A stretch of 64,000 nucleotides of DNA from a virus (Duplodnaviria > Heunggongvirae > Uroviricota > Caudoviricetes). The notes under the pieces were generated by a model. The model searched no databases. It was not told the DNA's origin and worked only from the letters and a program-made list of their open reading frames with translations. The position numbers were made by a program, and so were the translations under genes. Location of the stretch: the IMG/VR virus record IMGVR_UViG_3300042895_002216. One strand, given 5' to 3'. Position 1 is the first letter of the stretch; each line of letters begins with the position of its first letter. Positions 1 through 64,000 of the stretch are shown here, piece after piece.

Positions 1-146
1 TCCATGGCCAGTCAAGCTCAAACGTTGGTGGAGAGTCAAGTTGTGGGTATGGACCTGTAGAACCCGATTTATCTGGGACCTGAGCTATCAACACAACATT
101 TTTAAGAAGCGAAAGTAGCAGGCCCAGCTCTTGTATAAATAATTCC

Positions 147-650
147 ATGTTTAAGTACATTGCCGAAATATTAAAGAGCTTTACTCCAGCGCAGCGTATA
201 ACTGCCCTACTTATCCTGGTGTTTACGATTGTGATCGTGACGCTTGGACCTTCCACTATTGACCGCCACACGAACACGTGCGATGAACTTAATATTAGAA
301 TCGCAAGTCAGGAGAAACAAATCATTGCTCTTACCTCACAGGTCGAGCAGCTCAACTCAAATCTAATTTCCGGCCAGACCGAGTGTACGGCCAACCTGAT
401 TCAAAAGCAGCAAGAGATCATGAGTATCGTTAACCAAATGATTGATGAGACTCAGCGTAATATCAATTCTAAAAAGGTGCATGAAAGACGAATCATGCAC
501 GAAGAAATCGCACAGGACCCAAACGAGCCAAGGATGGCCTATTCAGTAGAGCCTGAACCTATACAAGTCCAGGTACCGGATGGCAAAGAGACCCTAATCA
601 AACTTAAGCAGCTAAAGACCAAGCTTCAAAAGACAATCGAAAAACAGTAA
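147..650 (+). CDS. hypothetical protein with N-terminal TM helix and coiled-coil region
   Basis: ORF of 167 aa with a hydrophobic N-terminal segment (ITALLILVFTIVIVTL) and heptad-like Q/E/L-rich stretches. No recognisable catalytic motif. Confidence 0.5.
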   Translation: MFKYIAEILKSFTPAQRITALLILVFTIVIVTLGPSTIDRHTNTCDELNIRIASQEKQIIALTSQVEQLNSNLISGQTECTANLIQKQQEIMSIVNQMIDETQRNINSKKVHERRIMHEEIAQDPNEPRMAYSVEPEPIQVQVPDGKETLIKLKQLKTKLQKTIEKQ

Positions 651-692
651 CTCTTGCTAATAAATAATCCTGTAAAAAAATACTAAATTACA

Positions 693-1145
693 ATGGATGA
701 ATTTTTAGCAATGATTAAATTATTTGCAGGCGGATACGAGCCAATCGGCTGGATGTACTGCGATGGTCGAGCGTTATCAATTAGAAACTACACTGCTCTG
801 TATGCAGTAATCGGAACAAATTTCGGCGGAGACGGTGTCAATACCTTCTGTTTGCCTGACCTTAGAGGTCGAGTTGCAGTTGGTGCAGGTTCAGGTAACG
901 GGCTGACTCCAGTTAATACTGGCGAAAAGGGTGGAACTGAAGCAAATGTTCTAACTCAACACCATGTTAACATTAATACCTTAACTAAAAATTTCGATAT
1001 CAAAGAAACTGGTAGAGATGGAGTTCCTAGTGTTGTAACAAGCGTAACTGCTTCAGAAGAATGGGCACCAATTAATAATCGCCAACCTTACCTAGGTATA
1101 AACTACATTATTTGCGTAGAAGGAGTATTTCCATCTAGAAGCTAA
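693..1145 (+). CDS. phage tail collar domain protein (T4 gp12-like Collar/MdpB domain)
   Basis: KLFAGGYEPIGWMYCDGRALSIRNYTALYAVIGTNFGGDGVNTFCLPDLRGRVAVGAG matches the conserved phage tail-collar fibre domain signature. An ATAAATAAT motif lies about 30 nt upstream. Confidence 0.7.
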   Translation: MDEFLAMIKLFAGGYEPIGWMYCDGRALSIRNYTALYAVIGTNFGGDGVNTFCLPDLRGRVAVGAGSGNGLTPVNTGEKGGTEANVLTQHHVNINTLTKNFDIKETGRDGVPSVVTSVTASEEWAPINNRQPYLGINYIICVEGVFPSRS

Positions 1146-1158
1146 TATAACTAGAGCA

Positions 1159-1461
1159 ATGAAGCACATTAAACTATTTGAAGAGATTAACCGAGAAGAC
1201 GAAGACGAATTATCTGCATTGGGCTTTGACACAGACGACCTTAAACTTAGACGATTTGCTCAACAAGTTTCGGACGAGATCCTTGACGAATACGATTATG
1301 CGGTAGACTCAGGCCGAATATCTGCTAGAGAATATTCCCCCGAAGAAATGTACAAGTACGTAAAGGAACTTTGTTCAGACAACGATATCACAGCAGACGA
1401 AGTAATTGCTGACTTTGAATGGCGCTCGATTACTTGGGAACTTGGGCTTGGAAACATATAA
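1159..1461 (+). CDS. leader-family small acidic protein (MKHIKLFEE N-terminus)
   Basis: 100-aa ORF starting MKHIKLFEEINREDEDELSALGFD. The N-terminus is shared with more than 15 paralogous leaders elsewhere in the window. Confidence 0.6.
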   Translation: MKHIKLFEEINREDEDELSALGFDTDDLKLRRFAQQVSDEILDEYDYAVDSGRISAREYSPEEMYKYVKELCSDNDITADEVIADFEWRSITWELGLGNI

Positions 1462-1481
1462 ACCTTATAATTTAACAACTA

Positions 1482-1877
1482 ATGAAAATTGAAGTATCTA
1501 CTGGCGAGATCTTAGATAAACTTTCTATCCTAGAAATTAAGCTTGAGCATATCTTAGACCCAGTTAAACGAAATAACGTGTTACAGGAATATGTAATACT
1601 GGTAGCAGCCGCCGAAGAAATATATGATGCAACTCTTGAAACAGAAGAGCTTAGGGTTCTTTATTTAGATTTACTAAATATTAATAAAACACTATGGAAC
1701 ATCGAAGATCAAATCAGAGAATGCGAACGAGATGAAAGTTTCGGGTCTGATTTTATTGAACTTGCAAGGTCTGTGTACTACACAAACGATGACAGAGCTG
1801 AGGTAAAGAAACAGATTAATGCGTTAACCGGTTCTAAATTAGTTGAAGAAAAATCTTACCAAGACTATCAGAACTAA
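1482..1877 (+). CDS. hypothetical protein
   Basis: 131-aa ORF in tight spacing after the previous gene. Followed by the hairpin terminator at 1936-1966. Confidence 0.5.
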   Translation: MKIEVSTGEILDKLSILEIKLEHILDPVKRNNVLQEYVILVAAAEEIYDATLETEELRVLYLDLLNINKTLWNIEDQIRECERDESFGSDFIELARSVYYTNDDRAEVKKQINALTGSKLVEEKSYQDYQN

Positions 1878-1935
1878 CAAGCGTTTGTGATCGATTAAAT
1901 CAACAGCAACCTTTACGATTTCATTCGTATTGCTA

Positions 1936-1966
1936 ATGGGCCTCAGGAAACTGTAGCCCATTTTTT
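1936..1966 (+). terminator. intrinsic terminator
   Basis: ATGGGC-ctcaggaaactgta-GCCCAT hairpin followed by TTTTTT. Confidence 0.6.
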
Positions 1967-2150
1967 AGTATAATAATCCTAACAGCAAGCCCTCTGCTTA
2001 GCGCTGAGTAAGGATCGAAGACGGGGATAGCCTCTTGACCGTTAGGTTAGAGTACTTCGGTACTCTTTAGTCAATGCGCACTACGCCCACCGAATCGTGT
2101 GTCGGCACAGTTTGTACGTTCTGGGGGTAATACAAAAACGTACATTTTTA

Positions 2151-2250
2151 GTCAGGAGTCCATTGGTTGGAAGCACCTCCCCAAGGTTGAGTAGCGGTAA
2201 GGCCGACTCTTTATGGCAAAGCGGTAACAGGTTCGAATCCTGTCCTGACT
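2151..2250 (+). ncRNA. atypical tRNA-like element, identity unresolved
   Basis: 5' GTCAGGA pairs with 3' TCCTGAC, and a canonical T-arm (CAGGTTCGAATCCTG) is present. About 71 nt of non-cloverleaf sequence lies between them. Acceptor and T-arm are identical to the element at 53354-53472. Upstream (2020-2150) are strong hairpins including a GAGTAC-UUCG-GTACTC tetraloop. Confidence 0.4.
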
Positions 2251-2369
2251 TCTAAAATTAAAAAGTAGAGTATGAATCGTAGACAGGCAATAGCAAAGCT
2301 TATTATTATTTTAGCTAGCGTTACTATATCCGTATGGGCAATCGCTCAGCTCTTAATTGCTGTACAATA

Positions 2370-2801
2370 ATGGAAACACTTCAAATATGGACGGACGGTA
2401 GTTCGTTAGGAAATCCTGGCCCAGGCGGTTGGGGCGTAGTCATGAAATTCCGAGGCAAGACCATGGAATTATCTGGATCTACACCGGCCACGACAAACAA
2501 TCGAATGGAACTCACTGCCGTGGTTGAGGCTCTTGAAACAATTCCCAAGACAAAGTATCCAGTCAAGATCGAGTCAGACTCTAAATACGTGGTTGACTCA
2601 ATCTCTAAGGGTTGGGTTGACAATTGGGCAAGGAAGCCTGATTTCGCAGGTAAAAAGAACGAGGATCTTTGGAGAAGATACTTGATGGTTGCTCCTAACT
2701 TCGACTTGACTATCAGTTGGGTTAAGGGTCATAACGGCCATCCTGAAAACGAGCGTTGCGATTACTTAGCAACGACCGCAGCAAAAAATCAGAAACTTTA
2801 A
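2370..2801 (+). CDS. rnhA: ribonuclease HI
   Basis: WTDGSSLGNPGPGGWG, TNNRMEL, DSKYVV and VKGHNGHPENERCDYLA match the RNase H catalytic motifs (D-E-D-D). Start chosen at METLQIW. Confidence 0.85.
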   Translation: METLQIWTDGSSLGNPGPGGWGVVMKFRGKTMELSGSTPATTNNRMELTAVVEALETIPKTKYPVKIESDSKYVVDSISKGWVDNWARKPDFAGKKNEDLWRRYLMVAPNFDLTISWVKGHNGHPENERCDYLATTAAKNQKL

Positions 2802-2923
2802 ATTATGTTAGATATGGAAAATTACCCAAAATGGTTGAATAACCTAATCTATTTCTTTGCAGGAATAGGCTTCTCTCAAATCTTGATCAGAGTATTAGAT
2901 TGGTACGTAGGATAAATAATCCT

Positions 2924-3505
2924 ATGAAGCATATTAAACTTTTTGAGAACTGGTTTCAGGACGTAGAAGATAACGTTGATCGTAAGAGATTTGCGCCTGA
3001 GCTAGAACCTGAAGAGACTAAACCTGCTGAGACTGAAGAAGACCCGGCTGAACCTGAAGAGGAGAAGCCCGATACTCAGGAAGAACCTAAAGCAGAAGAG
3101 CCTACTGAGCCAGAGACATATTCCGGTTGGTTAAAGACCCAAGCTGGCGTAAGCGAAGTTGTTGAAGCTGAAGAAGGTACAGACAATTCAAATGGTTGGG
3201 TTCGCTTGTCAAATGGAGTATCCATTCAATGGGAAATCGATATGCGAGACTATCCGTTCCTTTCCGTAAGTTATATGCTTGATAAAAAAGTAATTCAGTT
3301 AGCTGATAATCCAGCCGGCGATCTTGCTCGACAATTCTACAAAGAGGGCCGTGAATACATTCCTAGAGAATGGGAGTCTGTTGTAATTAAAATAGGTGCA
3401 GGTGTTCCAGCCTTGATAAAGGATGCAATTGCTTCAAACAAGCGACGAATGAAGGAGCAGGACGAGATCTTATCAGGTCAAATCGTTGCAGCTTTTAGCA
3501 AATAA
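2924..3505 (+). CDS. leader-family protein with acidic Pro/Glu-rich linker
   Basis: Starts MKHIKLFENW, followed by a PEEEKPDTQEEPKAEEPTEPE low-complexity stretch and a C-terminal globular part. ATAAATAAT at 2912-2920. Confidence 0.6.
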   Translation: MKHIKLFENWFQDVEDNVDRKRFAPELEPEETKPAETEEDPAEPEEEKPDTQEEPKAEEPTEPETYSGWLKTQAGVSEVVEAEEGTDNSNGWVRLSNGVSIQWEIDMRDYPFLSVSYMLDKKVIQLADNPAGDLARQFYKEGREYIPREWESVVIKIGAGVPALIKDAIASNKRRMKEQDEILSGQIVAAFSK

Positions 3506-3513
3506 ATAACTCT

Positions 3514-3828
3514 ATGAAGCAGCACGTAAACCTATTCGAAGAATTCGATAACGACCAAGAAGAATTAAAATCCATGGGCTTCCGTAGCAAGCCAGACGGT
3601 TCACCTGACGAAAGATTCGACGAAGCTGTATCAGAGTGGTATCAAGATCCTGAAGTAACTGCAGCAATCGCTCTTCTTAAAAGAAAATCAACTGAAATCC
3701 TTGAAAAATGGATAGATTTTTCAGACGATGAGGATGAAACTGAATTTGACCAACGAGTATCATGGGTATACGACAATGGAGTTGATGACGTAGGCTGGTT
3801 TGAATTCGTAACAATGCTTGATAATTAA
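3514..3828 (+). CDS. leader-family small acidic protein
   Basis: MKQHVNLFEEFDNDQEELKSMGFRS is paralogous to the 1159 ORF N-terminus. ATAAATAAC at 3502-3510. Confidence 0.6.
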   Translation: MKQHVNLFEEFDNDQEELKSMGFRSKPDGSPDERFDEAVSEWYQDPEVTAAIALLKRKSTEILEKWIDFSDDEDETEFDQRVSWVYDNGVDDVGWFEFVTMLDN

Positions 3829-3851
3829 TTACTACTATATAAAATTAAAGC

Positions 3852-3878
3852 AAAGGCTTCCACATGGAAGCCTTTGTT
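3852..3878 (+). terminator. intrinsic terminator
   Basis: AAAGGCTTCC-acat-GGAAGCCTTTG hairpin. It lies inside the annotated 5' end of the 3818 ORF, which argues for the downstream start at 3893. Confidence 0.5.
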
Positions 3879-3892
3879 GGTATAGTAGAATA

Positions 3893-4417
3893 ATGGAATA
3901 CGAACAACTCATTCAAGGCTGTATTGAAAACAATAGAGAATACCAAAAGACCCTGTTCGATAAGTTTGCTGGTAAATTCATGACTATCGCAAAGAGGTAC
4001 ATGAAAGACCCTATGTTAGCCGAAGACGTATTGATGGAAGGATTTTATAAAATATACAAGAATCTTGGGAAATTCAAAGGAGAAGGTTCCTTTGAAGGGT
4101 GGATGAGACGAATCATCGTGAATACTGCGCTTACTAAACTCAAGCAGAACAAGCACGAGTTTAATGAGTGTAACTTAGTAACAGCGGAGGCAGTCAGTAT
4201 AGATCCAACTTACTATGAAACAGCATCAGCCGAAGAGTTAATGTCTCTGATTAGCACTCTTCCGATTGGATATCGTACCGTTTTTAACATGTACGTAATT
4301 GACGGATTTTCCCATAGGGAAATTGCAAAGGAACTTAACATACAAGAAGCCTCAAGTAGATCACAGCTATTTAAGGCAAAGGATTTTTTACAAAAACGAA
4401 TAAACCCAAATACATGA
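3893..4417 (+). CDS. ECF-type sigma-70 family RNA polymerase sigma factor
   Basis: Region-2-like segment (FDKFAGKFMTIAKRYMKDPMLAEDVLMEGFYKIYKNLGKFKGEGSFEGWMRRIIVNTA) and region-4-like HTH (YRTVFNMYVIDGFSHREIAKELNIQEASSRSQLFKAKDFLQKRI). Start set after the terminator. Confidence 0.8.
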   Translation: MEYEQLIQGCIENNREYQKTLFDKFAGKFMTIAKRYMKDPMLAEDVLMEGFYKIYKNLGKFKGEGSFEGWMRRIIVNTALTKLKQNKHEFNECNLVTAEAVSIDPTYYETASAEELMSLISTLPIGYRTVFNMYVIDGFSHREIAKELNIQEASSRSQLFKAKDFLQKRINPNT

Positions 4418-4506
4418 AAAATTGGAAATCAAATGATTGGCTCGGATTCTTGCTTGTTGCAGGATGGTTCGTCTTTATCGCTTGGATTGCTATCAAGTTC
4501 GGATAG
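4414..4506 (+). CDS. 30-aa single-TM peptide, ATGA-coupled to the sigma factor gene
   Basis: MKNWKSNDWLGFLLVAGWFVFIAWIAIKFG. Its ATG overlaps the sigma gene's TGA. Too short for a confident call. Confidence 0.3.
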   Translation: MKNWKSNDWLGFLLVAGWFVFIAWIAIKFG

Positions 4507-4540
4507 CCCACGGATAAATAACCAAAAGAATTAATCTTTA

Positions 4541-4765
4541 ATGCAACATATTAAATTATTCGAACAATTTATAGCAGAATTCACAATGACTGAGCCGATT
4601 GTTAAACCTGCGCCAGTTAAAGAGCCTAGCACTCGACCTGCAACTAGACCCAAACCTAGTCCAATTCCTAGCAAACAACCGTTTAAACAACCTGAGCCAG
4701 CTAAGGCTCAAGCTGAGGATGTAATTGCTCGCCTAAAAAGTCTAGAATCAAATGAAGAGCTTTAA
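4541..4765 (+). CDS. leader-family Pro-rich small protein
   Basis: MQHIKLFEQF followed by a P/K/A-rich repeat region. ATAAATAAC at 4514-4522. Confidence 0.55.
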   Translation: MQHIKLFEQFIAEFTMTEPIVKPAPVKEPSTRPATRPKPSPIPSKQPFKQPEPAKAQAEDVIARLKSLESNEEL

Positions 4766-6110
4766 AACATTCTTAAATGAAGCTGACATTCGTCAGAACC
4801 CAGCAATAACTCCAGAATACTTAGGATCTCTTGATAAACGAGCAGAACAGAGCGCTCGTGAAGTTGAACAGAGACACGGTCGAGATATGGGTAGCCTAAT
4901 GAGAGCTGTCCGTGAAGTACAGATGTTACAACGCGGTAAAGAACGCCAGCTTGAAGAGTTAACTACTTCAGTAATCCTAAGCCAGTACGGTTCAATTCTT
5001 GGAGAAACTGAGTTAGACATTAAGATTCCAAACGATCCTCGTGAAATGAAAGCGAAGATGAAGGAGACTGATGACGACGATCAAGAAGATCAGGACAAAC
5101 CCAATTTCAAAGAGATTGAGGATGAGGATACTAAAACAGCAATCAATAAACGTAAGATCCTAAACATGATCGCTCAAGGCGAAGCCATTAATTCAAAGAA
5201 GATGTTAATGGGCGATGAGAACATGGAAGGTCTAACTCAATTATTTGGAGAGGCTAATGCCCGTAAAATGGTAGAGCTGCTAGTTACGATTACTGATATT
5301 TGTAATGCTAGAGACTGGAGAATACCTGAAGAGGTTGGAGCAAAAATGATTGAGCAAGGAGATTCCCTTGCCGGTATTTCAAAAATTGAATGGAAACCTA
5401 AATCTAAAAAGGATAACGATGATGATCAAGGTCAAGAAGACGGAGAGTCTGAAGAAGAGACAGTTGACGAAACGACTGTTCCTACCTTAGTTATTAGAGG
5501 AATGGACCAAGCAATGTTATTCCATGAATCTATTAAAGCAATTTGGGGACTGATTAATCAAGGAGGTCTTGCTAATCTAGACGATGAGACTATCCGAAAA
5601 GTGTTCATGAATACTGATACTGCCGCTGACGAAGTACAGGATCTTAAACGTGCTAAATTAACTGCAGCTGATCTTAGAGATTTTATCCAATCTTTCGAAG
5701 AAGTATTTGATATTGAAAACGGTAGAGAATACGTATGGGGTAAAATGATTGACTCAACAGTCGTATCTGATTCTGACTTCTTGGACCTAATGAAATTAAT
5801 ATTCACAGCAGCTCCGTTATACAGAACAGTTGGCGAACAGGAACCTCAATACACAGAGTCTGAAATCGCTGCTGCTAAAGAATCTTTTCCTAAAGCCAAA
5901 GCCATAGTAAATAACTTGATCCGTCTAATTAAACAGGAACTTGCTGATTGGGAAGACTCTCAATCTGATTCTAGCTACGATGAGCCTGACTTTACTATGC
6001 CAGCCAACGATAGAGAACTTGATCAAGTTGATATTCAGAACATGATTGATGCAGCTCTAGATAATAGAGACTTCGCTGAAGTTGAAAGGTTAAGTAACTT
6101 ACTTAAATAA
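4752..6110 (+). CDS. leader-family large acidic protein
   Basis: MKSFKTFLNEADIR N-terminus (K-x-F-x-x-F-x-NEA variant of the leader). 452 aa with D/E-rich segments. 14-nt overlap with the upstream gene. Confidence 0.6.
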   Translation: MKSFKTFLNEADIRQNPAITPEYLGSLDKRAEQSAREVEQRHGRDMGSLMRAVREVQMLQRGKERQLEELTTSVILSQYGSILGETELDIKIPNDPREMKAKMKETDDDDQEDQDKPNFKEIEDEDTKTAINKRKILNMIAQGEAINSKKMLMGDENMEGLTQLFGEANARKMVELLVTITDICNARDWRIPEEVGAKMIEQGDSLAGISKIEWKPKSKKDNDDDQGQEDGESEEETVDETTVPTLVIRGMDQAMLFHESIKAIWGLINQGGLANLDDETIRKVFMNTDTAADEVQDLKRAKLTAADLRDFIQSFEEVFDIENGREYVWGKMIDSTVVSDSDFLDLMKLIFTAAPLYRTVGEQEPQYTESEIAAAKESFPKAKAIVNNLIRLIKQELADWEDSQSDSSYDEPDFTMPANDRELDQVDIQNMIDAALDNRDFAEVERLSNLLK

Positions 6111-6113
6111 GTA

Positions 6114-6959
6114 ATGAAGCATCTTAAGATATTTGAAAGTTGGGTCAACGAATCCCTTACTGCTGATCAAATCGCTGATAAAATTCAAATAGCCGTTGCT
6201 GGTTCAGGAACTGCAGAGGGTGATTTAGTATCAGCAATCAAGTCTATTCCCGATGCTGCATCCATGGTTCGTGTAAACAAAGCACTTAAAACCGGGTTCG
6301 ATACAAAGAGCTGGGATTACGCAAGTGTTGGCGATGCAATTACCGGAGAACTTGGATCCTTTGATCAAGATTACTTGGATCAAATCAACACTCACATAAA
6401 GAATATTAGAGCTGAGAAGTACTTAGGATCTTTCGTTGCTCCTCCTCCACCTGAAGATACAGTATTAAAGGTTATTGAGCCTAGGGTAATCCAACATGAA
6501 GGCTACAAACCAAAGAAGTACATAGACTCTAAAGGAAATCCAACAGTCGGTGTAGGATTCAATCTAAACCGCTCTGACTCAACGTCAATGCTTAGGTCAG
6601 TTGGTGCAAATCCAATAAAGATAAAGTCAGGCCAGTCTGCATTAACCGATCAGCAGATTAAAGCTCTTCTGCATACTGATCTTCAAGCCGCAAAGTCTTT
6701 AGCTAAAACTTTAGTATCAGATAATGGGAAAGTCAGCATAGCTAAAGTTTGGCCAAGCTTGCCACAATCAGTACAAGGAGTCTTAATTGAAATGGTATTT
6801 AATTTAGGAGCTAAAGGCCTATCTGAGTTTAACACGTTTCTACTTCACATAGCTTCAAAGAATTTCAAGGCTGCATCCAAAGAGATGTTAAATTCTTCAT
6901 GGGCAAAACAGGTCGGTAATCGAGCAATAACTCTATCTAACATTGTTAAATCTGCATAA
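6114..6959 (+). CDS. leader-family protein with GH24 (T4-lysozyme-like) domain
   Basis: MKHLKIFESWVNE leader. HEGYKPKKYIDSKGNPTVGVGFNL carries the Glu/Asp/Thr catalytic arrangement of T4-type lysozyme. Confidence 0.75.
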   Translation: MKHLKIFESWVNESLTADQIADKIQIAVAGSGTAEGDLVSAIKSIPDAASMVRVNKALKTGFDTKSWDYASVGDAITGELGSFDQDYLDQINTHIKNIRAEKYLGSFVAPPPPEDTVLKVIEPRVIQHEGYKPKKYIDSKGNPTVGVGFNLNRSDSTSMLRSVGANPIKIKSGQSALTDQQIKALLHTDLQAAKSLAKTLVSDNGKVSIAKVWPSLPQSVQGVLIEMVFNLGAKGLSEFNTFLLHIASKNFKAASKEMLNSSWAKQVGNRAITLSNIVKSA

Positions 6960-6980
6960 CTTTAGTATATTATTACTAAG

Positions 6981-7403
6981 ATGATAGCAGAAAACCGAAA
7001 AGCCCGACACGAATACACATTTTTAGAGACATGGACCGCTGGGATCTCCTTAACTGGATCAGAGGTCAAGTCAATTAAGGCGGGTAACCTTGACTTTACT
7101 GGATCCTGGTGCGAACTTCGGTCAGGTGAATGCTTCTGTCGAGAACTGTACATAAAAGAATCAACCTCAGCATACAGTCACCAAGGTAAACGAGAGAGGA
7201 AGCTACTCTTAACTAAAAAGGAACTAAAGAAACTAAATAAACTGATGGACAGGGGCCTCACAATCGTTCCAGTAAAGATCTTCGTTAACTCGTCAGGTTT
7301 AATTAAGATTGCGATTGCTCTAGCCAAAGGAAAGAAGGATTGGGATAAGCGACATGTTATTAAAGAACGAGATCTCAGCCGAGCTTTAACCTCTGAATAC
7401 TAG
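6981..7403 (+). CDS. smpB: SsrA-binding protein SmpB
   Basis: NRKARHEYTFLETWTAGISLTGSEVKSIKAGNLDF ... RKLLLTKKELKKL ... IALAKGKKDWDKRHVIKERD aligns motif-by-motif with bacterial SmpB. The TAGTATATTAT motif at 6963-6973 sits immediately upstream, so the mRNA is probably leaderless. Confidence 0.85.
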   Translation: MIAENRKARHEYTFLETWTAGISLTGSEVKSIKAGNLDFTGSWCELRSGECFCRELYIKESTSAYSHQGKRERKLLLTKKELKKLNKLMDRGLTIVPVKIFVNSSGLIKIAIALAKGKKDWDKRHVIKERDLSRALTSEY

Positions 7404-7432
7404 AATAAATAACCCTGAAATAATTACATTAA

Positions 7433-8266
7433 ATGCCAAAGTACATTAAATTATTTGAAGCTTTCCAAAACGAAGCCCAAGCATATAAGTTCGATCCAAC
7501 TAAATCAGTCTTAACTGGAGCTGCAGTATACAGTGCTGGAACATCATACGCTAAATTTACACTAGGTCGAATCTATATTGCGACTGAAGATAATGAATCC
7601 ACCAAAAAAGCACCAGGAAACGTATTAGTCCTTTTAACGGCTAAGAACAAGGACGTTGAGAAAAAACTTACTGATCTTGGTGGAGTGGCTGCGGCTCTTC
7701 AAGCTAGCGAAATTAACGAACCGCCTGCAGCTGGAGGTGGAGTCTACAAGTATCAAGCATCCTACATATTTAATTTAACTGATCCAGTTGCAGGAGATCA
7801 AATTCTTGGTAAAATTGCAGCTGCTATTAACACAGCACCGACTGGTTCAACTGGAACAAGCGGTACAGCTGGAACTGCTGGAAGCAAGGGAGATTACGCA
7901 GAAGGTTTCTTTGGAAAAGATATTATGACAGCTTTTAGATCGCATGTCGCCGATGTTACTGGAGTTGCATATCAAGCAGCAACCAGTATTCCAGCGTATC
8001 AAGCATCTCTTCAAAACAAGGAACTAAACAAGAGACTTAATTCGGATGCTGAATTTTTAAAGTTAATGAAAGAGGTTGAAGAGCAAGCTAAGTTAACAAA
8101 CGTTGTTGACTTTACTACTGGAAAAACGAAGGATGGAAAGATCGATGCAAAATATCTTGAAATAAGAAAAAAGGTTGCAGCTAGAACTGAAGTAATTAAA
8201 AGTCAGTTAATGAATGCTGGTTCTACCGGTACATCAGGTACGGCTGGTACCGCAGGTAAAATCTAA
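7433..8266 (+). CDS. leader-family protein with Gly-X-Y (collagen-like) repeats
   Basis: MPKYIKLFEAF leader. GSTGTSGTAGTAG occurs twice. ATAAATAAC at 7405-7413. Confidence 0.6.
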   Translation: MPKYIKLFEAFQNEAQAYKFDPTKSVLTGAAVYSAGTSYAKFTLGRIYIATEDNESTKKAPGNVLVLLTAKNKDVEKKLTDLGGVAAALQASEINEPPAAGGGVYKYQASYIFNLTDPVAGDQILGKIAAAINTAPTGSTGTSGTAGTAGSKGDYAEGFFGKDIMTAFRSHVADVTGVAYQAATSIPAYQASLQNKELNKRLNSDAEFLKLMKEVEEQAKLTNVVDFTTGKTKDGKIDAKYLEIRKKVAARTEVIKSQLMNAGSTGTSGTAGTAGKI

Positions 8267-8276
8267 TTAATTGTTA

Positions 8277-9416
8277 ATGAAGCACTTACAACTGTTTGAA
8301 AACTGGAAAGACGAATTATCTACAAGCCAATCTCAATTGGCTGAGCTCGATGCTCTGCGCGATTTCGCAATTATATCAGCAGACGATTACGCTCAACAAG
8401 GAAAGGCTCTTCTGAGCAAGATCGCTGGAATTAATCGTAAACTTCTTAAAGACGCTGATGCGACTCATCCTCGATGGTCAGCTGAGTGGTTAGCTGAAAT
8501 TTCTGAGTACCCTTCTCTTACTTGGTTAACTGATTCGCTAGCTTCGCCTGAATTACAGTCACTATTGGCAAAAGGATTTTATCCATGTTCAAGTAATATT
8601 CAACTGGGAAACCGTACCTTAATGCTATCTAAAAATCCTAACTATTCTCCATTAACTGATACAGCAATTGGATTCTTTTCTTCAATTAATGTAGTACGTC
8701 GAATCGTGCAGAAGCCTAATCCTAAGATGACTTACATGGATCAAAAGCTTAAAGAACTAGATGGAGGTCTTTCTCCAGTAGAGTTCATGAAGCAGGCAAG
8801 TCTATGGGTTCAGGAGAATTTAGTTCTAGAAGTAGACTACCTTCCAAGTAAAAGAGCTTATGCAAGTGATGTAAAGAAAGAGAATCAAGTCGAATTAATG
8901 TATTCAACTCTTGAGACTAAATTTGCAGAGCGCGGCGTTAATTTAGATAGAACACAAATTAAAGCTCTTCCAATTCGAGGTCTGTATCACGGGTCAGTTG
9001 AGATGGCAAAATTAATAAAGCTGCTACAAAAGCAAACCGATCAGTCAAAACCTCTTGAGCTGCCGTTAAACGAGTGGAGTAAATACACTCAGTCAGAAAT
9101 AGATGCAATGTCTAATCCTAATTTAGTATGGACCGTTTCAGCAAACGGCCAGCTCCGATTTGGGTTAGGCTACCCTTACGACAACAATATCCCAACCGAT
9201 ATTAGCAGATTAAATATCAAGCTTGAGTCTACGACTATTCTTGATTACGTATCGGCTGCTAGTACTCAGGTTACGAATCAGTTATTAACTAAATTATCTC
9301 AAGCTGGACTGCAATTCATACAGAAGCTTGAGTGTCCAACTGAAGAGATTGACTTGGACATGTACCCAACTATTCAAGTTAATGAAATCAAAAATATCAG
9401 AGACCAACGTCGATGA
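8277..9416 (+). CDS. leader-family protein
   Basis: MKHLQLFENWKDEL leader. 380 aa. Confidence 0.6.
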   Translation: MKHLQLFENWKDELSTSQSQLAELDALRDFAIISADDYAQQGKALLSKIAGINRKLLKDADATHPRWSAEWLAEISEYPSLTWLTDSLASPELQSLLAKGFYPCSSNIQLGNRTLMLSKNPNYSPLTDTAIGFFSSINVVRRIVQKPNPKMTYMDQKLKELDGGLSPVEFMKQASLWVQENLVLEVDYLPSKRAYASDVKKENQVELMYSTLETKFAERGVNLDRTQIKALPIRGLYHGSVEMAKLIKLLQKQTDQSKPLELPLNEWSKYTQSEIDAMSNPNLVWTVSANGQLRFGLGYPYDNNIPTDISRLNIKLESTTILDYVSAASTQVTNQLLTKLSQAGLQFIQKLECPTEEIDLDMYPTIQVNEIKNIRDQRR

Positions 9417-10849
9417 AACACATACAGCTATACGAAAGCTGGATATTTGAGAATGTCCAAGCAGCAAAAGCATACATGCTTAAGAGAGCAGCACAGTCTC
9501 TAGGAAAAGAAGTAAGTGAACTTACTCCTGAGGAACAGACTCGTGCTCTAAACAATCGTCAATACCTAGAAGTACTTGAATTACTTGGTCAAAAATACAA
9601 TGGTTACTTAGGAACTTTCGTTAAATTCCATTTCGAACAGAGAATTTCAGTAGACCAATTGAAACAACTATTGGACCAAATGATTAAGTACCGTCAACTA
9701 GTTAGCACTCTTCCATATACACTAGATGCCTATTCAAACGGAAATCCTGAACCTGGATCTACAGTTTCAGGTTTTGAAGCGCTAATGGACCAGTTCAGAA
9801 CATTTGAATTTAATTCCAAAGGTAAATGGATAATTGATGCTCTTCCTAGAGAACTTAGAGATCAGGCTCGTGCTCTTGATCCGGAAAAACAAAAGGAACT
9901 TATTCGTATTGGTTGGACAATCGCTGATCAGGGCGAAGCTATTCAAAAGAGAGTAATGTCCAAAGTTGCTCGCTACCGAACTATTCAAGATTTCATGAAG
10001 TATGCATTAGATATTTCAAGCTCAGATGAAGGTTCTCAAAAATTAGTAGCTCAAGCTGAAAGTCTTTCTCCTGAAATTCAGGTAATGTACGATGATAATA
10101 ATTACGTGGTCTTTTCAGTTAGGACTGAAGCTGCACAGAAAGCAATATTCCGTATGGCTAACTGGTGTCTAAACACTGGAAGTTGGGACTCTTATGTAAG
10201 TCGTGGAGTTCAATTAAATATCCTTAACTTTAATGTTCCGAATAGTGATCCAATGTTTGTAACTGGAACAACAGTCCTTGCCTCAGACTCAAGTGTTAAA
10301 GCGTCACACGATGCAAACGACCGCAATATAAAGAAAGATTCTGATCCAGCTACTCATTTACAAATGAACGGCTATCCGGAAGATCTTGTTAATCAAGTAA
10401 TTGCACTACTTCCGTCTGAGATAGTGGTGAAGACTGTTCTTGCAAATATTATGTCTAAAGCAGGAGTTGATGCAAAGATCCAATCACTTGCGGTTGCAGG
10501 TCATGATCTAGAAACCCTAACTGATCCAGTCGCTAGAGAACAGGTTGAAAGAGATTTGCTAATTATTATTGATAACGAATTTGAATCAGAGAATTTCTCA
10601 ACTGAAGCAATGTTGGAAGGATTCAAGAAACATGGAATACTTTCAATGTTCGCTGCTAAGCTATACCATAAACTTCTAGTAGGTAAAATCTCTCAAGAAG
10701 ATGTTGATGCAATCTTTGCTAAGACAGAAAGAGGCTTTGAACTCTTAACCAGAAATGTAAACAACTGGCCTGATCCAAAGATTAAGGCAAAGATTACTGC
10801 CGTGCTTGCCGCGAAAGATCAAATTCTGAATTTAGCAAGAACTGTCTAA
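9413..10849 (+). CDS. leader-family protein
   Basis: MKHIQLYESW leader. 478 aa. ATGA-type overlap with the upstream gene. Confidence 0.6.
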   Translation: MKHIQLYESWIFENVQAAKAYMLKRAAQSLGKEVSELTPEEQTRALNNRQYLEVLELLGQKYNGYLGTFVKFHFEQRISVDQLKQLLDQMIKYRQLVSTLPYTLDAYSNGNPEPGSTVSGFEALMDQFRTFEFNSKGKWIIDALPRELRDQARALDPEKQKELIRIGWTIADQGEAIQKRVMSKVARYRTIQDFMKYALDISSSDEGSQKLVAQAESLSPEIQVMYDDNNYVVFSVRTEAAQKAIFRMANWCLNTGSWDSYVSRGVQLNILNFNVPNSDPMFVTGTTVLASDSSVKASHDANDRNIKKDSDPATHLQMNGYPEDLVNQVIALLPSEIVVKTVLANIMSKAGVDAKIQSLAVAGHDLETLTDPVAREQVERDLLIIIDNEFESENFSTEAMLEGFKKHGILSMFAAKLYHKLLVGKISQEDVDAIFAKTERGFELLTRNVNNWPDPKIKAKITAVLAAKDQILNLARTV

Positions 10850-10873
10850 GACTTATTTAGTATAATAGTCTTA

Positions 10874-11488
10874 ATGATAGACAATTTACAACTTATTAAA
10901 CCCCTTTTAAACTTTTCAGAGAAGGGAGACTTCTATATGCTGTACGTGTTTAAACGTAAGAAGGATCAGCCGGAGGGAGAGAGAGACAATCACCAGTCAG
11001 TTAGAACAATCAAAACCTATTGTATTGAAAGCCTTGACCATTTAGATAGAAGATGGGAAGAGATCTTGCAGTTATGTGAGATGTTTAAGGCTCGTGCATA
11101 CATTCATGTACAAAAACAGAATCATTTTGACGTTAGCTTAAACATGATGGTTGCTCTTGCTCAAAGAATTCAAGACGGCAACACCAATCAAAAGGGTCTG
11201 TTCGACTCAGTCGTCGGTCAAATCAAAACTCAAGAAAAGAGATGGATTGTTGATATCGATACTAAAGATGAGATCACAGTTCATAGGATCGTTCATATAA
11301 TCGATTCAAATATAAAGCCTGAGGGCTCAAAGATTATTACATGTATTCCAACCAAGAACGGTTATCACCTGATCACCAAGCGTTTTGATGTATTGGAGTT
11401 TACAAAATACATGAAACTTCAAGGAGATGTTCCAGATATTCAAAAGAAGAACCCTACTTTATTATATTATCCAAATAGTTTAGATTAA
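10874..11488 (+). CDS. hypothetical protein
   Basis: 204-aa ORF. The TAGTATAATAG motif at 10858-10868 ends about 6 nt before the ATG, suggesting a leaderless mRNA. Confidence 0.5.
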   Translation: MIDNLQLIKPLLNFSEKGDFYMLYVFKRKKDQPEGERDNHQSVRTIKTYCIESLDHLDRRWEEILQLCEMFKARAYIHVQKQNHFDVSLNMMVALAQRIQDGNTNQKGLFDSVVGQIKTQEKRWIVDIDTKDEITVHRIVHIIDSNIKPEGSKIITCIPTKNGYHLITKRFDVLEFTKYMKLQGDVPDIQKKNPTLLYYPNSLD

Positions 11489-11490
11489 TT

Positions 11491-11688
11491 ATGCAAAATC
11501 AAATCATTCAAGACGTATGTCTTTATTTCTTATTCGGTATTTGTTGGATGATACTCGTTGAGTACATCGACTCCAAACAACCTGAGAAACAGTTAACTGT
11601 AATTGCTAGAATAGTAATTATCGTAACGTGGCCGCTAGCCGCATTCATTGGGATCCTAACCCTAATTCGAAAATCATTAAACAATTAA
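11491..11688 (+). CDS. small membrane protein
   Basis: 65 aa with two hydrophobic helices. Confidence 0.4.
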   Translation: MQNQIIQDVCLYFLFGICWMILVEYIDSKQPEKQLTVIARIVIIVTWPLAAFIGILTLIRKSLNN

Positions 11689-11690
11689 CA

Positions 11691-11900
11691 ATGGCAAAAA
11701 CCGTAGTAGTAAAAGAACAGTTCAGAACAAACGAACTAAGCCTAAACCCAGGTGGGTACACAGTTACCGTAGTATATTCAAACGGCGACAAGCGAGTTTA
11801 TAATAACGTAAAGAATCCCAAAGCCTACATTGGATCAATATCGAAAGCACAAGATGTTTCTCAAGCCCTAGTTGACGGAGAACTTTATTGGTCTCGATAA
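11691..11900 (+). CDS. hypothetical protein
   Basis: Start moved to MAKTVVVKEQ to avoid overlapping the previous gene. Confidence 0.4.
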   Translation: MAKTVVVKEQFRTNELSLNPGGYTVTVVYSNGDKRVYNNVKNPKAYIGSISKAQDVSQALVDGELYWSR

Positions 11901-11916
11901 ATAACTAGAAAGCACT

Positions 11917-12723
11917 ATGCATAAATTAAGTTTCGTTTGCACGTCCTATCGTAGGTACCGTTGCGTTGAACGAATAATCGAACAGTACTTACAACAAGAC
12001 TATCGAAATGCTGAGCTAATTATCTTAAATACTGATACTGACAATCCATTTCGGTTATCTGATGGATTGCTGTATGCAAATATTACAGTAATTAATAATT
12101 CAATTGATTACGTTACTGGATTACCGTATACTAATCGTGGAGCCATTTGTAGAGATGCAGTCTCCCATGCAACTGGCGACTACTTCATGTTAGCTGATGA
12201 CGATGATGTTTACTTGCCTTGGCATTTTAGACAAGCAGTTGAAGGTATAATTGAAATCGGGCACGATTCATGGAAACCTGAGATGAGTATGTTTGCGGCT
12301 CCTAATAAGCTAGAGCTTGTTCGTAATACAATGGAGGCATCCGTTATTGTAAAGATGCACAGAATCAGAGAGATTGGTTTCCGAACTGATGCAACCGGGT
12401 ATGAAGGTTTAAGCTGGTACACCAAGCTTAGAGATGAGGGTCAATTGGACGAGCACAACCCACGATATATTCCTTCTTACTGCTTTAACTGGTCAGATCC
12501 AGCTGAATTGGCTGGCCATAAACAGAGCGGCGATATCAACAATCCAAATAACTTTGAGAACCATAAGTTAAGTTCAAGAGATATTTCAGATAAGCCACTA
12601 GATCGCTGCGGCTCTCTAGAGATTACTAAGTTCTATCAAAAGTACTTTGATTTCTTACGAGCAAATCAAGATAAGTTCAGTCAAGATCTTTGGGGCAGGT
12701 ACGCAAAAACGTATATCGGTTAA
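11917..12723 (+). CDS. glycosyltransferase-like protein (GT-A fold, DxD)
   Basis: LSFVCTSYRRYR..IILNTDTDN..GDYFMLADDDDVYLP resembles the nucleotide-sugar binding region and DxD motif of GT-A glycosyltransferases. ATAAATAAC at 11897-11905. Confidence 0.5.
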   Translation: MHKLSFVCTSYRRYRCVERIIEQYLQQDYRNAELIILNTDTDNPFRLSDGLLYANITVINNSIDYVTGLPYTNRGAICRDAVSHATGDYFMLADDDDVYLPWHFRQAVEGIIEIGHDSWKPEMSMFAAPNKLELVRNTMEASVIVKMHRIREIGFRTDATGYEGLSWYTKLRDEGQLDEHNPRYIPSYCFNWSDPAELAGHKQSGDINNPNNFENHKLSSRDISDKPLDRCGSLEITKFYQKYFDFLRANQDKFSQDLWGRYAKTYIG

Positions 12724-12747
12724 GAATTTGTCTAATAAATAACTTAG

Positions 12748-13893
12748 ATGAAACACTTAAAACCATACAACCAGTTCCTTAATGAGGGAGAATTCTACAA
12801 AGGAGAATTGAACTCTATATTCTGGCAGGACCAGAAGTTTAACCCAGAGGTTCGTACGAAACTTTTGCAGATTGCAACTGATTTCTATACTGACCTAAAA
12901 GTTGAAGCACCAATCATAGACATTCATTTGACTGGATCTCTAGCTAACTTTAACTGGACAGAACACTCTGACTTGGACGTCCATGTTATTCTAGACTTTA
13001 CTATTATCGGAGATGACGTTGAGCTTGTAAAGAAAGCAGTTGATGGATTACGTTTTATCTGGAATCTTAGACACCCAGTAAAGATCCAAGGTTTTGATGT
13101 TGAATTGTATGCACAAGACAAGGACGAACCACACGTTGCATCAGGTTTATATTCCCTAATGAAAGACGAATGGATCACGGTTCCTGAACCAAGTAATCCA
13201 CAGATTGACGAAAAGGATGTTTACCGTAAAGTAGAGGCATTCATTACTGAAATTGAGGAACTTGAAAAGGAAGTAGTTAAGTCAGATTCAGATCAGGCTA
13301 GAGAAGTACAGGACAGAATCTCTGCTCTTAAACAGAAAATCATGAAGGCTCGTAAAGAGGGTCTTGCTGCAAACGGTGAGTTCTCTATCGAGAATCTAGT
13401 ATTTAAACAGTTGCGTAATCAAGGTTACCTTGAGAGATTGATTGACTTAGGCGCTGATGCATATTCCCATATCTATTCTGAACCAAACGATTCACTAGAC
13501 GATAAGCCATCTGATGTAAACGAAAATATCTCAATGGGAAAAGGCAGTTGCGTTCTAGTACTTGGTCCTGAAGTTCAGGGTCAAAAGAGACTATTCGCGT
13601 TTCATGCAGAATACATTAATGAAGTTGAACGAAACGGTTGGCAAGTAAAAATGGTTGGACTTGGCGCTCCAAGTCTGGTTGTTAATCAAGACGGTAGACT
13701 TGTTGCAAAGCAGGTTAACATGAATGCTGCTAATCTAAAGAAGTTCGCAGGTCTTTCCAGCAATACAGTAGTCTTAAATTCAAAAACCAAGACCCCATAC
13801 TGGCACCAAACCGTTAAGTACACGAATCATCAAACTCTACTAAACGACATGGGTCGTACATTAATGTCAATTCCCGGAGTTTCTTTCGACTAA
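12748..13893 (+). CDS. leader-family protein with minimal nucleotidyltransferase (Pol-beta-like) domain
   Basis: MKHLKPYNQFLNE leader. LTGSLANFNWTEHSDLDVHVILDF matches the GS..(9-13)..D-x-D signature of the minimal NTase fold. ATAAATAAC at 12735-12743. Confidence 0.6.
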   Translation: MKHLKPYNQFLNEGEFYKGELNSIFWQDQKFNPEVRTKLLQIATDFYTDLKVEAPIIDIHLTGSLANFNWTEHSDLDVHVILDFTIIGDDVELVKKAVDGLRFIWNLRHPVKIQGFDVELYAQDKDEPHVASGLYSLMKDEWITVPEPSNPQIDEKDVYRKVEAFITEIEELEKEVVKSDSDQAREVQDRISALKQKIMKARKEGLAANGEFSIENLVFKQLRNQGYLERLIDLGADAYSHIYSEPNDSLDDKPSDVNENISMGKGSCVLVLGPEVQGQKRLFAFHAEYINEVERNGWQVKMVGLGAPSLVVNQDGRLVAKQVNMNAANLKKFAGLSSNTVVLNSKTKTPYWHQTVKYTNHQTLLNDMGRTLMSIPGVSFD

Positions 13894-14001
13894 TCTTATC
13901 ACTTACTGTAGTATAATAACAACAAGCGTAAATACTATTGGGCTTGACAGAAATATCTATGTCTTAAAACTTTTAGGACTTTTACAAATACAATAGACAA
14001 T

Positions 14002-15837
14002 ATGGCATCAAACAAAGAAATCAGTAAAAAGTACCAGTTACTTGACGAGATCGAACACGTTCTGAAAAGACCGGGTATGTACATTGGCTCGACTAAACCT
14101 CACACAGGAAACGAATGGATCCTTGAAGATGATGTTTACGAAAAATACGAGCTAAGCTACAATCCAGGATTTTTGAAGTTATTCGATGAAATCATTTCAA
14201 ACTCAGTGGACGAACACAAGAGAACTGGTAAAATCAATACAATTAAAGTAAACGTTACTCTCGATACAATTACGGTATGGGATAACGGCGGAATTCCAGT
14301 AGTACAACACCCTGACCATAAAGTTTGGATTCCTGAATTAATCTTCTCTAATCTTAGAGCCGGTTCTAATTTCAATGACGATGAAGGTCGTACTGTCGCT
14401 GGAACAAATGGAGTTGGTGCATCGCTAGTAAATATCTTTTCAAAGAAGTTTATTATTGATACAGCAGACGGCAAGAATAGACTTTTACAAATCTTTACAG
14501 ATAACATGTCAAAGAGAACCTCTGCTAAGATTTCAAAAACGGCTCAAGGCTTTACTGAAATAACTTACGTACCTGATCTTGCTCGTTTTGAAATGGAAGA
14601 GATTGACTCGGCTCATTGGAAAATGATGCGTAAGCGAGTAATCGATATTGCTGCTGCAAATCCTGGACTTAAATTAGAATTCTGTGGAGAGAAATACAAG
14701 TTTAAAACATTTAAGGAGTACGTTGATCTTTACGTAAAGGATTCCATTTGGGAAAAGTCAAAGGACTGGGAGTTTGCAATGGGAGTTTCAAAGGATGGAT
14801 ACCAATCAATATCGTTCGTTAACTCAATTCAAACAAAAGACGGTGGAACTCATGAGAACTATATCTTGAATCAGGTTATTGAGCATCTCAGAGTTATGAT
14901 AAAGAAGAAGCATAAAGTTGATGTTAAACCTTCTGAAATCAAGAATCACATATTCCTTTTTATAAATTGTACAGTAATTAATCCAGCATTCTCTTCGCAA
15001 ACTAAAGAGAAGCTTATTACTGAAGCAAAAGAATTTGGAACCAAGCATGACGTAACTGAAAAGTTCGCAAAAGCAGTCTTTACATCAGAAGTAATCCAGT
15101 CTCTACTTGATTGGATTGAACAAAAGAAAAATGCCGAGGAACGAGCAGAGCTTCGTAAACTAAACAAGTCCTTGGCGAATACAAAAGTTTTAAAATTAAT
15201 TGATGCAAAAGGTAAGGATCGTAGCAAATGTGTCTTGGGAATATTTGAAGGTATGTCAGCACTATCTGCCGTTCGTAAATTCAGAGATCCTCAAAATTTT
15301 GGGGCCTTTCCATTAAAAGGTAAGTTCTTAAACGTCAGTGAGATGACAAACTCTGGAGTCATCCAGAATGATGAGGTCGTCCAGCTTATGGCATCATTAG
15401 GAATCAAATTAGGAGAGGAACCGGGTGATCTGAGATATGGAAAAGTATACATCTATACTGATGCAGATCCAGACGGAGACTCTATTGCAAGTCTACTAAT
15501 CAACTTCTTTAATAAGTACTGGCCGGAACTATTTAATCAGGGCAGAATCTTTAAGGTAATGACCCCATTAGTTGTAGCTAAGAAAGGAAAAGAGGTAAAG
15601 CCATTCTATTCAAATGACGAGTACTCTGCATGGGAAAAGAAAACCGGCGCAAGGGGCTGGGATGTTGAATACAAAAAGGGTCTTGCTGCACTAGAGGATG
15701 TAGAGTACAGAGACATTATTCACAGCCCAGTTCTAGTTAATATACAGAATGACAAGCTGTACAAGGACAGTTTATCAAACTGGTTCGGGTCAGATTCAGA
15801 ACCACGTAAAGAGAAACTACTTAAACTTTCAATATAA
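14002..15837 (+). CDS. type II DNA topoisomerase large subunit (ATPase + Toprim; T4 gp39 / GyrB-ParE homolog)
   Basis: RPGMYIGS and IISNSVDE (GHKL ATPase). Toprim FEGMSA and YTDADPDGDSIASLL. TAGTATAATAA at 13899-13909. Confidence 0.85.
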   Translation: MASNKEISKKYQLLDEIEHVLKRPGMYIGSTKPHTGNEWILEDDVYEKYELSYNPGFLKLFDEIISNSVDEHKRTGKINTIKVNVTLDTITVWDNGGIPVVQHPDHKVWIPELIFSNLRAGSNFNDDEGRTVAGTNGVGASLVNIFSKKFIIDTADGKNRLLQIFTDNMSKRTSAKISKTAQGFTEITYVPDLARFEMEEIDSAHWKMMRKRVIDIAAANPGLKLEFCGEKYKFKTFKEYVDLYVKDSIWEKSKDWEFAMGVSKDGYQSISFVNSIQTKDGGTHENYILNQVIEHLRVMIKKKHKVDVKPSEIKNHIFLFINCTVINPAFSSQTKEKLITEAKEFGTKHDVTEKFAKAVFTSEVIQSLLDWIEQKKNAEERAELRKLNKSLANTKVLKLIDAKGKDRSKCVLGIFEGMSALSAVRKFRDPQNFGAFPLKGKFLNVSEMTNSGVIQNDEVVQLMASLGIKLGEEPGDLRYGKVYIYTDADPDGDSIASLLINFFNKYWPELFNQGRIFKVMTPLVVAKKGKEVKPFYSNDEYSAWEKKTGARGWDVEYKKGLAALEDVEYRDIIHSPVLVNIQNDKLYKDSLSNWFGSDSEPRKEKLLKLSI

Positions 15838-16220
15838 TGACAGACAACAAAACGTTAATCCTTGCAGAGTTTGAAAAACTTAAAGGACAATTTGTAATCA
15901 ATGCAAGCTGGGATATCGAAAGATTAGTAGCAGTCGGAGAAGACGAGATGGACTATTACTGGATAACATACGATGGCCGAAAACTCAAATGGAATACTTG
16001 CGTTGGAGGTCTTATGCCACTTAAAGGCCATTTACGAGATAAAGATTATGCTGAGTTAGTTAGATTAGCTAAGCTAAACCATTTCGATCAGGCAACGGTT
16101 TGGGGAAATAGAAATCCGGAAGAGGCTGAAGCCTTTAATCAAAACCATATTGCTGAGCTTGTGCAATTACCCGAAGATCACAGGTTCCTAACGAAAGTTT
16201 GTCTAGAATTAAACTCATGA
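15837..16220 (+). CDS. hypothetical protein
   Basis: 127 aa. ATGA-coupled to neighbours on both sides. Confidence 0.5.
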   Translation: MTDNKTLILAEFEKLKGQFVINASWDIERLVAVGEDEMDYYWITYDGRKLKWNTCVGGLMPLKGHLRDKDYAELVRLAKLNHFDQATVWGNRNPEEAEAFNQNHIAELVQLPEDHRFLTKVCLELNS

Positions 16221-16909
16221 AAATAGAAGCACTATTCATATCAGACGTTCACCTTGGAAGTAAGGGCTCAAACGCGGCTGCGTTATTGGAAACGCTAAAG
16301 AAGTACGAACCTAAAAGGTTATTCATTGTGGGAGACTTCATTGACGGCTGGCTCTTGAAGAAGAGACACTATTGGACTCAAGACTACACTAACGTAATTA
16401 GAAAAATCTTGTCCTACTCAAAGAAGGGAACGATTGTAACCTACATTACTGGAAATCACGATGAGTTTCTAAGACACTATTCTCCACAGACTTTCGGTAG
16501 TAATATCGAAATCGTGGATGAAGTTATTTGGAAGGGATATTACATAACTCATGGAGACCTATACGATGGAGTCGTTAGCTTAAAATGGCTAGCTCATTTA
16601 GGATCAGCCGGTTATGAATTAGCAATTACCCTTGACCGATTCATGAAACGATTAGGATACAAAAAATCTCTGTCGAAATGGGCAAAGGATTCAGTGAAAG
16701 GTGCAGTTAAATTCATTACTTCATTTGAAGATCAATTAGTTTATCAAGCAAAACGCCGAGGTTGCAAAGGAGTTATATGCGGACACATACATAAACCTGA
16801 AAACCGAACGATTGATTCAATCCACTATCTTAACTGTGGAGATTGGATAGAAAATAACAGTTACATCATTTATGATAAAGGACATTTTAACCATTATAAT
16901 TCCCTGTAA
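16217..16909 (+). CDS. calcineurin-like metallophosphoesterase (LpxH-like)
   Basis: ISDVHLG, GDFIDGW, GNHDEF and GHIHKPE are the metal-binding motifs of the metallophosphoesterase fold. ATGA start overlap. Confidence 0.7.
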   Translation: MKIEALFISDVHLGSKGSNAAALLETLKKYEPKRLFIVGDFIDGWLLKKRHYWTQDYTNVIRKILSYSKKGTIVTYITGNHDEFLRHYSPQTFGSNIEIVDEVIWKGYYITHGDLYDGVVSLKWLAHLGSAGYELAITLDRFMKRLGYKKSLSKWAKDSVKGAVKFITSFEDQLVYQAKRRGCKGVICGHIHKPENRTIDSIHYLNCGDWIENNSYIIYDKGHFNHYNSL

Positions 16910-17576
16910 GAACGAAGAGACTTACATAATTAAAACACTAGAATCAATTGAAAGACAGAAATATTCAGAGGGCTTACGAGTTATAATAGCTGATGCAAAC
17001 TCAACTGACTCTACTCGGAGTTTAATCGAAGACTTTGCAACTGATAGTAAACTATGTGTTGAAATAATTGATGGAGGTCCAGTTGCAGTAGGCCGAAACA
17101 CTGGAGCAGATTTAGTAACTACTGATTGGCTACTTTTCATAGATGCGGATACTCAATTACTAAATCATGAAACCTTATTTAATTGCGTCTACCATACCAT
17201 CTTTGGAACTTACGATATAATAACGTGCACGGTTAAACCGGCTGAACCTAATGCTAAAGTATGGATTGCACATAAGTTATTTAGAGTGACCCAAGCTATT
17301 TTACCGGAATCATTTTGCCCAGGAGTATTCTTCTTAATTAGAAAATCAACATACCTGCAATTTGGTAAATTTGACGAGAGCGTGCAGCATTCAGAAGACT
17401 ACTTATTATCTAGGAATATCAAAAAAGATAAGTTTTTAATATTACCAGACGGAGTTACTCAAGACGATAGGCGTTTTAAAAAAATGGGTTACTTTGGAAT
17501 GTTTAAATTTATATTCAATAATTACATTAATCGTAAAAACCTAGACCACTTTAGAAAAAACATAAACTATTGGTGA
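16872..17576 (+). CDS. family 2 glycosyltransferase
   Basis: ILTIIIPCKNEETYIIKTLESIERQKY ... RVIIADANSTDST ... LFIDADTQL is typical of the GT2 N-terminal region and DxD. Confidence 0.7.
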   Translation: MIKDILTIIIPCKNEETYIIKTLESIERQKYSEGLRVIIADANSTDSTRSLIEDFATDSKLCVEIIDGGPVAVGRNTGADLVTTDWLLFIDADTQLLNHETLFNCVYHTIFGTYDIITCTVKPAEPNAKVWIAHKLFRVTQAILPESFCPGVFFLIRKSTYLQFGKFDESVQHSEDYLLSRNIKKDKFLILPDGVTQDDRRFKKMGYFGMFKFIFNNYINRKNLDHFRKNINYW

Positions 17577-17598
17577 TCAATTAAAGTACAATAACTAA

Positions 17599-18741
17599 AT
17601 GAATGTAAACCAAATAAAAACAGAAATTCTTTCAGGTTTAACTATTGCAATTGCTCTTGTACCTGAAGCAATTTCATTTGCTTTATTAGTCGGAGCTTCT
17701 CCTCAAATTGGATTATGGGCAGCAGTCTTCATGGCTCTGTCTACTGCAATATTCGGCGGAAGACCTGGTTTAATTAGTGGAGCGACTGGGGCAACTGCCG
17801 TAATTATGGCCGGCCTCGTATCAATTGCTGGAATTGAATCGCTTTTCCTTGGAGTAGTAGTTGCTGGAATTATTCAATTGATAATTTGGGCTTCAGGTGC
17901 ATGGAAAATATTTAAAAAGATTCCGCCTTCTGCTATTTCAGGTTTCTTAATTGCACTAGCGATTATGATTTTAGTAAGCCAGTTTAAATACTTAACTATC
18001 GGTAATCCATCTTCTACTGGCCTAATATTAACTATATCAACTATATTATTATGCGCAGCTGCAATGATATGGTCCTCACGGAAATTTAGTTTTCCTCCAG
18101 CGTTAGTGTCGATTACAGTTGGTTGCTTAATGGGAATTCCATTAGGCTTAGCGACAGTCGGCGATCTATCGCCAGTAACCGCAAGCTTGCCAACGCTAGC
18201 TATCCCAACCTTTAGTTGGAGTCTGCTATTGACAGTCTTACCGTATTCATTCGGGATGGCTGTGTCTGGCTTAACTGAATCTCTGTTGACTGTCGATACT
18301 GTGTCTCATAAATTAAATGAACACGGCGATAAAGCAAAAGAGACATTTGCTCAAGGGCTTGGTAATATAGTTAGCGGATTCTTTGGAACAATGGGAGGCT
18401 GCGTCCTAGTCGGACAGACTAATTTAAACGTAAATGCTGGAGCAAAGCATCGACTCTCTGGAATAGTTGCAGGGATTGGGCTCTCTCTAATTATTCTATT
18501 GTTTGGGAAATGGATTGAACAACTACCGCTAGTTGGATTAATTGGAGTAATGTTGGTAGTTGTATATCAAACTGGGGATTGGCAAAGCATAAAATCAGGA
18601 AATAAACTTAACTTATTGAGTATTATATTGACAGTTATTATTTCGTTAGCTACTCATAACTTAGCAATCGGTGTAATCATCGGGTCAATTGTATTCTATT
18701 TTAGTAAATTAATATTAAAGCATGACACACGTAAAGAATAA
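17599..18741 (+). CDS. polytopic membrane protein, SulP/anion-permease-like
   Basis: About 10 predicted TM helices. The N-terminal GLTIAIALVPEAISFALLVGASPQIGLWAA resembles the SulP permease core. No STAS domain. Confidence 0.5.
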   Translation: MNVNQIKTEILSGLTIAIALVPEAISFALLVGASPQIGLWAAVFMALSTAIFGGRPGLISGATGATAVIMAGLVSIAGIESLFLGVVVAGIIQLIIWASGAWKIFKKIPPSAISGFLIALAIMILVSQFKYLTIGNPSSTGLILTISTILLCAAAMIWSSRKFSFPPALVSITVGCLMGIPLGLATVGDLSPVTASLPTLAIPTFSWSLLLTVLPYSFGMAVSGLTESLLTVDTVSHKLNEHGDKAKETFAQGLGNIVSGFFGTMGGCVLVGQTNLNVNAGAKHRLSGIVAGIGLSLIILLFGKWIEQLPLVGLIGVMLVVVYQTGDWQSIKSGNKLNLLSIILTVIISLATHNLAIGVIIGSIVFYFSKLILKHDTRKE

Positions 18742-20083
18742 AACAGTAACTGAATACTTAGATCAGGACTATGCGATGTACGGAATGTACACGTTAGAAA
18801 ACCGGGCAATTCCTTCTGTAATAGATGGTTTCAAACCTACTCAGCGTAAAATCATTTATATCTCAGATAAAGTCTGGAAATCAGGCAATGAAAAGCCATT
18901 AAAGATATTCCAGTTAGGTGGTAAGATCGCAGCAGATGCCCACTACCATCACGGTGACGGGTCTCTAAATGGTGCAATCATTGGGATGGCTCAGTCATTT
19001 AAGAATTCATTACCTCTTCTTGACGAGATAGGCCAGTTCGGATCTCTAAGATCTCCTGAAGCTGGTGCGGCTCGTTATATTTCAACTAAACTTACTGGAA
19101 ATTTTAGACTTCTTTACAAGGATTTTGAATTGCTTGAGAATCAAGTCGAAGAAGGAAATACGATTGAACCTAAATTCTTCTTGCCAATTATCCCAACCGT
19201 TCTACTAAACGGAAGCTCAGGTATTGCAGTAGGATTTGCCACTAACATATTAAATCGTAATCCATTAGACTTAGTAGACTCATGTCTTAAAGTATTAGAT
19301 GGCAAGAAAATAGGCAAACTGCTTCCATGGTGGAGAGACTACATTGGCCCAGTCGAGTCAGTCGTTGGAACTAACCAGTACATTATGCGTGGAGTATACG
19401 AAGTTCTGAATACTACTACTGTCAAGATTACAGAGCTTCCGCCATCAATGACTTTTCAGAAATACGAAGTTCATTTGAATACTCTACAAGATAGAGGAAT
19501 TATTGTTTCGTACGATGACAATTCTTCAAATGGAATCAACTACACTCTTAAATTTGCAAGAGCTACACTAGCTGACCTAATTGGAAAAGGCCGGCTCGAC
19601 CAAACCCTTAAGATGATTGAGACTGAAACTGAGAACTTAACCTGCTTAAATGAAAAGGGCAAGCTTGCAATCTTTGAGGACATTACTCAAGTGGTAGATT
19701 ACTTTGTAAACTTTAGATTAAGTTTCTATGATAAACGCAAAGCATTCTTAATCAAGAAGTACGGTGAAGAATTAATTTACTTATCGAACCGAGCTAAATT
19801 CATTAAGCTTATTATTGATGGTAAACTTAAAGTAAATAACGTTCCACGTAAAGAGATCATTCTCTACCTGCAAACGGCAGACTTCGACGAAGTTAATGGA
19901 TCGTATAACTACTTACTCAACATGCCAATCCACTCTCTGACTAAAGAAACTTACGAGCAATTATTGAAAGAAGTTGCTGATATTAAATCGCTATTAGTCG
20001 ATATTAAAAAGAAGGATCCAACTGAGATGTATCGAGAAGATTTATTTGAGCTAAAGAAAAACCTAAAGTATTCTTCAAAGTAA
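18722..20083 (+). CDS. type II DNA topoisomerase DNA-cleavage subunit (T4 gp52 / GyrA N-terminal homolog)
   Basis: RAIPSVIDGFKPTQRKIIY (GyrA-like). Candidate active-site Tyr in AARYISTKL. Confidence 0.8.
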   Translation: MTHVKNKTVTEYLDQDYAMYGMYTLENRAIPSVIDGFKPTQRKIIYISDKVWKSGNEKPLKIFQLGGKIAADAHYHHGDGSLNGAIIGMAQSFKNSLPLLDEIGQFGSLRSPEAGAARYISTKLTGNFRLLYKDFELLENQVEEGNTIEPKFFLPIIPTVLLNGSSGIAVGFATNILNRNPLDLVDSCLKVLDGKKIGKLLPWWRDYIGPVESVVGTNQYIMRGVYEVLNTTTVKITELPPSMTFQKYEVHLNTLQDRGIIVSYDDNSSNGINYTLKFARATLADLIGKGRLDQTLKMIETETENLTCLNEKGKLAIFEDITQVVDYFVNFRLSFYDKRKAFLIKKYGEELIYLSNRAKFIKLIIDGKLKVNNVPRKEIILYLQTADFDEVNGSYNYLLNMPIHSLTKETYEQLLKEVADIKSLLVDIKKKDPTEMYREDLFELKKNLKYSSK

Positions 20084-20105
20084 AATAAAAATAAAGTAAT
20101 CAACC

Positions 20106-20657
20106 ATGTTAAAATCATTTAGCCAATTCGTAACTGGATTATTTGAAAAGAAAGGAGACGCTCATAGTTATGGATGTGCAATGGTCTATTTCAATTTTCC
20201 AACAATGCCTGAACTGCATTCAAAAATAGATGAAGCAGATATCTACACAGAAGAGGGCGATCGTTCATACGGTCTTGAGGATGAACCTCATACAACTCTT
20301 TTATATGGACTTCATTCGGCAGATATTAATGACGCTAAGGTATTAGAGATATGTAAATCTAAACCAATCGGTCAACTGACTCTACATAATGCATCTCTAT
20401 TTGAGAATGCTAAATACGATGTACTTAAGTTTGATGTAGAAAATCCAGTGTTGGCTGAGATTAATGCAGAACTTAGTAAGTTACCTCACACTACTGATTT
20501 CCCAGACTACCATCCACATGCAACAATCGGGTACCTAAAGCCTGGAACCGGCAAGAAATACGTTGACTTATTTAATGGTAATCGGCATGAAGTCGCTGCT
20601 CATAAAATAGTTTATTCAAAACCTGACGACAGTCGAATCGAAGAAGAATGGAATTAA
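20106..20657 (+). CDS. 2H phosphoesterase superfamily protein (LigT-like) with degenerate leader
   Basis: Two H-x-[TS]-x motifs (EPHTTLLYG and HPHATIGYL) spaced as in 2H cyclic phosphodiesterases / 2'-5' RNA ligases. The N-terminus MLKSFSQFVTGLFEKKG resembles the leader family. Confidence 0.6.
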   Translation: MLKSFSQFVTGLFEKKGDAHSYGCAMVYFNFPTMPELHSKIDEADIYTEEGDRSYGLEDEPHTTLLYGLHSADINDAKVLEICKSKPIGQLTLHNASLFENAKYDVLKFDVENPVLAEINAELSKLPHTTDFPDYHPHATIGYLKPGTGKKYVDLFNGNRHEVAAHKIVYSKPDDSRIEEEWN

Positions 20658-21103
20658 TTAGTACATACATTTGCAAGCAAGGAGATATTGGTGTCCACAA
20701 TAATATGTTTGGTGGAATTATCCTTTCTATTATTGACGATGCTGCTGCAAGTTATGCATCTCAAATATGCGACACCCAACGAGTAGTAACCCTAAAAATT
20801 GACGAGCTGGTTTTTTCAAAGCCAGTAAAGGTCGGTAATATTATAAAAATATACGGATCAGTAAAGGCGTTTGGAACAACTTCAGTTACTCTATACATTG
20901 AAGTTCGTAAGCATAATGTTTACACTGGAGTTCAAACAGTAGTTACTCACACAAATATAAAATTCGTTCGGATTGACGATGAGGGTAATTCCCTAGCAAT
21001 TAGCGAAGGAGTCAAAGTTAGATACACTGATCGAGTTAAGGAATTCGGCAGAGCTCTACTTGATCCAGACGAAATGTCAACTCGTAAAAATAAAAACAAA
21101 TAA
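20648..21103 (+). CDS. hotdog-fold acyl-CoA thioesterase-like protein
   Basis: FGGIILSIIDDAAASYAS...VVTLKIDELVFSKPVKVGNIIKIYGSVK matches the 4HBT/YbgC-type hotdog pattern. Confidence 0.6.
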   Translation: MELISTYICKQGDIGVHNNMFGGIILSIIDDAAASYASQICDTQRVVTLKIDELVFSKPVKVGNIIKIYGSVKAFGTTSVTLYIEVRKHNVYTGVQTVVTHTNIKFVRIDDEGNSLAISEGVKVRYTDRVKEFGRALLDPDEMSTRKNKNK

Positions 21104-21104
21104 C

Positions 21105-21281
21105 ATGATAACTCAAGAAATCTTAGACTCATTCGTTTATGAAACGCTTTCCGGAGAGTGGAACGTAACTGACCCTACTGAATTTGATCAGGTCCTAGTG
21201 GCAGGCCCATTTAAAACCAAAGAAGCAGCTGAAGCTGCTCTTATTGAATACGTTAAAGTAAATGAAATTACTTTCGAGTAA
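21105..21281 (+). CDS. small hypothetical protein
   Basis: Start moved to MITQEIL. Convergent with the minus-strand cassette. Confidence 0.35.
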   Translation: MITQEILDSFVYETLSGEWNVTDPTEFDQVLVAGPFKTKEAAEAALIEYVKVNEITFE

Positions 21282-22025
21282 TTAAAAGATATACTTTAAA
21301 AGAACTGACGCAGTTTCCTGAGAAGGATTAACTGAGTCTGTTATGTAATGAGGGTAACCTTGATAGCTATACGTATAAACTAATCCTATTTCTAAATTCT
21401 TTTTAATCTTAAGTGCGATTGTGTTTGTACTTCGCATGTTTAAATTATCTAGAAAAGAAACTTCTCTGCTTGAATAAATTGCTGGCTGAAATAGAGTAAC
21501 TGACGAGATCTTAATCAATCCGCTTTCGTAATTTGCTCTAAGTCTAGATGATGCTCTTACTGTAAAGTTATTATTTGAAACCTTAATGCTGGACCAAAAA
21601 TACTCTGGCAAAATTACTTCAGAGAAAACAATATCGAACTTCTTATTCTTGATAATTGATACGCCTAATCCCAAACCAGCTGAGCTTCGAAGATCTATTT
21701 TTCTCATGTATGATCTCTCATCTTCAGTAAATCCAATAACTTTAAACTTACCTATCTGTTTTGAAATATTTCCAGTCAAGTAGACTTCATTTTCGTACTG
21801 AGTCATTTCAGATTTTCCATACGCGGATTGCTTGCTCCAACGGTAAGTAGTATTTAGATTCCATTGATACGATCCAGTATCTCTTTTTAATTCAGCTTTC
21901 GTTGTAATACCAATTGCACTAAAGTTTCCCCTAGTTCCATCTCCTCCAACCGATATTGATTTTTTAATTTGACTAAATACAGGTAATGAGACTGTCAGTA
22001 ATAGTATCGTTAATATAAACTTCAT
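21282..22025 (-). CDS. secreted protein, possible outer-membrane beta-barrel
   Basis: Signal peptide MKFILTILLLTVSLPVFSQ. Alternating hydrophobic beta-strand-like pattern and a C-terminal aromatic residue. Confidence 0.45.
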   Translation of the reverse strand: MKFILTILLLTVSLPVFSQIKKSISVGGDGTRGNFSAIGITTKAELKRDTGSYQWNLNTTYRWSKQSAYGKSEMTQYENEVYLTGNISKQIGKFKVIGFTEDERSYMRKIDLRSSAGLGLGVSIIKNKKFDIVFSEVILPEYFWSSIKVSNNNFTVRASSRLRANYESGLIKISSVTLFQPAIYSSREVSFLDNLNMRSTNTIALKIKKNLEIGLVYTYSYQGYPHYITDSVNPSQETASVLLKYIF

Positions 22026-22492
22026 TATTTGTTACGTGTATTTTTTAACTGTATTATTTGGTTAACTGCATTTAGGAATAACCAGTCCTCGACATCAGTT
22101 AACTTACATAAAAAATTATATTCATGCATGTAACACATGAGCTCCTCTTCTCTTGCTGTAAACTTAATCAAGTTATTCCATAAGTACAGGTGATACGACT
22201 CATGCACCAATACGGCCGCTAAATTATTAATAGACGGACTAGTTACGTCCTTTGTATTAATCACAATAGTATTGGGTGGAAGGTTAGTAGATCTATCGCC
22301 CATTATAAACTCAATTCGTTTACAATTCGTAATCAGAGTTTGGTAACTAACTGAGTCAGTATCTTTTACAAGTAAAATAGCCCTCTCGACTCTAGCCTTC
22401 CAGCCGTCTCCGACATCGTCTATTACTATTTGAGAAAATCCAAATACTGGAATCGTTAATATTAATACAATTAAGGCATTTTTAAAATACAT
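22025..22492 (-). CDS. secreted protein with HExxH motif
   Basis: Signal peptide ending FSQ. VLVHESYHL is a zinc-metallopeptidase-type motif. Confidence 0.45.
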   Translation of the reverse strand: MYFKNALIVLILTIPVFGFSQIVIDDVGDGWKARVERAILLVKDTDSVSYQTLITNCKRIEFIMGDRSTNLPPNTIVINTKDVTSPSINNLAAVLVHESYHLYLWNNLIKFTAREEELMCYMHEYNFLCKLTDVEDWLFLNAVNQIIQLKNTRNK

Positions 22493-22944
22493 TGTTCAAG
22501 TGCTTTTTTGATAGAATTAGATACTGTCATTTTAGAAAACGGCATAGCACCCTCTTCCAATTCAATCATTACGGCTCTCACCTCAGTCTCAGACTCGCCA
22601 GTCCCTTCGTACTTTTGCCCGTTATAATAAATTCGAACAGCGACTTGTGTAACCTGCTCAGTCTTTTCTATTCCAGCAATACGTATGGTACTTTTAGGAA
22701 TACCGAAATAATAGATCTCAATCTTAATTGGGGATCCTGCATCAGATAGACAGTATTTAGAAGAAAGTAGGTCTTCTGCTATTTGCTTTACACCAAACCG
22801 AATATCACGGTTTCCTAATTCCCTAACCTTTGCGGTAGAATATACTGTGTCTATTTTAATACACATGTGAATTGGGCTAGTTTGCGAAAAAGCCAGCAGC
22901 TGTACCAATAGTAAAACTGCAAGCAATAAAATAAACTTCTTCAT
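22471..22944 (-). CDS. secreted protein
   Basis: Signal peptide MKKFILLLAVLLLVQLLAFSQ. Confidence 0.45.
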   Translation of the reverse strand: MKKFILLLAVLLLVQLLAFSQTSPIHMCIKIDTVYSTAKVRELGNRDIRFGVKQIAEDLLSSKYCLSDAGSPIKIEIYYFGIPKSTIRIAGIEKTEQVTQVAVRIYYNGQKYEGTGESETEVRAVMIELEEGAMPFSKMTVSNSIKKALEQCILKMP

Positions 22945-22957
22945 CTTATAAAATTTA

Positions 22958-23239
22958 TTATTTTTTTAGTTCAATTATTGCATCCTCAACGTATTTATCA
23001 CGTTGGTCTTGTAAGTATTGTATTCGATCGAGCATAATTTGTTTATCATCCTTTACTGTTTGCTCAGTATAGGCTTTTTGTGCTTCATATAGTTTTTGCC
23101 AATACGCTACACGCTCTTCCATCATCACGCCTTGATACCAAATAACCGCTATCATAAGTACGATGGTAAATGATTGTTCTTTTAGTTTAGAAAAGAAGGT
23201 ATCCGTAAATCCTGAAGTAGGGTTTGTTTCTTCTGCCAT
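22958..23239 (-). CDS. small membrane protein
   Basis: One TM helix (FTIVLMIAVIWYQGVMM) and a charged C-terminal coiled segment. Confidence 0.4.
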   Translation of the reverse strand: MAEETNPTSGFTDTFFSKLKEQSFTIVLMIAVIWYQGVMMEERVAYWQKLYEAQKAYTEQTVKDDKQIMLDRIQYLQDQRDKYVEDAIIELKK

Positions 23240-23259
23240 ATTTAATTTGTTTTTTTTAT

Positions 23260-24438
23260 TTATTGTGTATAGCCAGTCCGTAACAGATAAAAGCTAGTAG
23301 TTCCTCCATTAGTTGGTGTTGAAATAATCATTGATTGAACTCCTGGTATACTGGAGCGTAGATCACTTGTCCCGGAATTAATAGTTGTCCATTGAGCTGG
23401 CGTAAATATCCGATACGACGGATATGCATTTATCCAATTTGGAAATCTACCTGAAATTTTACCGAATATGCAATAGGAATCCGTTACATTAAACCGAGTA
23501 TCTTGATTAACGTCCATTGTATAATACAATTTAGAGCTTGGCATCACCGAGTATAATAACATTTGAATAGGGTATTGAGCAGCAGTTGATATTGGATTAC
23601 TAATAGTCAGATTTTCTAATCTAATTTGGAAATCATGGGACGCGTCATCTAAATTAGGTACCATTGAATATAGACCCAACGAATTAGTGTAATATGTTCC
23701 CTTTATGCTGAATGTAGTTTCCGGTGAAGCTGGTGTAAATCTAACTGAATAATTAGTTGCGCTCCATTGAGATGCATTCTTTCCACCGACTGGAACAACC
23801 GTTGACGAAGAAGTTGATATTAGACCGGCGGTCGCGTTATTACTACCACATAAAGGTTTTGAGGCATAATTTATATCTATTAAATTCGACGTTTCATATA
23901 GAATGAACTGAAATGTGTGTAGATTTGTTCTACACCCATAATGCGGAACTGCATTAAAAGAGACAGTCAACGATCTATTGGGCGATGTTCCTGATGTTAC
24001 GTATCTGATGTTAGCTGATCCAGGAAATAAGTCCTCCCAATCCGCTAAAATTGCGTTTAATGGAGACCCTGCATTTGGAATAAAGGCTGCAGTATATCCA
24101 GTTGTTTGGCCCGAGCTAAACCCGATCCATCCATTTGATCCAACGTAAAATTGAGTATACGTATTTCCAAAGTAGGTAAAACTAAATCCTATATTAAATG
24201 GTCCATGTGTAGCATCGTCCGATGATGGAATTACGGTACCGGTTGTATAACTAGGAGAAGTCGGATAAGTAGGAAAAGTTACTTCATATTGAACAATCCT
24301 TTTGCCGTATAGCAAGACTGGTATATTTTGTAAGCCTTGACCATTAGCTCCATAAACATATCCTGAATAAGTAAATGGTTGAGCATACACCGACCCTATA
24401 ATCAATGTAGCAATTAGTGTGATGATAAACTTTCTCAT
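23260..24438 (-). CDS. secreted protein
   Basis: Signal peptide MRKFIITLIATLIIGSVYAQ. 392 aa, rich in T/S/N/Y. Confidence 0.5.
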   Translation of the reverse strand: MRKFIITLIATLIIGSVYAQPFTYSGYVYGANGQGLQNIPVLLYGKRIVQYEVTFPTYPTSPSYTTGTVIPSSDDATHGPFNIGFSFTYFGNTYTQFYVGSNGWIGFSSGQTTGYTAAFIPNAGSPLNAILADWEDLFPGSANIRYVTSGTSPNRSLTVSFNAVPHYGCRTNLHTFQFILYETSNLIDINYASKPLCGSNNATAGLISTSSSTVVPVGGKNASQWSATNYSVRFTPASPETTFSIKGTYYTNSLGLYSMVPNLDDASHDFQIRLENLTISNPISTAAQYPIQMLLYSVMPSSKLYYTMDVNQDTRFNVTDSYCIFGKISGRFPNWINAYPSYRIFTPAQWTTINSGTSDLRSSIPGVQSMIISTPTNGGTTSFYLLRTGYTQ

Positions 24439-26105
24439 AATAGCATGCGAGTTCCCAGCATGATGGTATAGTTTAATGTGGATTCATTAATCGCCCAAGC
24501 TCCACCGGCGTTTATGTTAAGCTTAAATCGTTTAGTTATCCCGATATTAGTTCCCATAATAGGTAAAACCACATGTGGTGATTTTAATAGAACATCATTA
24601 TAGTAACTAACGTATGGGGCATACACGTACAAACATAACATTTTTACTGAAATTCTCTTAGAGATTTTCCAGTCATACATTCCTCCAGCAATAGCAGCAG
24701 TTCCTATAAAAGCAGTCCCTGATACTTGGCCGACTGAACCGGTTAGCATATAAAGAGCTTTTAGGTTTTTCGGCTTATTTAGAGTCCACATTTGACCTAC
24801 TGCTAATGTTCCATAGACAGTCATTTGTCTTTCAAAACCAATAGTAAGCGATGTAGAGATTAAATCTATTCTTCGCTTATTCATGAATGCATAAAAGCCT
24901 GTAATATTTGGACCCTTTATAGCAGTCGTATAGTCTGCACTAATTCCGTGAGATCTCTTTCCGTCCCATCTCATTGATGAGTAACCTCCAGTGACCTTTC
25001 CTCCAACTGTAACATCTGAATTTTTAAAATTGAATCCAACGAAATCGCTGCTTGCTAAAATACTAGGTCGATTCCCATTTTTATTAGAGGCACCGGCTGC
25101 TCCTCCACCTGCGGAAGTTGATTCCTGTACTGAACCAACTGATCCGCCAATTAAGTTAGTTTTTCCACCTGCTTCTGTTTCAGAAGTTGGCGTTGACTGA
25201 TTATTTGAGCCGCTTGTTCCAGAGCCAGCGGTCGTTCCAGACCCGCCTCCATTAACATTGCCGCTATTTGAAGTTGATCCGCTAGCTTGAGATCCGGTAG
25301 TTCCGTTGCCGGTTGTTGATCCGCTTCCGGTAGTTGAGCCGGTCGTTGAACCGCTTCCGGTAGTTGAGCCGGTCGTTGAACCGCTTCCAGTGGTTGATCC
25401 ACCTGCTTGAGACCCAGAGGTTCCATTGCCAGCTTGAGACCCAGCTGTTCCGTTACCGGCAGTTGATCCTGGTTCTCCAGATCCTCCGCTGCTTGTCGAG
25501 CCAGTTTCGTTCGAACCTTGAGTCTGTGAGCCCTGTGTCGTAGAAGATCCACTACTGCTAGTAGAGCTCCCATTGTTACTAGTGGTCCCAGAGTTAGAGC
25601 TACCACCAGTACTTCCATTAGATTGTGCATTTGTTGAAGTACTATTTTCTGCAGGTTTATCCGCCCCGCCTTTATTTTTGGAGTTACCCTTTGACTTGGA
25701 GGAATTTTGTACACTAGAGACAGTTCCGCCAATCATATTACTTGATCCGCCAGCCATATCAGATAGAGCCGATAATGAGTTTACTATTCCTAGAAAACTA
25801 ATTGCTGTATTTTGTGCTATATTAACTGAAGTAGGCATTCCTACTAAACTTGCACATGGGTTGTTATTACCAAAGGAAGAATAAACGCCTTGAGCCCATG
25901 TCTCAAAACCTCCATTGTAAAAATCCGTTGGTTGAAATGTATTTACTTGACCGTAATAGGTTACTGTTATTCCGTTTGATGGAACTTGTATTGTTTTGTT
26001 TATTCCAGTACATGGATCAGTGTAATTGTAGGAAAAGGTTTGAGCCATTCCCAATGACGATACTAAGATCCACGCAATAAGCAGTATAATTTTTTTAACA
26101 TACAT
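24435..26105 (-). CDS. secreted protein with long G/S/T-rich low-complexity linker and C-terminal beta-barrel-like domain
   Basis: Signal peptide ending GMAQ. (GSTTGSGSTTGSTT)n linker encoded by perfect 30-bp tandem DNA repeats at 25321-25380. C-terminal ~200 aa has alternating hydrophobic residues. Confidence 0.5.
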   Translation of the reverse strand: MYVKKIILLIAWILVSSLGMAQTFSYNYTDPCTGINKTIQVPSNGITVTYYGQVNTFQPTDFYNGGFETWAQGVYSSFGNNNPCASLVGMPTSVNIAQNTAISFLGIVNSLSALSDMAGGSSNMIGGTVSSVQNSSKSKGNSKNKGGADKPAENSTSTNAQSNGSTGGSSNSGTTSNNGSSTSSSGSSTTQGSQTQGSNETGSTSSGGSGEPGSTAGNGTAGSQAGNGTSGSQAGGSTTGSGSTTGSTTGSGSTTGSTTGSGSTTGNGTTGSQASGSTSNSGNVNGGGSGTTAGSGTSGSNNQSTPTSETEAGGKTNLIGGSVGSVQESTSAGGGAAGASNKNGNRPSILASSDFVGFNFKNSDVTVGGKVTGGYSSMRWDGKRSHGISADYTTAIKGPNITGFYAFMNKRRIDLISTSLTIGFERQMTVYGTLAVGQMWTLNKPKNLKALYMLTGSVGQVSGTAFIGTAAIAGGMYDWKISKRISVKMLCLYVYAPYVSYYNDVLLKSPHVVLPIMGTNIGITKRFKLNINAGGAWAINESTLNYTIMLGTRMLL

Positions 26106-26119
26106 TTGCGTTTCATATT

Positions 26120-26839
26120 TTAATTTTTGAAGATATTCTTCTTAATCATTCTCACCACTATCCTAGACGATGCTGTCTCTAACGCCTTTTTAGTTGTAAT
26201 ACCAATGGTAGATTGGTTAAATTTAATTTCACTATCGTCCACTCCATCTAAAATAGAAACGGTTTTAATAGTGGAAGCTTCGCCTAATCCTGAACCAACT
26301 AGAACTTCTCCAGTCTCAGCATCAACGAATTTTACCTGTAAACCCAGTCGAGTTGTTTGAGTTGTTTTAGACTCGCCGTTTATTCTAACGACTTCATCTT
26401 CTGATACAGAGAAATCGTAAACTTCAATATAGACAAAGTATTTTGCTAACTTGATTTTACCACGGCCGTCTAGTTTATTCTCAGTGAATCCTTTATCAGA
26501 CGCTTTAAATTGACTAATCATTCTCTCTTTAATTTCAAGTTTGTCTTCAGTAAATACAAAACGGTTTGTGTATTCCAAATATTCCAATACAATATTTGTT
26601 ACACCAAGACCAACCCGTTTATCCTTTAACTCAGGATACATTTCGTAAAGCTCCTCATTAATTCCAATCTTTAATAATTGAATAGGAATTTTAATTGTGT
26701 CAGTATATTCCGGAACAGAGTCAATTGACATCTTCTTTTCAAAAGAAGCTCGGTACTGCTCAGTCTTGATTGAACCAGGCTGAGCAATACATAAGCTTAC
26801 TGAGAAAAGCATTATTAAGATAAGTGCTAATCTCTTCAT
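26120..26839 (-). CDS. lipoprotein
   Basis: MKRLALILIMLFSVSLCIAQ with a lipobox-like SLC. Confidence 0.5.
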   Translation of the reverse strand: MKRLALILIMLFSVSLCIAQPGSIKTEQYRASFEKKMSIDSVPEYTDTIKIPIQLLKIGINEELYEMYPELKDKRVGLGVTNIVLEYLEYTNRFVFTEDKLEIKERMISQFKASDKGFTENKLDGRGKIKLAKYFVYIEVYDFSVSEDEVVRINGESKTTQTTRLGLQVKFVDAETGEVLVGSGLGEASTIKTVSILDGVDDSEIKFNQSTIGITTKKALETASSRIVVRMIKKNIFKN

Positions 26840-26841
26840 GA

Positions 26842-27204
26842 TTATTCGGTTACGTTATTTGAAGTAGTATTAGAAAGAGATACTCCATCTTCTTCGTCAA
26901 CCTTTTGAATTAACATTTTATCACGATCTTCTGAATTGAACCAGTAGTCAACTACTTTATTTAGGTTACCAACAAAGGCTCCCAATAAAAGAAGTAGTAA
27001 TTCTTTCCAATCTTCTGCGATTGTTACTCCAAAAAATACAGCTGAATTAATTCCAGCAATAATAAAGAAGAAAAGAAATAGAACGATTCCTGTAATTTTC
27101 CAACGGTTTGACTGCATTTGTTGTAGCATGTAGTAGAAGCGATTCTTGTCTTCAACCTTTACGTATGCAGATTCACCGATTAATAATTTTTTCAAATTAG
27201 ACAT
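26842..27204 (-). CDS. membrane protein (holin-like candidate)
   Basis: 120 aa with two adjacent TM segments, upstream of the endolysin on the same strand. Confidence 0.35.
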   Translation of the reverse strand: MSNLKKLLIGESAYVKVEDKNRFYYMLQQMQSNRWKITGIVLFLFFFIIAGINSAVFFGVTIAEDWKELLLLLLGAFVGNLNKVVDYWFNSEDRDKMLIQKVDEEDGVSLSNTTSNNVTE

Positions 27205-27265
27205 TGTAGTAGTAGTTTATTTTTAGTTCTGAAAATAAAAAGGCGGACGTTAATCCGCCTTCTGA

Positions 27266-27607
27266 TTACCAAGGAGCGTCTTCAGACTCGCTCTTCTTCT
27301 TTTCCGCTGGTTTTTCAGCTGGAGCTTTCTCAACAACTCTCTCACGGATTACTGTGTTAGTTCCGCCTGATTGTTTTTGTTGATTTGTATTATTGTTTTC
27401 AAGATTAACGTTGATAACTGGTTGAGCTGCTGGTGCAACCTGTTCAGTTTTCGTTTCTTCTTTTTCATGGTCACCTCCGTTAAATAGAGTAGTTGTAAGC
27501 CATGTACCTCCAGCTAAAACTGCCGTAGAGATCGTACCGATCAGGGTCTTCTTAAGACCTGACCATGTTCCATCATTTGTTTCTGCTGCGTTTGTTTCCT
27601 CAGACAT
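27266..27607 (-). CDS. membrane-anchored protein
   Basis: One TM helix (LIGTISTAVLAGGTWLTTTLF). C-terminal K/E/P-rich tail. Hairpin terminator on the minus strand at 27231-27260. Confidence 0.4.
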   Translation of the reverse strand: MSEETNAAETNDGTWSGLKKTLIGTISTAVLAGGTWLTTTLFNGGDHEKEETKTEQVAPAAQPVINVNLENNNTNQQKQSGGTNTVIRERVVEKAPAEKPAEKKKSESEDAPW

Positions 27608-27614
27608 TGTTTGT

Positions 27615-29537
27615 TTATTTTTTTATGATTTTAGTAGAGTTAATTTGATCAACTGCCTGTAAAGAAGCAACGTATAATCCGCTAGTTAACTGATTAATAT
27701 TGGAAGAGTATACGTATTTTCCAGCTGGCATGTCTTGATCAAGTATAACAAATTGTTCTGATCCGTTTAGGTCAACGATTACTAACTTAACCATTCCGCT
27801 ATTCTTAACTGAGAAGTCAAAGCTTATCTCTCCAGTAGTTGGATTGGGAAATGCGGTAATTTCAAAGTTATCCAATTGACCAGAAGGTCCAGCCATTTTA
27901 GCAACGATTAAGATGCCGTTTGCTGCGGTGATTGATAAATCCCTAGATTGATTGTCTCCTGAGAATTTTCTAGAAGTATACAAAGGCGATGCCTCCCAAT
28001 CAATTTGAGGTTTAAGTGCGATAAATCTCAATTTAAAAACTTCATAATTATCTGGAATCATGTAGCTTTTGTTAGCTGATGGATCGTAACCGGCCCATTC
28101 GATAATTCCGCCAGTTGGATTGAATGAAGACATCCACTGCATTGATTTAGCAGAGTTAGTAATGTCTTTAAATTCCAATAAGGTCTGATCGTATAACATT
28201 GCTAATTGAAGAGACGAAATATCCTTTCCTCCAGTTTTAACAGTAACCGGTATTTCTACTAGATTTCCTGAATTTACAGAAAGATTAGGAAGATTAACTT
28301 CAATTGAGCTCGTTGGAAAATCGTATTCAACTGTCATATCAATTACGTTTTCAGTTTGAGCTGGGGTTCCAGCCGGTGGATTGATCATTACTTCAATTGG
28401 CGTTAAACGAGCCATGTTGTAACCCGTACCGTTTGCATCTCCTGGAACAAGTACGTAATATTGAACTGAATCAGGTTGTCCTGGTAAAATGTCGTAGTAG
28501 AAGTTTGTTACTCCAGCATAAGTTGAAGTATAGTTAGTCGATGGAGATCCTGTGATTGTTGTGTATTGGGCAGCAGTAAAGAACTTAACATCCTCAACGG
28601 CATTAGGCCATTCAGTGAATCTTCCAGCAATTCTACCAAATACTCCGTATGCATCAGTTATTGTTACGTTAGTTGAACCGTTAACATCTGCTGTATAGAA
28701 GTCGAATCCGGAAGGAGTCGCTGACCCTAACACCCATTGATTAATTAATTGAGCATCTGCTGTTGATATAACGTTTCCTACCGTCATCGTATCACCTTTA
28801 ATTGCAAGGCGTACATCATAATAAGTAGTATCAATAATTTCGCTAAATGCAAAATTTCCACTTAGGTCAGTTACGTACGTATCATGAGTTCCCCAAGTAC
28901 CTCCAGCTTTTACCTTTTTCTCAAGAGCTAAAGTTAAGTTCTTTGCTCCAGTTCCAGTAACGTTTGTAAATTTACCATGGAAGTCTAAAGTAGGCTGTTC
29001 CCATACACCGCCGTAGCTATGCTTGCTTAGAGTAGTATCTAAACCTGTCTGAGATGCAGCGAGTGTAGTAAAAGAAGCTGCGCCACTAAACGTAAGAGCA
29101 CTGATTGAGGGTAACGCATAAAACGATGCAGCTGCAACGTGAGTAAAGGTTATTTCAAAGGTTTCACCGTCCGCTAGAGTATAAGTACTGCTGTTTCCAG
29201 TATACACTAATGAAAGGGTTACGTAACCGGTAGCATTACTATCTACTGACTGTAAATATAAGTTAGTAGGCGATCCAACTAGCGCAACTGATGCACTAGC
29301 AAATGCATCCTTATCGTAAAATATTCGAGTTTGAATACCTGTGTATTTTGAGATAGTTGCATTCTTTAGCGTGATTCTGGCTTTGGACTGACCTAGCGTA
29401 CTTGTACCAACTTGATATGTCGTATCAATGATTGTCCAAATTCCTGCGCCTGGGGCAGGAGGTCCACTTTGAGCATAAACTCCAGTAGAGAGTGCGCACG
29501 TGACTAGTGCGAATAGAATAAAGATTATTTTTTTCAT
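27615..29537 (-). CDS. secreted protein with type IX secretion system C-terminal sorting domain
   Basis: Signal peptide MKKIIFILFALVTCALSTGVYAQ. The last ~80 aa (FPNPTTGEISFDFSV..VKLVIVDLNGSEQFVILDQ..LTSGLYVASLQAVDQINSTKIIK) matches the Por secretion tail (T9SS CTD) pattern. Confidence 0.7.
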   Translation of the reverse strand: MKKIIFILFALVTCALSTGVYAQSGPPAPGAGIWTIIDTTYQVGTSTLGQSKARITLKNATISKYTGIQTRIFYDKDAFASASVALVGSPTNLYLQSVDSNATGYVTLSLVYTGNSSTYTLADGETFEITFTHVAAASFYALPSISALTFSGAASFTTLAASQTGLDTTLSKHSYGGVWEQPTLDFHGKFTNVTGTGAKNLTLALEKKVKAGGTWGTHDTYVTDLSGNFAFSEIIDTTYYDVRLAIKGDTMTVGNVISTADAQLINQWVLGSATPSGFDFYTADVNGSTNVTITDAYGVFGRIAGRFTEWPNAVEDVKFFTAAQYTTITGSPSTNYTSTYAGVTNFYYDILPGQPDSVQYYVLVPGDANGTGYNMARLTPIEVMINPPAGTPAQTENVIDMTVEYDFPTSSIEVNLPNLSVNSGNLVEIPVTVKTGGKDISSLQLAMLYDQTLLEFKDITNSAKSMQWMSSFNPTGGIIEWAGYDPSANKSYMIPDNYEVFKLRFIALKPQIDWEASPLYTSRKFSGDNQSRDLSITAANGILIVAKMAGPSGQLDNFEITAFPNPTTGEISFDFSVKNSGMVKLVIVDLNGSEQFVILDQDMPAGKYVYSSNINQLTSGLYVASLQAVDQINSTKIIKK

Positions 29538-29555
29538 CGAAGAACATTTGTTTTT

Positions 29556-30380
29556 TTATTTTAATAAAGCGTAATACTCGTTAAAGTGTTTAATACGGTC
29601 AGCCAAACCAATCGTTCCACCATTAACTCTCTTAGTTACCGCAGTTACAGCAGCAGTGTCTGCTCCTTTATCACAAATCGCCCATAAGCCATTAGACTGA
29701 AAAAAGAAAGCAGCCGATGCGAGTGGGTATTTTGTAGCGACTAGATCCGGATTAGCAACAGTATCCTCGCCGATAAATTTTGCAAAGTTTGTGTAATTCG
29801 ATTTACCAGTCAATTGAATGTAACCGCGACCTCTGAATTTAAAACCTTCTTTCGAAGCTTCATCTCCATTACCCATTCTAGAAGCATACACTCTAGCAGC
29901 GATTTTTTCAGGTTGACGAGCATAAGACTCGTTTAAGTTACCAGGAAAATACTTTCCGAAGATCTTTTTAAGACCGTCAGCTGAATAGTTTAGATTCTCG
30001 TTAACTGCTTTGAATCCTCCACTTTCGTGTCCACATTGCGCAAGGAAGTGAGCTAATCTTAAAGGATTAGTGATTCCGAATTTTGCAGCTGTGTCAGGAA
30101 TTTGAGCGATTACTGCTGCTGGTACATGTCCAGCTAGTTTTTCAAGTTTAAAACTTGATGGTGGGATTGGCGTAGCTGCTGGAGCTGCAACTGGAGCTGC
30201 ACCAAACATCTTAGCCCAAGTAGCATCTCCGACGATACCGTCAGGAGTAAGCCCGTTTGCTTGCTGCCATGCTTTGACAGCGGTTTCTGTTCCAGGTCCG
30301 AAGCTTCCATCTGCGCCTACTCCTAGGAGTGCTTGCATTTTGGCAACCTCTGGGCCATTAGATCCATTCTTTAATAGCAT
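29556..30380 (-). CDS. endolysin: peptidoglycan-binding domain plus GH19-like lytic domain
   Basis: N-terminal PG_binding_1-like repeat (NGPEVAKMQALLGV..GSFGPGTETAVKAWQQANGLTPDGIVG). AHFLAQCGHESGGF is the GH19 catalytic-region signature. Confidence 0.8.
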   Translation of the reverse strand: MLLKNGSNGPEVAKMQALLGVGADGSFGPGTETAVKAWQQANGLTPDGIVGDATWAKMFGAAPVAAPAATPIPPSSFKLEKLAGHVPAAVIAQIPDTAAKFGITNPLRLAHFLAQCGHESGGFKAVNENLNYSADGLKKIFGKYFPGNLNESYARQPEKIAARVYASRMGNGDEASKEGFKFRGRGYIQLTGKSNYTNFAKFIGEDTVANPDLVATKYPLASAAFFFQSNGLWAICDKGADTAAVTAVTKRVNGGTIGLADRIKHFNEYYALLK

Positions 30381-30432
30381 TTGAAAAGGGTTTTTTGTTA
30401 TTTATCAATTACTGACCTAAAAAAGAGTCATT

Positions 30433-30461
30433 AAAAAACCCCCAGTTTAAGCTGGGGGTTA
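30433..30461 (-). terminator. intrinsic terminator (minus strand)
   Basis: AACCCCCAG-tttaa-GCTGGGGGTT hairpin with a T-run on the minus strand, downstream of the 30481-31083 gene. Confidence 0.55.
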
Positions 30462-30480
30462 CTAGTAAACTCGTAAATTC

Positions 30481-31083
30481 TTAAACAATATCAGTTGATT
30501 CCAATAGAGTGTAAGTGAATGAATTTCCGTGGATTGCTTTAGCTAGATTTGCAAGTTTCATTAAGGCATTAAAGTCTGCAACCTTTTTAAATACTTGACA
30601 ACCTTCGGACCAGTTTTCAACGTATTCAGATTGAGTTTTTGGGTTAGAGCGGTGACCGTTAATTCCAAAGATTCCTTCTTGAATTGTTGTTTCGTCATAC
30701 TTCATGTCTTTGTTTTTATCACGATAAACTTTAACTGGCTTAACCTGTCTTAGTGCTTCGTATTTGCCCTGGTGTAATCCAATCGCCCACATTCCACGAT
30801 ATTGTCCTGGAACTACTCGAGCAACTCCATTTGGATTGTGATATTCAAGCATAGCTTTCTTACCCGGATCAGTAGTTATTGGCCAGCAGTTAAATTGCCA
30901 TACGCCGTTAACTTTATAAGAAGCAGTCATCCAATCGTCAAATAGATTAGTAACTTTATCTGCGATTGCCGCTGAGTTATTTCTAACCCCAACTAGATTT
31001 AGGTCATAGTCTTTGGCCCCTTCGAACCAAGCATAACCCTTTGCCTTAACTGCAGCCTCGATCATTTCTTTTGTGTAATTCAT
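30481..31083 (-). CDS. hypothetical protein (possible cell-wall-active enzyme)
   Basis: 200 aa, no signal peptide. Adjacent to the endolysin. No secure motif. Confidence 0.4.
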   Translation of the reverse strand: MNYTKEMIEAAVKAKGYAWFEGAKDYDLNLVGVRNNSAAIADKVTNLFDDWMTASYKVNGVWQFNCWPITTDPGKKAMLEYHNPNGVARVVPGQYRGMWAIGLHQGKYEALRQVKPVKVYRDKNKDMKYDETTIQEGIFGINGHRSNPKTQSEYVENWSEGCQVFKKVADFNALMKLANLAKAIHGNSFTYTLLESTDIV

Positions 31084-31124
31084 AATATTTTCCTTTGTAC
31101 TTTTTATTATTTAACTAACAGGCT

Positions 31125-31526
31125 ATGCTTAAAACTATGATAAATAACCTTACCGTGAGAGAATACATTAATAAGAAGAGTGCGAATCTTCTTTTGGGAT
31201 GGTGTATTGAAAAGTATGGCCCAAGTAAGTACAACAATCTCAAAACGTTGAAGATTCAGATTGATCCGAACCATATACATTTCGGAATGTATGAACCTTG
31301 TCAAAACACAATCATTTTAAATCCAAAAAGACACAGGTCGTTACTTTCTTGGTGCAGCACAGTAATCCATGAATACACCCATTTCAAACAGGACATGGAA
31401 AAATACGGAGAATACCGAACAAGTTACGAAAAACATCCATACGAGATAACGTGTAATAAGAGAGGATATCGCGATCAACTTGAGGCCAGAAGATGGCTTA
31501 TTCGGAAACTCTGCACAAATTCTTAG
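31125..31526 (+). CDS. hypothetical protein with HExxH motif
   Basis: WCSTVIHEYTHF is a zinc-peptidase-like motif in a 133-aa ORF. Confidence 0.45.
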   Translation: MLKTMINNLTVREYINKKSANLLLGWCIEKYGPSKYNNLKTLKIQIDPNHIHFGMYEPCQNTIILNPKRHRSLLSWCSTVIHEYTHFKQDMEKYGEYRTSYEKHPYEITCNKRGYRDQLEARRWLIRKLCTNS

Positions 31527-31567
31527 TATAATAATTCTCTAAATTAAAAACAAAAATAACCAGAAAC

Positions 31568-31741
31568 ATGAAGAAATCAATTTTGCTTTTCGCTTTTGCA
31601 CTAGTTGCAATGATCGCTATCACTAGCTGTTCTAACTCTGCTCCAGCTGACTCTACTGTTACTGTTGCTGACTCAACTCTAGTTGACTCAACTTCAGTAA
31701 CCACTGACTCAACTCTAGTTGACACAGTTACTGTAAAGTAA
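31568..31741 (+). CDS. small lipoprotein
   Basis: MKKSILLFAFALVAMIAITSC has a lipobox. D/S/T/V repeats follow. Hairpin terminator at 31767-31789 lies just downstream. Confidence 0.4.
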   Translation: MKKSILLFAFALVAMIAITSCSNSAPADSTVTVADSTLVDSTSVTTDSTLVDTVTVK

Positions 31742-31843
31742 TCAGAGAAACCTCTCGACTCTAAGTGCCTAGATTTCTAGGCATTTTTTGTTTAACTTGT
31801 TAAACCCTTTCGACTTTTATAGTAGAATAAATTAAACTGAAAT

Positions 31844-32089
31844 ATGGATCAAAATGTCAGAGTCGGTCTTGAAAATTCAAGCCCAATCGTTTGCGAATCT
31901 TGCGGGAACGATACGTTTAAAGAAGCGAGCTACTTACGTAGAGTTTCTAAATTATTAACAGGATCAGCTGAGGATATGATTGTCCCAGTTCCTACTTTTA
32001 CCTGCTCAAAGTGCTCTCACGTAAATGAACAGTTTCAAGTAAAGGACGCTAAACCTCAATCAACTGACAAACCTAAAATTATCTCTTAA
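31844..32089 (+). CDS. zinc-ribbon protein
   Basis: CESCGN...CSKCSH forms a two-CxxC zinc ribbon. Confidence 0.45.
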   Translation: MDQNVRVGLENSSPIVCESCGNDTFKEASYLRRVSKLLTGSAEDMIVPVPTFTCSKCSHVNEQFQVKDAKPQSTDKPKIIS

Positions 32090-32092
32090 CTT

Positions 32093-32371
32093 ATGTTAAT
32101 TATAACAGACTATTGGGCTCCATGGTGCGGTCCTTGTAAAGTAATGATGCCAGCTATTTCAGAATTATCGGAACGATTTAATGTACCTGATTCTCAAATT
32201 GAGATTAGAAAGGTAAACGTTGACGAAAATCCTGAACTTGCCAGTAAATTTGGAATCAGGGGAATCCCTACTCTTATTTTTGTTAAAGACGATCAAGAAG
32301 TAAAGAGACTTAGTGGTCTTAGAACAAAGAATCAGATACTTGAAGAAATCGAAACAATACAAAATTCATAA
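32093..32371 (+). CDS. trxA: thioredoxin
   Basis: WAPWCGPCK active site and overall thioredoxin length (92 aa). Confidence 0.8.
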   Translation: MLIITDYWAPWCGPCKVMMPAISELSERFNVPDSQIEIRKVNVDENPELASKFGIRGIPTLIFVKDDQEVKRLSGLRTKNQILEEIETIQNS

Positions 32372-33054
32372 TGGAAATTACATTTATAAGTGATACACAT
32401 TGGATTGTATCTGATCCAGTTAATACAGAAGACCTAAATGATCTTCTGCCTGGAGGTCCTATCTTGGTCCACGCAGGTGATGTATCTGGGCGTGGAACTG
32501 AGCGTGAAATTAGAGTATTCCTTAAATGGTTTAGTTCACAACCCTATATGCATAAGATCCTAATTGCTGGAAACCACGACTTCTTTTTTGAGGTAGCAAA
32601 ACCAGAGGAGGTTCAGGCTCTGCTTGCTGAGTATCCTGGAATTACCTACTTAAATGATAGTGGCGTAACGATTGAGGGTATTAAATTCTGGGGAAGTCCA
32701 GTAACTCCATTCTTTCATAATTGGGCATTTAATCGATATGAAAATGAAATAGGTCCACATTGGGATCTTATTCCGGAAGGAATTGATGTTCTGATAACGC
32801 ACGGGCCTCCTCATGGAATCTTGGATAAAACTATCAGAGAAGGTTGGAGCGTTGGTTGTAAAAGTCTAAAGGCTAAGGTTGATCAAATTAAACCCCAAGT
32901 TCATGTATTCGGCCACATACACGAAGAGATGGGCCAAGTAGAAATAGGCGGTACTACATTTATTAATGCGTCAGTGGTCGATGAACGATATCGACTATGG
33001 CATAATCGCCCGCCAGTTATTAACGTTGAACCAAGATCAGAAAATTTAGTATAA
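32371..33054 (+). CDS. calcineurin-like metallophosphoesterase
   Basis: GDVSGRG, GNHDFF, THGPPHG and GHIHE metal-ligand motifs. Confidence 0.7.
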   Translation: MEITFISDTHWIVSDPVNTEDLNDLLPGGPILVHAGDVSGRGTEREIRVFLKWFSSQPYMHKILIAGNHDFFFEVAKPEEVQALLAEYPGITYLNDSGVTIEGIKFWGSPVTPFFHNWAFNRYENEIGPHWDLIPEGIDVLITHGPPHGILDKTIREGWSVGCKSLKAKVDQIKPQVHVFGHIHEEMGQVEIGGTTFINASVVDERYRLWHNRPPVINVEPRSENLV

Positions 33055-33061
33055 TAACTCT

Positions 33062-33280
33062 ATGGAAATAGAAACTAATAAACCACGAGTTGTTTGGAAT
33101 CCTGGAATTTATTCAATCTTTGCACTGCTAACTGCGATGATCGGTTATCAGATTCACAATAGCATTTTTTGGGCGATCATGGACTTCTTTTTCATGCCAT
33201 TCGCTTGGATTAAATGGTTAATCATGCATGAAGTAAATATCACAATCATTAAGGAAACGTTTTCCTTTTTTCTAAAATAA
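33062..33280 (+). CDS. small membrane protein
   Basis: Two TM helices. TAGTATAATAA at 33047-33057 lies immediately upstream. Confidence 0.4.
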   Translation: MEIETNKPRVVWNPGIYSIFALLTAMIGYQIHNSIFWAIMDFFFMPFAWIKWLIMHEVNITIIKETFSFFLK

Positions 33281-33288
33281 AAATCAAT

Positions 33289-33552
33289 ATGAAAAAATTA
33301 GTAATTTTAACAGCGATCCTATTCTCATTCGCTTCATGTACTGAAAACTCGCGAGTTAAAAACTTCGGCGGTGAAGGCACTATCAATTTACCAAAGGGCA
33401 GAAAATTGGTAACTGTAACGTGGAAAGAGACTCAAATCTGGTATTTGACTCGGCCGATGGATTCAAGTGATGTTGCTCAAACCTATCAGTTCCATGAAGA
33501 ATCGAGTTATGGCGTAATGGAAGGTACGTATAATATAATCGAGTCTAAGTAA
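33289..33552 (+). CDS. small lipoprotein
   Basis: MKKLVILTAILFSFASC has a lipobox. Confidence 0.45.
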   Translation: MKKLVILTAILFSFASCTENSRVKNFGGEGTINLPKGRKLVTVTWKETQIWYLTRPMDSSDVAQTYQFHEESSYGVMEGTYNIIESK

Positions 33553-33558
33553 CTCAAA

Positions 33559-33646
33559 GGAGGATTGGCAGAGTGGTCGATCGCGGCAGTCTTGAAAACT
33601 GTTGTACCGCAAGGTACCGTAGGTTCGAATCCTACATCCTCCGCCA
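33559..33646 (+). tRNA. tRNA-Ser (anticodon TGA), class II with long variable arm, CCA encoded
   Basis: Acceptor GGAGGAT/ATCCTCC. Anticodon loop CTTGAAA. Variable hairpin GTACCgcaaGGTAC. T-arm GGTTCGAATCC. Confidence 0.8.
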
Positions 33647-33662
33647 AAAAAATCAATAAACA

Positions 33663-33851
33663 ATGGGACTATTCGGAGCAATCGCTAATATAGCAAGCGC
33701 AACAGTAAAAACAGCATTGTCACCAATCGCAGTCGTAAAGGATGCAGTTGACGTGGCAACCGGTGGCGAAGCTACCGCAACAAAGGATTTAATAAACTCG
33801 GTCGGCGAAGACTTATCTGACGCAGTCGATGAGGTAGTTGATCCTTATTAA
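33663..33851 (+). CDS. small hypothetical protein
   Basis: 62-aa A/V/D-rich ORF. Confidence 0.35.
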   Translation: MGLFGAIANIASATVKTALSPIAVVKDAVDVATGGEATATKDLINSVGEDLSDAVDEVVDPY

Positions 33852-33865
33852 AAAAATAACAGTAT

Positions 33866-34564
33866 ATGTTAATTAAAAATCAAACGCCATACCTTGGCAA
33901 AATTCAGTTGAAGTTCGAGAGATTTCCTCACTACACTGGCAAAACTAAATTAAATAAGATCCACTTGGATCTGGGATTTACTAAGTTAGTAAGCCGAATC
34001 CGACCTGAAAGAGATTTGGAAGGTTGGGCTGTAAATCCTGAATGTATTAAACAAATTGAAGCAACTACTGGGCTAAAGGTAGGAGTTCATAAGTTCGGAC
34101 CAGACGATGAGTACTCATTACCCAATTCATGCATGAATCCAGACGGAGTTTACGTTGGATCAATTGAAGAAGGTTGGTGGTACTACAACAATGGCCTCAG
34201 AGCAACAAAGGGATCTCATCCTCATACTGCATGGAGTAAGAAGGCAAAGCAGTGGATTGGTTATTCTCACCGTGCTTCTTGTGCATTCGGAAAAGGCGAT
34301 AAACTATTTGATGCTAAATGGAAACCTGCTGAACAAGACCTTCCTCAATACGAAAAGTTCTACGGCAAGCACCTGGACTCGTATTATAAAGAGTGCGAAG
34401 AATGGGCAAAGAGTACCTCTGACCATAAAGCGTCAGAAGAAGAAATGACCCTTGCTGGTTGGGCAGTAGATCATATTCCTTTTAGACTACGTGGTGCTAA
34501 GACAATTCATTCGTATGAAGATGCTTACAAGGCAGCAGTTAACTTTGCAAAATACGTATCGTAA
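33866..34564 (+). CDS. hypothetical protein
   Basis: 232 aa, W/Y/K-rich. No clear motif. Confidence 0.5.
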   Translation: MLIKNQTPYLGKIQLKFERFPHYTGKTKLNKIHLDLGFTKLVSRIRPERDLEGWAVNPECIKQIEATTGLKVGVHKFGPDDEYSLPNSCMNPDGVYVGSIEEGWWYYNNGLRATKGSHPHTAWSKKAKQWIGYSHRASCAFGKGDKLFDAKWKPAEQDLPQYEKFYGKHLDSYYKECEEWAKSTSDHKASEEEMTLAGWAVDHIPFRLRGAKTIHSYEDAYKAAVNFAKYVS

Positions 34565-34821
34565 TGGCAAAAGGCTCTATATTAAATGCACTAAAGAACG
34601 AGGCGGACATGAAACGTCTCGTTCTTGAGTTTACTGAGAAATTAGAACATGACCCGTACCAACCGGGGCTAGTTCATCCGGAAGTCTATCCGGACGATGT
34701 TCAGGAAGTACTTGAAGATCTACTGTGGATTAGGGGATTCGATGAAGCGACTATCAGAGTTAGAAAGAATCCAGATGGAGTATCTGTATCAGTAGAAGTT
34801 TTGGGCAGAACTAAGGGATAA
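34564..34821 (+). CDS. hypothetical protein
   Basis: 85 aa. ATGA-coupled. Confidence 0.45.
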   Translation: MAKGSILNALKNEADMKRLVLEFTEKLEHDPYQPGLVHPEVYPDDVQEVLEDLLWIRGFDEATIRVRKNPDGVSVSVEVLGRTKG

Positions 34822-34842
34822 ATAATAAAAATAAGATCCCTA

Positions 34843-35394
34843 ATGAAACTTAAGAGATTTTCACAATTTGTAAAAGAGAGCTTGATAACAGAATCTTCGT
34901 CAGTTATTGAAGTTGAAGAAAATATATTCTTAATAGACGAAATAATCTACATAATTTGGCTTGTTACACTAGACGTATCTTTCGATTATGAGCCTGACGA
35001 TAGCAGTGTCGGATTCGTTGGCGGCTATTCAGTTGATGATGTTGACTTTGATGGAGTAGACGGAGTGTATAAAGTAACTGATCCTTCAGTAATTTCGCAG
35101 GTTAAAGCCATGCTAGATTCCCCTGAAGCTGAAGAGTTAAAAAGCATGGGATTTGAAGGAGCTGATGAATATGCAGCAATTGGCGATTTAATATACGATG
35201 CAGAGCAAGAAGAAATTACAGGAGAAGAGCTCAAGGACTTCATTAATAAATTCAAAGCTCTTTACGATTCAAATACTCTAGTCGATTTAACTGGTACTTT
35301 CAAAAAAAGAACTGACTCTGCTCTCGATAGAGCGGTTGAGGATTTTGAACCTGATGAGCCTGACTACGATGATTACGACGATGATCGTTATTAA
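34843..35394 (+). CDS. leader-family acidic protein
   Basis: MKLKRFSQFVKESL leader, C-terminal D/E/Y-rich tail. ATAAATAAT at 34818-34826. Confidence 0.6.
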   Translation: MKLKRFSQFVKESLITESSSVIEVEENIFLIDEIIYIIWLVTLDVSFDYEPDDSSVGFVGGYSVDDVDFDGVDGVYKVTDPSVISQVKAMLDSPEAEELKSMGFEGADEYAAIGDLIYDAEQEEITGEELKDFINKFKALYDSNTLVDLTGTFKKRTDSALDRAVEDFEPDEPDYDDYDDDRY

Positions 35395-35420
35395 TAAATA
35401 AACAAAAATTACTTTTTAAA

Positions 35421-35984
35421 ATGAAACTTAAAAGATTCACACAATTTGTTAACGAAGCAAAGATTAACGAAGCTCAAATCAAAGATAAAACTATCGTTGC
35501 TAAGCTTGATAGAATTCACGAAATCAAAACTCGATTAAAAGAATTGACAGCTGAAACAAAAGCTATCAATACTGAGCTTGGTGCATTTGATGCAACAATG
35601 AAGCCGATCTTTGATGCAATGAAAGTCCTAAATGATAAGCTTGCAACAACTGAAAAATACGTTATCAAGATTTCAAGATACGGCGGATCTTCTGAAAACC
35701 CATCTTATGCTAAAGCTGTAGAGCAGGCACTAGGGTTAGTCGATGCTGCTGCTCAAGCAATTATCAACGAATGTGTTAGACAAAACACAGCAATATCAAA
35801 CGTAAAACACTCATACGATATTGAAAAACTAGATGAATCTAAATTAACTGATAAAGCTAAAGCGATCGTTGCTAGGTTGTCTGGTAAAATCACAGCAATC
35901 GTTGCCAAGTTAAAGTCTTTCTTTGAGTCTAAATTCTCTAAGATCGATCAAGCAAACGAAAAACTTGCAGCAATGATAAAGTAA
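35421..35984 (+). CDS. leader-family protein
   Basis: MKLKRFTQFVNEAK leader. ATAAATAAA at 35394-35402. Confidence 0.6.
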   Translation: MKLKRFTQFVNEAKINEAQIKDKTIVAKLDRIHEIKTRLKELTAETKAINTELGAFDATMKPIFDAMKVLNDKLATTEKYVIKISRYGGSSENPSYAKAVEQALGLVDAAAQAIINECVRQNTAISNVKHSYDIEKLDESKLTDKAKAIVARLSGKITAIVAKLKSFFESKFSKIDQANEKLAAMIK

Positions 35985-36016
35985 TTTTTAGTAAAGGGAA
36001 ACCTTTTTTAAAAAGT

Positions 36017-36040
36017 TGGTATAATAACTAGATAAATAAC
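36017..36040 (+). promoter_or_regulatory. tandem promoter-like motifs (TTGGTATAATAAC + ATAAATAAC) ahead of the tRNA island
   Basis: Both recurrent motif classes occur back-to-back about 100 nt upstream of a short leader ORF and the first tRNA. Confidence 0.5.
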
Positions 36041-36138
36041 TAGACAAAAAAATTAAACTCGTGCAAATAACTACGAACATATCAAAAAATACTCAAAACT
36101 GGAATCAGTATCCGGCAGGCACAGTTAATGTGATTGCA

Positions 36139-36192
36139 ATGGAGACGATTAAAGATTTTGGGGTATTGCGAGGTTCTAGTGGTATAAGTTAA
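36139..36192 (+). CDS. 17-codon leader ORF upstream of tRNA island (METIKDFGVLRGSSGIS)
   Basis: ATG..TAA ORF between the promoter motifs and the terminator at 36217-36247. Codons 2-9 (GAG ACG ATT AAA GAT TTT GGG GTA) are each decoded by a tRNA in the downstream island. Confidence 0.3.
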   Translation: METIKDFGVLRGSSGIS

Positions 36193-36216
36193 GAAATTAC
36201 ATAACTAACAACAACG

Positions 36217-36247
36217 AACCTCGAACCTAAAAAATTCGAGGTTTTTT
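36217..36247 (+). terminator. intrinsic terminator between leader ORF and tRNA-Phe
   Basis: ACCTCGAA-cctaaaaaa-TTCGAGGT hairpin followed by TTTTTT. Confidence 0.6.
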
Positions 36248-36256
36248 GTTTTAGCA

Positions 36257-36332
36257 TGGTGAGGTAGCTCAGATGGTAGAGCACAGGACTGAAAATCCTG
36301 GTGTCGGCGGTTCGATCCCGCCCCTCACCACC
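36257..36332 (+). tRNA. tRNA-Phe (GAA), CCA encoded
   Basis: Acceptor GGTGAGG/CCTCACC. Anticodon loop CTGAAAA. T-arm GGTTCGATCC. Confidence 0.85.
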
Positions 36333-36411
36333 AACAAAAAAATGAATAAGAATATGAAACGTAAACGCTAAAGGCCCAGTGACTCCCAGAGTTACAGGTC
36401 TAAATACACAG

Positions 36412-36485
36412 GTCTTCGTAGCTCAGTTGGTTAGAGCACCTCACTTTTAATGAGGGAGTCACAGGTTCGAGTCCTGTCGGGGACA
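36412..36485 (+). tRNA. tRNA-Lys (TTT)
   Basis: Anticodon arm CCTCA-CTTTTAA-TGAGG. T-arm AGGTTCGAGTCCT. Confidence 0.8.
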
Positions 36486-36491
36486 CTAAAC

Positions 36492-36568
36492 TGGAATATA
36501 GCTCAATTGGTTAGAGCATTCGCCTGATACGCGAAAGGTTATAGGTTCGATTCCTATTATTCCAACCA
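36492..36568 (+). tRNA. tRNA-Ile (GAT), CCA encoded
   Basis: Anticodon loop CTGATAC. T-arm AGGTTCGATTCCT. Confidence 0.8.
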
Positions 36569-36573
36569 AACAT

Positions 36574-36651
36574 TGCGGGATGCGTAGAAAGCGGTTATCT
36601 CGTCAGTCTCATAAGCTGAAGTTCCCGGTTCGAGTCCGGGTCCCGCAACCA
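36574..36651 (+). tRNA. tRNA-Met (CAT), elongator-type
   Basis: Anticodon arm TCAGT-CTCATAA-GCTGA. T-arm CCGGTTCGAGTCCGG. Confidence 0.75.
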
Positions 36652-36660
36652 AAAGAATAC

Positions 36661-46383: not shown

Positions 46384-47052
46384 ATGAAAATTACATTACA
46401 GCCTCATCAGCGAATATGGTTCACGTCAGATACTCACTACAAACACTCAAATATTTGTAGAGGAACGTCTAATTGGCCGGCCGAGAGTAAGACCAGAGAT
46501 TTCGATACCCTGGATAAAATGAATGATACGATTGTTAACAATATCAATCACCTAGTCAGCGAAGACGATATTCTTTTCCACTTAGGAGACTGGTCGTTCG
46601 GAGGATTTGATAACATCCAGGAGTTCAGAGACAGGTTGCTCTGTAAGAACATTCATTTGGTTCTAGGTAATCACGACCAGCACATCGAGAATGACAAGGG
46701 AGGAGTCAAGGCTCTATTTGCATCAGTGAATCATTACGTTAGACTGGAACTTACTGTTCCAAACGTGCCGAACGAAATAAATCCAGCGAAGACTATTAAG
46801 AAAACGTTTGTGCTATGTCATTACCCAATCGCAAGTTGGCACGATATGAACCGTGGAGTAATTCAATTACATGGTCACGTTCACTTAGGCCCACACAATA
46901 AATTACATGCAGGTAAAGCAATGGACGTTGGCATGGACGGCAACTTCATGGACCCATATTCTCTTCAAGAAATCGCAAAGATTATGAGAGACCGTCCAGT
47001 TAAGTGTTTGGTTTTACCGAACGATCACCATGAAACAAACGAAGGAAGATGA
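46384..47052 (+). CDS. calcineurin-like metallophosphoesterase
   Basis: GDWSFGG, GNHDQH and HGHVHLG motifs. Confidence 0.65.
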   Translation: MKITLQPHQRIWFTSDTHYKHSNICRGTSNWPAESKTRDFDTLDKMNDTIVNNINHLVSEDDILFHLGDWSFGGFDNIQEFRDRLLCKNIHLVLGNHDQHIENDKGGVKALFASVNHYVRLELTVPNVPNEINPAKTIKKTFVLCHYPIASWHDMNRGVIQLHGHVHLGPHNKLHAGKAMDVGMDGNFMDPYSLQEIAKIMRDRPVKCLVLPNDHHETNEGR

Positions 47053-47486
47053 TACAGAATACACACAATAAAATCGGCGAGGGTAATCGACTCCTTGCGC
47101 AATTCATGGGAGGCACAATTGTCTCTAGTGAAACCTACGAAATGCCACACGGCTCAAACGGCAAAGGCGTCTTTGAAAAATGGGGTGGACTCTCTGGAAT
47201 TCCCAGTCACGATCAGGAATTGGCTGCACTTGGAATATTTAGATATGAAACCTCATGGAGCTGGATTTTTCCAGTAATCGAAAAGATCGAGAGTCTTGGT
47301 TTCTGCGTCAGCATTCACCGTAGAGGAATTCAAATTATTAAGTACGACAAGGATCGAAGATTTGAAGCGACTGACCTAATTATCGATGAAGACTTCTTAG
47401 ATGATTATTCTGGAGATGTTAAGCGAATTGCTGCATGGGACTGTTGCGTTTCTTTTGTTGACTGGTACACAAAGAGGAGCCAATAA
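47049..47486 (+). CDS. hypothetical protein
   Basis: 145 aa, ATGA-coupled. Confidence 0.45.
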   Translation: MIQNTHNKIGEGNRLLAQFMGGTIVSSETYEMPHGSNGKGVFEKWGGLSGIPSHDQELAALGIFRYETSWSWIFPVIEKIESLGFCVSIHRRGIQIIKYDKDRRFEATDLIIDEDFLDDYSGDVKRIAAWDCCVSFVDWYTKRSQ

Positions 47487-47872
47487 TGGAATTAACGGGA
47501 CCCTCTAAACTAGTAGTCGCATCCAGTCCAATACACGGACTTGGAGTATTCGCAACGCAATCTATTAGCCCAGGCGAGATTATTGAAGAATGTCATTTCA
47601 TAACATTCGATGCGACATCAGATGATCCTATTTTTAATGATTATCGATTCATAGTCGGCCGTTCTGAGAAATTAGGCTGCGTAGAGTATGGCGTTCTTCT
47701 TGGATTCGGAGGAATCTACAATCACAGTGAAACTCCAAATATAAATTGGAGACATGATACTGAAAAGAATTGTTTTACGTTCTTTGCACTAGTCGATATT
47801 AATCCAGGAGACGAATTGTGCTCGTATTACGGAGGGCCTGAATATTGGAAATCAATTGGTATGGAAATTTAG
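47486..47872 (+). CDS. SET-domain protein (putative protein-lysine methyltransferase)
   Basis: GLGVFATQSISPGEIIEEC ... YNHSETPNINW ... INPGDELCSYYG match the SET-domain core motifs (GxG, NHS..PN, ELxxxY) in a minimal ~128-aa protein. Confidence 0.65.
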   Translation: MELTGPSKLVVASSPIHGLGVFATQSISPGEIIEECHFITFDATSDDPIFNDYRFIVGRSEKLGCVEYGVLLGFGGIYNHSETPNINWRHDTEKNCFTFFALVDINPGDELCSYYGGPEYWKSIGMEI

Positions 47873-47946
47873 TATAATAACAAAGTAGTTAGCTAATCGG
47901 GCTAATGTAATCTCTATATTTTAATAATTAATAAAAACAAAAAAAA

Positions 47947-49380
47947 ATGACAGAAATCATCACATCATCACTTATGTACGGACTACCGGCCTTAATAGGG
48001 GTAATCGTATTTTTTTATGCACTATCTCTACGTCGAATCGTGCCAACTAACGTAGTCCACATCGTTCAACGAGGAGACAAAACTGTTTCCTATGGCGTAG
48101 GTAAAGGCTCTAACGTTTATTATGAGTGGCCGAAGTGGTTACCTAAAATCGGAGTTATGGTCAGATCATTGCCAGTATCTAACTTTGATATTGACTTAGC
48201 TAAATATTCAGCGTATGATAAGGACCGTGTCCCTTTCGTAGTTGACGTTAAGGCATTCTTCCACATTGCTGATACAAATAAAGCTGCCGAGAAAGTAGAA
48301 TCATTTGACGAGTTGAAAAAGCAGCTGGAAAATGTAGTTCAAGGAGCAGTTCGTTCTATTTTAGCAAAGTCTAAATTGGAGGAAATTATGGAAGAACGAT
48401 CTATCTTTGGCGAAAAATTTACTGAAAGTGTTAAAGTTGATTTATCTAATTGGGGAGTTGAGCCTATTAAAAATATCGAGTTAATGGATGTTAGAGATAC
48501 TGACGGTTCGAGCGTTATTCACCAGATTATGGCTAAGCGAATGTCTGCGATTGATATGGAATCCAGAACTGAAGTTGCTAAAAACACTAAATTGGCAGAG
48601 CAGGCGGAACTAACTGCTCAACAAGAAATTGATGTAACTAAAGCAGAAACTCAGAAAATTGCAGGAGAGGCGCAAGCTCAATCAATACAGGCAATCGGTA
48701 TTGCCAAAGCAGAGGCTACAAAAAAGGCAGGTATTGCAGAACAAGAGTCAATATCAGATATCGCTCAAGCTGAACGAGCTACTGCTGAACAGCAAATGGA
48801 GGTCGTTAAAGTTAATGAGATTAAGCAGGCTGAAATTGATAAGGAAAAGGCAATTATTGCAGCTGAGCAACAAAAACGCAAAACTGAAATTGACGCAGAG
48901 GCTAATAAATTTAGAATTGAGACTGAGGCTTCTGCTACACTTGAAGCACAGATCAAAAATGCAGAAGGTGTTAAAACTCTGGGCCAAGCAGAAGCAGATA
49001 TTATTAAAGCAAAGGGTATATCGCAGGCTGAATCCAAGAAAGCAATGGAGCTTGCTGGAGTAACTGCCCAAACAACCCTAGCAAAAGAGATTGGCGAAAA
49101 CAAATCTTACCAAGAATACTTGATCAAAATTAGAGAAGTTGAAGTAACTCAAGTAGTCGGAGTTGCACAATACGAATCGATGGCAAAAGCAATGGCTGGA
49201 GCTGACTTGAAACTATTGGTAAATAGTGGAGACGTACACTCAGGAATTGGCAAGTTAAGCGACCTATTCACAGCTAAAGGAGGTTCACAGATTAACGGGC
49301 TTCTTGAATCATTGAAACAGACACCTGAAGGTAAAGGCTTACTGGCTATGCTTAACAAGCTTACACCAGGCGCAGAATAA
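47947..49380 (+). CDS. SPFH/band-7 (flotillin-like) membrane protein
   Basis: N-terminal TM helix, SPFH-like region, then a long A/E/Q/K-rich coiled (flotillin-type) repeat region. Confidence 0.65.
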   Translation: MTEIITSSLMYGLPALIGVIVFFYALSLRRIVPTNVVHIVQRGDKTVSYGVGKGSNVYYEWPKWLPKIGVMVRSLPVSNFDIDLAKYSAYDKDRVPFVVDVKAFFHIADTNKAAEKVESFDELKKQLENVVQGAVRSILAKSKLEEIMEERSIFGEKFTESVKVDLSNWGVEPIKNIELMDVRDTDGSSVIHQIMAKRMSAIDMESRTEVAKNTKLAEQAELTAQQEIDVTKAETQKIAGEAQAQSIQAIGIAKAEATKKAGIAEQESISDIAQAERATAEQQMEVVKVNEIKQAEIDKEKAIIAAEQQKRKTEIDAEANKFRIETEASATLEAQIKNAEGVKTLGQAEADIIKAKGISQAESKKAMELAGVTAQTTLAKEIGENKSYQEYLIKIREVEVTQVVGVAQYESMAKAMAGADLKLLVNSGDVHSGIGKLSDLFTAKGGSQINGLLESLKQTPEGKGLLAMLNKLTPGAE

Positions 49381-49401
49381 TTTTTAATAAATTTAAGACA
49401 A

Positions 49402-49432
49402 AAAGTCTCTAGATTTGTCTAGAGACTTTTTT
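49402..49432 (+). terminator. intrinsic terminator
   Basis: AAAGTCTCTAGA-tttg-TCTAGAGACTTTT followed by a T-run. Confidence 0.65.
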
Positions 49433-49461
49433 ATTTTGGTATAATAGTAAAAAGAAATAAC

Positions 49462-50199
49462 ATGACAGCACCATTTGAATTTTACGAAGTAGGCGGAAAG
49501 GTAAGAGACGAGATCTTGGGACTTCAGTCCAAAGACGTTGATTACGTAGCCGTGCCGAAAGCAACTCTGCTTGAGGAATTTCCTGAGGCGGCTGATATGT
49601 TTGACTTGCTAGTTGACTACTTAACTCGTGAAAAATTCCAGATATTCCTGATCACCAAAGAATGTTACACAATCAGAGCAAAATTTCCAGACGGACATAA
49701 GTACCAAGGAGTTGCTGATTTTGTAATGTCTAGAAAAGAGACTGGATACGTGCCGTTTACCAGAACTCCGATCATTAAGCCTGGAACCCTATTCGACGAT
49801 TTACAGAGAAGAGACTTTACTCTTAATGCCCTGGCAAGAGAAGCGGACGGCTCGATCATTGACTACTTTGATGGGCTGACTCACTTGAAGCTTGGGCTAT
49901 TAGTAACGCCATTACCTTGCGAGGAAACGTTTCACGATGATCCTTTGAGAATCTTGAGAGCTATTAGATTTTCAATCACTAAAGGATTTACTATCCCTGA
50001 GGAAATGTCTCAAGTAATAAAGCACTACGATTACGAAGTTAAGATGTGTGTAGTATCAGCTGAGAGAATCAGGGAAGAGCTCTTTAAGTGTTTCAAACAT
50101 GACACTCATGCAACGATACTTAAGTTATCAGAGTACCCTTTCCTTATGGAATACATTTTTAGAACACAAATCTGGTTAAAACCAACAATGGAAGAATAA
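49462..50199 (+). CDS. tRNA nucleotidyltransferase (CCA-adding) head domain protein
   Basis: FYEVGGKVRDEILGLQSKDVDYVA is the polymerase-beta-type head-domain signature of class II CCA-adding enzymes. Only 245 aa. Confidence 0.7.
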   Translation: MTAPFEFYEVGGKVRDEILGLQSKDVDYVAVPKATLLEEFPEAADMFDLLVDYLTREKFQIFLITKECYTIRAKFPDGHKYQGVADFVMSRKETGYVPFTRTPIIKPGTLFDDLQRRDFTLNALAREADGSIIDYFDGLTHLKLGLLVTPLPCEETFHDDPLRILRAIRFSITKGFTIPEEMSQVIKHYDYEVKMCVVSAERIREELFKCFKHDTHATILKLSEYPFLMEYIFRTQIWLKPTMEE

Positions 50200-50753
50200 T
50201 GGAAGCAACAATAAATGGAAGAATAATGGAAGCAAAAATAAACTGGGTTCTAGACCAACATAGAGACACGAATCACATGTACGATAAGTACTTGCCTTAT
50301 GAATTTCATTTACGTATGGTCGTTGAAGTTGCAAAGAAATTTCAATCTTTAATTACGTATGAGAAAGATTTTGAGCATGTACTACTTGGAGCATGGGGCC
50401 ATGATCTTATTGAAGACACCAGAGTTTCATACAATGATGTTAAGCAGGCGCTTGGAGAAATGGCAGCAGATATTGTCTATGCGTGCTCAAACGAGAAAGG
50501 CAAGAGTCGTAATGATCGGGCTAACTACCGATACTACGATGGAATCAGAACAACGCCGTATGCGATATTCGTTAAGTTATGCGACCGAATTGCAAACGTG
50601 CAGTACTCAAAAATGTCTGGCAGCAGAATGTTCGAGATGTACAGAAAAGAAAATCCCGAATTCATGCAGCAATTAGGCTGGACGGCTGAAGAAAAATATC
50701 TTCATGAGTATGCCAATATGTTTGTATACTTAAGTAAATTATTCGAAGACTGA
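50199..50753 (+). CDS. HD-domain phosphohydrolase
   Basis: GAWGHDLIEDT is an HD motif. The protein lies immediately after the CCA head-domain gene, making a split two-ORF arrangement. Confidence 0.7.
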   Translation: MEATINGRIMEAKINWVLDQHRDTNHMYDKYLPYEFHLRMVVEVAKKFQSLITYEKDFEHVLLGAWGHDLIEDTRVSYNDVKQALGEMAADIVYACSNEKGKSRNDRANYRYYDGIRTTPYAIFVKLCDRIANVQYSKMSGSRMFEMYRKENPEFMQQLGWTAEEKYLHEYANMFVYLSKLFED

Positions 50754-50772
50754 AAATAAAAAAATTAATATA

Positions 50773-51975
50773 ATGGAAAATCAAAACAGCGTATGTTACA
50801 TTGGAAAAGTAACAGAAATCAAGGCAATCGAAGGAGCTGACAATATTGAGTTAGCGATCATCGGTGGATGGAATTGTATTACTAAAAAAGGACTACACAA
50901 GGCGGACGAATTTGTTATCATTGCAACAACTGATGCAGTTATTCCGGAAGAGTTATCCGAAAAATTGGGAGTAACCGGTTACCTGCGTAAGGGCAATCGA
51001 GTTAGAACAGTTAAGTTGAGAGGAGTTTACAGTGAGTGTCTAATCATTCCGCTTAATGTGCTTGAAGGTTCAGAAGAAATGAAGATCGGAGTTAGTAAAC
51101 AGCCTTGGGGCGATCAATTACAGTTGGGCCCTTATGACGATGCACTCGTTATTGAAGAAGGAGTTGACGTTAGTGAGATGCTTGGAATTTTCAAGTACGA
51201 ACCGCCAGTTAGACAGGTCCAACTTGCTTCAGGTAAAAAGGTTCGTTATCAAGACAATCCAAACTTTCATGTCTACTACAAGTTTCCTAACTTGAAAAAT
51301 GTTAGTGGAATGTTTACTGAAGAGGATATTGTGCAAATCACGCGTAAGATCCACGGTACGAATGCACGATACGGTATAGTTAAGAAGAATCGCTTGTCCT
51401 TCATGGATAGGATTAAAAAATTCTTTGGATTCGCCGGAGAGCTCTTTGAGTACGAGTACGTTTATGGATCTCATAATGTCGAGAAGGGTTCTGATTCTCA
51501 AGGGTTCTATTCAACTGATGTCTGGAGAACAATTGCCGAGAAGTACGATATCAAGAACAGGTTGCTTACCTTAGCAAAAACTAAAAATAGGATTGGTGAA
51601 CTTGGAGCTGGTATTGTAATTTACGGAGAAATTTACGGTGCAGGTATTCAAAAGAATTACGAGTACGGTCTGACTGATATTGAATTCGTTGGATTCGATG
51701 CCACAGTAAACGGCAAATACGAGTCCACTATTTACACTGAATTCCTTTTCAAAGAAGCGCTAGAGTTACCTCACGTTGGAGTCCTATACACAGGACCGTG
51801 GTCACAAGAGACACAAGACCAGTTCGTCTTTGGTAATATGATCAAAGGAACTAAGGTGCCGCATGAAGGCATTGTTATTAAGCACATAAGCGGTGAGCGT
51901 AATCGAGTAGCAAAGGTAATTAATCCAGACTATTTGATTTACGGAGAAAAGCACGATATTGGAGACTCACATTAA
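50773..51975 (+). CDS. ATP-dependent RNA/DNA ligase-family nucleotidyltransferase (RNA-ligase-like)
   Basis: Candidate motif I KIHGTN, motif IV EGIVIK and motif V-like VAKVINP in the expected order and spacing. Confidence 0.5.
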   Translation: MENQNSVCYIGKVTEIKAIEGADNIELAIIGGWNCITKKGLHKADEFVIIATTDAVIPEELSEKLGVTGYLRKGNRVRTVKLRGVYSECLIIPLNVLEGSEEMKIGVSKQPWGDQLQLGPYDDALVIEEGVDVSEMLGIFKYEPPVRQVQLASGKKVRYQDNPNFHVYYKFPNLKNVSGMFTEEDIVQITRKIHGTNARYGIVKKNRLSFMDRIKKFFGFAGELFEYEYVYGSHNVEKGSDSQGFYSTDVWRTIAEKYDIKNRLLTLAKTKNRIGELGAGIVIYGEIYGAGIQKNYEYGLTDIEFVGFDATVNGKYESTIYTEFLFKEALELPHVGVLYTGPWSQETQDQFVFGNMIKGTKVPHEGIVIKHISGERNRVAKVINPDYLIYGEKHDIGDSH

Positions 51976-51989
51976 TAAAACAAATACAA

Positions 51990-52463
51990 ATGGAAGAAGA
52001 AAAATTACCGATCAGAATCTATTTAGATGACGTTCGAACACCAATTGAACAGGACTGGATAGTTGTTAGATCATACCAGGAGTTCAAGGACAAGGTGATG
52101 GAAATTGGATTAAAGAACATTCACATGATCTCATTGGATCACGACTTGGGTGACTCAGCTATGTCAGAGTACTTCACGAATGTAAGTCCTAACTATAAGC
52201 TAGACTACACGAACATTACTGAAAAAACTGGAATGGATTGCACTAAGTGGTTGGTGAATCAGTTCTACGACGAGAATCCAAAGAGAATTGAGATGAGTCG
52301 TTTCGATAAGCGTAATGTGCCGATTCGGTTTCCAGCAGTCTACGTACACTCAGCGAATCCAATTGGATCAGCGAACATGATGGGTTACATTAATAACTTC
52401 TTCATGAATGAGGGAGAACCTCAAAACTGCGTGAGAGTTCAGATACCTCACACGGTAATGTAA
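51990..52463 (+). CDS. hypothetical protein
   Basis: 157 aa. Confidence 0.45.
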   Translation: MEEEKLPIRIYLDDVRTPIEQDWIVVRSYQEFKDKVMEIGLKNIHMISLDHDLGDSAMSEYFTNVSPNYKLDYTNITEKTGMDCTKWLVNQFYDENPKRIEMSRFDKRNVPIRFPAVYVHSANPIGSANMMGYINNFFMNEGEPQNCVRVQIPHTVM

Positions 52464-52484
52464 TTATTAAAAATAGATTAACTA

Positions 52485-53027
52485 ATGAAAGTTGTACAAG
52501 AATTTCCTAACGGGCTTATATCAGTTTATCCATCCGTGTTTGGCGATGAAAGAGGATTTTTTCTAGAATCGTTTAATCAGCTGAAATATTCTGAATTTCT
52601 TAATGAGCATTCATTTGTTCAGGATAATTTATCTAGATCCAAAAAAGGAGTCCTTCGTGGATTGCATTTTCAAGCTCCACCGTTTGATCAAGGAAAATTG
52701 GTTCAGGTAATTACAGGAAGCGTGTTGGATGTTGCGGTAGATATTCGTCGAGACTCTCCAAGCTACGGTAAATCCTTTCAAGTTGTATTAAATACGACTG
52801 ATCGCAATCAACTTTGGATTCCACCAGGCTTTGCGCATGGCTTCGTTAGCCTAGAAGACGACACTATTTTTTCCTATAAATGCACAAACGGTTATTCAAA
52901 AGAACATGAAGGCTGTATATTATGGAATGATGCGGACTTAGCGATTGATTGGGAAATTGAAAATCCTATCATTTCGGATAAAGATCAATTGGGAACCCCG
53001 TTTAAAGAGTTAATCAGCCCATTCTAA
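52485..53027 (+). CDS. rmlC: dTDP-4-dehydrorhamnose 3,5-epimerase
   Basis: FGDERGFF, GVLRGLHFQ and LWIPPGFAHGF are cupin RmlC hallmarks. Confidence 0.8.
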   Translation: MKVVQEFPNGLISVYPSVFGDERGFFLESFNQLKYSEFLNEHSFVQDNLSRSKKGVLRGLHFQAPPFDQGKLVQVITGSVLDVAVDIRRDSPSYGKSFQVVLNTTDRNQLWIPPGFAHGFVSLEDDTIFSYKCTNGYSKEHEGCILWNDADLAIDWEIENPIISDKDQLGTPFKELISPF

Positions 53028-53119
53028 CGAGAATTGCTGAAAATAAAAAATGACCTCAGGAAATTATTAATAGTTATTGGGTATAATAACTTTATAACAA
53101 AACAAACGTTCTTTAAGTT

Positions 53120-53200
53120 GCCCTCTTGGCGGAATTGGTAGACGCGCTAGACTTAGGATCTAGTCTTAGGGTGAGAGTTCGAGTCTCTCAGAGGGTACCA
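53120..53200 (+). tRNA. tRNA-Leu (TAG), CCA encoded
   Basis: Leu-type D-arm GGCGGAATTGGTAGACGC. Anticodon arm CTAGA-CTTAGGA-TCTAG. 9-nt variable region. TGGGTATAATAAC at 53088-53100. Confidence 0.75.
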
Positions 53201-53353
53201 AACACATATCACAAATAAAAATGTGAGTTACTTTGAAATAGCCAATTATAAGCCAACATAAAGCCGTTGGGTACAGAAGGAGTAATTAACCGGAGTATAG
53301 GCAACAATTGTGACACTGTAACAAATACCCATTTGAGTGGTATGTTTTAAATA

Positions 53354-53472
53354 GTCAGGTGGCGGAATTGGTAGACGCTATGTGGTGCGGAACTCGCTTC
53401 GTTCACCACTCCCTTAGCGGGGAAAACAAAGGTAAGAGATGTGACCATGCAGGTTCGAATCCTGTCCTGACT
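53354..53472 (+). ncRNA. atypical 119-nt tRNA-like gene (possible intron-containing or insertion-bearing tRNA)
   Basis: Acceptor GTCAGGT/TCCTGAC. Leu-like D-arm (GGCGGAATTGGTAGACGC). Canonical T-arm. The central region is a ~45-nt extended hairpin (GCTATGTGGTG...CACCACTCCCTTAGC) instead of a normal anticodon arm. Confidence 0.4.
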
Positions 53473-53638
53473 ACGATTGTTAACACGCTTGCTTCGTGTT
53501 GAAATTGTCAGATAACGTGCAACGATAGTTTAAAGACTGTAGAAAAAGAAACACTGACTGGAAGGATTCTTATGGACGCATAAGAAGTAAAAGTCCACAA
53601 CTAAACCTACTTACAATTGGCAAGGTAAATTGAATTAA

Positions 53639-53666
53639 GGCGATCGATCTAACGGTCGCCTTTTTT
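53639..53666 (+). terminator. intrinsic terminator
   Basis: GGCGATCG-atctaa-CGGTCGCC followed by TTTTTT. TAGTATATTAG follows at 53667-53677. Confidence 0.65.
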
Positions 53667-53680
53667 AGTATATTAGACTT

Positions 53681-54424
53681 ATGAAAGTACTACACAAACA
53701 GGAGAATTCAAAGCTTATTAATTATGAGTTGTATGAAATCGCTCCAAAGATTTATGCAGTCTTGGCAAAGGACTCTTTTGAGAGAGCGATGCTCTTTCTT
53801 AGAGCACAAGAGTATTATGAATCCCCTTTTCCTGAATTTAGAGGACAGGACTTTGATATTTTTGTCTACATGAATCGTTACCGAAAAGAGAGATCAGCTA
53901 ACTATTTTAGTTACACAGCGGACTGGAGCGGATACAATGTTCCTAGCGAATCTCTTGAAGCCTGTATGCGAGGAGTTTATCAGTATCATACTGACATAAC
54001 TTCGTACGATCATGAAATGACAGAGGTTGTGTCTATTATTAGACAGTACCAGAAAAAAGGTAAGTTCTATCTACTTGGAGTCGATTCATTGGAATCAAGA
54101 GTAATGGATCATGAATTTGCTCACGGGCTATTCTATACAAATAAGGCGTATAAAACCGAGATGATGGAGTTAGTATTATCTTTAAAGCGAGATCTATACG
54201 AACAGCTTGAAAGCTACTTGATTCAAATCGGCTACACAAGCCACGTAATCGCGGATGAGATTCAGGCTTATATGGCGACAGGATTAACGGCAACGATGGC
54301 AAAGACCAGAGGCTCAGTTACGGCAGCTAAGAAATTCGAAAAGATATTTAAGAAATACAAGAAACAATATGGCAAACACGATAATATCAATAACCCTAAA
54401 CGACAAGCAGCAGAAAAAGTTTGA
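53681..54424 (+). CDS. hypothetical protein with HExxH motif
   Basis: MDHEFAHGLFY is a zinc-peptidase-like motif. Likely leaderless. Confidence 0.5.
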   Translation: MKVLHKQENSKLINYELYEIAPKIYAVLAKDSFERAMLFLRAQEYYESPFPEFRGQDFDIFVYMNRYRKERSANYFSYTADWSGYNVPSESLEACMRGVYQYHTDITSYDHEMTEVVSIIRQYQKKGKFYLLGVDSLESRVMDHEFAHGLFYTNKAYKTEMMELVLSLKRDLYEQLESYLIQIGYTSHVIADEIQAYMATGLTATMAKTRGSVTAAKKFEKIFKKYKKQYGKHDNINNPKRQAAEKV

Positions 54425-54558
54425 TGCTTGGGGTAAGCACCTAAAAGCCCTGTTTGGCGAATGGGGAAACTTAACCTGGACAGTATCATCATGTGGAATC
54501 GGAGACACAATCACTGTCACTAGCAGCAATGCACCAAAACATCCATTAGACTTAACTG

Positions 54559-54867
54559 ATGTCGGTAGCTGGTAAGGAACGTTGCGACTGCGGAAAGATC
54601 GCAACTTGGTGTTACGGGCCAGGTTATAGAGATGGAGGTAATCCAAATTCATGTGATGATTGTGTCTCTCGTGGATGTGATTGTAATCACAATTACGTTA
54701 GTGTAAACTCGTATCATCCACCACTAGACTCACCTAATTTACCGGAAGGCGAAGAGGGAGTTGACTGGAAGTGGATTAAAGCTGATAAAGTTTGGTGCTG
54801 GATTGATGAGCGCGGTAGAGAATATCCATGCTGTGAGTACGACTACATAATAGGATCAGAAGATTAA
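54559..54867 (+). CDS. Cys-rich small protein
   Basis: Several CxxC/CDC motifs. Confidence 0.4.
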   Translation: MSVAGKERCDCGKIATWCYGPGYRDGGNPNSCDDCVSRGCDCNHNYVSVNSYHPPLDSPNLPEGEEGVDWKWIKADKVWCWIDERGREYPCCEYDYIIGSED

Positions 54868-54878
54868 TTAAACGAAAT

Positions 54879-55259
54879 ATGAGAATAGCAGTAATTGCAC
54901 ACGATAATAAAAAGGCGGACATGGTGGCATTCATCATGAAGCGTCTTGATTTTTTTAAGCAGCACGAGGTTGTTGCAACTGGTACGACCGGTACTCACAT
55001 TGAGCATGCAGGTCTTGAGGTCGACCGAATGAAGTCTGGACCGCAAGGCGGAGACGCTCAGATCGCAGCAGAGTTAGTCAACGGTAAAATAGATGGAGTT
55101 ATCTTCTTTATTGATCCATTAACTGCACATCCGCATGAAGTTGACGTTCAAATGTTACTTAGATTGTGTAATGTGTATAATATTCCTATTGCAACGAACT
55201 ATTCGACTGCAAGCTTGTTGATACAGGCAGTTTCTTCTAAAAATAACAACGATAAATGA
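54879..55259 (+). CDS. mgsA: methylglyoxal synthase
   Basis: RIAVIAHDNKK, ATGTTG, SGPQGGDAQIAAELVNGKIDGVIFFIDPLTAHPHEVDVQMLLRLCNVYNIPIATN align residue-by-residue with bacterial MgsA, including the catalytic His/Asp positions. Confidence 0.75.
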   Translation: MRIAVIAHDNKKADMVAFIMKRLDFFKQHEVVATGTTGTHIEHAGLEVDRMKSGPQGGDAQIAAELVNGKIDGVIFFIDPLTAHPHEVDVQMLLRLCNVYNIPIATNYSTASLLIQAVSSKNNNDK

Positions 55260-56992
55260 GTAAACTCACACGGGACTTTGAAGAGTTCATAAAAGGTAAA
55301 CATCCGAGCATTGAGTTTAGACCTCAGCAAAAAGAAGCGATAATCGATATTATTTCAGCATACGAAGAAGACCATAATGGAATTTATCTACTTGATGCGC
55401 CGACTGGATCAGGCAAGTCAGTTATCGCAATGTTATTTGCTGATTTTCTTGCATTTAAGGGAAATCGCGGCTATATCTTAGCATCTGACCTCTCTCTTCA
55501 TGAACAATACGTCAAAGATTTTAAAAAGTTGCAGGTATGGAATTGGGGTAATATAAAAGGTGTTGATAACTACCGATGCGTTGTGAACGACGAGAAATTT
55601 TCAGTCGGTGAGTGCAAGAGTAAAGGAACCTCTTATGAAAAGGCTGAATCTCTTCCGTGTTTCAAACAATGTGGCTACTTGACCTCAAGAAAAAAGGCAA
55701 TCAAGTCGCCAGTCTCTCTGTTAACCTATCCATACGCCCTGATTCAACGAAATTACGTTGAGCAAAATCAGCAAGGCAACGGTAAGGGCTCCCCATTTCC
55801 ACAAAGAGATTTTGTAGTATGCGATGAGGCCCATAAGCTACTTGATATTGTACAGAGCCATTTCAGTCCAATCGTTTCGCATGAAATTGTTAAAAAGACT
55901 GAGAGCTTAATTGAAAGCACCGGCGATATTGGCCAAAAGATACCACAAGTGGACACTGAACGATTAGCAAAAGTGATTGATATGATTTACGAACAGGAGG
56001 ATCATGGCAACTTGCTTAAATTACTTAAGGAGGTTACTAGACTCTTGAGCATTGCAGTTCAGGCAACCTCTTCGCTTAGAGAAAATGCATCAATTGAATT
56101 TTTAGAGGGCAGCATTCCATCCGAATGGTTGGCTGTCTTTGGCATGGCGGACTGGTGTAAGGACGTTCACTGTAAACTAGAAGACTATTGTAAAATCATT
56201 GAACAAGTAGGTCTTGAGAAGCTCGTAAAGAATCCTGGCGAAAAGTCAATCACATTCAACTGTATCGATGAGTACTACCTATTACAGAAACACTTCTTTA
56301 CGAAATTTGGATTCAAGTTACTGATGACTGCTACAATGGGCAGTCCCAGCGATTTCATGAGAAATCACGGAATCAAGAAGGCTAAGTACTTTAAGATTGA
56401 AAGTCATTTCAATTGGGAGAAGTCACCTATCATTTTCTATCCAGGTAAAAAAATGTCAACCAGATTCCTACAAGAGAATCTACAATGGGCAATTGATTCA
56501 GTAACCAGAATAGTCAGGGAGAACTCTGAGCACTCCGGAATCATTCATTCAGGTTCTTATGAATTGAATACTAAGATCTGGACAGGTCTTCCCAAAGATG
56601 TTAAGAAACGCATTGTTCTCTATAAAGGATCTGAAGAGAAAGAGATCGCGCTAAAGATAATGAAGAAGAAGAAGGCAATGGTACTGATGGGTCCATCTAT
56701 TCTTGAAGGCTTGAACATGGTTGACGACCAGAGTAGATTCCAAATCTTCTTAAAGGTTCCGTACCCTCATCTCGGCGACAAGTACGTTGCTGCTAAATTG
56801 GAATACAGCCAGCAATGGTACAATTGGAAGACCTCAATCGCTGTCCTGCAAGGAGTAGGCCGCTCAATACGTACACCTGAGGATTGGGCGGTGACTCATC
56901 TACTTGATGGATGTTTCGCAGACCTAATGAAATCCGCAGGTGATCAATTCCCACCTGACTTCAAAGCGAGATTGCGAATAGAGTATAAATAA
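55256..56992 (+). CDS. SF2 DEAH-box helicase, DinG/Rad3-like
   Basis: Walker A LLDAPTGSGKS. DEAH box VVCDEAHKLLD. C-terminal motif VI LQGVGRSIRT. Confidence 0.7.
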   Translation: MSKLTRDFEEFIKGKHPSIEFRPQQKEAIIDIISAYEEDHNGIYLLDAPTGSGKSVIAMLFADFLAFKGNRGYILASDLSLHEQYVKDFKKLQVWNWGNIKGVDNYRCVVNDEKFSVGECKSKGTSYEKAESLPCFKQCGYLTSRKKAIKSPVSLLTYPYALIQRNYVEQNQQGNGKGSPFPQRDFVVCDEAHKLLDIVQSHFSPIVSHEIVKKTESLIESTGDIGQKIPQVDTERLAKVIDMIYEQEDHGNLLKLLKEVTRLLSIAVQATSSLRENASIEFLEGSIPSEWLAVFGMADWCKDVHCKLEDYCKIIEQVGLEKLVKNPGEKSITFNCIDEYYLLQKHFFTKFGFKLLMTATMGSPSDFMRNHGIKKAKYFKIESHFNWEKSPIIFYPGKKMSTRFLQENLQWAIDSVTRIVRENSEHSGIIHSGSYELNTKIWTGLPKDVKKRIVLYKGSEEKEIALKIMKKKKAMVLMGPSILEGLNMVDDQSRFQIFLKVPYPHLGDKYVAAKLEYSQQWYNWKTSIAVLQGVGRSIRTPEDWAVTHLLDGCFADLMKSAGDQFPPDFKARLRIEYK

Positions 56993-56996
56993 CTCT

Positions 56997-57581
56997 ATGA
57001 AACACCTTAAACTATACGAAGAATTTGATCTTGACAGATTCCTAGACAATCCAGAAAAGGAATTAGCTGATGACAATTCACCAGAGATCAATGTAGGAAA
57101 TTACGTTGACTCATACCGAGGTAAAGGCCAAGTGCTTGATATCGATAGCGATTTTGCAAAAGTTGAATTACATAACTCAAAAGGCAATATTGTTAAAGTT
57201 CCAGTTTTTGCTCTAACTAAAATATCTCACGAAGACCTAACTTCAGCCAAGGTCGGAGATTCTCAAGCTGAACTTGCGGAGCTAGTGAGTCAGGCCAGAC
57301 AGTACAATGATTACCTTGACTCAACTGAAGATTATGATAACGAAGATGAAGAGGATGGAGTTTACTCAGCAAGTCAGGTAAATTTCGATACCCTACTAGC
57401 ATATATTCAAGATACAACGATCGATGTTATCTCTATTAAAAATAACGATAGTGCATACGATACCTATTCAGAATATCACGAACTGATTAATTTAGTCGGC
57501 TCAATCGCTGGAGCAATTCAGAGAGCAAGACCGGACTTAATGGATGAAGTTGATGCAGCACTAGACAATTTCCCAGGATAA
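56997..57581 (+). CDS. leader-family acidic protein
   Basis: MKHLKLYEEF leader. TATAAATAAC at 56984-56993. Confidence 0.6.
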   Translation: MKHLKLYEEFDLDRFLDNPEKELADDNSPEINVGNYVDSYRGKGQVLDIDSDFAKVELHNSKGNIVKVPVFALTKISHEDLTSAKVGDSQAELAELVSQARQYNDYLDSTEDYDNEDEEDGVYSASQVNFDTLLAYIQDTTIDVISIKNNDSAYDTYSEYHELINLVGSIAGAIQRARPDLMDEVDAALDNFPG

Positions 57582-58912
57582 TGAGACTTAAACGATTTAC
57601 ACAATTCGTTAATGAAAATACTGATGATGCTGAAGAATTAGCAGCATTAGGTTTTAATTCAAAGATTGACACGGATGAAATTCAAGGATTAATGGCCGAA
57701 TACAACCCAGAGGAGAAGACCGACACGACATTAGGTTTCGATTTGGGATTTGATATGACAGCTGATGATTTAGGACTTGATCCAGAAAGAGCAGAGGCTG
57801 CTGAATTAGATAGCGTGTTCCTTGTTCAGTACTATGTTGATTTCGACTTTGAGACAATGAAATCTAAAGTACAAGTGGCAGTCTTAAATTCTGGGATTGA
57901 TTTTGACGGTGCAGGTAATGCGTATGAAGTTGATTTTAAACTGGATTCAGAAAATCACGATTCTCAAGGAATCGCTGATGAGTTAACTCAGATTTTGCAG
58001 CGAATTGAATACGAAGGCATGTTTGTAGACATGGCAGTCGATATAGTAAATGACATAATCGATAGACGTCTTGGAGAAGTATCAGAAAAGAAGAAACTTA
58101 AATGGCATGATTCTGATGAGCCTAACACAAAAGGAAAATTCATAATTGAGAACTTATCTGATGAAGAAGCTGCAGAACTAAGAGCAATGGGTTTTGGTGG
58201 AGTTGACACTGATGCAATCGCAGAACTAGTCAATGGAGCAACTGCAGAAGATCAAATCGTTATTGTTTCAGGCCAGTTCAATCAATCTATAGATGATTAC
58301 GGAATAGATTCATCCGAATATCCGGATATAGAAAGAGACGTATGGACTGATTTTGAAGTCAGAATAAACTTTATCGATGAAACTGTTAAGTCGTCAGTTA
58401 GTGTCGCACAAAAAGATATCGGACTTTACGAAGATGCTGAACTTGAAGACTATGAATGGTCTGACCTATTCCAAAATGGAGATCCAGTTTCAATGAAGTC
58501 TAATGAGATAGCTGAAGATATTGAACTCTTTATGAGTGCCGTAACTGGTTTCGAAGACTCGCTTGGAATGTACGACAAAATTCAAGATCTTTTAAATAAG
58601 GCAATTGAGGAACAGTATCACAGATGGGATGACGAAGAAGATGATGAAGCTGATGAAGATGAAATTTCAGAAAAGAAAAAACTTAAATGGCACGATTCTG
58701 ATGCACCTGATGCAAATGGAAAATTCAGAGACCTTGGAGTTAATAAATTAGCGGATTGGTTAATCAGAACAAGAGGTGGTAACATGCAAAAGATTACTGG
58801 ATCGCTAAATCAACAAATTAATTTTAACAAGCGAAAAAATCCAAGTTATGCCAAGAAAATGGAGTCGACTCGGGAAGCAGTTAAAAGAAAATTAGCAAAA
58901 AGAAAAGAATAA
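57581..58912 (+). CDS. leader-family large acidic protein
   Basis: MRLKRFTQFVNEN leader. 443 aa, extremely D/E-rich with an internal duplicated EKKKLKWHDSD motif. Confidence 0.6.
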   Translation: MRLKRFTQFVNENTDDAEELAALGFNSKIDTDEIQGLMAEYNPEEKTDTTLGFDLGFDMTADDLGLDPERAEAAELDSVFLVQYYVDFDFETMKSKVQVAVLNSGIDFDGAGNAYEVDFKLDSENHDSQGIADELTQILQRIEYEGMFVDMAVDIVNDIIDRRLGEVSEKKKLKWHDSDEPNTKGKFIIENLSDEEAAELRAMGFGGVDTDAIAELVNGATAEDQIVIVSGQFNQSIDDYGIDSSEYPDIERDVWTDFEVRINFIDETVKSSVSVAQKDIGLYEDAELEDYEWSDLFQNGDPVSMKSNEIAEDIELFMSAVTGFEDSLGMYDKIQDLLNKAIEEQYHRWDDEEDDEADEDEISEKKKLKWHDSDAPDANGKFRDLGVNKLADWLIRTRGGNMQKITGSLNQQINFNKRKNPSYAKKMESTREAVKRKLAKRKE

Positions 58913-58949
58913 ATAAAACCAATTAGAAATATTGTAGTATATTATTAAC

Positions 58950-59021
58950 ATGAAAACATTATCCTTACATTCACTTTGTTTACGTTCGTTGAGATTAAGT
59001 CTCGATGTGTCTAGGCCGTGA
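58950..59021 (+). CDS. 23-codon leader ORF upstream of second tRNA island (MKTLSLHSLCLRSLRLSLDVSRP)
   Basis: Follows the TAGTATATTAT motif at 58935-58945 by about 5 nt. Rich in Leu/Ser/Arg/His/Cys codons that match the downstream Cys, Ser, His, Leu, Leu, Ser, Arg and Arg tRNAs. Ends 26 nt before the terminator. Confidence 0.35.
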   Translation: MKTLSLHSLCLRSLRLSLDVSRP

Positions 59022-59046
59022 TGTAAGATAAGAAAACTTCTACTGA

Positions 59047-59078
59047 AAAGGCTTAGACTAACGTTTAAGCCTTTTTTG
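59047..59078 (+). terminator. intrinsic terminator between leader ORF and tRNA-Cys
   Basis: AAGGCTTA-gactaacgtt-TAAGCCTT followed by TTTTTT. Confidence 0.6.
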
Positions 59079-59083
59079 TTTTT

Positions 59084-59153
59084 GGTCAGTTTGGTCGTGG
59101 AGGCCGTCAGGTCTGCAAAATCTGAGGAGTTGGTTCGATTCCAACATTGACCT
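59084..59153 (+). tRNA. tRNA-Cys (GCA)
   Basis: Anticodon arm CAGGT-CTGCAAA-ATCTG. T-arm GTTGGTTCGATTCCAAC. Confidence 0.75.
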
Positions 59154-59161
59154 CAAAAACT

Positions 59162-59245
59162 GGAAGAGTAATTCAGCTGGCGCTGGACCTAGTCTTGAAA
59201 ACTAGTGGTACCTTCGGGTATGGGGATCGATACCTCACTCTTCCG
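59162..59245 (+). tRNA. tRNA-Ser (TGA), class II, unusual T-loop
   Basis: Acceptor GGAAGAG/CTCTTCC. Anticodon arm CTAGT-CTTGAAA-ACTAG. Variable hairpin TACC-TTCG-GGTA. T-loop ATCGATA is non-canonical. Confidence 0.65.
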
Positions 59246-59260
59246 CTCGTTCTTTTACAT

Positions 59261-59338
59261 GGTAGACGTAGCTCAGTTGGTTAGAGCGCCTGATTGTGGT
59301 TCAGGAGGTCGTCGGTTCGATCCCGATCGTTTACCCCA
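59261..59338 (+). tRNA. tRNA-His (GTG) with encoded G-1 and C73, CCA encoded
   Basis: The extra 5' G pairs opposite discriminator C. Anticodon arm CCTGA-TTGTGGT-TCAGG. Confidence 0.85.
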
Positions 59339-59341
59339 ACT

Positions 59342-59417
59342 GCCTCTGTGGGTAAACTGGTAAAGCCGCTTGACTTAGGATCAAGAGATTTTGTGGGTTC
59401 GAATCCCACCAGAGGTA
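59342..59417 (+). tRNA. tRNA-Leu-like (TAG) with short variable region
   Basis: Anticodon arm CTTGA-CTTAGGA-TCAAG. Discriminator A. Variable region only ~7 nt. Confidence 0.55.
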
Positions 59418-59424
59418 CAAAAAT

Positions 59425-59505
59425 GCTCCCGTGGTGAAACTGGTAAACACGCTCGGCTTAAGATCGAGTGCGCAATGCTTGTGGGTTCGAGTCCCACCGG
59501 GAGTA
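59425..59505 (+). tRNA. tRNA-Leu (TAA), class II
   Basis: Anticodon arm CTCGG-CTTAAGA-TCGAG. 12-nt variable arm. T-arm GTGGGTTCGAGTCCCAC. Confidence 0.75.
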
Positions 59506-59510
59506 CTAAT

Positions 59511-59598
59511 GGAGAGTGAAGCAACAAGGTGTTGTCGCCGCCTGCTAAGCGAGCGGTTCCCGAAAGGGAATGGGGATCGAGACCTCCACTCTCCGCCA
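59511..59598 (+). tRNA. tRNA-Ser-like (GCT), class II, CCA encoded
   Basis: Acceptor GGAGAGT/ACTCTCC. Loop CTGCTAA with a weak anticodon stem. Variable hairpin TTCCC-GAAA-GGGAA. Same unusual T-loop (ATCGAGA) as 59162. Confidence 0.55.
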
Positions 59599-59599
59599 T

Positions 59600-59673
59600 A
59601 GTCCAGTAGCTCAGTGGAATAGAGCAACCGCCTTCTAAGCGGTAGGTCGCAGGTTCGAGTCCTGCCTGGATTA
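59600..59673 (+). tRNA. tRNA-Arg (TCT)
   Basis: Anticodon arm ACCGC-CTTCTAA-GCGGT. T-arm GCAGGTTCGAGTCCTGC. Confidence 0.8.
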
Positions 59674-59697
59674 CAAATTATTTAGTACAATATAGCT

Positions 59698-59928
59698 ATG
59701 GAAGAAATAACAAACGCAGAAAGAGAATTCATGTTCTATAAGATTGGAACAGCTGGATCGTTTCACACAGCCTTGATTCAGACAATTATGAAGGCTGATA
59801 TTCGTAATCAGGCTAAGCTTGCACTAGGTTTTCCCGAAGATGTTCAAGTGGTTCAACGTTTTCAAAACGAAAGTGGCTACTGGGAAGGTCTGCAAGAGCG
59901 CTGGAAAGCTGCACATAACCGAAACTAA
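59698..59928 (+). CDS. hypothetical protein
   Basis: 76-aa ORF between tRNA genes. Confidence 0.4.
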   Translation: MEEITNAEREFMFYKIGTAGSFHTALIQTIMKADIRNQAKLALGFPEDVQVVQRFQNESGYWEGLQERWKAAHNRN

Positions 59929-59937
59929 TTAGTACCT

Positions 59938-60010
59938 GCCCCGGTAGTTCAATGGATCAGAACACACGGCTACGGACCGTGAGATGGGGGTTCGAATCCC
60001 TCCTGGGGTA
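59938..60010 (+). tRNA. tRNA-Arg (ACG)
   Basis: Anticodon arm CACGG-CTACGGA-CCGTG. T-arm GGGGGTTCGAATCCCTC. Confidence 0.8.
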
Positions 60011-60025
60011 CTTAACTTAATCAAC

Positions 60026-60238
60026 ATGGCAAATTTAAAAAAGGGTAATATCATAGTCTTTTCTAGAAAGGACAAACCTAATGAAACTATAATTAAGGGC
60101 TCAAGCGATCCAATTAATGGAATGGTCACTACCGACAAGCAGGAATACTCAGTAGATTTCCTTAATCGATGGGTCCATTTTGGTTTCTGTAGAGTATTTA
60201 AACCTGCAGATCTGCCTTCAGAATACGTAGGGAAGTAG
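60026..60238 (+). CDS. hypothetical protein
   Basis: Start trimmed to MANLKKG so it does not overlap tRNA-Arg. Confidence 0.4.
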   Translation: MANLKKGNIIVFSRKDKPNETIIKGSSDPINGMVTTDKQEYSVDFLNRWVHFGFCRVFKPADLPSEYVGK

Positions 60239-60277
60239 TCGAGTCGTATAAATAAACTTCAAATAGAATGATTAATT

Positions 60278-61174
60278 TTGAAGTTACTTAAATTTACACA
60301 ATTCATAACTGAAGCCCGAATCTCTTCTCACGGAGAGGGTCGTATAGATCAACGAATCTATAATCTAGAGTCAATTAACTTACCTAAGCCAGCGAGACAA
60401 TTTATTCGAGAAGCTGGATTTGAAATAAACGAAGTCTACTCTCAACTCATTGATGCTATTAAATCTGAATTTAAAAAGAGCCAAGACCATATTGAGAGAA
60501 CTCAATTTCCATCAGGCCATAAAGCCCTACCAGTAGTTGCACCATTCTTAAAGATAGAGGGTACCTCTTATCCAGTAACAATGTCTGTAAAATCATTTAG
60601 TGGAGAGATTGAAAAAATTCACATCGGCGAGCGAGTTTTCGCCTATATTTCAGATGATGTTCTTACAACAATCAAGGTGCTCCCTCACAGAATGTCTCAT
60701 AAAGATATTCAAATGGATTTGGAAAATCATCTTTCTAGAAAGGGTAAAACTGGATCAGTTACCGTATATGAATTACCAGAAGAGACAGTAAATAGCGTAT
60801 TTGAACTTACAGAAGACGGTCAAGTAATCCCAGAAAGAAGAGCTGCCTATACTCCAGCAGTTATTAGCGGAGAACAACAATACTCAGTCGCAGCTGGTAG
60901 AAAAATTAAGGTGTTTATTCCATTCCTAAAAGAGTTCACTGAATGCACAATTGATGGTGTCCTAAACCGTGATTCTTTTAGAGAAGACCGATTCTTGAAA
61001 TTGGGAATTATTTTACCGGATGGCAGAAAGATTGCCAAAACTCTAAATCCTGGAGATACAGTCGAGCTCCCAATTGGAGAAAATGGGGACTGGGTAAAGA
61101 CAAAAATCGCAGATTCACTTTACGTATACGATAAGAGAACTGCTGAACCTATTTCACTTAAAGCAATCGCTTAA
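60278..61174 (+). CDS. leader-family protein (apparent TTG start)
   Basis: KLLKFTQFITEAR leader begins at a TTG codon. TATAAATAAAC at 60247-60257. Confidence 0.5.
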   Translation: MKLLKFTQFITEARISSHGEGRIDQRIYNLESINLPKPARQFIREAGFEINEVYSQLIDAIKSEFKKSQDHIERTQFPSGHKALPVVAPFLKIEGTSYPVTMSVKSFSGEIEKIHIGERVFAYISDDVLTTIKVLPHRMSHKDIQMDLENHLSRKGKTGSVTVYELPEETVNSVFELTEDGQVIPERRAAYTPAVISGEQQYSVAAGRKIKVFIPFLKEFTECTIDGVLNRDSFREDRFLKLGIILPDGRKIAKTLNPGDTVELPIGENGDWVKTKIADSLYVYDKRTAEPISLKAIA

Positions 61175-61313
61175 TCTTCTCGAGAAACTTTCTAAATTTT
61201 CTGAGTTAAATATTACTGGAACATAGAGCCTCGCTCTGTTCGTCTAGGGTTTACGAGCCCTTGAGTAATCGCGAAAGGTTACAAATAGATGAGCAAAAAA
61301 TAACATAACTACT

Positions 61314-62120
61314 ATGTACCAACAAACAATCACAACTGGTGGTTCAACTGCAGTATTTAATACTTTCAGCAGCCAACCCCAACCTACTGCCCACATAACA
61401 AAGGGCAGGGGAAGACTAAAGACCTACGGTCAGTCAGTCTATCTAAAAGACAGTTCACATTTTGAAATTGAACTGCACAATCCAAAAACAACACCAGTTC
61501 TTGCAAAAATCTGGATAAATGGGAAACTGTTATCGAATGCAGGAATTATCGTGAAACCAGGCCAGAGAGTCTATCTTGAAAGATTTATGGATGTTGCTAA
61601 AAAATTCAAGTTTGAAACTTACGACGTTGATACGTCAACTGGAACTGTTCGAGCAATCGCCGATAACGGCAAGGTCGAAGTACAGTTCTATGATGAATCG
61701 TCTTATCAGCTAAACGGCAATTCAGGTACGAATATTTGGCAACAGCCATTTACGTACACGACTCACCAGTGGCCAGGTCATACGCTAACTTCTAATATTG
61801 GAGGTTCAGCTAATGCATTTTACTGCGCAAGTTCGCTAGGTCCACAAGGTTCAAACGGCCCTCAAGGTCCAGCCGGAATACCGGGGTCGATGGAAACGGG
61901 TCGAATTGAAAAGGGCGAAAGCTCTAGTCAAAACTTCGAATATGCAGACGGCCAATACAATTCATGGAGCTGTACAACCGTCAGGTGGCAGATTCTACCG
62001 GAAAGTAAAAAACCTGTTGAAATGGGAGAAATTCGCTCTTATTGCACAGGTTGCGGTACTCGCCACAAAAAATCAAGTTGGAAATTCTGCCCTAATTGCG
62101 GAACCTCCATAACTGAGTAA
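61314..62120 (+). CDS. hypothetical protein with Gly-X-Y repeat and C-terminal zinc ribbon
   Basis: GPQGSNGPQGPAGIPG collagen-like stretch. C-terminal CTGCGTRHKKSSWKFCPNCG zinc ribbon. Confidence 0.5.
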   Translation: MYQQTITTGGSTAVFNTFSSQPQPTAHITKGRGRLKTYGQSVYLKDSSHFEIELHNPKTTPVLAKIWINGKLLSNAGIIVKPGQRVYLERFMDVAKKFKFETYDVDTSTGTVRAIADNGKVEVQFYDESSYQLNGNSGTNIWQQPFTYTTHQWPGHTLTSNIGGSANAFYCASSLGPQGSNGPQGPAGIPGSMETGRIEKGESSSQNFEYADGQYNSWSCTTVRWQILPESKKPVEMGEIRSYCTGCGTRHKKSSWKFCPNCGTSITE

Positions 62121-62188
62121 CATTAGTCCTGAGCGGGGCTCTAAATGTTCCAGTTATACAGATAAATAAACTCAAATTATTCAAACAA

Positions 62189-62485
62189 ATGCATAATAAT
62201 AAAATTTTAAGTTTCGAAGAATTCGTTCAACAAGGAACAGGCGAAATGGGTCAGGAAATGGGCCACGAAATGGACCATACTGCTGAAATGCCACAGGGCG
62301 GAGAAGATCAAGCACTATTACCAGCACCAGCTGAAGAAGTAGAAGGCGGAGAAACTGAACACAACGTTCCAAACCACATGCAAGATGATTCAGAAGAAGG
62401 AACTTCTGACAATGAACCTAATATTGAAGTTGAAACATCAGCTAACGATATTGAAGCACACACCGACGAAAACGGCGGATTCTAA
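62189..62485 (+). CDS. small acidic protein with leader-like N-terminus
   Basis: MHNNKILSFEEFVQQG. ATAAATAAAC at 62162-62171. Confidence 0.45.
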   Translation: MHNNKILSFEEFVQQGTGEMGQEMGHEMDHTAEMPQGGEDQALLPAPAEEVEGGETEHNVPNHMQDDSEEGTSDNEPNIEVETSANDIEAHTDENGGF

Positions 62486-62506
62486 AAAACTTTTCTTGCT
62501 AATCAA

Positions 62507-62899
62507 ATGAGCGGTAGAACTAGAAATAACCAAGATGTCGATACTATGATGAACGACATACTTGATGCGCTCGACGTAATCAAGGCCAAATTGCCAAATG
62601 GCGAACTTAAGATAATTCAAGAGAGAATGGAAGGTTTAGAATCTTCCCAAGAGGACATGCACGAAGATCTGAGACAGATCAAAAAGCAGCTGCTTGATCC
62701 TGAAGACGGTATTGTCGTTAGAGTAAATAAGAACACTGAATTTCGTAAAAGGAAGGAAGAGGAGGCTAGAATTTATCAAGTAATATTGGATGAACATAAG
62801 GAGCTTATGTCATGGAAATCTACTGTAACTAAAATACTATGGATTATAGTAACGGCAGTTGTCGGAATTGCAGTGGGTATGATTTTTAAGTCAAATTAA
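62507..62899 (+). CDS. C-terminally TM-anchored protein
   Basis: Coiled N-terminal part and a C-terminal TM helix ILWIIVTAVVGIAVGMIF. Confidence 0.5.
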   Translation: MSGRTRNNQDVDTMMNDILDALDVIKAKLPNGELKIIQERMEGLESSQEDMHEDLRQIKKQLLDPEDGIVVRVNKNTEFRKRKEEEARIYQVILDEHKELMSWKSTVTKILWIIVTAVVGIAVGMIFKSN

Positions 62900-62922
62900 C
62901 GATTCATCATTTTTTTTTTTTG

Positions 62923-62949
62923 AAGTCTCACTTTTGTGGGACTTTTTTT
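62923..62949 (+). terminator. intrinsic terminator
   Basis: AAGTCTCAC-tttt-GTGGGACTTTTTTTG. TAGTATATTAT follows at 62958-62968. Confidence 0.6.
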
Positions 62950-62992
62950 GTTTTTATTAGTATATTATAAGTAATAAACAAAAAATATACTT

Positions 62993-63265
62993 ATGGCAAC
63001 ATTCGAAGTAGACGTAGACGTTTCTGATATCTTATCGGAATTATCATCTCGTGAAAAGCGAGAAATGTACGAAGATTTAAAAGAAGAACTTGAAGAGGAC
63101 GATGTTTCAAAAAATCCTGAGGATCTATTTAACAGCGGCACCTCCTACATGGAACAGGAAATTGGAAAGGCTTTGGCTTGGATGTGGGAATACCGCAATA
63201 TGCTGACGACCTCTCAAAGAAACCGAATCCTAGCAATCACAAAAGAAAACTTCGTTGAGCAATGA
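62993..63265 (+). CDS. small acidic protein
   Basis: 90 aa, D/E-rich. Confidence 0.45.
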   Translation: MATFEVDVDVSDILSELSSREKREMYEDLKEELEEDDVSKNPEDLFNSGTSYMEQEIGKALAWMWEYRNMLTTSQRNRILAITKENFVEQ

Positions 63266-63507
63266 AATACTACACTAGTCTCTTAATCGTGGCTTTGTTG
63301 GTAACAAGCTGCGGTTATAACAAACCGGAACCAATTCGAATTGAAAAGTACAAGGTGGTACGTACCTTTAAAAAGACCCCAATATCAATTCACGATGAAA
63401 TGTCTCCACGATATAGAGCAGTATTGACGAATGGAGATACGGTTGCATGCAGAGAACACTGCAAGGCTGGAGACACAATAACATTTGAATATTATGGGAC
63501 TAGATAA
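63262..63507 (+). CDS. small lipoprotein
   Basis: LLIVALLVTSC lipobox. ATGA-coupled. Confidence 0.45.
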   Translation: MKYYTSLLIVALLVTSCGYNKPEPIRIEKYKVVRTFKKTPISIHDEMSPRYRAVLTNGDTVACREHCKAGDTITFEYYGTR

Positions 63508-63706
63508 AATAGACTACAAAGAAGACTTGTATGAGGCAGTGCTTATTAAGCAAGCATACGACTTCATGAGTTCAGGCAAAGAAAATATAATAGTCTTTTT
63601 TGAAGAGAATTGCAACGGCCCAATTTTCCAGGAAATGGTAAGATTAAATGGAGCAAAGAGCGTTATCAACGACTTAGTAGACACAATTAACAATTTAAAC
63701 TCGTAA
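63485..63706 (+). CDS. hypothetical protein
   Basis: 73 aa. Confidence 0.4.
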   Translation: MNIMGLDKIDYKEDLYEAVLIKQAYDFMSSGKENIIVFFEENCNGPIFQEMVRLNGAKSVINDLVDTINNLNS

Positions 63707-63708
63707 AC

Positions 63709-64000
63709 ATGAAAAATTTATTTTTATCGATGGTATGTGCAATTATCACCATCTCAGCAAGTGCACAAATGCCGATAATAACGGCAGAAAATTCAAAGAC
63801 CGTATTTGTTGATAAACCTGGAAAATGGTTAATCTATCAAACTGGAGAAATTGTAGAATTACCTGAATCAGCGGATGCTCGCAAAATATTGGTAGAGTGC
63901 GCAGATCAAGGCTGTTTTGGCTGGGTTGTTGAAAACTTGGAAGGTCAACAGTGCTACGTAACGATTACTGACGAAGGTGTTAAATTTCGCCACTCAAGAA
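63709..64000 (+). CDS. secreted protein (partial, runs off window)
   Basis: Signal peptide MKNLFLSMVCAIITISASAQ. Confidence 0.4.
   Translation, partial: MKNLFLSMVCAIITISASAQMPIITAENSKTVFVDKPGKWLIYQTGEIVELPESADARKILVECADQGCFGWVVENLEGQQCYVTITDEGVKFRHSR

Follow-up and report, generated by a model that had tools for sequence, protein, structure and literature searches.

A minimal SET-domain gene of a Mahaphage-like megaphage that probably encodes an active protein lysine methyltransferase

Eukaryotic chromatin is characteristically controlled through the methylation of protein lysines by SET enzymes, and among viruses such methylation has to our knowledge been demonstrated only for the chlorovirus enzyme vSET. 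A gene of 128 codons on a stretch of viral DNA of 64,000 nucleotides (the window) raises the questions whether a bacteriophage encodes such an enzyme, what kind of phage carries it and what its product would methylate. We propose, at a probability of about 75%, that the gene encodes an active minimal SET protein lysine methyltransferase and is an accessory gene of a Mahaphage-like megaphage with a probable Bacteroidota host.

The reading frame starts with ATG (Table 1), and no competing open reading frame of 40 or more amino acids overlaps it on either strand. The start codon shares one base with the TAA stop codon of the upstream gene (TAATG), and the called start matches the Met-Glu-Leu N-terminus found in SET homologues. 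Purifying selection acts on the gene, with a dN/dS of 0.107 against a 90%-identical homologue and 0.073 against an 80%-identical one; the gene is real and intact. Recent horizontal acquisition was considered and rejected: GC content (0.395) and GC3 (0.31) match those of the window, and therefore the composition shows no sign of a recent foreign insert. A promoter and terminator scan around the three-gene block that ends with the SET gene gave nothing above the shuffled expectation, and megablast of the region against known phages returned no nucleotide match.

Table 1. Features of the SET locus, with positions in the 64,000-nucleotide window
Feature	Position	Strand	Basis
Calcineurin-like metallophosphoesterase, 222 aa	46384..47052	+	Pfam Metallophos, E 1.2e-8; phrog_547 phosphoesterase, E 1.4e-42
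Upstream 145-aa ORF, orphan fold	47049..47486	+	Overlaps both neighbours; co-oriented with SET gene
Ribosome-binding region and start codon	47472..47488	+	AAGAGGAG, 6 nt, then ATG; read from sequence
SET-domain gene, 128 aa and stop	47486..47872	+	ORF list, Pfam SET, vSET match, AF2/Foldseek, dN/dS
Motif I, GLGVFA, residues 18-23	47537..47554	+	Read from sequence; aligns to vSET GYGVFA
Motif II, YNHSETPN, residues 78-85	47717..47740	+	Aligns to vSET FNHSKDPN
Motif III, ELCSYYG, residues 110-116	47813..47833	+	Aligns to vSET EITISYG
C-terminal flank PEYWKS, residues 118-123, short helix	47837..47854	+	AF2 helix; vSET alignment

The Pfam SET profile PF00856 matches the protein with an E value of 1.2e-12 (48.6 bits against a cut-off of 22.4), and positions 1-105 of its 105 positions are covered by residues 18-116. 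The Pfam scan found no second domain in the 128-aa protein; the whole protein corresponds to the SET core, and the pre-SET and post-SET zinc modules are absent. The best match in the PDB sequence search is vSET of PBCV-1 (A612L, PDB 1n3j/3kma; E 5.1e-12), followed by Set7 of S. pombe (5h6z; E 7.5e-10). The three motifs read in the preliminary description are all found in the translation, which contains the GxG (G18-L19-G20), (Y/F)NH(S/C) (Y78-N79-H80-S81) and ELxxxY (E110-L-C-S-Y-Y115-G) signatures. An alignment of 65 minimal homologues, 34-93% identical to the query, shows G20, E34, G73, N79, E110 and Y115 as invariant and G18, F22, Y78, H80 and N85 as at least 90% conserved. Loss of the Tyr and His-Asn residues in homologues, named beforehand as the observation that would speak against a SET enzyme, is thus not seen. 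The YW pair of the C-terminal flank aligns with vSET DYWLS; its Y120 is at least 90% conserved among the closer homologues, and the family consensus is YGxxxYW.

The AF2 monomer model (pLDDT 89.4, pTM 0.81) is all-beta with a C-terminal helix. Its best Foldseek match is again vSET (3kma; probability 1.00, target-normalised TM 0.86, rmsd 2.4, 31% identity), and the top matches are three minimal SET structures, namely vSET, Set7 and Plasmodium PFL0690c (4rz0). The latter two, which rank second and third by sequence and fold, are minimal SET cores of 146-169 aa, eukaryotic cellular proteins whose known or presumed substrates are histones. Foldseek returned 291 PDB matches at E <=1e-3, and the best 50 of these 291 are all SET-domain enzymes with a probability of 1.00. 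A SET beta-fold is thus predicted by superposition of the model. By profile, motifs and predicted fold, the protein belongs to the PF00856 family of SET-domain lysine methyltransferases. The identification as a minimal SET-domain methyltransferase, for which structure prediction had been proposed as a check, is therefore upheld by sequence profile, homology to solved structures, predicted fold and residue conservation alike, and so is the remark that the protein is close in size to the smallest viral SET proteins (128 aa versus 119 aa for vSET).

Both vSET and the window protein are virus-encoded single domains without pre-SET or post-SET modules, and vSET carries the same set of motifs (GxG, NHS, ExxxSYG and a C-terminal YW). 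The i-SET region (residues about 42-70) is longer in the window protein, which is acidic (pI 4.5, net charge -11), whereas vSET has a computed pI of 8.6. We take Tyr115 (codon at 47828-47830) to be the equivalent of vSET Tyr105, by our own numbering of the alignment and the vSET literature. The viruses also differ: vSET comes from a giant virus that infects a eukaryotic alga, the window protein from a bacteriophage, in whose host nucleosomal H3 does not occur. The known activity of vSET is trimethylation of histone H3K27 (PMC3089700). For the window protein a nucleosomal H3 substrate is implausible because of the phage context and the probable Bacteroidota host.

The GxG loop of SET enzymes binds SAM, and by this precedent GLGVFA is the putative SAM-binding loop. 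The NH(S) segment of motif II is predicted to form one strand of the SET pseudoknot and to contact SAM, and the C-terminal YW probably completes the lysine channel. Following the mechanism of the SET family, the SAM pocket would consist of the GxG loop, Y78-N79-H80 and the C-terminal YYG segment, with the NHS and ELxxYY segments threading into the pseudoknot. On the opposite face, a narrow channel whose walls are probably formed by Y53, Y115 and the C-terminal YW helix would admit the substrate lysine, which would be methylated in line with the methyl group of SAM, the invariant Tyr115 acting as the catalytic residue. The protein is likely to be catalytically active in SAM-dependent methyl transfer. 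Since targeting and zinc-cluster modules are absent, its specificity must reside in the SET core, and a homodimer like that of vSET may be the seat of this specificity.

What kind of genome carries the gene is indicated by the remainder of the window, in which genes are dense and co-oriented and 26 tRNAs are found. The window encodes a split T4-type topoisomerase II that is 50-58% identical to its best matches, which are from uncultured phages with genomes of 462-642 kb. Among 50,697 phage records, the sole clear SET homologue is located in a 735 kb genome. Genomes of 634-735 kb represent Mahaphage, which was predicted to replicate in Bacteroidetes (PMC7162821). A protein with a T9SS sorting domain is encoded in the window, and the best bacterial matches of the SET protein are from Saprospiraceae and other Bacteroidota; both point to a probable host among the Bacteroidota. 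A PHROG search with ten large ORFs of the window matched an endolysin and one family without assigned function and did not match virion genes; a protein with a phage-lysozyme domain is also encoded, and no capsid or terminase gene was identified within the 64 kb. These similarities suggest a Mahaphage-like megaphage, and the tRNAs, the megaphage-like topoisomerase and the SET homologue in the 735 kb genome bear out the phage context that the preliminary description had implied.

Within this genome, the metallophosphoesterase gene opens a compact three-gene block (46384-47872) and overlaps the next gene by 4 nt. That next gene, the 145-aa ORF, has no match in Pfam, PHROG, NCBIfam and PDB sequence searches, and its AF2 model (pLDDT 79) has no Foldseek match. 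The phosphoesterase/145-aa pair is retained in relatives L171-L175, where the SET gene is absent from this position and the 145-aa neighbours are 54-81% identical. Because related phages keep the pair without the SET gene there, the SET gene is accessory. The 145-aa protein was rejected as a SET partner or substrate: though its gene is coupled to the SET gene by overlap, it stays with the phosphoesterase in the SET-less relatives.

The flanking genes are reshuffled relative to another relative, L001, and the SET gene is surrounded by a mosaic of genes for host takeover, anti-defence and RNA repair. Directly downstream of the block are genes for a CCA-adding enzyme, an HD protein and an RNA ligase. 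The window also encodes a cREC_REC RNA-repair domain, a Tad6-like Thoeris-inhibitor domain (33866-34564) and a PRPP-synthetase-like gene, the relatives of which are flanked by NADAR and NAPRTase genes; L001 carries Thg1 and YqeY. The immediate surroundings of the window SET gene are composed of tRNA, RNA-repair and NAD-related genes, which would fit a translation-related or a counter-defence target just as well as a nucleoid one.

The SET family comprises at least 1784 clusters at E <=1e-10 and is present on 348 IMG/VR contigs. A scan of bacterial and archaeal genomes, using a pattern built on a 16-sequence alignment, gave at least 592 matches, including Saprospiraceae, CPR and Methanosarcina (homologue L168, 34% identical to the window protein). 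The window protein is 38-48% identical to viral copies and 32-41% identical to the best 80 of the at least 592 bacterial and archaeal genome copies. In a neighbor-joining tree of 130 columns, calculated without bootstrap values from sequence sets that had been chosen beforehand by their similarity to the query, it is nested in a clade of 59 leaves that contains neither bacterial-genome leaves nor vSET. In this tree it clusters with phage SET proteins and may not be an orthologue of vSET. The minimal SET proteins of phages thus appear to form a clade of their own, apart from the sampled bacterial copies. Auto-annotated SET proteins of other phage lineages, such as UniProt A0A6J5L8Y2 of an uncultured Caudovirales phage (128 aa, 40% identity, TM 0.86), are members of this large metagenomic family too.

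A conserved functional partner was sought by clustering four genes on each side of SET at 158 loci, and none is common to all lineages. Depending on the lineage, the neighbours are a phosphoesterase, an SNF2 helicase, PhoH or HSP20, or SET stands alone; in the absence of a shared neighbour, they give no consistent clue to the target. At 54 of the 80 viral loci the next gene downstream of SET encodes an SNF2-family helicase, its start usually overlapped by the SET gene, and this linkage persists down to 33% SET identity. It is confined to one phage lineage, within a conserved synteny block, and the adjacency may simply be inherited gene order; no SNF2 gene adjoins SET in the window. Fusions among SET relatives (PhyH dioxygenase, thioredoxin, the class-I methyltransferase Methyltransf_24, radical SAM and tandem SET) are too heterogeneous and inconsistent to serve as a clue to function, and some of them may be gene-calling artefacts.

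Small SET proteins of organisms without eukaryotic chromatin provide a further comparison. Go1-SET of Methanosarcina mazei methylates MC1-alpha, and cpnSET of Chlamydia methylates Hc1 (PMC3980110); both are cellular genes, whereas the window gene is viral. The chromatin-protein targets of these relatives and of vSET hint, by analogy, at a DNA-associated target. The acidity of the enzyme would likewise suit a basic target, for instance a nucleoid protein, although pI is a weak indicator, and taken with the SNF2 linkage in one phage lineage it gives weak hints of a basic, DNA-associated substrate. Beyond these hints, the computed results favour none of the speculative targets suggested in the preliminary description (nucleoid or translation proteins of the host, structural proteins of the phage). 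Our tentative choice of substrate class is a nucleoid or DNA-associated protein: the target would be small and basic, in the likeliest case a DNA-binding protein associated with the nucleoid, of host or phage origin, and the window protein would be the bacterial-virus counterpart of chlorovirus vSET and archaeal Go1-SET. It can be speculated, with the odds against it, that after infection the widespread phage-specific SET clade methylates either a host defence protein or a bacterial protein involved in the nucleoid or in DNA transactions.

The same enzyme could instead act on ribosomal proteins, elongation factors or an RNA-processing protein and so reprogram host translation, which we regard as rather unlikely. 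Such a target would suit the accessory genes nearby (the 26 tRNAs, the CCA-adding enzyme, HD protein, RNA ligase and cREC_REC domain), the Thg1 and YqeY genes of L001, and the precedent of eukaryotic SET enzymes that act on ribosomal proteins and eEF1A; basic ribosomal proteins would also be fitting substrates for an acidic enzyme. However, this neighbourhood is a reshuffled mosaic from which SET is missing at the same spot in relatives, and other phage lineages place SET beside SNF2, PhoH or HSP20 rather than translation genes. Moreover, we know of no prokaryotic SET enzyme that modifies ribosomal proteins, PrmA and EftM being Rossmann-fold enzymes. Genomic context is also the basis for a role in counter-defence, whereby lysine methylation of host immunity proteins or of phage proteins would block a host attack aimed at lysines, for example ubiquitin-like conjugation or acylation. 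Likely anti-defence genes abound in the window (the Tad6-like domain and the PRPP-synthetase-like gene), and the patchy distribution of the accessory SET gene is typical of counter-defence genes. Nevertheless, this role is improbable, as searches that covered general sequence and structure libraries found no homology to a known anti-defence protein, and no SET-domain protein is known to us to act against host defence.

Two other readings would remove the enzyme or the phage. It is very improbable that the SET fold has been kept as a non-enzymatic SAM- or peptide-binding module or that the gene is a neutral passenger. Activity is not on record for any phage SET protein, and the heterogeneous fusions with PhyH, thioredoxin, class-I methyltransferase and radical SAM domains would accommodate a binding module, but every catalytic and SAM-binding residue is conserved, including the invariant N79 and Y115, the dN/dS of about 0.1 is too low for a neutral passenger, and the family is kept at the same length across thousands of clusters. 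Hardly credible is the view that the window is bacterial, for example a genomic island, and SET an ordinary bacterial gene. Bacteroidota and CPR genomes often contain minimal SET genes, and most large ORFs of the window lack a PHROG match, as would be expected on this view along with the missing capsid and terminase genes. Against it stand the dense co-oriented genes with their tRNAs, the topoisomerase whose best matches are curated megaphage genomes, the endolysin and phage-lysozyme proteins, the SET orthologue in the 735 kb phage, and the fact that the window protein is closer to viral copies than to any bacterial copy sampled.

The proposed phage lysine methyltransferase is, as a single gene call, an unsurprising domain assignment of a kind already made by automated pipelines. 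Uncultured phages and bacteria harbour many members of its family, which databases already label (UniProt names uncultured-phage members "SET domain containing protein"), and its novelty is lower for this reason. Of wider interest is how common minimal SET genes, intact and under selection, are in uncultured bacteriophages: they are found on hundreds of IMG/VR contigs, megaphages included. If host nucleoid or defence proteins are indeed modified, phages would have a new way of taking over bacteria, and theirs would be the first system of protein lysine methylation encoded by a phage for that purpose, resembling the 'epigenetic' host shut-off by vSET; the family would also offer compact, easily expressed lysine methyltransferases with new specificities. 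Our literature search found no dedicated study of a phage SET protein and only a passing mention for Stenotrophomonas phage Ps15, and the reviews of bacterial SET proteins consulted do not mention phages. Among isolate phages, the SET-like genes found are remote relatives only, in Stenotrophomonas phages Ps15 and Yut2 and Synechococcus phage Sf-CH1b.

The SET ORF is a genuine gene. It extends from an ATG start through 128 codons to a TAG stop (translation, MELTGPSKLVVASSPIHGLGVFATQSISPGEIIEECHFITFDATSDDPIFNDYRFIVGRSEKLGCVEYGVLLGFGGIYNHSETPNINWRHDTEKNCFTFFALVDINPGDELCSYYGGPEYWKSIGMEI), and no competing ORF of 40 aa or more was found overlapping it on either strand. A Shine-Dalgarno-like sequence, AAGAGGAG, is positioned 6 nt 5' of the ATG, which shares a base with the TAA stop of the gene before it (TAATG). 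The three SET motifs quoted for a 128-aa protein in the preliminary description were all located in the translation (see table). The GC content (0.395) and GC3 (0.31) of the gene are typical of the window (0.393 and 0.34 ± 0.06, respectively).

The SET-domain assignment is confirmed by four independent lines of evidence: profile, solved-structure sequence, predicted structure and fold search. The Pfam profile PF00856 is matched over its full length (positions 1-105 of 105; E 1.2e-12; 48.6 bits vs a curated cut-off of 22.4). The best solved-structure match by sequence is vSET, the minimal SET protein of chlorovirus PBCV-1 (E 5.1e-12); S. pombe Set7 (7.5e-10) and Plasmodium PFL0690c (2e-5) come next. 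Structure prediction, proposed earlier as a check, gave a confident AlphaFold2 model from a 65-sequence alignment (pLDDT 89.4, pTM 0.81), which is all-beta with a single C-terminal helix. The same three minimal SET structures top the Foldseek search against the PDB, led by vSET (3kma; TM 0.86 by target, rmsd 2.4 Å), and the best 50 of the 291 matches with E 1e-3 or better are all SET enzymes. No NCBIfam model matches the protein, and PHROGs gave only a weak match, to a family of unknown function. The phage protein is a bona fide SET family member, and its 128 aa are indeed comparable to the smallest known viral SET proteins, vSET having 119 aa. It is probably not orthologous to vSET, its best PDB match by both sequence and fold.

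Residue conservation was analyzed in an alignment of 65 single-domain homologues (116-137 aa, 34-93% identity to the query). Six residues are invariant (G20, E34, G73, N79, E110, Y115), and ten more are conserved in at least 90% of the sequences (S14, G18, F22, I27, G75, Y78, H80, N85, F99, I105). Therefore, the Tyr and His-Asn residues, whose loss in homologues would have spoken against a SET enzyme, are retained, and the assignment stands. In the closer homologues W88 is invariant, and conservation of Y53 and Y120 is 90% or higher; in vSET, the counterpart of the C-terminal YW pair is DYW. The dN/dS ratios of 0.107 and 0.073, against orthologues of 90% and 80% identity, show that the gene is maintained by purifying selection. 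The SET core is intact and selected, with every SAM-binding and catalytic motif present.

Features of the window and, where a locus is named, of other contigs
Feature	Coordinates	Strand	Length	Remarks
SET gene	47486-47872	+	128 aa	
Motif I, GLGVFA	47537-47554	+		residues 18-23
Motif II, YNHSETPN	47717-47740	+		residues 78-85
Motif III, ELCSYYG	47813-47833	+		residues 110-116
Block ending in SET	46384-47872			
Calcineurin-like phosphoesterase	46384-47052		222 aa	
145-aa ORF	47049-47486	+	145 aa	
Palindromic hairpin	46342-46368			
Putative membrane ORF	46037-46303		88 aa	
PRPP-synthetase-like gene	45085-46014			
SPFH/Band-7 protein	47947-49380		477 aa	long Ala/Glu/Lys/Gln-rich region after Band-7 domain
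RNA-repair-like gene run	49462-52463	+		
member: CCA-adding/poly(A) polymerase head-domain protein		+	245 aa	
member: HD-domain protein		+	184 aa	
member: RNA ligase		+	400 aa	PHA02142 OB domain
member: cREC_REC protein		+	157 aa	cyclic-phosphate-processing receiver domain
dTDP-4-dehydrorhamnose 3,5-epimerase	52485-53027			E 8e-66
ClpP protease	41139-41804			E 5.6e-58
PA14/GLEYA domain protein	40240-41109			
Tad6-family protein	33866-34564	+	232 aa	Pfam Tad6 (type I Thoeris inhibitor), E 5.5e-22
tRNA genes	33559-39216, 53120-53200, 59084-60011	+		26 genes
tRNA array	36258-39216	+		19 genes
Topoisomerase II large subunit	14002-15837	+	611 aa	T4-type, GyrB-like
Topoisomerase II medium subunit	18722-20083	+	453 aa	T4-type, GyrA-like
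Cohesin/Por_Secre_tail protein	27615-29537	-	640 aa	
L007: SET	777-1142			
L007: SNF2	1142-2902			
L176: PhoH	4245-5000	+		
L170: ORF near SET	5820-6743	-	307 aa	

In the window, SET closes a compact block, coming after the phosphoesterase and the 145-aa ORF, and every junction is overlapping. This trio is kept in four close relatives (L001-L005; SET 80-93% identical), and the flanks differ. The NADAR, NAPRTase and nucleoside deoxyribosyltransferase genes of L001 and four downstream genes have no counterpart in the window (PRPP-synthetase region compared with L001 3075-8883), and the SPFH/Band-7 gene lies upstream of SET in L001 and downstream in the window. The set that follows the PRPP-synthetase-like gene in the close relatives (NADAR, a 171-aa protein, NAPRTase-like and nucleoside deoxyribosyltransferase), which resembles a phage NAD-reconstitution module, is replaced here by the 88-aa putative membrane ORF. 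In more distant loci (L171-L175; 145-aa protein 54-81% identical) the phosphoesterase/145-aa pair persists, and a six-frame HMM search of the fetched flanks found no SET. These differences show that the region is a mosaic in which SET is accessory; the 145-aa protein is tied to the phosphoesterase, not to SET. In related metagenomic contigs the 145-aa protein (43-92% identity) always follows the phosphoesterase; it has no family match, and its AlphaFold2 model (pLDDT 79) has no fold match in the PDB. Just 5' of the block, a perfect palindromic hairpin of 11 bp, AAAAAGGAACC-N5-GGTTCCTTTTT, has a terminator-like look; the frequency of such sites around the block is not above shuffled expectation.

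Other lineages have other neighbours. An SNF2-family helicase gene (∼584 aa) lies directly downstream of SET on the same strand in 54 of 80 viral loci (IMG/VR loci L010-L089 and L007-L009), mostly with an overlap of 1 or 4 nt, and this arrangement persists down to 33% SET identity. Since up to four other genes per side are largely syntenic at these loci too, SET and SNF2 could be either a functional pair or merely inherited gene order. On a 188-kb contig (L176) the gene directly before SET is a PhoH gene, and SET precedes HSP20 in another lineage. In a 735-kb phage (L170, LR756501.1) SET stands alone among opposite-strand genes. One gene away lies an ORF of 307 aa which, judged by eye, resembles PhoH (Walker-A GESGVGKS); if it is counted, PhoH would become the second neighbour that recurs, and in lineages unrelated to each other. 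No universal partner was found across the lineages compared, thus genomic context does not identify the SET substrate.

By analogy, the protein is predicted to work like vSET and Go1-SET of Methanosarcina mazei. Following established SET enzymology, the GxG loop would bind SAM together with the Y-N-H segment and the C-terminal YYG, and the NHS and ELxxYY segments would form the pseudoknot. The substrate lysine would enter a channel on the face opposite SAM and be methylated there, with Tyr115 as the putative key catalytic residue. As accessory domains are lacking, specificity must reside in the SET core, perhaps through a vSET-like dimer of the putative enzyme.

The substrate can be inferred only weakly. 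The minimal or prokaryotic SET proteins characterized so far methylate proteins of chromatin: vSET methylates H3K27 (PMC3089700), Go1-SET methylates MC1-alpha and chlamydial cpnSET methylates Hc1 (PMC3980110). A histone substrate like that of vSET is implausible for the phage protein. With a pI of 4.5 and a net charge of -11 (median pI of the family, 5.1), the protein is highly acidic, which favours a basic substrate. Together with the chromatin substrates and the SNF2 link in one large phage lineage, this places a host or phage nucleoid or DNA-associated protein first, with a probability of about 0.3. The tRNA and RNA-repair genes in which the SET neighbourhood is rich point instead to translation or RNA-processing proteins, a somewhat less probable target. 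The Tad6-family gene is likely an anti-defence gene, and with NAD-related genes also nearby a counter-defence role of SET can be considered, though we regard it as improbable.

Related proteins are widespread. Searched exhaustively with phmmer, 1.84 billion cluster representatives yielded 2325 clusters with E 1e-3 or better (360 at 1e-10 or better); the matches listed are mostly 115-170 aa, with few tandem or fused forms. In a profile search, at least 1784 clusters (90% identity) reached E 1e-10 or better; the best 120 of them are unnamed or called 'hypothetical', 'uncharacterized' or 'SET domain-containing protein'. One peptide pattern matched 348 IMG/VR viral contigs (up to 245 kb; 38-48% identity), and a similar one gave at least 592 hits in bacterial or archaeal genomes (41% identity or less), including Saprospiraceae, Chitinophagales, Flavobacterium, CPR, Legionellales and Methanosarcina. 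In a neighbor-joining tree of 128 sequences, computed without support values from two sets pre-selected for similarity to the query, the window clade is nested in a 59-leaf clade that is exclusively viral and metagenomic, includes the 735-kb phage and holds no bacterial-genome leaves, suggesting a SET lineage circulating among phages. Some relatives from the exhaustive search (proteins P0009, P0010, P0040, P0062) are tandem SET-SET proteins or fusions with PhyH dioxygenase, radical SAM plus DUF5825, thioredoxin or a class-I methyltransferase; these heterogeneous forms may reflect peptide-modification contexts or else gene-calling artefacts.

SET proteins of uncultured phages have already been annotated automatically, and none has so far been studied. 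A BFVD entry, 'SET domain containing protein [uncultured Caudovirales phage]', has 128 aa, 40% identity and TM 0.86. In isolate phages the only SET-like genes are remote ones (Stenotrophomonas Yut2 and Ps15, Synechococcus Sf-CH1b). The words 'phage' and 'virus' do not occur in a review of bacterial SET proteins (PMC3980110), and in its main text the paper on huge phages (PMC7162821) names neither SET domains nor methyltransferases. The gene call itself is of modest interest; a role of the phage-specific clade in host takeover would make it greater.

Of 50,697 phage records, just one, the 735-kb genome, has a clear SET homologue (42% identity). The topoisomerase medium subunit of the window is 50-58% identical to unannotated 'uncultured phage' records of 462-642 kb; its best isolate-phage matches (Xanthomonas, Chryseobacterium) reach only 37-38%. 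[quoted passage not shown] A Bacteroidota host is also indicated by the best bacterial SET matches (Saprospiraceae and other Bacteroidota) and by the cohesin-domain protein with a type-IX-secretion C-terminal sorting domain. Since no capsid or terminase genes were identified within the 64-kb window, we can only infer that it is a piece of a Mahaphage-like megaphage with a Bacteroidota host. The sorting domain, a Bacteroidota-specific export signal found here in a phage genome, is a useful host indicator. Phage features of the window are its densely packed, mostly co-oriented ORFs, the 26 tRNA genes, the split topoisomerase II, an endolysin and a phage-lysozyme domain protein. Its further accessory genes encode the ClpP protease, the PA14/GLEYA domain protein, the dTDP-4-dehydrorhamnose 3,5-epimerase and the SPFH/Band-7 protein. 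Four unrelated ORFs separate the two topoisomerase II subunit genes (split T4-type). The large tRNA array covers most amino acids, a second cluster consists of six genes, and three of the tRNA genes are tRNA-Met(CAT).

What the first reader, a model, noticed from the sequence alone, without database searches (positions are those of the whole stretch)
53354..53472. Atypical tRNA-like genes with identical acceptor/T-arm ends (here and at 2151-2250), plus a 106-nt one in the island
The 53354 element has a perfect 7-bp acceptor stem, a Leu-type D-arm and a canonical T-arm. Between them is a ~45-nt extended hairpin where the anticodon arm should be, for 119 nt total.

The 2151-2250 element shares the same acceptor stem and the same T-arm (CAGGTTCGAATCCTG + TCCTGAC), again with a non-cloverleaf body. 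The 36982-37087 element is a third oversized tRNA-like gene.

Candidate explanations are intron-containing tRNAs, tRNA-like decoys for host anticodon nucleases or tRNA-modifying enzymes, or primer/regulatory RNAs. Because SmpB is encoded without a canonical tmRNA, a non-canonical trans-translation RNA is worth considering.
Basis: seen in the sequence. Interest (0 to 1): 0.6.

Follow-up and report, generated by a model that had tools for sequence, protein, structure and literature searches.

The report
Phage tRNA-like RNAs with swappable cores
The three odd "tRNAs" are real, conserved genes for small RNAs that keep the top half of a tRNA but carry a different structured module where the anticodon arm should be. 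They belong to a large, apparently undescribed, phage-only family whose modules are exchanged between phages like cassettes.

Summary
E1 (53353-53473), E2 (2150-2251) and E3 (36982-37087) each have a 7-bp acceptor stem and a canonical T arm but no anticodon arm. E1 and E2 share an exact 23-mer covering the T arm and the 3' acceptor strand.

None is a one-off. That 23-mer occurs in at least 120 IMG/VR viral contigs, up to 7 exact copies per locus. It occurs in only 18 contigs of 185,579 prokaryotic species genomes, all from MAGs.

The 214 unique copies carry about 181 unrelated cores of roughly 20-150 nt. All sit on the same chassis: AGUCAGG/CCUGACU, usually a tRNA-Leu D arm, U48 and A73.

E1, E2 and E3 each define a conserved core class, and base-pair covariation supports all three. 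At one conserved locus, six contigs carry four unrelated cores.

They are not intron-containing tRNAs, tmRNAs or Y RNAs. The flanks match those of the phage's real tRNAs.

Best reading: these are non-decoding small RNAs on a tRNA scaffold, matured like tRNAs. The Leu-type ones may be leucylated. The variable module is the functional part.

What they do is not known. No Rfam family or paper describing them was found.

The parts
53353..53473 (+). E1: a 121-nt tRNA-like RNA gene on the Leu-type chassis. Layout: acceptor 5' strand 53353-59, U8 G9, D arm 53362-78, core 53379-53448, T arm 53449-65, acceptor 3' strand 53466-72, discriminator A 53473.
   Evidence: Homologues are L179 (IMG/VR) and L221/L222 (metagenome), with 8 compensatory pairs.
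53382..53409 (+). E1 core hairpin H1 (GUGGUG-CGGA...UUCG-CACCAC).
   Evidence: the G-C pair changes to A-U in L179 and L221. MFE and centroid structures agree.
53410..53423 (+). E1 core hairpin H2 (UCCCU-UAGC-GGGGA). It is invariant in all homologues. CUUAG resembles the anticodon loop CUUAGGA of the neighbouring tRNA-Leu(UAG), possibly as a relic.
   Evidence: Sequence comparison with 53120-53200.
53424..53446 (+). E1 A-rich linker (AAAACAA, 53424-30) and hairpin H3 (GGU-AAGAGAUGUG-ACC, 53431-46).
   Evidence: the U-A pair changes to C-G in L221, and the linker is invariant.
2150..2251 (+). E2: a 102-nt tRNA-like RNA gene of the 'E2 class'. Layout: acceptor 5' strand 2150-56, A8 G9, mini D hairpin 2159-71 (UCC-AUUGGUU-GGA), long irregular arm 2172-2222 (closing helix, CCA/UGG, GAGU/ACUC, variable tip), T arm 2227-43, acceptor 3' strand 2244-50, discriminator U 2251.
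   Evidence: the 18-mer occurs in 42 IMG/VR contigs; 98.7% of cells paired, 57 double-change cells, 0 of 500 shuffles reach this.
36982..37087 (+). E3: a 106-nt tRNA-like RNA gene of the 'E3 class'. Layout: acceptor 5' strand 36982-88, invariant GCGUAAUG 36992-99, mini D hairpin 37001-12 (GGG-AUGGUA-CCC), AAGUCC...GGUUG arm, an extra hairpin, T arm 37063-79, acceptor 3' strand 37080-86, discriminator A 37087.
   Evidence: all 7 acceptor pairs and 2 T-stem pairs show compensatory changes, and 0 of 500 shuffles reach this.
53120..53200 (+). Canonical tRNA-Leu(UAG), 150 nt upstream of E1, with the identical D arm. It is probably in the same transcription unit.
53637..53662 (+). Intrinsic-terminator-like hairpin (10-bp stem plus a T run), 165 nt downstream of E1. 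It is the likely end of the tRNA-Leu/E1 transcription unit.
   Evidence: 3 sites found against 0.4 expected from shuffles.
49462..50753 (+). Phage CCA-adding enzyme split across two ORFs: nucleotidyltransferase head 49462-50199 and HD domain 50199-50753. By inference it completes the 3' CCA of E1-E3 and of the 16 canonical tRNAs that do not encode CCA.
   Evidence: PF01743, PF12627, PF01966. Trailer analysis.

Best explanation
E1, E2 and E3 are genes for three different non-decoding, tRNA-scaffolded small RNAs.

**What each retains.** Each keeps the tRNA 'top half'. That is a 7-bp acceptor stem stacked on a T arm, plus a D-type loop whose GG can dock on the T loop.

**Maturation (inferred).** The RNA is cut out of tRNA-island transcripts and matured like a tRNA. 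RNase P cuts at the 5' end, the 3' end is trimmed, and the phage's own CCA-adding enzyme completes the CCA. This yields a nuclease-resistant L-shaped handle.

**The module.** In place of the anticodon and variable arms, each RNA displays a class-specific structured module:
- E1 has three hairpins and an A-rich linker.
- E2 has one long irregular helix with invariant internal loops.
- E3 has a GCGUAAUG...AAGUCC...GGUUG module.

By inference, this module is the functional part and binds a protein or an RNA. The chassis supplies biogenesis, stability and possibly leucylation. The Leu-type chassis keeps the complete bacterial LeuRS identity set.

**Exchange.** The constant ends also act as homology handles, so modules can be swapped between phages.

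**Shown versus inferred.** Shown here: the family exists, it is carried by phages, its structure covaries, its flanks match tRNA flanks, its cores are hypervariable, and cores are replaced at a fixed locus. Inferred: expression, processing, charging, and what the modules bind.
For: **The family is real and phage-borne.**
It occurs in only 18 contigs of 185,579 prokaryotic species genomes, all from MAGs and mostly Bacteroidota.
- It is absent from GenBank phages.

**Constant chassis, variable core.**
- 231 copies were found. Of these, 220 have a matching 5' acceptor strand, 214 are unique, and they fall into about 181 unrelated core clusters of 60-190 nt total length.

**RNA-level selection.** All three classes show compensatory changes, including entirely different acceptor stems carrying the same core:
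- E1 class: TCCGGUG/CACCGGA in L221.
- E2 class: AAUUAUG/CAUAAUU.
- E3 class: AGCCAGA/UCUGGCU.

**tRNA-type processing context.**
- Across the family, position -1 is U in 80% of copies, the discriminator is A, and the first trailer base is C in 98%.
- All 26 canonical tRNAs of the window also have C at that trailer position, and only 10 encode a full CCA.
- The elements sit inside tRNA islands.
- The phage encodes a CCA-adding enzyme.

**The cores are not decoding arms.**
- ARAGORN of 180 real elements as tRNAs, against about 14 for shuffled cores.
- There is no excess of 7-nt loops.
- The cores are nevertheless more structured than shuffles: -0.176 versus -0.140 +/- 0.004 kcal/mol per nt.

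**Cassette behaviour.** Six contigs share flanks that are largely conserved (76% mean column identity over the whole alignment, cores included). They carry four unrelated cores at the same locus. E2 is absent from the matching position in relative L181.

**Leu identity set is retained.** Of 117 Leu-type core types, 115 have U8 G9, 110 have U48 and 109 have A73, alongside A15, G18G19 and A20a. In E. coli, LeuRS needs A73, A15:U48, G18G19 and A20a. It still charges tRNA-Leu variants that lack the anticodon and variable arms (PMC9976931).

**An engineered precedent exists.** The synthetic 'tRNA scaffold' uses the same design: acceptor, T and D arms are kept and the anticodon stem-loop is replaced by the cargo. 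It gives correct processing and nuclease resistance in vivo (PMC3753655).
Against: - There are no expression data.
- Single-sequence folding energies are unremarkable, with z-scores of -1.0 to -1.5.
- No partner was identified. No protein cluster accompanies the elements in more than 16 of 138 loci.
- No antisense or spacer-like targets were found.
- A pure stability scaffold does not need an identical acceptor sequence across about 180 modules. That constancy could reflect recent spread or recombination, or an unknown sequence-specific partner.
- The cores are not generally closed by a helix as engineered inserts are (2.70 versus 2.69 bp for shuffles).
- E2 and E3 lack the Leu-type D arm, so leucylation cannot be a property of the whole family.
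Confidence: 0.55

Rival explanations
1. Decoys or sponges for host tRNA-targeting immunity or toxins. Candidates include anticodon nucleases and enzymes that attack or modify the acceptor end. In this reading the tRNA top half is the bait, and core diversity reflects an arms race.
For: - The window and related loci are rich in tRNA-repair and maturation genes. These include an RNA ligase at 50773-51975, a cREC_REC protein at 51990-52463, an AAA_33 kinase at 41806-42222, Metallophos phosphoesterases, a 2H/LigT-like protein at 20106-20657 and a CCA-adding enzyme. The same genes lie near E2-class RNAs in 4-10 of 42 loci.
- Core replacement at a fixed locus looks like diversifying selection.
- tRNA cleavage is a common anti-phage strategy (PMC13056530).
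Against: - The cores do not mimic anticodon stem-loops, so they would be poor baits for anticodon nucleases.
- A bait for enzymes that attack the acceptor end would not need class-specific core sequences. Yet E2 and E3 have invariant cores.
- The co-location with repair genes may simply reflect shared gene order among related huge phages.
Confidence: 0.15
2. Aminoacylated tRNA mimics that act on the translation apparatus. They would be leucylated by LeuRS, bound by EF-Tu, and then either titrate LeuRS or EF-Tu, donate leucine outside the ribosome, or enter stalled ribosomes with the phage SmpB as a tag-less relative of tmRNA.
For: - The Leu-type chassis keeps exactly the elements LeuRS needs and varies exactly those it ignores.
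- The topology (acceptor, D region, long helix, T arm, no anticodon arm) is that of the tmRNA tRNA-like domain.
- A full-length SmpB, including the C-terminal tail, is encoded at 6981-7403. No tmRNA is found in the window.
- SmpB lies within a few kb of E2-class RNAs in 7 of the 42 E2 loci, spanning two lineages, and 4.7 kb from E2 in the window.
Against: - There is no G3:U70 pair, no reading frame with a conserved stop, no pseudoknots and no tmRNA-model hit.
- The E2-class discriminator varies (A, G or U), and both E2 and E3 lack the Leu D arm.
- The four closest SmpB relatives have no E2 core within the flanks retrieved.
- Huge phages are already known to carry ordinary tmRNA and SmpB (PMC7162821). 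This window is only part of the genome.
- This reading does not explain about 180 different cores.
Confidence: 0.12
3. Functional decoding tRNAs, mainly tRNA-Leu or suppressors, that carry unconventional inserts. The inserts would be removed by a protein-based cut-and-rejoin pathway using the phage RNA ligase, kinase and phosphoesterases.
For: - A minority of chassis copies do look like true tRNAs. ARAGORN calls about 13 more than chance among 180, mostly Leu with anticodons UAA, CAA or UAG. One copy has anticodon UCA (L182:1048-1125).
- E1's H2 loop contains CUUAG, as in a tRNA-Leu(UAG) anticodon loop.
- Healing and sealing enzymes are encoded.
- Some family members have inserts in the D loop as well.
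Against: - More than 80% of cores yield no cloverleaf.
- Intron-mode calls are close to the shuffled-core background.
- No splicing endonuclease domain and no group I intron was detected.
- Bulge-helix-bulge-like arrangements, the archaeal splice signal, show no consistent excess over shuffles: below the shuffled mean in E1 and E2, above it in E3 (23 versus 14.1), and the screen was crude.
- The conserved, covarying cores of E2 and E3 contain no anticodon arm at all.
Confidence: 0.05
4. Not functional RNAs at all. They would be degenerate tRNA pseudogenes, recombination scars, or DNA-level repeats such as integration or homing sites that happen to look like tRNA ends.
For: - The acceptor strands form a short inverted repeat.
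- GIY-YIG homing-endonuclease-like genes lie near the elements in 11 of 138 loci.
- Thermodynamic z-scores are weak.
Against: - Compensatory base-pair changes occur in the acceptor stem, T stem, D stem and core helices of all three classes.
- Tertiary-interaction positions U8, A15:U48 and G18G19 are conserved.
- Core sequence is conserved across different acceptor stems.
- 220 of 231 3' ends have the matching 5' strand at a tRNA-like distance.
Confidence: 0.03

Closest known systems
Canonical class II tRNA-Leu (Rfam RF00005)
   Same: - 7-bp acceptor stem, U8, and a D arm identical to the window's own tRNA-Leu.
- A15:U48, G18G19, a 5-bp T stem with a UUCGAAU loop, and A73.
- Flanks of the same type as the phage's tRNAs, and a location inside tRNA islands.
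   Different: - There is no 5-bp/7-nt anticodon arm and no anticodon.
- E1 has 68 nt (three hairpins) in place of the anticodon and variable arms.
- E2 and E3 also replace the D arm with a 3-bp hairpin, and E2 has A8.
tmRNA tRNA-like domain with SmpB (Rfam RF00023)
   Same: - A tRNA top half without an anticodon arm, with a long helix emerging between the D region and the T arm.
- It is aminoacylated independently of any anticodon.
- An smpB gene is present in the window.
   Different: - There is no G3:U70 alanine identity pair, no mRNA-like reading frame and no pseudoknots.
- The length is 100-120 nt rather than about 350 nt.
- Neither ARAGORN nor Rfam reports a tmRNA hit.
- The link to SmpB is weak.
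Bacterial and phage Y RNA-like YrlA (Rfam RF02553; PMC4201824)
   Same: - A modular non-coding RNA that combines a tRNA-like domain with a second functional module.
- It is a substrate of tRNA enzymes: the M. smegmatis YrlA is cut by RNase P and receives CCA.
- It is found in phages. A YrlA-like hit (38.9 bits, below the 69-bit cut-off) lies in the same tRNA island as an E2-class RNA (L146).
   Different: - In YrlA the 5' and 3' ends form the Ro/Rsr-binding stem and the tRNA-like part is internal. Here the ends form the acceptor stem and the extra module is internal.
- No rsr (TROVE-domain) gene was found in the window.
- No YrlA hit falls on E1, E2 or E3.
Engineered 'tRNA scaffold' for recombinant RNA expression (Ponchon and Dardel; PMC3753655)
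   Same: The architecture is identical. The acceptor, T and D arms are kept and the anticodon stem-loop is replaced by an arbitrary structured RNA. The design gives processing by cellular tRNA enzymes and protection from nucleases.
   Different: - It is man-made.
- Its inserts are closed by an extended anticodon stem, whereas the natural cores are not generally closed by a helix.
Phage T4 stable RNAs C and D ('species 1 and 2') in the T4 tRNA cluster, and the gammaherpesvirus MHV68 tRNA-miRNA (TMER) genes. Both are cited from my own knowledge and were not checked here.
   Same: They are virus-encoded, tRNA-linked or tRNA-like small RNAs that are not decoders. They are matured by the host tRNA-processing machinery and encoded among viral tRNA genes.
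   Different: - They have different architectures. In TMERs the hairpins follow the tRNA-like unit rather than sitting inside it.
- They are single genes, not a family with hundreds of interchangeable cores.

Membership tests
Canonical decoding tRNA (RF00005) | 7-bp acceptor stem plus discriminator, and a T arm with a 7-nt T loop | tested here: met
   E1, E2 and E3 all have these features. Covariation supports them. In E3 the T stem is 4 bp plus one mismatch.
Canonical decoding tRNA (RF00005) | Anticodon arm (5-bp stem, 7-nt loop with U33) at the standard distance from the D and T arms | tested here: not met
   - ARAGORN in default mode calls none of the three.
- Rfam aligns E1 only by replacing the arm with a 51-nt insert.
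- E2 scores 16.2 bits and E3 16.5 bits, both below the 29-bit cut-off.
- Family-wide there is no excess of anticodon-like loops.
Intron-containing tRNA | A recognisable intron: a group I core, or an archaeal bulge-helix-bulge motif | tested here: not met
   - No Intron_gpI or other ribozyme hit appears, even at E <= 10.
- The inserts are only 28-70 nt.
- A crude bulge-helix-bulge scan gives 15, 9 and 23 arrangements in E1, E2 and E3, against shuffled means of 17.4, 11.7 and 14.1. There is no consistent excess, though E3 is above its mean. The screen is weak.
Intron-containing tRNA | Removing one segment leaves a canonical cloverleaf | tested here: inconclusive
   - ARAGORN -i calls E1 as tRNA-Ala(agc) with a 30-nt intron.
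- The same mode-78 of 180 shuffled-core controls, against 98 of 180 real elements.
- E2 and E3 are not called as such. The only overlapping call is a reduced-threshold tRNA-Ile at 2040-2252.
tmRNA (RF00023 and the permuted forms) | G3:U70 alanine identity pair in the acceptor stem | tested here: not met
   Positions 3:70 form a U-A pair in E1, E2 and E3.
tmRNA (RF00023 and the permuted forms) | An mRNA-like domain with a resume codon and stop codon, flanked by pseudoknots | tested here: not met
   - ARAGORN -m finds 0 genes.
- No tmRNA-family hit appears at gathering or permissive thresholds.
- No reading frame is conserved across E2-class variants, judged by inspecting the sequences.
tmRNA (RF00023 and the permuted forms) | Functional partnership with SmpB | tested here: inconclusive
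   - smpB is present and full length.
- It lies near E2-class RNAs in 7 of 42 loci.
- The E2 core is absent from the flanks retrieved around the four closest SmpB relatives.
- Binding cannot be tested with these tools.
YrlA / bacterial Y RNA (RF02553) | The 5' and 3' ends pair to form the Ro/Rsr-binding stem, the tRNA-like domain is internal, and an rsr gene is adjacent | tested here: not met
   - In E1-E3 the ends form the acceptor stem.
- No YrlA hit falls in the three regions.
- No TROVE domain appears among the window ORFs scanned.
LeuRS substrate (bacterial leucine identity) | A73, the A15:U48 Levitt pair, G18G19, A20a and an intact D/T-loop elbow. The anticodon and variable arms are not required (PMC9976931). 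| tested here: met
   - By sequence, E1 has all of these features.
- Among 117 Leu-type core types, 109 have A73, 110 have U48 and 115 have U8 G9.
- E2 has A8, a mini D hairpin and discriminator U. E3 also lacks the Leu D arm.
- Actual charging cannot be tested here.
Phage 'AGUCAGG-chassis' tRNA-like family (defined here) | AGUCAGG/CCUGACU acceptor stem, (A/G)CAGG-UUCGAAU-CCUGU T arm, and a non-tRNA core | tested here: met
   - E1 and E2 match exactly.
- E3 has a different acceptor stem and T stem, but most other E3-class members sit on this acceptor stem.

The most novel reading that the evidence does not exclude
Huge phages of Bacteroidota run a natural RNA display platform.

- **The design.** A constant tRNA chassis carries hundreds of interchangeable structured RNA modules. 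The chassis is self-processing and CCA-tailed, and its Leu-type version can probably be leucylated.
- **How modules move.** They are shuffled between phages by recombination within the conserved D-arm, T-arm and acceptor sequences.
- **What modules might do.** Each would bind or inhibit a different host or rival-phage factor. The platform would then be an RNA counterpart of the fast-evolving anti-defence protein repertoires.

If true, this would be a new class of modular viral non-coding RNA system, not just another tRNA mimic.
Probability: 0.3. Interest if true: 0.9.

Novelty: new variant of a known kind. Interest (0 to 1): 0.75.

Why it matters
**A gap in annotation.** tRNA finders and Rfam miss these genes, so the tRNA islands of large phages hold a sizeable layer of unannotated structured RNA. 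The sample here alone contains more than 200 copies and about 180 core types.

**A new organising principle.** A fixed tRNA top half carrying a hypervariable structured module, replaced at fixed loci, has been built by engineers. As far as my searches show, it has not been described in nature.

**Testable questions it opens.**
- What do phages use stable, possibly aminoacylated, non-decoding tRNA mimics for?
- Do the modules target host defence or the translation machinery?
- Does LeuRS's indifference to the anticodon make tRNA-Leu the preferred chassis?

**Practical value.** The cores are a ready-made library of natural RNAs that fold on a tRNA scaffold, which is useful for RNA structural biology and synthetic biology.

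Tried and rejected
- **Antisense targets.** There are no matches of 12 nt or more between the cores of E1-E3 and the rest of the window.
- **Guide or spacer idea.** Core-versus-contig BLAST over about 1.9 Mb of related sequence returned mainly other tRNA-like elements and short chance-level matches.
- **A common core motif.** k-mer enrichment found only D-arm remnants.
- **A closing helix like that of engineered inserts.** No enrichment was seen.
- **Relic Leu anticodon loops in the cores.** They are not enriched, z = 1.5.
- **A dedicated Bacteroidota-type promoter (TAnnTTTG) in front of each element.** The motif sits at a fixed offset (-12) in only 10 of 210 copies, so most elements are probably co-transcribed.
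- **E2's CACCUCC as an anti-Shine-Dalgarno mimic.** The phage's genes have A-rich, G-poor leaders with no SD motif.
- **An obligatory neighbouring protein.** No cluster occurs in more than 16 of 138 loci.
- **SmpB linkage.** It is weak.
- **Cultured relatives.** No E1 or E2 homologue and no chassis match exists among 50,697 GenBank phage records.
- **Known RNA families.** E1-E3 hit only the tRNA model. Neighbouring loci contain GOLLD, YrlA-like and freshwater-1 RNAs, but these are separate genes.
- **Literature.** Sequence-string and keyword searches found no description of the family.
- **Single-sequence thermodynamics.** It is uninformative.
Full report
**Context**

- The window is part of a large phage genome of about 39% G+C. 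Gene direction is mostly +.
- ARAGORN finds 26 canonical tRNAs covering all 20 amino acids.
- Several signs point to a Bacteroidota host:
  - One protein carries a type IX secretion sorting domain (27615-29537).
  - Gene leaders are A-rich and G-poor, with no Shine-Dalgarno motif.
  - The nearest GenBank relatives by topoisomerase II are uncultured phages of 634-642 kb, at 48-56% amino-acid identity. These belong to the Mahaphage clade, which is predicted to infect Bacteroidetes (PMC7162821).

**Checking the observation**

- E1 runs from 53353 to 53473.
  - It has a perfect AGTCAGG/CCTGACT acceptor stem and discriminator A.
  - Its D arm is identical over 19 nt to that of the canonical tRNA-Leu(UAG) 150 nt upstream.
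  - Its T arm is GCAGG-TTCGAAT-CCTGT.
- E2 runs from 2150 to 2251 and has the same acceptor stem and T arm. The shared exact 23-mer occurs only at these two places, against 0 expected by chance.
- E3 runs from 36982 to 37087. It has a GATTAGA/TCTAATC acceptor stem and a TTCGAGT T loop.
- Standard tools miss all three. In permissive mode:
  - Rfam's tRNA model reaches 34.5 bits for E1, but only by skipping 51 nt where the anticodon arm should be.
  - E2 reaches 16.2 bits and E3 16.5 bits.
- E1's central region is about 68 nt and folds as three hairpins, not one 45-nt hairpin.
- A T-loop-anchored scan finds no further oversized tRNA-like elements in the window.

**The decisive step: these are not one-offs**

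One 5-kb locus holds seven exact copies.
- Among one genome for each of 185,579 bacterial and archaeal species, it occurs in only 18 contigs. All are from MAGs, and the largest share come from Bacteroidota bins.
- GenBank phages lack it.
- Allowing three mismatches gives 231 copies. Of these, 220 have the complementary 5' acceptor strand 55-320 nt upstream.
- The 214 unique sequences fall into about 181 clusters whose central regions are unrelated. The median total length is 103 nt.
- The ends are nearly invariant. Most copies read AGUCAGG-UG-GCGGAAU(U)GGUAGACGC ... U-(A/G)CAGGUUCGAAUCCUGU-CCUGACU-A.
- Some members also carry inserts in the D loop.

**Each window element defines a conserved core class**

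*E1 type*
- The same 68-nt core is found in L179 (IMG/VR) and in L221/L222 (metagenome).
- In L221 it sits on a completely different but fully complementary acceptor stem, TCCGGUG/CACCGGA.
- Eight pairs show compensatory change, including one in hairpin H1 and one in H3. H2 and the A-rich linker are invariant.

*E2 class*
- The core 18-mer occurs in 42 IMG/VR contigs, giving 28 unique sequences.
- The acceptor stem, T stem, a 3-bp mini D hairpin (loop AUUGGUU) and the helix closing a long irregular arm all covary.
- Overall, 98.7% of cells are paired, 57 cells show a change on both sides, and 0 of 500 shuffles reach this. Sliding the partner strand drops pairing to 43% or less.
- Alternative acceptor stems occur (AAUUAUG/CAUAAUU, AAUCAUG/CAUGAUU). 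One member (L139) carries the E2 arm on a Leu-type D arm.

*E3 class*
- The module is GCGUAAUG, a mini D hairpin, AAGUCC...GGUUG, then the T arm. Twenty-two unique members were found.
- Most are 75-81 nt and sit on the AGUCAGG acceptor stem.
- All seven acceptor pairs and two T-stem pairs show compensatory changes, and 0 of 500 shuffles reach this.
- L219 comes from the same 128-kb contig as the SmpB relative L182. It has the 106-nt form, as in the window, on an AGCCAGA/UCUGGCU acceptor stem.

**What they are not**

- *Canonical tRNAs.* Among 180 representative copies, ARAGORN as tRNAs, against about 14 (range 8-23) when the cores are shuffled. The small excess is mostly Leu anticodons.
- *Decoders in disguise.* The first hairpins of the cores show no excess of 7-nt loops, and Leu anticodon motifs are not enriched.
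- *Intron-containing tRNAs.* The intron-mode call for E1 is meaningless, because 55-78 of 180 shuffled controls are also called. No group I intron, tmRNA, Y RNA or other Rfam family matches E1-E3, even at E <= 10.
- *tmRNAs.* None has the G3:U70 pair of tmRNA.
- *SmpB partners.* The SmpB gene (6981-7403) is full length, including the C-terminal tail. E2-class RNAs lie within a few kb of an smpB in seven of 42 loci. However, the four closest SmpB relatives lack an E2 core in the flanks retrieved. This includes L181, where a membrane-protein gene occupies the position of E2 upstream of the RNase H gene.
- Huge phages are already known to carry ordinary tmRNA and SmpB, and this window is only part of a genome.

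**What they look like functionally**

- *Flanks.* Across the family, position -1 is U in 80% of copies. By established knowledge, this is the base RNase P prefers. The base after the discriminator is C in 98%.
- *Same rule as real tRNAs.* All 26 canonical tRNAs of the window also have C at that trailer position, and only 10 encode a full CCA. CCA must therefore be completed after transcription for most of them.
- *Phage maturation genes.* The phage encodes a split CCA-adding enzyme at 49462-50753. Next to it lie an RNA ligase and a cyclic-phosphate-processing (cREC_REC) protein.
- *Location.* In related contigs the elements are interspersed with canonical tRNAs in non-coding islands. Those islands also hold GOLLD, YrlA-like and freshwater-1 RNAs.
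- *Transcription unit.* E1 lies between a tRNA-Leu and a strong terminator-like hairpin at 53637-53662.
- *Structure.* The cores are, on average, more structured than shuffles.
- *Cassette behaviour.* At one locus, six contigs share largely conserved flanks but carry four unrelated cores on the identical chassis.
- *Leucine identity.* The Leu-type chassis keeps U8 G9 in 115 of 117 core types, U48 in 110 and A73 in 109, plus A15, G18G19 and A20a. This is the published E. coli LeuRS identity set. LeuRS still charges tRNA-Leu variants that lack the anticodon and variable arms (PMC9976931).

**Interpretation**

- The best-supported reading is a family of non-decoding small RNAs built on a tRNA scaffold.
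- The tRNA top half provides processing, CCA addition and stability. For the Leu-type chassis it may also allow leucylation.
- The class-specific module is the functional payload. The constant ends allow modules to be exchanged by recombination.
- This is the architecture engineers adopted for the synthetic tRNA scaffold (PMC3753655). It is conceptually close to the modular Y RNA-like YrlA (PMC4201824), but with the topology inverted.
- What the modules bind is unknown. No antisense targets, spacer-like matches, common motif or obligatory neighbouring gene was found.

**Rivals that remain open**

- Decoys for tRNA-targeting defence systems.
- Aminoacylated mimics acting on translation or with SmpB.
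- A minority of true decoders, since some chassis copies look like genuine tRNA-Leu or suppressor tRNAs.

**Caveats**

- There are no expression data.
- Single-sequence folding z-scores are weak.
- The IMG/VR loci are short, so genome-wide co-occurrence could not be assessed.
- The family count is a lower bound, because it comes from exact-match scans that were ascertained on the conserved strings used as queries.

**Novelty**

- No Rfam family covers these RNAs.
- Sequence-string and keyword searches of 8 million papers and preprints returned no description of them.
- I classify the finding as a new variant of a known kind, the tRNA-like non-coding RNA.
- There is a realistic chance that the constant-chassis, swappable-module organisation is a new kind of viral RNA system.

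Noticed in passing
window 59162-59244 (+): A tRNA with an 8-bp acceptor stem and a 4-bp T stem, anticodon UGA (Ser). Rfam scores it as tRNA-Sec at 47.9 bits against a 47-bit cut-off, and ARAGORN misses it. It fits the '8/4' tRNA-Ser reported from phages (PMC5389517).
   Followed up: partly
window 59511-59598 (+): ARAGORN calls a possible extra tRNA-Ser(GCU) here, but only at a reduced score threshold.
   Followed up: no
window 41806-42222, 46384-47052, 49462-52463, 20106-20657: A tRNA and RNA repair and maturation toolkit. It comprises an AAA_33 kinase, Metallophos phosphoesterases (also at 16199-16909 and 32371-33054), a split CCA-adding enzyme, an Rnl-type RNA ligase with a PHA02142 OB fold, a cREC_REC cyclic-phosphate-processing domain, and a 2H/LigT/Acb1-like phosphoesterase. 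Several of these recur next to E2-class RNAs in other contigs.
   Followed up: partly
window 6981-7403 (+): A full-length phage SmpB, including the C-terminal tail. No tmRNA is found in the 64-kb window or within the flanks retrieved around four close relatives.
   Followed up: partly
window, 3' trailers of all tRNA genes: All 26 canonical tRNAs have C immediately after the discriminator, but only 10 encode a full CCA. The rest read CAA, CUA, CGA, CAU, CAC or CUU. This degenerate C-N-N trailer rule is shared by the tRNA-like genes.
   Followed up: partly
window 1878-2149 (+): A 270-nt non-coding stretch upstream of E2. It holds a UUCG-capped hairpin (about 2050-2065), a second hairpin (2114-2143) and an AGTCAAT string resembling the chassis 5' end. 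Together with E2 it is absent from the matching position in relative L181.
   Followed up: no
window 53474-53636 (+): A 160-nt non-coding stretch between E1 and the terminator-like hairpin. It contains a hairpin (AACACG...CGTGTT) and gives only weak, non-significant sRNA-model hits.
   Followed up: no
window 33866-34564 (+), 20106-20657 (+): Counter-defence candidates: a Tad6 (Thoeris inhibitor) family protein, and a weak Acb1/2H-phosphoesterase match that falls below Pfam's cut-off.
   Followed up: no
window 3818-4417, 14002-15837, 17599-18741, 18722-20083, 41139-41804, 52485-53027: Cellular-type genes in the phage: a sigma-70 family factor, topoisomerase II/gyrase-like subunits, a sulfate permease family transporter, ClpP, and a dTDP-4-dehydrorhamnose 3,5-epimerase.
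   Followed up: no
L146:1787-1867, L146:665-764, L016:4124-4186: The tRNA islands that carry chassis or E2-class RNAs in other phages also contain three other RNAs. These are the 5' part of a GOLLD RNA (55 bits, cut off by the contig end), a YrlA-like Y RNA (38.9 bits, below the cut-off) and a freshwater-1 RNA (70.1 bits against a 72-bit cut-off).
   Followed up: partly
L182:1048-1125: A chassis-type element (AGTCAGG/CCTGACT) that ARAGORN reads as a tRNA with anticodon UCA. It is a possible opal suppressor built on the same chassis.
   Followed up: no
L002:397-1195 and 10 other loci: GIY-YIG/NUMOD-type homing-endonuclease-like ORFs lie near chassis elements in 11 of 138 loci. They may be relevant to how cores are exchanged.
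   Followed up: no
L030, L038, L077, L085, L010, L061 (5' flanks of elements): A conserved motif of about 25 nt ends 1-2 nt before the element in several unrelated contigs. It reads (T)GAC(G/A)NCTCGGAAAGACGAG(C/G)AACA and contains a small hairpin. It could be a phage-specific promoter or a processing signal.
   Followed up: no

Follow-up and report, generated by a model that had tools for sequence, protein, structure and literature searches.

The presence of mgsA in the genome of a large phage raises two questions: whether the gene encodes an active methylglyoxal synthase (MGS), and what a phage would gain from an enzyme whose product is toxic. The gene lies at 54879..55259 (+) in the 64,000-nt stretch of DNA analysed here (hereafter the window), whose source is a large T4-like (jumbo) phage; these 64 kb belong to a contig of about 271 kb. 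The ORF has an ATG start, encodes 126 aa and ends with GAT AAA TGA. The original prediction had described its product as an intact, phage-encoded MgsA carrying the catalytic His and Asp residues, had placed it directly upstream of a DinG-like helicase gene, and had raised the possibility of a recent acquisition from the host.

The three motifs named in that prediction are present as claimed, with AHDNKK at residues 7-12, GGDAQ at residues 57-61 and PHEVD at residues 85-89. The protein passed two NCBIfam equivalog models, NF003559 (173.4 bits against a cut-off of 84, residues 1-122) and TIGR00160 (166.5 bits against a cut-off of 146.9, residues 1-123), and scored 59.6 bits against the Pfam MGS family (PF02142). 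It also matched 11 distinct sequences of solved MGS structures, with E values from 3e-36 to 7e-29. The active site was examined in a MAFFT alignment of the window protein with 84 viral and 66 cellular homologs, in which E. coli MgsA, whose sequence was checked to be identical to that of PDB 1b93, served as the numbering reference. The claim of an intact enzyme was borne out, as all 18 active-site and phosphate-pocket positions checked against E. coli MgsA are kept in the window protein and in the 84 viral homologs. In E. coli numbering, H19, D20, K23, T45, G46, T47, T48, S65, G66, P67, G69, G70, D71, D91, P92, H98 and D101 are the same in every viral sequence, and R107 is likewise constant among the viral proteins and in 65 of the 66 cellular ones. 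The catalytic residues of the window protein, H8/D9, D59, D79, H86 and D89, correspond to H19/D20, D71, D91, H98 and D101 of E. coli and are invariant in the 84 viral and 66 cellular homologs; Asp71 is the catalytic base. The phosphoryl pocket is formed by K12, T34, T36, T37, S53 and G54 (Lys23, Thr45, Thr47, Thr48, Ser65 and Gly66 in E. coli), all invariant across the viral clade. MGS is a homohexamer whose active sites are formed where subunits meet, and the interface residues Pro92 and Arg107 (E. coli numbering) are conserved as well.

An AlphaFold2 monomer model of the phage protein (pLDDT 82.7, pTM 0.76) was compared with the PDB using Foldseek. The top 26 matches were all MGS structures, with TM scores of 0.79-0.83, rmsd of 1.8-2.5 Å and identities of 45-54%. 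The MGS-like domains of CarB and PurH (ATIC) have the general alpha/beta fold in common with phage MgsA, but they are parts of large proteins, do not carry the MGS catalytic set and matched the model only with E values of 9e-5 or worse, TM scores of 0.55-0.7 and 16-20% identity. Substitution of a catalytic Asp or His, as in a CarB/PurH-like domain, was found neither in the window protein nor in the 84 viral homologs. An inactive MGS-like domain of this type was rejected on the basis of the stand-alone 126-aa ORF, its intact catalytic set and the low identity to CarB and PurH. From its sequence and its modelled fold, the protein is very probably an active, phage-encoded methylglyoxal synthase (EC 4.2.3.3).

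Phage MgsA belongs to the short form of the enzyme. It is 49% identical to E. coli MgsA and conserves its active-site residues, but it does not have the C-terminal extension of about 25 residues which bears Arg150 in E. coli; the alignment has a gap at this position in the window protein and in 80 of the 84 viral loci. The absence of the tail is not disqualifying for an MGS, since the solved short forms 1wo8, 2x8w and 6f2c are tail-less too, and Bacteroidota MgsA is likewise a short form of 124-125 aa. The short cellular enzymes (Bacillus subtilis 6f2c, Thermus 1wo8 and 2x8w, and those of Flavobacterium and Ekhidna) resemble the phage protein in length (124-137 aa) and fold, and their catalytic and phosphate-binding residues are identical to those of phage MgsA, while overall they share 50-54% (solved short forms) or 53-60% (MgsA of Bacteroidota) of its residues. 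Unlike them, the phage copy resides in a lytic-type T4-like phage, falls into a phage-only clade and is embedded in a helicase/accessory block rather than among housekeeping genes. It also carries six clade-specific residues (R22, L23, F25, F26, H40 and Y108), which never vary within the phage clade, occur seldom or not at all in cellular MgsA, and lie outside the active site. In E. coli, Arg150 forms a salt bridge with Asp20 of the adjacent subunit. This inter-subunit bridge sharpens phosphate cooperativity, and the tail-less Thermus MGS still shows cooperative phosphate inhibition, with a Hill coefficient of 1.5 (PMC4133812). Lacking the Arg150 tail, the phage enzyme is expected to respond to phosphate less strongly or less cooperatively, as the Thermus enzyme does.

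The gene is located inside a co-directional block (53681..58912, +) with strong terminator-like hairpins on both sides. The upstream boundary is a hairpin with a 10-bp stem and a T-run (53637..53662, +), after which the first gene encodes a 247-aa protein (53681..54424, +) conserved in relatives. It is followed by an ORF for a Cys-rich protein of 102 aa (54559..54867, +), which matches no Pfam or PHROG family and ends 11 nt before mgsA. As the original prediction had stated, a DinG/Rad3-type DNA helicase gene (55256..56992, +) is found directly downstream; its product matches Pfam Helicase_C_2, ResIII and DEAD as well as phrog_2488 (E 3e-98), and its ATG overlaps the mgsA stop codon by 4 nt (ATGA). 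Two acidic co-directional ORFs of 194 and 443 aa (56997..58912, +) close the block, the former being conserved 3' of the helicase gene in relatives, and a second hairpin with a 14-bp stem and a T-run (59045..59076, +) separates the block from a tRNA array. The shared orientation and the 4-nt overlap suggest co-expression, and mgsA and the helicase gene are probably co-transcribed and translationally coupled. There is no space within the block for an mgsA promoter of its own. A sigma-70 promoter scan returned 12 hits against 16.2 expected in shuffled sequence, with a consensus ill-suited to a Bacteroidota-type host. Both GC and GC3 of mgsA equal those of the neighbouring genes.

The phage origin of the locus, which had also been predicted, was upheld by phage genes on both sides of mgsA. 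They include split T4-type topoisomerase II subunits (14002-15837 and 18722-20083), an RNA ligase (50773-51975) and 27 tRNAs, 26 of them detected by ARAGORN and one by Rfam. Pfam searches further identified a CCA-adding enzyme, a cREC_REC protein and RmlC, and other ORFs of the window match tail-collar, phage-lysozyme, Acb1-like, Tad6, ClpP, SmpB and sigma-factor families. When a 10-kb segment was compared with GenBank phages by megablast, only tRNA-sized matches were obtained. Of 61 ORFs, 4 are preceded by a Shine-Dalgarno motif, where chance alone would give about 9.7, and the leaders are A-rich and G-poor. A T9SS C-terminal sorting domain, a hallmark of Bacteroidota, is present together with a Cohesin domain on a 640-aa protein (27615-29537, -), and SusC-like Plug proteins are encoded by related phages. 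Based on the missing Shine-Dalgarno signal, the T9SS domain and the Plug proteins of the relatives, the host probably belongs to the Bacteroidota.

In IMG/VR, at least 124 contigs encode relatives of this MgsA, many of them 200-373 kb in size, and identities range from 60 to 87% among the best 80 of the 124. The best 120 matches in a collection of 5.8 billion proteins were all 68-100% identical, and an identical MgsA protein is present on a public contig of 271,408 bp. Where the surroundings of homologs were inspected, on contigs of 27-373 kb, they resembled phage DNA, with dense small unannotated ORFs, and contained ClpP, ThyA, T4_Y16D, I-TevI-type homing endonucleases and RNase HII; the high-identity homologs lie in phage contexts on contigs of 129-373 kb. 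One viral sub-group (L055-L080) has only mgsA in common with the window. The member of this sub-group that was inspected, L056, encodes a T4 alpha-glucosyltransferase and a B-family DNA polymerase, and is T4-like on these grounds. Among 185,579 species-representative genomes, the nearest cellular MgsA proteins were those of Ekhidna (60% identity) and Flavobacterium (53-55%). In a neighbour-joining tree, the viral MgsA sequences formed one clade, sister to Bacteroidota (Ekhidna/Flavobacterium), with bootstrap values of 86% for the viral clade and 76% for viral plus Bacteroidota sequences. The latter grouping is backed by a one-residue deletion at E. coli position 55, which is common to 86 of 86 viral-type and 24 of 24 Ekhidna/Flavobacterium sequences and was seen in no other sampled cellular MgsA.

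Only one cellular-labelled sequence was nested in the viral clade, on a 1.9-kb contig from a 'permissive' MAG bin. This contig (L088, CBFHOD010000112.1, from a 'Flavobacteriaceae bacterium' MAG) carries an mgsA 96% identical to those of the viral contigs of the L056 group and is probably a phage fragment mis-binned into the MAG; such mis-binning would link the L056 phage group to Flavobacteriaceae.

Pairwise dN/dS within the main viral clade had a median of 0.10, with dS often saturated, and was 0.05-0.09 between the window and its nearest relatives, a pattern which indicates that mgsA is under strong purifying selection in phages. The viral monophyly, the shared deletion, the low dN/dS and the neighbour-like GC point to an old rather than a recent acquisition from a Bacteroidota-like source, followed by diversification within phages. 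The suggestion that the closest homologs would reveal a recent transfer from the host thus held only in part: the nearest cellular sequences are indeed from Bacteroidota, but an identity of only 53-60% to them and an old phage-specific clade contradict a recent acquisition.

Curated resources contain little on phage MgsA: no family was found in PHROGs v4 and no MGS structure in BFVD. A tblastn search against 50,697 GenBank phage records gave 22 matches of at most 54% identity, all unannotated and mostly on short records, the longest being 102 kb. Two of these records, OR848172.1 ('Listeria phage LM 4-14-1') and MT835478.1 ('Bacteriophage sp.'), are both flagged UNVERIFIED. Their mgsA neighbourhoods, dapB-mgsA-cca-birA-panB in one and PBP2-minD-rodA-mgsA-dacA in the other, consist of housekeeping genes, and both were rejected as phage mgsA and regarded as bacterial chromosome fragments. 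The two inspected GenBank 'phage' mgsA records thus represent bacterial contamination, while the genuine phage clade has so far been seen only in metagenomes. Literature searches turned up no work on the function or evolution of phage mgsA, and only a mention of the gene at table level. In a Lake Baikal virome, mgsA was located on a 120-kb T4-like scaffold which recruited up to 8.8% of the reads, and it was listed as an abundant auxiliary metabolic gene in these oligotrophic viromes (PMC8066274).

The position of mgsA was then compared among 17 relatives anchored on the helicase gene. In 8 of them the tight mgsA-helicase junction is preserved, the two genes overlapping or lying no more than 18 nt apart, and in the remaining 9 mgsA is absent within 5 kb of the helicase gene. 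The Cys-rich ORF is conserved 5' of this variable slot in relatives with and without mgsA alike. Where mgsA is missing, the slot between the Cys-rich ORF and the helicase gene is occupied at six loci by homologs of two window ORFs located elsewhere (16199-16909 and 16872-17576); two further relatives (L163 and L165) have neither mgsA nor these homologs in the slot, and another (L169) has a wholly different neighbourhood upstream of the helicase gene. In other sub-lineages, mgsA is directly followed by one of two Metallophos paralogs or by cREC_REC, and these genes recur at positions +1 and +2 from mgsA across sub-lineages. The window homologs of the two Metallophos paralogs are at 32371-33054 and 46384-47052. 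The former (+) encodes a metallophosphoesterase matching an MPPED2-type cyclic-nucleotide phosphodiesterase (PDB 3rl4, E 4e-41), and this MPPED2-like protein may degrade cyclic-nucleotide immune signals; in several related phages it is the ortholog of this gene that comes immediately after mgsA. Given its varying neighbours and its absence from the slot in 9 of 17 relatives, mgsA behaves as a conserved yet movable cassette, set in an accessory region with many tRNA, RNA-repair and counter-defence genes.

Known auxiliary metabolic genes (AMGs) of central carbon and phosphate metabolism include talC, zwf/gnd, phoH and pstS of cyanophages. Like these, phage mgsA encodes a host-derived metabolic enzyme kept by phages under purifying selection; unlike them, its expected product is a toxic electrophile, an uncommon feature among AMGs. 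The gene has a cellular homolog, is bordered by phage genes on either side and recurs on 124 IMG/VR contigs, and together with the signature of purifying selection these features indicate that mgsA is most likely an AMG, predicted to convert DHAP into methylglyoxal and phosphate. The MgsA reaction sets phosphate free from DHAP; phosphate at 0.3-0.5 mM inhibits the enzyme, which is regarded as important when phosphate is limiting (PMC11850910). In the phage, mgsA would be expressed with the early/middle replication genes, and its product would convert dihydroxyacetone phosphate to methylglyoxal and inorganic phosphate in the infected cell, topping up the methylglyoxal bypass of the host. The intact phosphate-binding pocket, and the fact that tail-less MGS is still controlled by phosphate, lead us to expect phosphate gating, and the enzyme would presumably be active chiefly at low phosphate and high triose-phosphate levels. 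The benefit would be that phosphate trapped in sugar phosphates is freed and carbon flow is kept up while a genome of about 270 kb replicates in phosphate-poor water, with methylglyoxal being a tolerated by-product in a cell soon to lyse.

The data do not discriminate between the proposed physiological roles. Phosphate release, or an overflow valve for triose phosphates, is favoured over a role of the toxic electrophile itself, the benefit being one that we infer. As the answer to the question of physiological role, phosphate release with relief of sugar-phosphate accumulation is preferred tentatively, with slightly less than even confidence; the abundance of related mgsA-bearing phages in the oligotrophic waters of Lake Baikal fits this view. 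Several observations count against it. No PhoH, PstS or other phosphate-regulon gene was found in the 64-kb window. The genes that recur beside mgsA encode phosphoesterases, cREC_REC, RNA-repair and counter-defence proteins, not enzymes of central metabolism, and mgsA is dispensable at the helicase position. Among 55 further window ORFs and in the precomputed Pfam annotation of the flanks of relatives, neither a phosphate-regulon gene nor a glyoxalase came up, so that methylglyoxal is not visibly detoxified. MGS opens a branch of glycolysis that, unlike any other, gives up ATP yield in return for immediate release of phosphate, at the cost of a toxic product. The enzyme itself is ordinary; what deserves attention is its long-term retention despite that product by a large group of environmental jumbo phages, which adds a node to the host pathways rewired by viruses. 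A small enzyme of known chemistry also provides a means to test phage control of phosphate and triose-phosphate pools against the use of a reactive metabolite.

The same chemistry could have been selected for a different benefit, with methylglyoxal itself as the effector that arrests host growth or macromolecule synthesis, damages or excludes co-infecting phages, depletes low-molecular-weight thiols or blunts a host defence. As a strong and toxic electrophile, methylglyoxal modifies both DNA and protein (PMC12096831; PMC11850910), and no glyoxalase accompanies mgsA. In related phages the gene occurs among Tad6, MPPED2-like phosphodiesterase, cREC_REC and RNA-repair genes, in a swappable cassette of the kind often seen for anti-defence genes. 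This shuffled accessory-region neighbourhood is, however, weak evidence, and methylglyoxal would also harm the replicating DNA and the proteins of the phage itself. Moreover, the fully kept phosphate pocket argues for normal metabolic gating rather than for a deregulated toxin, and the literature searches revealed no defence system against which methylglyoxal or a depletion of DHAP is documented to act. We regard a primary effector role as unlikely, although it is the main rival. The more specific proposal that phage MgsA is an early weapon of T4-like jumbo phages of Bacteroidota, acting as a counter-defence generator of electrophiles or as a DHAP drain, appears doubtful. If it were true, the enzyme would serve host shut-down, competitor exclusion or the disabling of an immune pathway, maybe together with the phosphoesterase and cREC proteins, and the six clade-specific surface residues would mark an interface with a phage-specific regulator or partner.

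These residues, being clade-invariant and rare or absent in cellular MgsA, could instead reflect neo-functionalisation, in which the protein retains its fold but acts on another phosphoester substrate or serves as a ligand-binding or regulatory module, perhaps tied to the adjoining phosphoesterase, cREC or RNA-end-processing genes. The recurrence of the Metallophos paralogs and cREC_REC at +1/+2 would fit this idea, as would the use of the MGS-like domains of CarB and PurH as ligand-binding modules. Yet the clade-specific residues lie away from the active site, where every substrate-contact and catalytic residue of E. coli MGS is invariant in phage MgsA. The equivalog-level models were passed, and the identity is 45-54% to characterised enzymes against 16-20% to CarB/PurH. 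This complete active-site conservation makes a changed substrate unlikely, and neo-functionalisation as a whole is very improbable. It could also be argued that the gene is not a phage gene, but host DNA introduced by mis-assembly or mis-binning, or a recent host passenger without function, as the bacterial neighbourhoods of the two UNVERIFIED GenBank records might suggest. In the window, however, mgsA is bordered by phage genes at a distance of 11 nt upstream and with a 4-nt overlap downstream. Its composition matches that of the phage, and independent assemblies show the same arrangement. The best cellular match reaches only 60% identity, and the phage sequences form a deep clade on which purifying selection acts. 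Contamination or a recent passenger is refuted by these observations and retains hardly any probability.

Several other features of the window were recorded. The 27th tRNA (59162-59244, +), which was missed by ARAGORN, scored 47.9 bits against the Rfam tRNA-Sec model (gathering threshold 47 bits). A tRNA-Sec was rejected, as its anticodon UGA is that of Ser and the sequence aligns with a tRNA-Ser(tga) at the same array position in a relative (L002). An RNA-repair/tRNA-maintenance set, consisting of a CCA-adding enzyme, the RNA ligase with a PHA02142 OB domain, cREC_REC and an AAA_33 Pnk-like kinase, is encoded at 49462-52463 and 41806-42222 (+), adjoining the tRNA arrays. A gene at 6981-7403 (+) encodes SmpB (PDB 7ljp, E 1.4e-35). 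No tmRNA was found in the 64-kb window, but in two relatives one is located about 1.1-1.5 kb 5' of mgsA (L003, 6500-6989; L016, 6439-6910), and the phage lineage appears to supply its own trans-translation system.

Two potential counter-defence proteins were also matched: a Tad6-like inhibitor of type I Thoeris (33866-34564, +; E 5.5e-22) and, weakly (E about 2e-5), an Acb1/2H-phosphoesterase encoded by an ORF within 1-21103 (+). Surface or secretion-type proteins comprise the Cohesin/T9SS protein described above, a GLEYA/PA14 adhesin-like protein (40240-41109, +) and a DUF481 outer-membrane-type protein (21282-22025, -). Pfam counts for the ORFs in 1-21103 and 40240-49380 included sigma-70 region 2/4 (ECF-like), SET-domain, PRPP-synthetase-like, Band_7/SPFH, ClpP and 4HBT thioesterase matches, as well as two family-2 glycosyltransferases. 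Phage-encoded anion transporters are unusual; between the topoisomerase II subunit genes, an ORF at 17599-18741 (+) encodes a 380-aa protein with 11 predicted transmembrane segments, which is probably the source of a Pfam match to Sulfate_transp (SulP anion permease, E 9e-40).

Follow-up and report, generated by a model that had tools for sequence, protein, structure and literature searches.

We have studied a short element that lies immediately ahead of an array of eight tRNA genes in a 64,000-nucleotide stretch of phage DNA (the window). A reading made from the sequence alone had described a promoter motif, a small open reading frame (ORF), an intrinsic terminator and eight tRNA genes in that order, and each of these elements was found at its place. 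The coordinates of these features are collected in Table 1, together with those of a second leader in the window and the leaders found in other phages.

The decamer TAGTAYAWTA that describes the promoter motif occurs 12 times in the window, in every case on the plus strand, against an expectation of 0.77 from shuffled sequences. As the leader ATG is located just 6 nt past the -10-like hexamer, the RNA from the putative transcription start would probably be leaderless, or almost. The spacing of 15 nt from motif to ATG recurs at a gene of 247 aa (start 53681), an ORF (start 33062) and the 76-aa ORF within the tRNA island (start 59698). Downstream of the leader ORF, a terminator scan gives a 14-pair stem at 59045-59076 with a TAAC loop and a T-tract reaching 59083. 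This strong intrinsic terminator ends one base short of tRNA-Cys. The sequence-only reading had placed it at 59047-59078. The upstream gene of 443 aa stops at 58912, and no terminator is present between this gene and the leader promoter. The leader hairpin therefore probably terminates transcripts of the 443-aa gene as well. A minus-strand gene at the leader was considered and rejected, the sole candidate being an ORF of 32 aa that overlaps tRNA-Cys. Nor is the leader a degenerate tRNA or tRNA-like element, as tRNA models gave no match in 58950-59083.

All eight of the proposed tRNA genes exist. ARAGORN at its default settings called six of them, and the two tRNA-Ser genes required the 90% threshold; both of the latter align with tRNA-Ser genes called by ARAGORN in related phages. 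A separate tRNA-Ser lies at 33559.

Table 1. Positions of the leader elements and tRNA genes in the window, and leader peptides of other phages
Feature	Position	Strand	Remarks
Phage promoter motif TAGTATATTA	58935-58944	+	-10-like TATATT at 58938-58943
Leader 2 ORF, 23 codons, peptide MKTLSLHSLCLRSLRLSLDVSRP	58950-59021	+	stop TGA at 59019-59021
Regulatory codon run, codons 4-18, proposed stall zone	58959-59003	+	codons read directly from sequence
P1, predicted anti-antiterminator hairpin	58964-59027	+	arms 58964-58982 : 59012-59027; inner 9-bp hairpin 58987-58995 : 58999-59007
Segment 2 GTCTAGGCC, putative antiterminator 5' strand, within last sense codons	59009-59017	+	pairing, masked folds, covariation
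Segment 3, terminator 5' arm	59045-59058	+	GGCTTAGAC (59050-59058) doubles as putative antiterminator 3' strand
Segment 4, terminator 3' arm (59063-59076) and T-tract TTTTTTGTTTTT	59063-59083	+	T-tract starts inside arm at 59072
tRNA island 2, eight tRNAs, proposed regulated genes	59084-60011	+	ARAGORN, relatives' alignments, Rfam for Ser-TGA
tRNA-Cys-GCA	59084-59154	+	
tRNA-Ser-TGA	59162-59246	+	ARAGORN at 90% threshold; Rfam model match
tRNA-His-GTG	59262-59338	+	
tRNA-Leu-TAG	59342-59418	+	
tRNA-Leu-TAA	59425-59506	+	
tRNA-Ser-GCT	59511-59598	+	ARAGORN at 90% threshold
tRNA-Arg-TCT	59600-59674	+	
76-aa ORF with own promoter	59683-59928	+	inserted before last tRNA (Arg-ACG)
tRNA-Arg-ACG	59938-60011	+	
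Island 1 promoter GGTATAATA	36018-36026	+	
Leader 1 ORF, GTG start, 43 codons, peptide MQITTNISKNTQNWNQYPAGTVNVIAMETIKDFGVLRGSSGIS	36061-36192	+	
Leader 1 segment 2 CGAGGTTC	36169-36176	+	exact complement of GAACCTCG in terminator 5' arm
Leader 1 terminator	36216-36225 : 36235-36244	+	T-tract to 36253; ends 5 nt before tRNA-Phe (start 36258)
tRNA island 1	36258-39216		18 tRNAs, 15 amino acids
L024 leader peptide MKTLSLHSLRLCSSRLSLDKSRP			
L025 leader peptide MKTLSLHRLSLCTRRSRSERLRP			
L028 leader peptide MKMLLCHISMSLSHSMSGRLEL			
LR756502 leader A MRTINKHKHFSKLNKWFSNHRFEAKAFC			array His-Phe-His-Phe-Trp-Lys-Lys-Lys
LR756502 leader B MKTTIKNTSSRSRSSKSGEVRLYS			array Arg-Ser-Ser-Arg
LR745206 leader A MTTNSTHKNFSKSHKWFSNQSFGTESVLSLN			
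LR745206 leader B MKTINNTSKSSSRSSSMSEIRLYS			array Arg, then Ser tRNAs
LR756500 leader MKAISVHIIHIWEHLLEEVNINIM			array His-Glu-Val-Trp

At 39% G+C, the window belongs to a large phage, whose relatives are represented by contigs of up to about 253 kb. One of its proteins carries a T9SS C-terminal sorting domain, and a Shine-Dalgarno core precedes four of the 64 long genes, whose upstream regions are A-rich. Among database phages, those nearest to it belong to the uncultured huge phages and the Prevotella Lak phages, with 31-42% identity in the helicase. Taken together, the sorting domain, the scarcity of Shine-Dalgarno sequences and the nearest phages make it probable that the host belongs to the Bacteroidota, in which initiation of translation without Shine-Dalgarno pairing is normal.

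Codon content of the leader in the window and its relatives

Codons 4-18 of the leader are an unbroken run of 15 Leu, Ser, His, Cys and Arg codons, corresponding to the five amino acids of the eight downstream tRNAs. These five account for 17 of the 22 residues of the peptide. The resulting fraction of 0.77 is the highest among the 656 six-frame ORFs of 20-50 aa (mean 0.36, sd 0.10), and departs from the proportions in both the proteome of long genes (0.22, p = 4e-8) and the six-frame translation (0.35, p = 6e-5). Mononucleotide shuffling of the leader gave P = 1e-4 for its composition. The codons listed in the sequence-only reading, i.e., TTA (four times), TTG, CTT, CAT, TCA, TCG, TGT, CGT, AGA, AGG and AGT, are all present, and TCC, CTC and TCT may be added to them. 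That each of the eight tRNAs has a cognate codon in the leader is largely borne out, with the qualification that tRNA-Leu(TAG) has to rely on wobble at CTT and CTC, as there is no CTA or CTG. Leaders of related phages have CTA at codon 4, unlike that of the window. Most of codons 4-18 can be read by anticodons encoded downstream.

A Megablast search of 58600-60100 against 50,697 phage records returned short tRNA matches only and no close relative, and a search for relatives with the downstream 298-aa protein as query found none. Related contigs were retrieved from IMG/VR and metagenomes using the neighboring helicase and the upstream 443-aa protein as queries. These provide eight distinct variants of the leader preceding an island that begins with tRNA-Cys. 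In all eight the leader ORF is in frame, with equal spacing to promoter and terminator. The N-terminal sequence MKTLSLH is common to seven of the eight. Residues shift position among the lineages, yet remain within the amino-acid set of the island; for example, LSLHSLCLRSLRLSL in the window corresponds to LSLHRLSLCTRRSRS in L025.

Does the composition of the leader change when that of the island changes? In the L028 contig the island has the order Cys-Met-His-Ser-Leu-Leu, where the last position in L028 and L056 is Leu or Ser, and tRNA-Arg is absent. The tRNA with anticodon CAT in these two contigs is of the elongator type, and could be specific for Met or Ile2. Their leader contains three internal Met codons, where no other variant has any, and its sole Arg codon falls inside segment 2. 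Comparison of these sequences indicates that leader composition tracks island content, the L028 island having gained tRNA-Met and lost its tRNA-Arg genes.

The leader is absent where the Cys-led island is absent (L013, L015 and L016). In L023 the island is reduced to a chimeric tRNA remnant, and the promoter and ORF have been lost while the terminator persists behind a protein gene. Further helicase relatives (L073-L078, L027 and L029) lack a Cys-led island at this position; they serve as island-less controls and add no new variant of the leader. The match of leader and island is imperfect in places. The L025 and L026 islands are devoid of tRNA-Ser, yet their leaders keep four to five Ser codons. 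Matches from a pattern scan of metagenomes (L046-L050, L055 and L057) were discarded as mostly due to chance. L047 shares a promoter-like context with L028, but has neither tRNA nor terminator logic.

Alternative structures of the leader RNA

The full leader is predicted to fold into P1 and the terminator, with a free energy of −41.8 kcal/mol and z = −6.2; omitting the terminator gives z = −2.8. In this minimum-free-energy structure segment 2 and the stop codon are both buried in P1. The sequence-only reading proposed that the last sense codons pair with the 5' arm of the terminator with a single G-U pair, and this interaction (59009-59017 with 59050-59058) was confirmed as a duplex of nine pairs, one of them G-U, with a calculated energy of −15.0 kcal/mol. 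Such complementarity was not reached in any of 2000 shuffles of the ORF. A rough estimate of about 10% for its arising by chance was rejected, as shuffling puts the figure below 0.1%.

Three mutually exclusive helices, i.e., the ORF hairpin, the antiterminator and the terminator, are predicted in all eight variants, and the full-length minimum-free-energy fold comprises P1 plus terminator in every one. The position of a ribosome on these eight RNA species was mimicked by masking nucleotides in constrained folds calculated with ViennaRNA. Masking at codon 14 led to the antiterminator in all eight variants, and masking at codons 6 and 10 did so with the exception of one case (L052, codon 10). 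Masking at the stop codon resulted in the terminator in eight out of eight. For the leader of the window, segment 2 remains available for the antiterminator under a mask at codons 6-14. Weighing terminator against antiterminator pairing had been suggested as a check on the sequence-only reading, and the constrained folds switch with ribosome position in the manner that it predicted.

The nascent RNA can also be folded before segment 4 is included and with no ribosome present. The antiterminator is then the preferred structure in seven of the eight variants. As the antiterminator is already favored in the nascent RNA in this calculation, the default in the absence of translation may be read-through instead of termination, depending on the kinetics of folding.

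We also analyzed the conservation of the helices. Cognate duplexes of segments 2 and 3 have energies of −10 to −15.5 kcal/mol, compared with mostly −6 to −9.4 kcal/mol for non-cognate combinations between clades, and shuffling of the antiterminator duplex gave P ≤ 0.001 in each of the three clades. MAFFT mis-aligns the L028 leader, accommodating its central part only with gaps, and L028 was therefore assessed by duplex energies and excluded from the formal counts of pairs. In the alignment of the remaining seven sequences, pairing in the antiterminator extends to 96.8% of cells, against 3-56% for controls in which it was slid. Two of its pairs are fully compensatory, changing from U-A to C-G and from C-G to U-A. 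For P1 and the terminator together, 92% of cells are paired and seven pairs have changed on both sides in these seven sequences. A change of GA to AG in segment 3 is accommodated within the terminator through G-U wobble with an unchanged segment 4, whereas segment 2 has changed in a fully compensatory manner. The pattern of substitution indicates that compensatory changes have preserved the pairing of segment 2 with the terminator 5' arm in three diverged lineages, a small number of clades.

Leaders of other tRNA arrays

A second leader precedes the first tRNA island of the window, with a promoter, ORF, segment 2 and terminator of its own. No other among the 656 small ORFs holds all 15 amino acids of island 1. 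In this leader all 15 are found within the first 35 residues, where there is a single residue (Ser) from the island 2 set, and the tail of the peptide that contains Leu, Arg and Ser overlaps segment 2. The two leaders divide the amino acids in the same way as the two islands (36/6 versus 5/17, Fisher p = 1e-6). Leader 1 is conserved in seven variants, and is deleted in L031, L035 and L036, where island 1 is reduced. L031 retains promoter, terminator and tRNAs and is missing the leader, a state that corresponds to either a leaky terminator or a decaying island. One or two Ser codons are conserved in leader 1, though island 1 is without tRNA-Ser. A degenerate NWNQYPA pattern also matched unrelated genes in L062, L069 and L071. 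On the evidence of these sequences, island 1 has an independent second candidate attenuator of the same design. If it gates island 1, the phage would have two decoding regulons.

The design is not confined to this group of phages. In three uncultured huge phages, LR756502, LR745206 and LR756500, leaders with unrelated sequences share it, and each of the leaders (A and B in both LR756502 and LR745206, and the single one in LR756500) is enriched for the amino acids of its own array. A matrix of enrichment of leaders by arrays peaks at the own array, or at one having the same set of amino acids. The exceptions are L006 and L025, for which the values are marginally higher against overlapping sets.

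A proposed attenuator of tRNA genes and its precedents

These results point to a ribosome-mediated transcription attenuator of the trp or his type gating a phage tRNA operon, an interpretation that we hold to be likely. The trp-type logic had been put forward in the sequence-only reading, and the support that it has gained here is computational, from conservation, masked folds, covariation and independent copies. We infer translation of the leader, stalling, the start of transcription and the regulatory outcome. In the proposed mechanism, transcription from the phage promoter would begin at or just before the leader ATG, and a ribosome would translate the leader as RNA polymerase heads for the terminator that precedes tRNA-Cys. 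Codons 4-18 would test the supply of the matching aminoacyl-tRNAs for Leu, Ser, His, Cys and Arg. When these are scarce the ribosome would stall within the run, keeping P1 open; free segment 2 could then pair with 59050-59058, so that no terminator forms and the eight tRNA genes are transcribed. When decoding is fast the ribosome would reach the TGA and cover segment 2, whereupon the terminator would form and transcription stop at 59083. The outcome would be negative feedback, in which synthesis of the tRNAs is set by the capacity of the cell to decode those codons. These tRNAs would thus probably be made only when ribosomes are short of them. A link to anticodon nucleases is pure conjecture.

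Could the same observations be explained in other ways? The ORF might encode a functional small protein, such as an amphipathic regulatory peptide, with the hairpin a plain terminator serving both it and the 443-aa gene; the tRNAs would then come from leak-through or from transcripts that begin elsewhere. The N-terminus that is kept in seven of eight variants would suit such a protein, as would the probable role of the hairpin in ending transcripts of the 443-aa gene and its persistence in L023 as an ordinary gene terminator. However, it is the composition of the peptide that is conserved and not the positions, the residues permuting within the set of the island. Composition follows island content, as seen both in L028 and in leaders A and B of LR756502, and the ORF vanishes along with the island. 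With a small-protein gene, covariation of the last codons with the 5' arm of a terminator is left unexplained, as is the presence before island 1 of a second ORF with exactly the complementary 15 amino acids. We give this explanation very little credence.

We regard as improbable, too, a structured non-coding RNA, whether a 5' external transcribed spacer, a signal for processing of the tRNA precursor or a small RNA, in which the reading frame is an accident of helix constraints. It draws on the strength of the structure, which is appreciable even when the terminator is omitted, and on the compensatory changes in the helices, and palindromic stems like AGATCTAGATCT (L025) automatically create Arg and Ser codons. 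Yet L028, which has the most divergent leader of the set, retains the frame, the spacing of ATG to promoter and the stop codon beside segment 2, and the mononucleotide shuffle argues against an accidental composition. Moreover, leaders of unrelated sequence show enrichment for the amino acids of their own array in each of four other contexts, and the identity of a codon is readable only by translation. A third alternative is a switch independent of translation and operated in trans by a protein, by uncharged tRNA in the manner of a T-box, or by polymerase speed or NTP levels. The alternative terminator and antiterminator helices are available whether or not the ORF is translated, and control that senses tRNA is well established for T-box leaders. 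Nevertheless, Rfam models gave no match to a T-box or other riboswitch, even at E ≤ 10; the leader is short, the terminator being preceded by about 95 nt, and lacks any element resembling a specifier loop. The codon statistics and the co-variation with island content are left unexplained without translation, and we consider such a switch very unlikely.

What would such an attenuator mean for the phage? The role of phage tRNA genes is debated, the current proposals being that they compensate for codon usage, take the place of host tRNAs that have been degraded, or allow anticodon nucleases to be evaded. If our interpretation is correct, the phage has a direct measure of decoding capacity and produces tRNAs as they are needed, so that when and why they are expressed becomes a testable matter. 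It would continuously assay the decoding capacity of its host and switch on exactly those tRNAs that are limiting, be the shortage caused by a mismatch of codon usage, host shut-off or tRNA-cleaving defense nucleases. The two regulons in the window would jointly cover all 20 amino acids, and the organization of the arrays, in which tRNAs are grouped by amino acid with one regulon per leader, would be explained. Attenuation would be extended from the supply of amino acids to that of the decoding machinery, and this would be the first known cis-regulation of tRNA genes by translation of their own cognate codons. Looking beyond this phage, we lean towards the view that huge phages of Bacteroidota-type hosts possess a general class of 'codon-checklist' attenuators, with a leader for each tRNA array and regulons driven by demand. 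The rule of a small ORF and terminator before a tRNA array, matched in composition, could find translated small ORFs and predict array function in uncultured phages. The element is compact (about 135 nt), and would be a multi-input, tunable sensor of tRNA availability of possible use in synthetic biology.

Clustered tRNA genes are a feature shared with T4, T5 and other tRNA-rich phages, where such clusters are thought to offset mismatched codon usage or depletion of host tRNA. We know of no leader-peptide attenuator for the clusters of any of these phages. A full-text search of the literature, with incomplete coverage that leaves room for a prior description, found no leader-peptide attenuator on tRNA genes in either phage or bacterium. 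Within that coverage, this type of control of tRNA genes has not been previously described, and appears to be new.

Leaderless polycysteine short ORFs of mycobacteria act as Cys-responsive attenuators at the 5' ends of operons (bioRxiv 10.1101/834739). As is proposed here, the codon content of a leaderless ORF ties downstream expression to decoding, and they are the closest known case of such an ORF serving as a sensor. They sense one amino acid and control protein-coding genes of cysteine metabolism rather than tRNAs, and the abstract does not describe them as classical terminator/antiterminator switches; the host and the sequences are unrelated. T-box riboswitches also resemble the present element, in that the state of a specific tRNA exerts control through the choice of terminator or antiterminator in a 5' leader. 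T-boxes bind uncharged tRNA directly, without translation, and regulate genes of synthetases, biosynthesis and transport, whereas the element here would sense tRNA through the ribosome and regulate tRNA genes. The Rfam T-box model gave no match at E ≤ 10 in 58880-59160 or 35900-36400, and none at E ≤ 1 in 52000-64000.

The closest parallel in mechanism is with the attenuators of enterobacteria (trpL, hisL, leuL, thrL, ilvL and pheL, and that of pheST). The element shows no sequence similarity to the Rfam leader families (Trp, His, Leu, Thr and Phe), and no score reaches the gathering threshold. The best scores, those of Phe_leader (16.1 bits at 59024-59079) and Thr_leader (25.9 bits at 36184-36250), are below the threshold of 55 in both cases, and the matches are restricted to the terminator hairpin. 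The present element differs from the enterobacterial examples in being phage-borne, in that the genes it would regulate are tRNAs and not biosynthetic enzymes or synthetases, and in its translation, which from the sequence is apparently leaderless or without Shine-Dalgarno pairing. Its leader lists five amino acids, and that of island 1 all 15, compared with one to three in enterobacteria, where thrL and ilvL are examples of multivalent leaders responsive to more than one amino acid. In both, the leader ORF is short and includes a run of regulatory codons, and a 2:3 antiterminator overlaps a 3:4 intrinsic terminator, with P1 as a candidate for the overlapping 1:2 helix. The distance from the stop codon of the leader to the end of the terminator is 62 nt, against about 70 nt in the trp leader. 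As in enterobacteria, read-through is predicted when the ribosome stalls within the ORF, and termination when it is at the stop codon. We place the element in the mechanistic class of the enterobacterial leader-peptide attenuators, as a proposed application of this mechanism to arrays of tRNA genes.

Proposed attenuator ahead of the first tRNA island

A further putative attenuator in the window is built like the trp-type element proposed ahead of the eight tRNA genes of island 2. It lies directly before island 1, the array of 18 tRNAs for 15 amino acids. Its leader comprises 43 codons with a GTG start, and all 15 of the island 1 amino acids are present in the peptide. The 5′ arm of its terminator has an exact complement (36169-36176), corresponding to segment 2, i.e., the 5′ strand of the antiterminator. 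Coordinates of this element and of the other features are collected in the table.

Features of the window and of the retrieved loci (L037 and L074, relatives; L079-L081, uncultured huge phages)
Feature	Sequence	Position	Remarks
Second attenuator	window	36018-36253	ahead of island 1 (36258-39216)
tRNA-Ser(TGA), isolated	window	33527-33646	directly behind promoter-like motif
tRNA-Leu(TAG), stand-alone, at 53120	window	53080-53200	own promoter, no leader
tRNA-like sequence, 121 nt	window	53353-53473	Rfam tRNA, 34.5 bits
76-aa ORF	window	59683-59928	own promoter motif; ATG at leaderless spacing; weak match to phrog_15317
RNA ligase gene	window	50773-51972	Pfam RNA_ligase and PHA02142 OB-fold domain; close to tRNA genes
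639-aa protein	window	27615-29534 (- strand)	cohesin domain; T9SS C-terminal sorting domain (Por_Secre_tail)
443-aa acidic protein	window	57581-58912	upstream of island 2 leader
Suppressor-type tRNA, anticodon TTA	L037	8250-8327	inside island 1
Suppressor-type tRNA, anticodon CTA	L074	1473-1545	
Suppressor-type tRNA, anticodon CTA	L081 (LR756500.1)	36291-36359	
Small ORF + terminator units	L079 (LR756502.1)	about 3180-3380 and 5687-5850	before tRNA arrays
Small ORF + terminator units	L080 (LR745206.1)	about 6540-6715 and 7790-7930	before tRNA arrays
Small ORF + terminator unit	L081	28026-28167	before tRNA array
Truncated class I Trp/Tyr-type aminoacyl-tRNA synthetase gene	L079	4554-5273	Pfam tRNA-synt_1b, E = 4e-38

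The tRNAs of island 2 and those outside the islands

Both serine tRNAs of island 2 (59162-59246 and 59511-59598) are drawn by ARAGORN with an acceptor stem of 8 bp and a T stem of 4 bp, a geometry that is unusual for tRNA-Ser; neither was found by the program at default settings. For one of them the top Rfam match is the tRNA-Sec model (47.9 bits). The 76-aa ORF, which has its own promoter motif, separates tRNA-Arg(TCT) from tRNA-Arg(ACG) in the window. Wherever a relative's island includes both Arg tRNAs, the pair is 5-42 nt apart with no intervening ORF. In the window, the last tRNA of the island may therefore be free of control by the attenuator.

Two isolated tRNAs have the same specificities as members of island 2. 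Each immediately follows a promoter-like motif and has neither leader ORF nor terminator, and thus they may be constitutive copies. The tRNA-like sequence 150 nt downstream of the stand-alone tRNA-Leu(TAG) is interrupted in the middle by an insertion of about 45 nt, and may represent either a tRNA with an intron or a disrupted one.

Protein genes and the host

The proximity of the RNA ligase gene to the tRNA genes is in keeping with a phage that devotes resources to repairing or supplying tRNAs. The T9SS sorting domain of the 639-aa protein points to a host among the Bacteroidota. The 443-aa protein, encoded upstream of the island 2 leader, has no Pfam match. It contains two copies of an internal repeat, SEKKKLKWHDSD-P-KGKF, and in the most distant relatives the match persists in the C-terminal ~80 residues (61-73% identity).

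Suppressor-type tRNAs and leader units in other phages

The suppressor-type tRNAs of three loci hint that stop codons are recoded in parts of the phage group. The L037 leader ends in TAA, a stop codon that the TTA-anticodon tRNA of this locus would read.

The synthetase gene of LR756502.1 lies immediately 3′ of an array containing tRNA-Trp, and leader A, the small ORF upstream of this array, carries a Trp codon. The units of small ORF and terminator occur in three unrelated uncultured huge phages, and every leader peptide is enriched in the amino acids of its own array. This suggests that such units before tRNA arrays constitute a general class.
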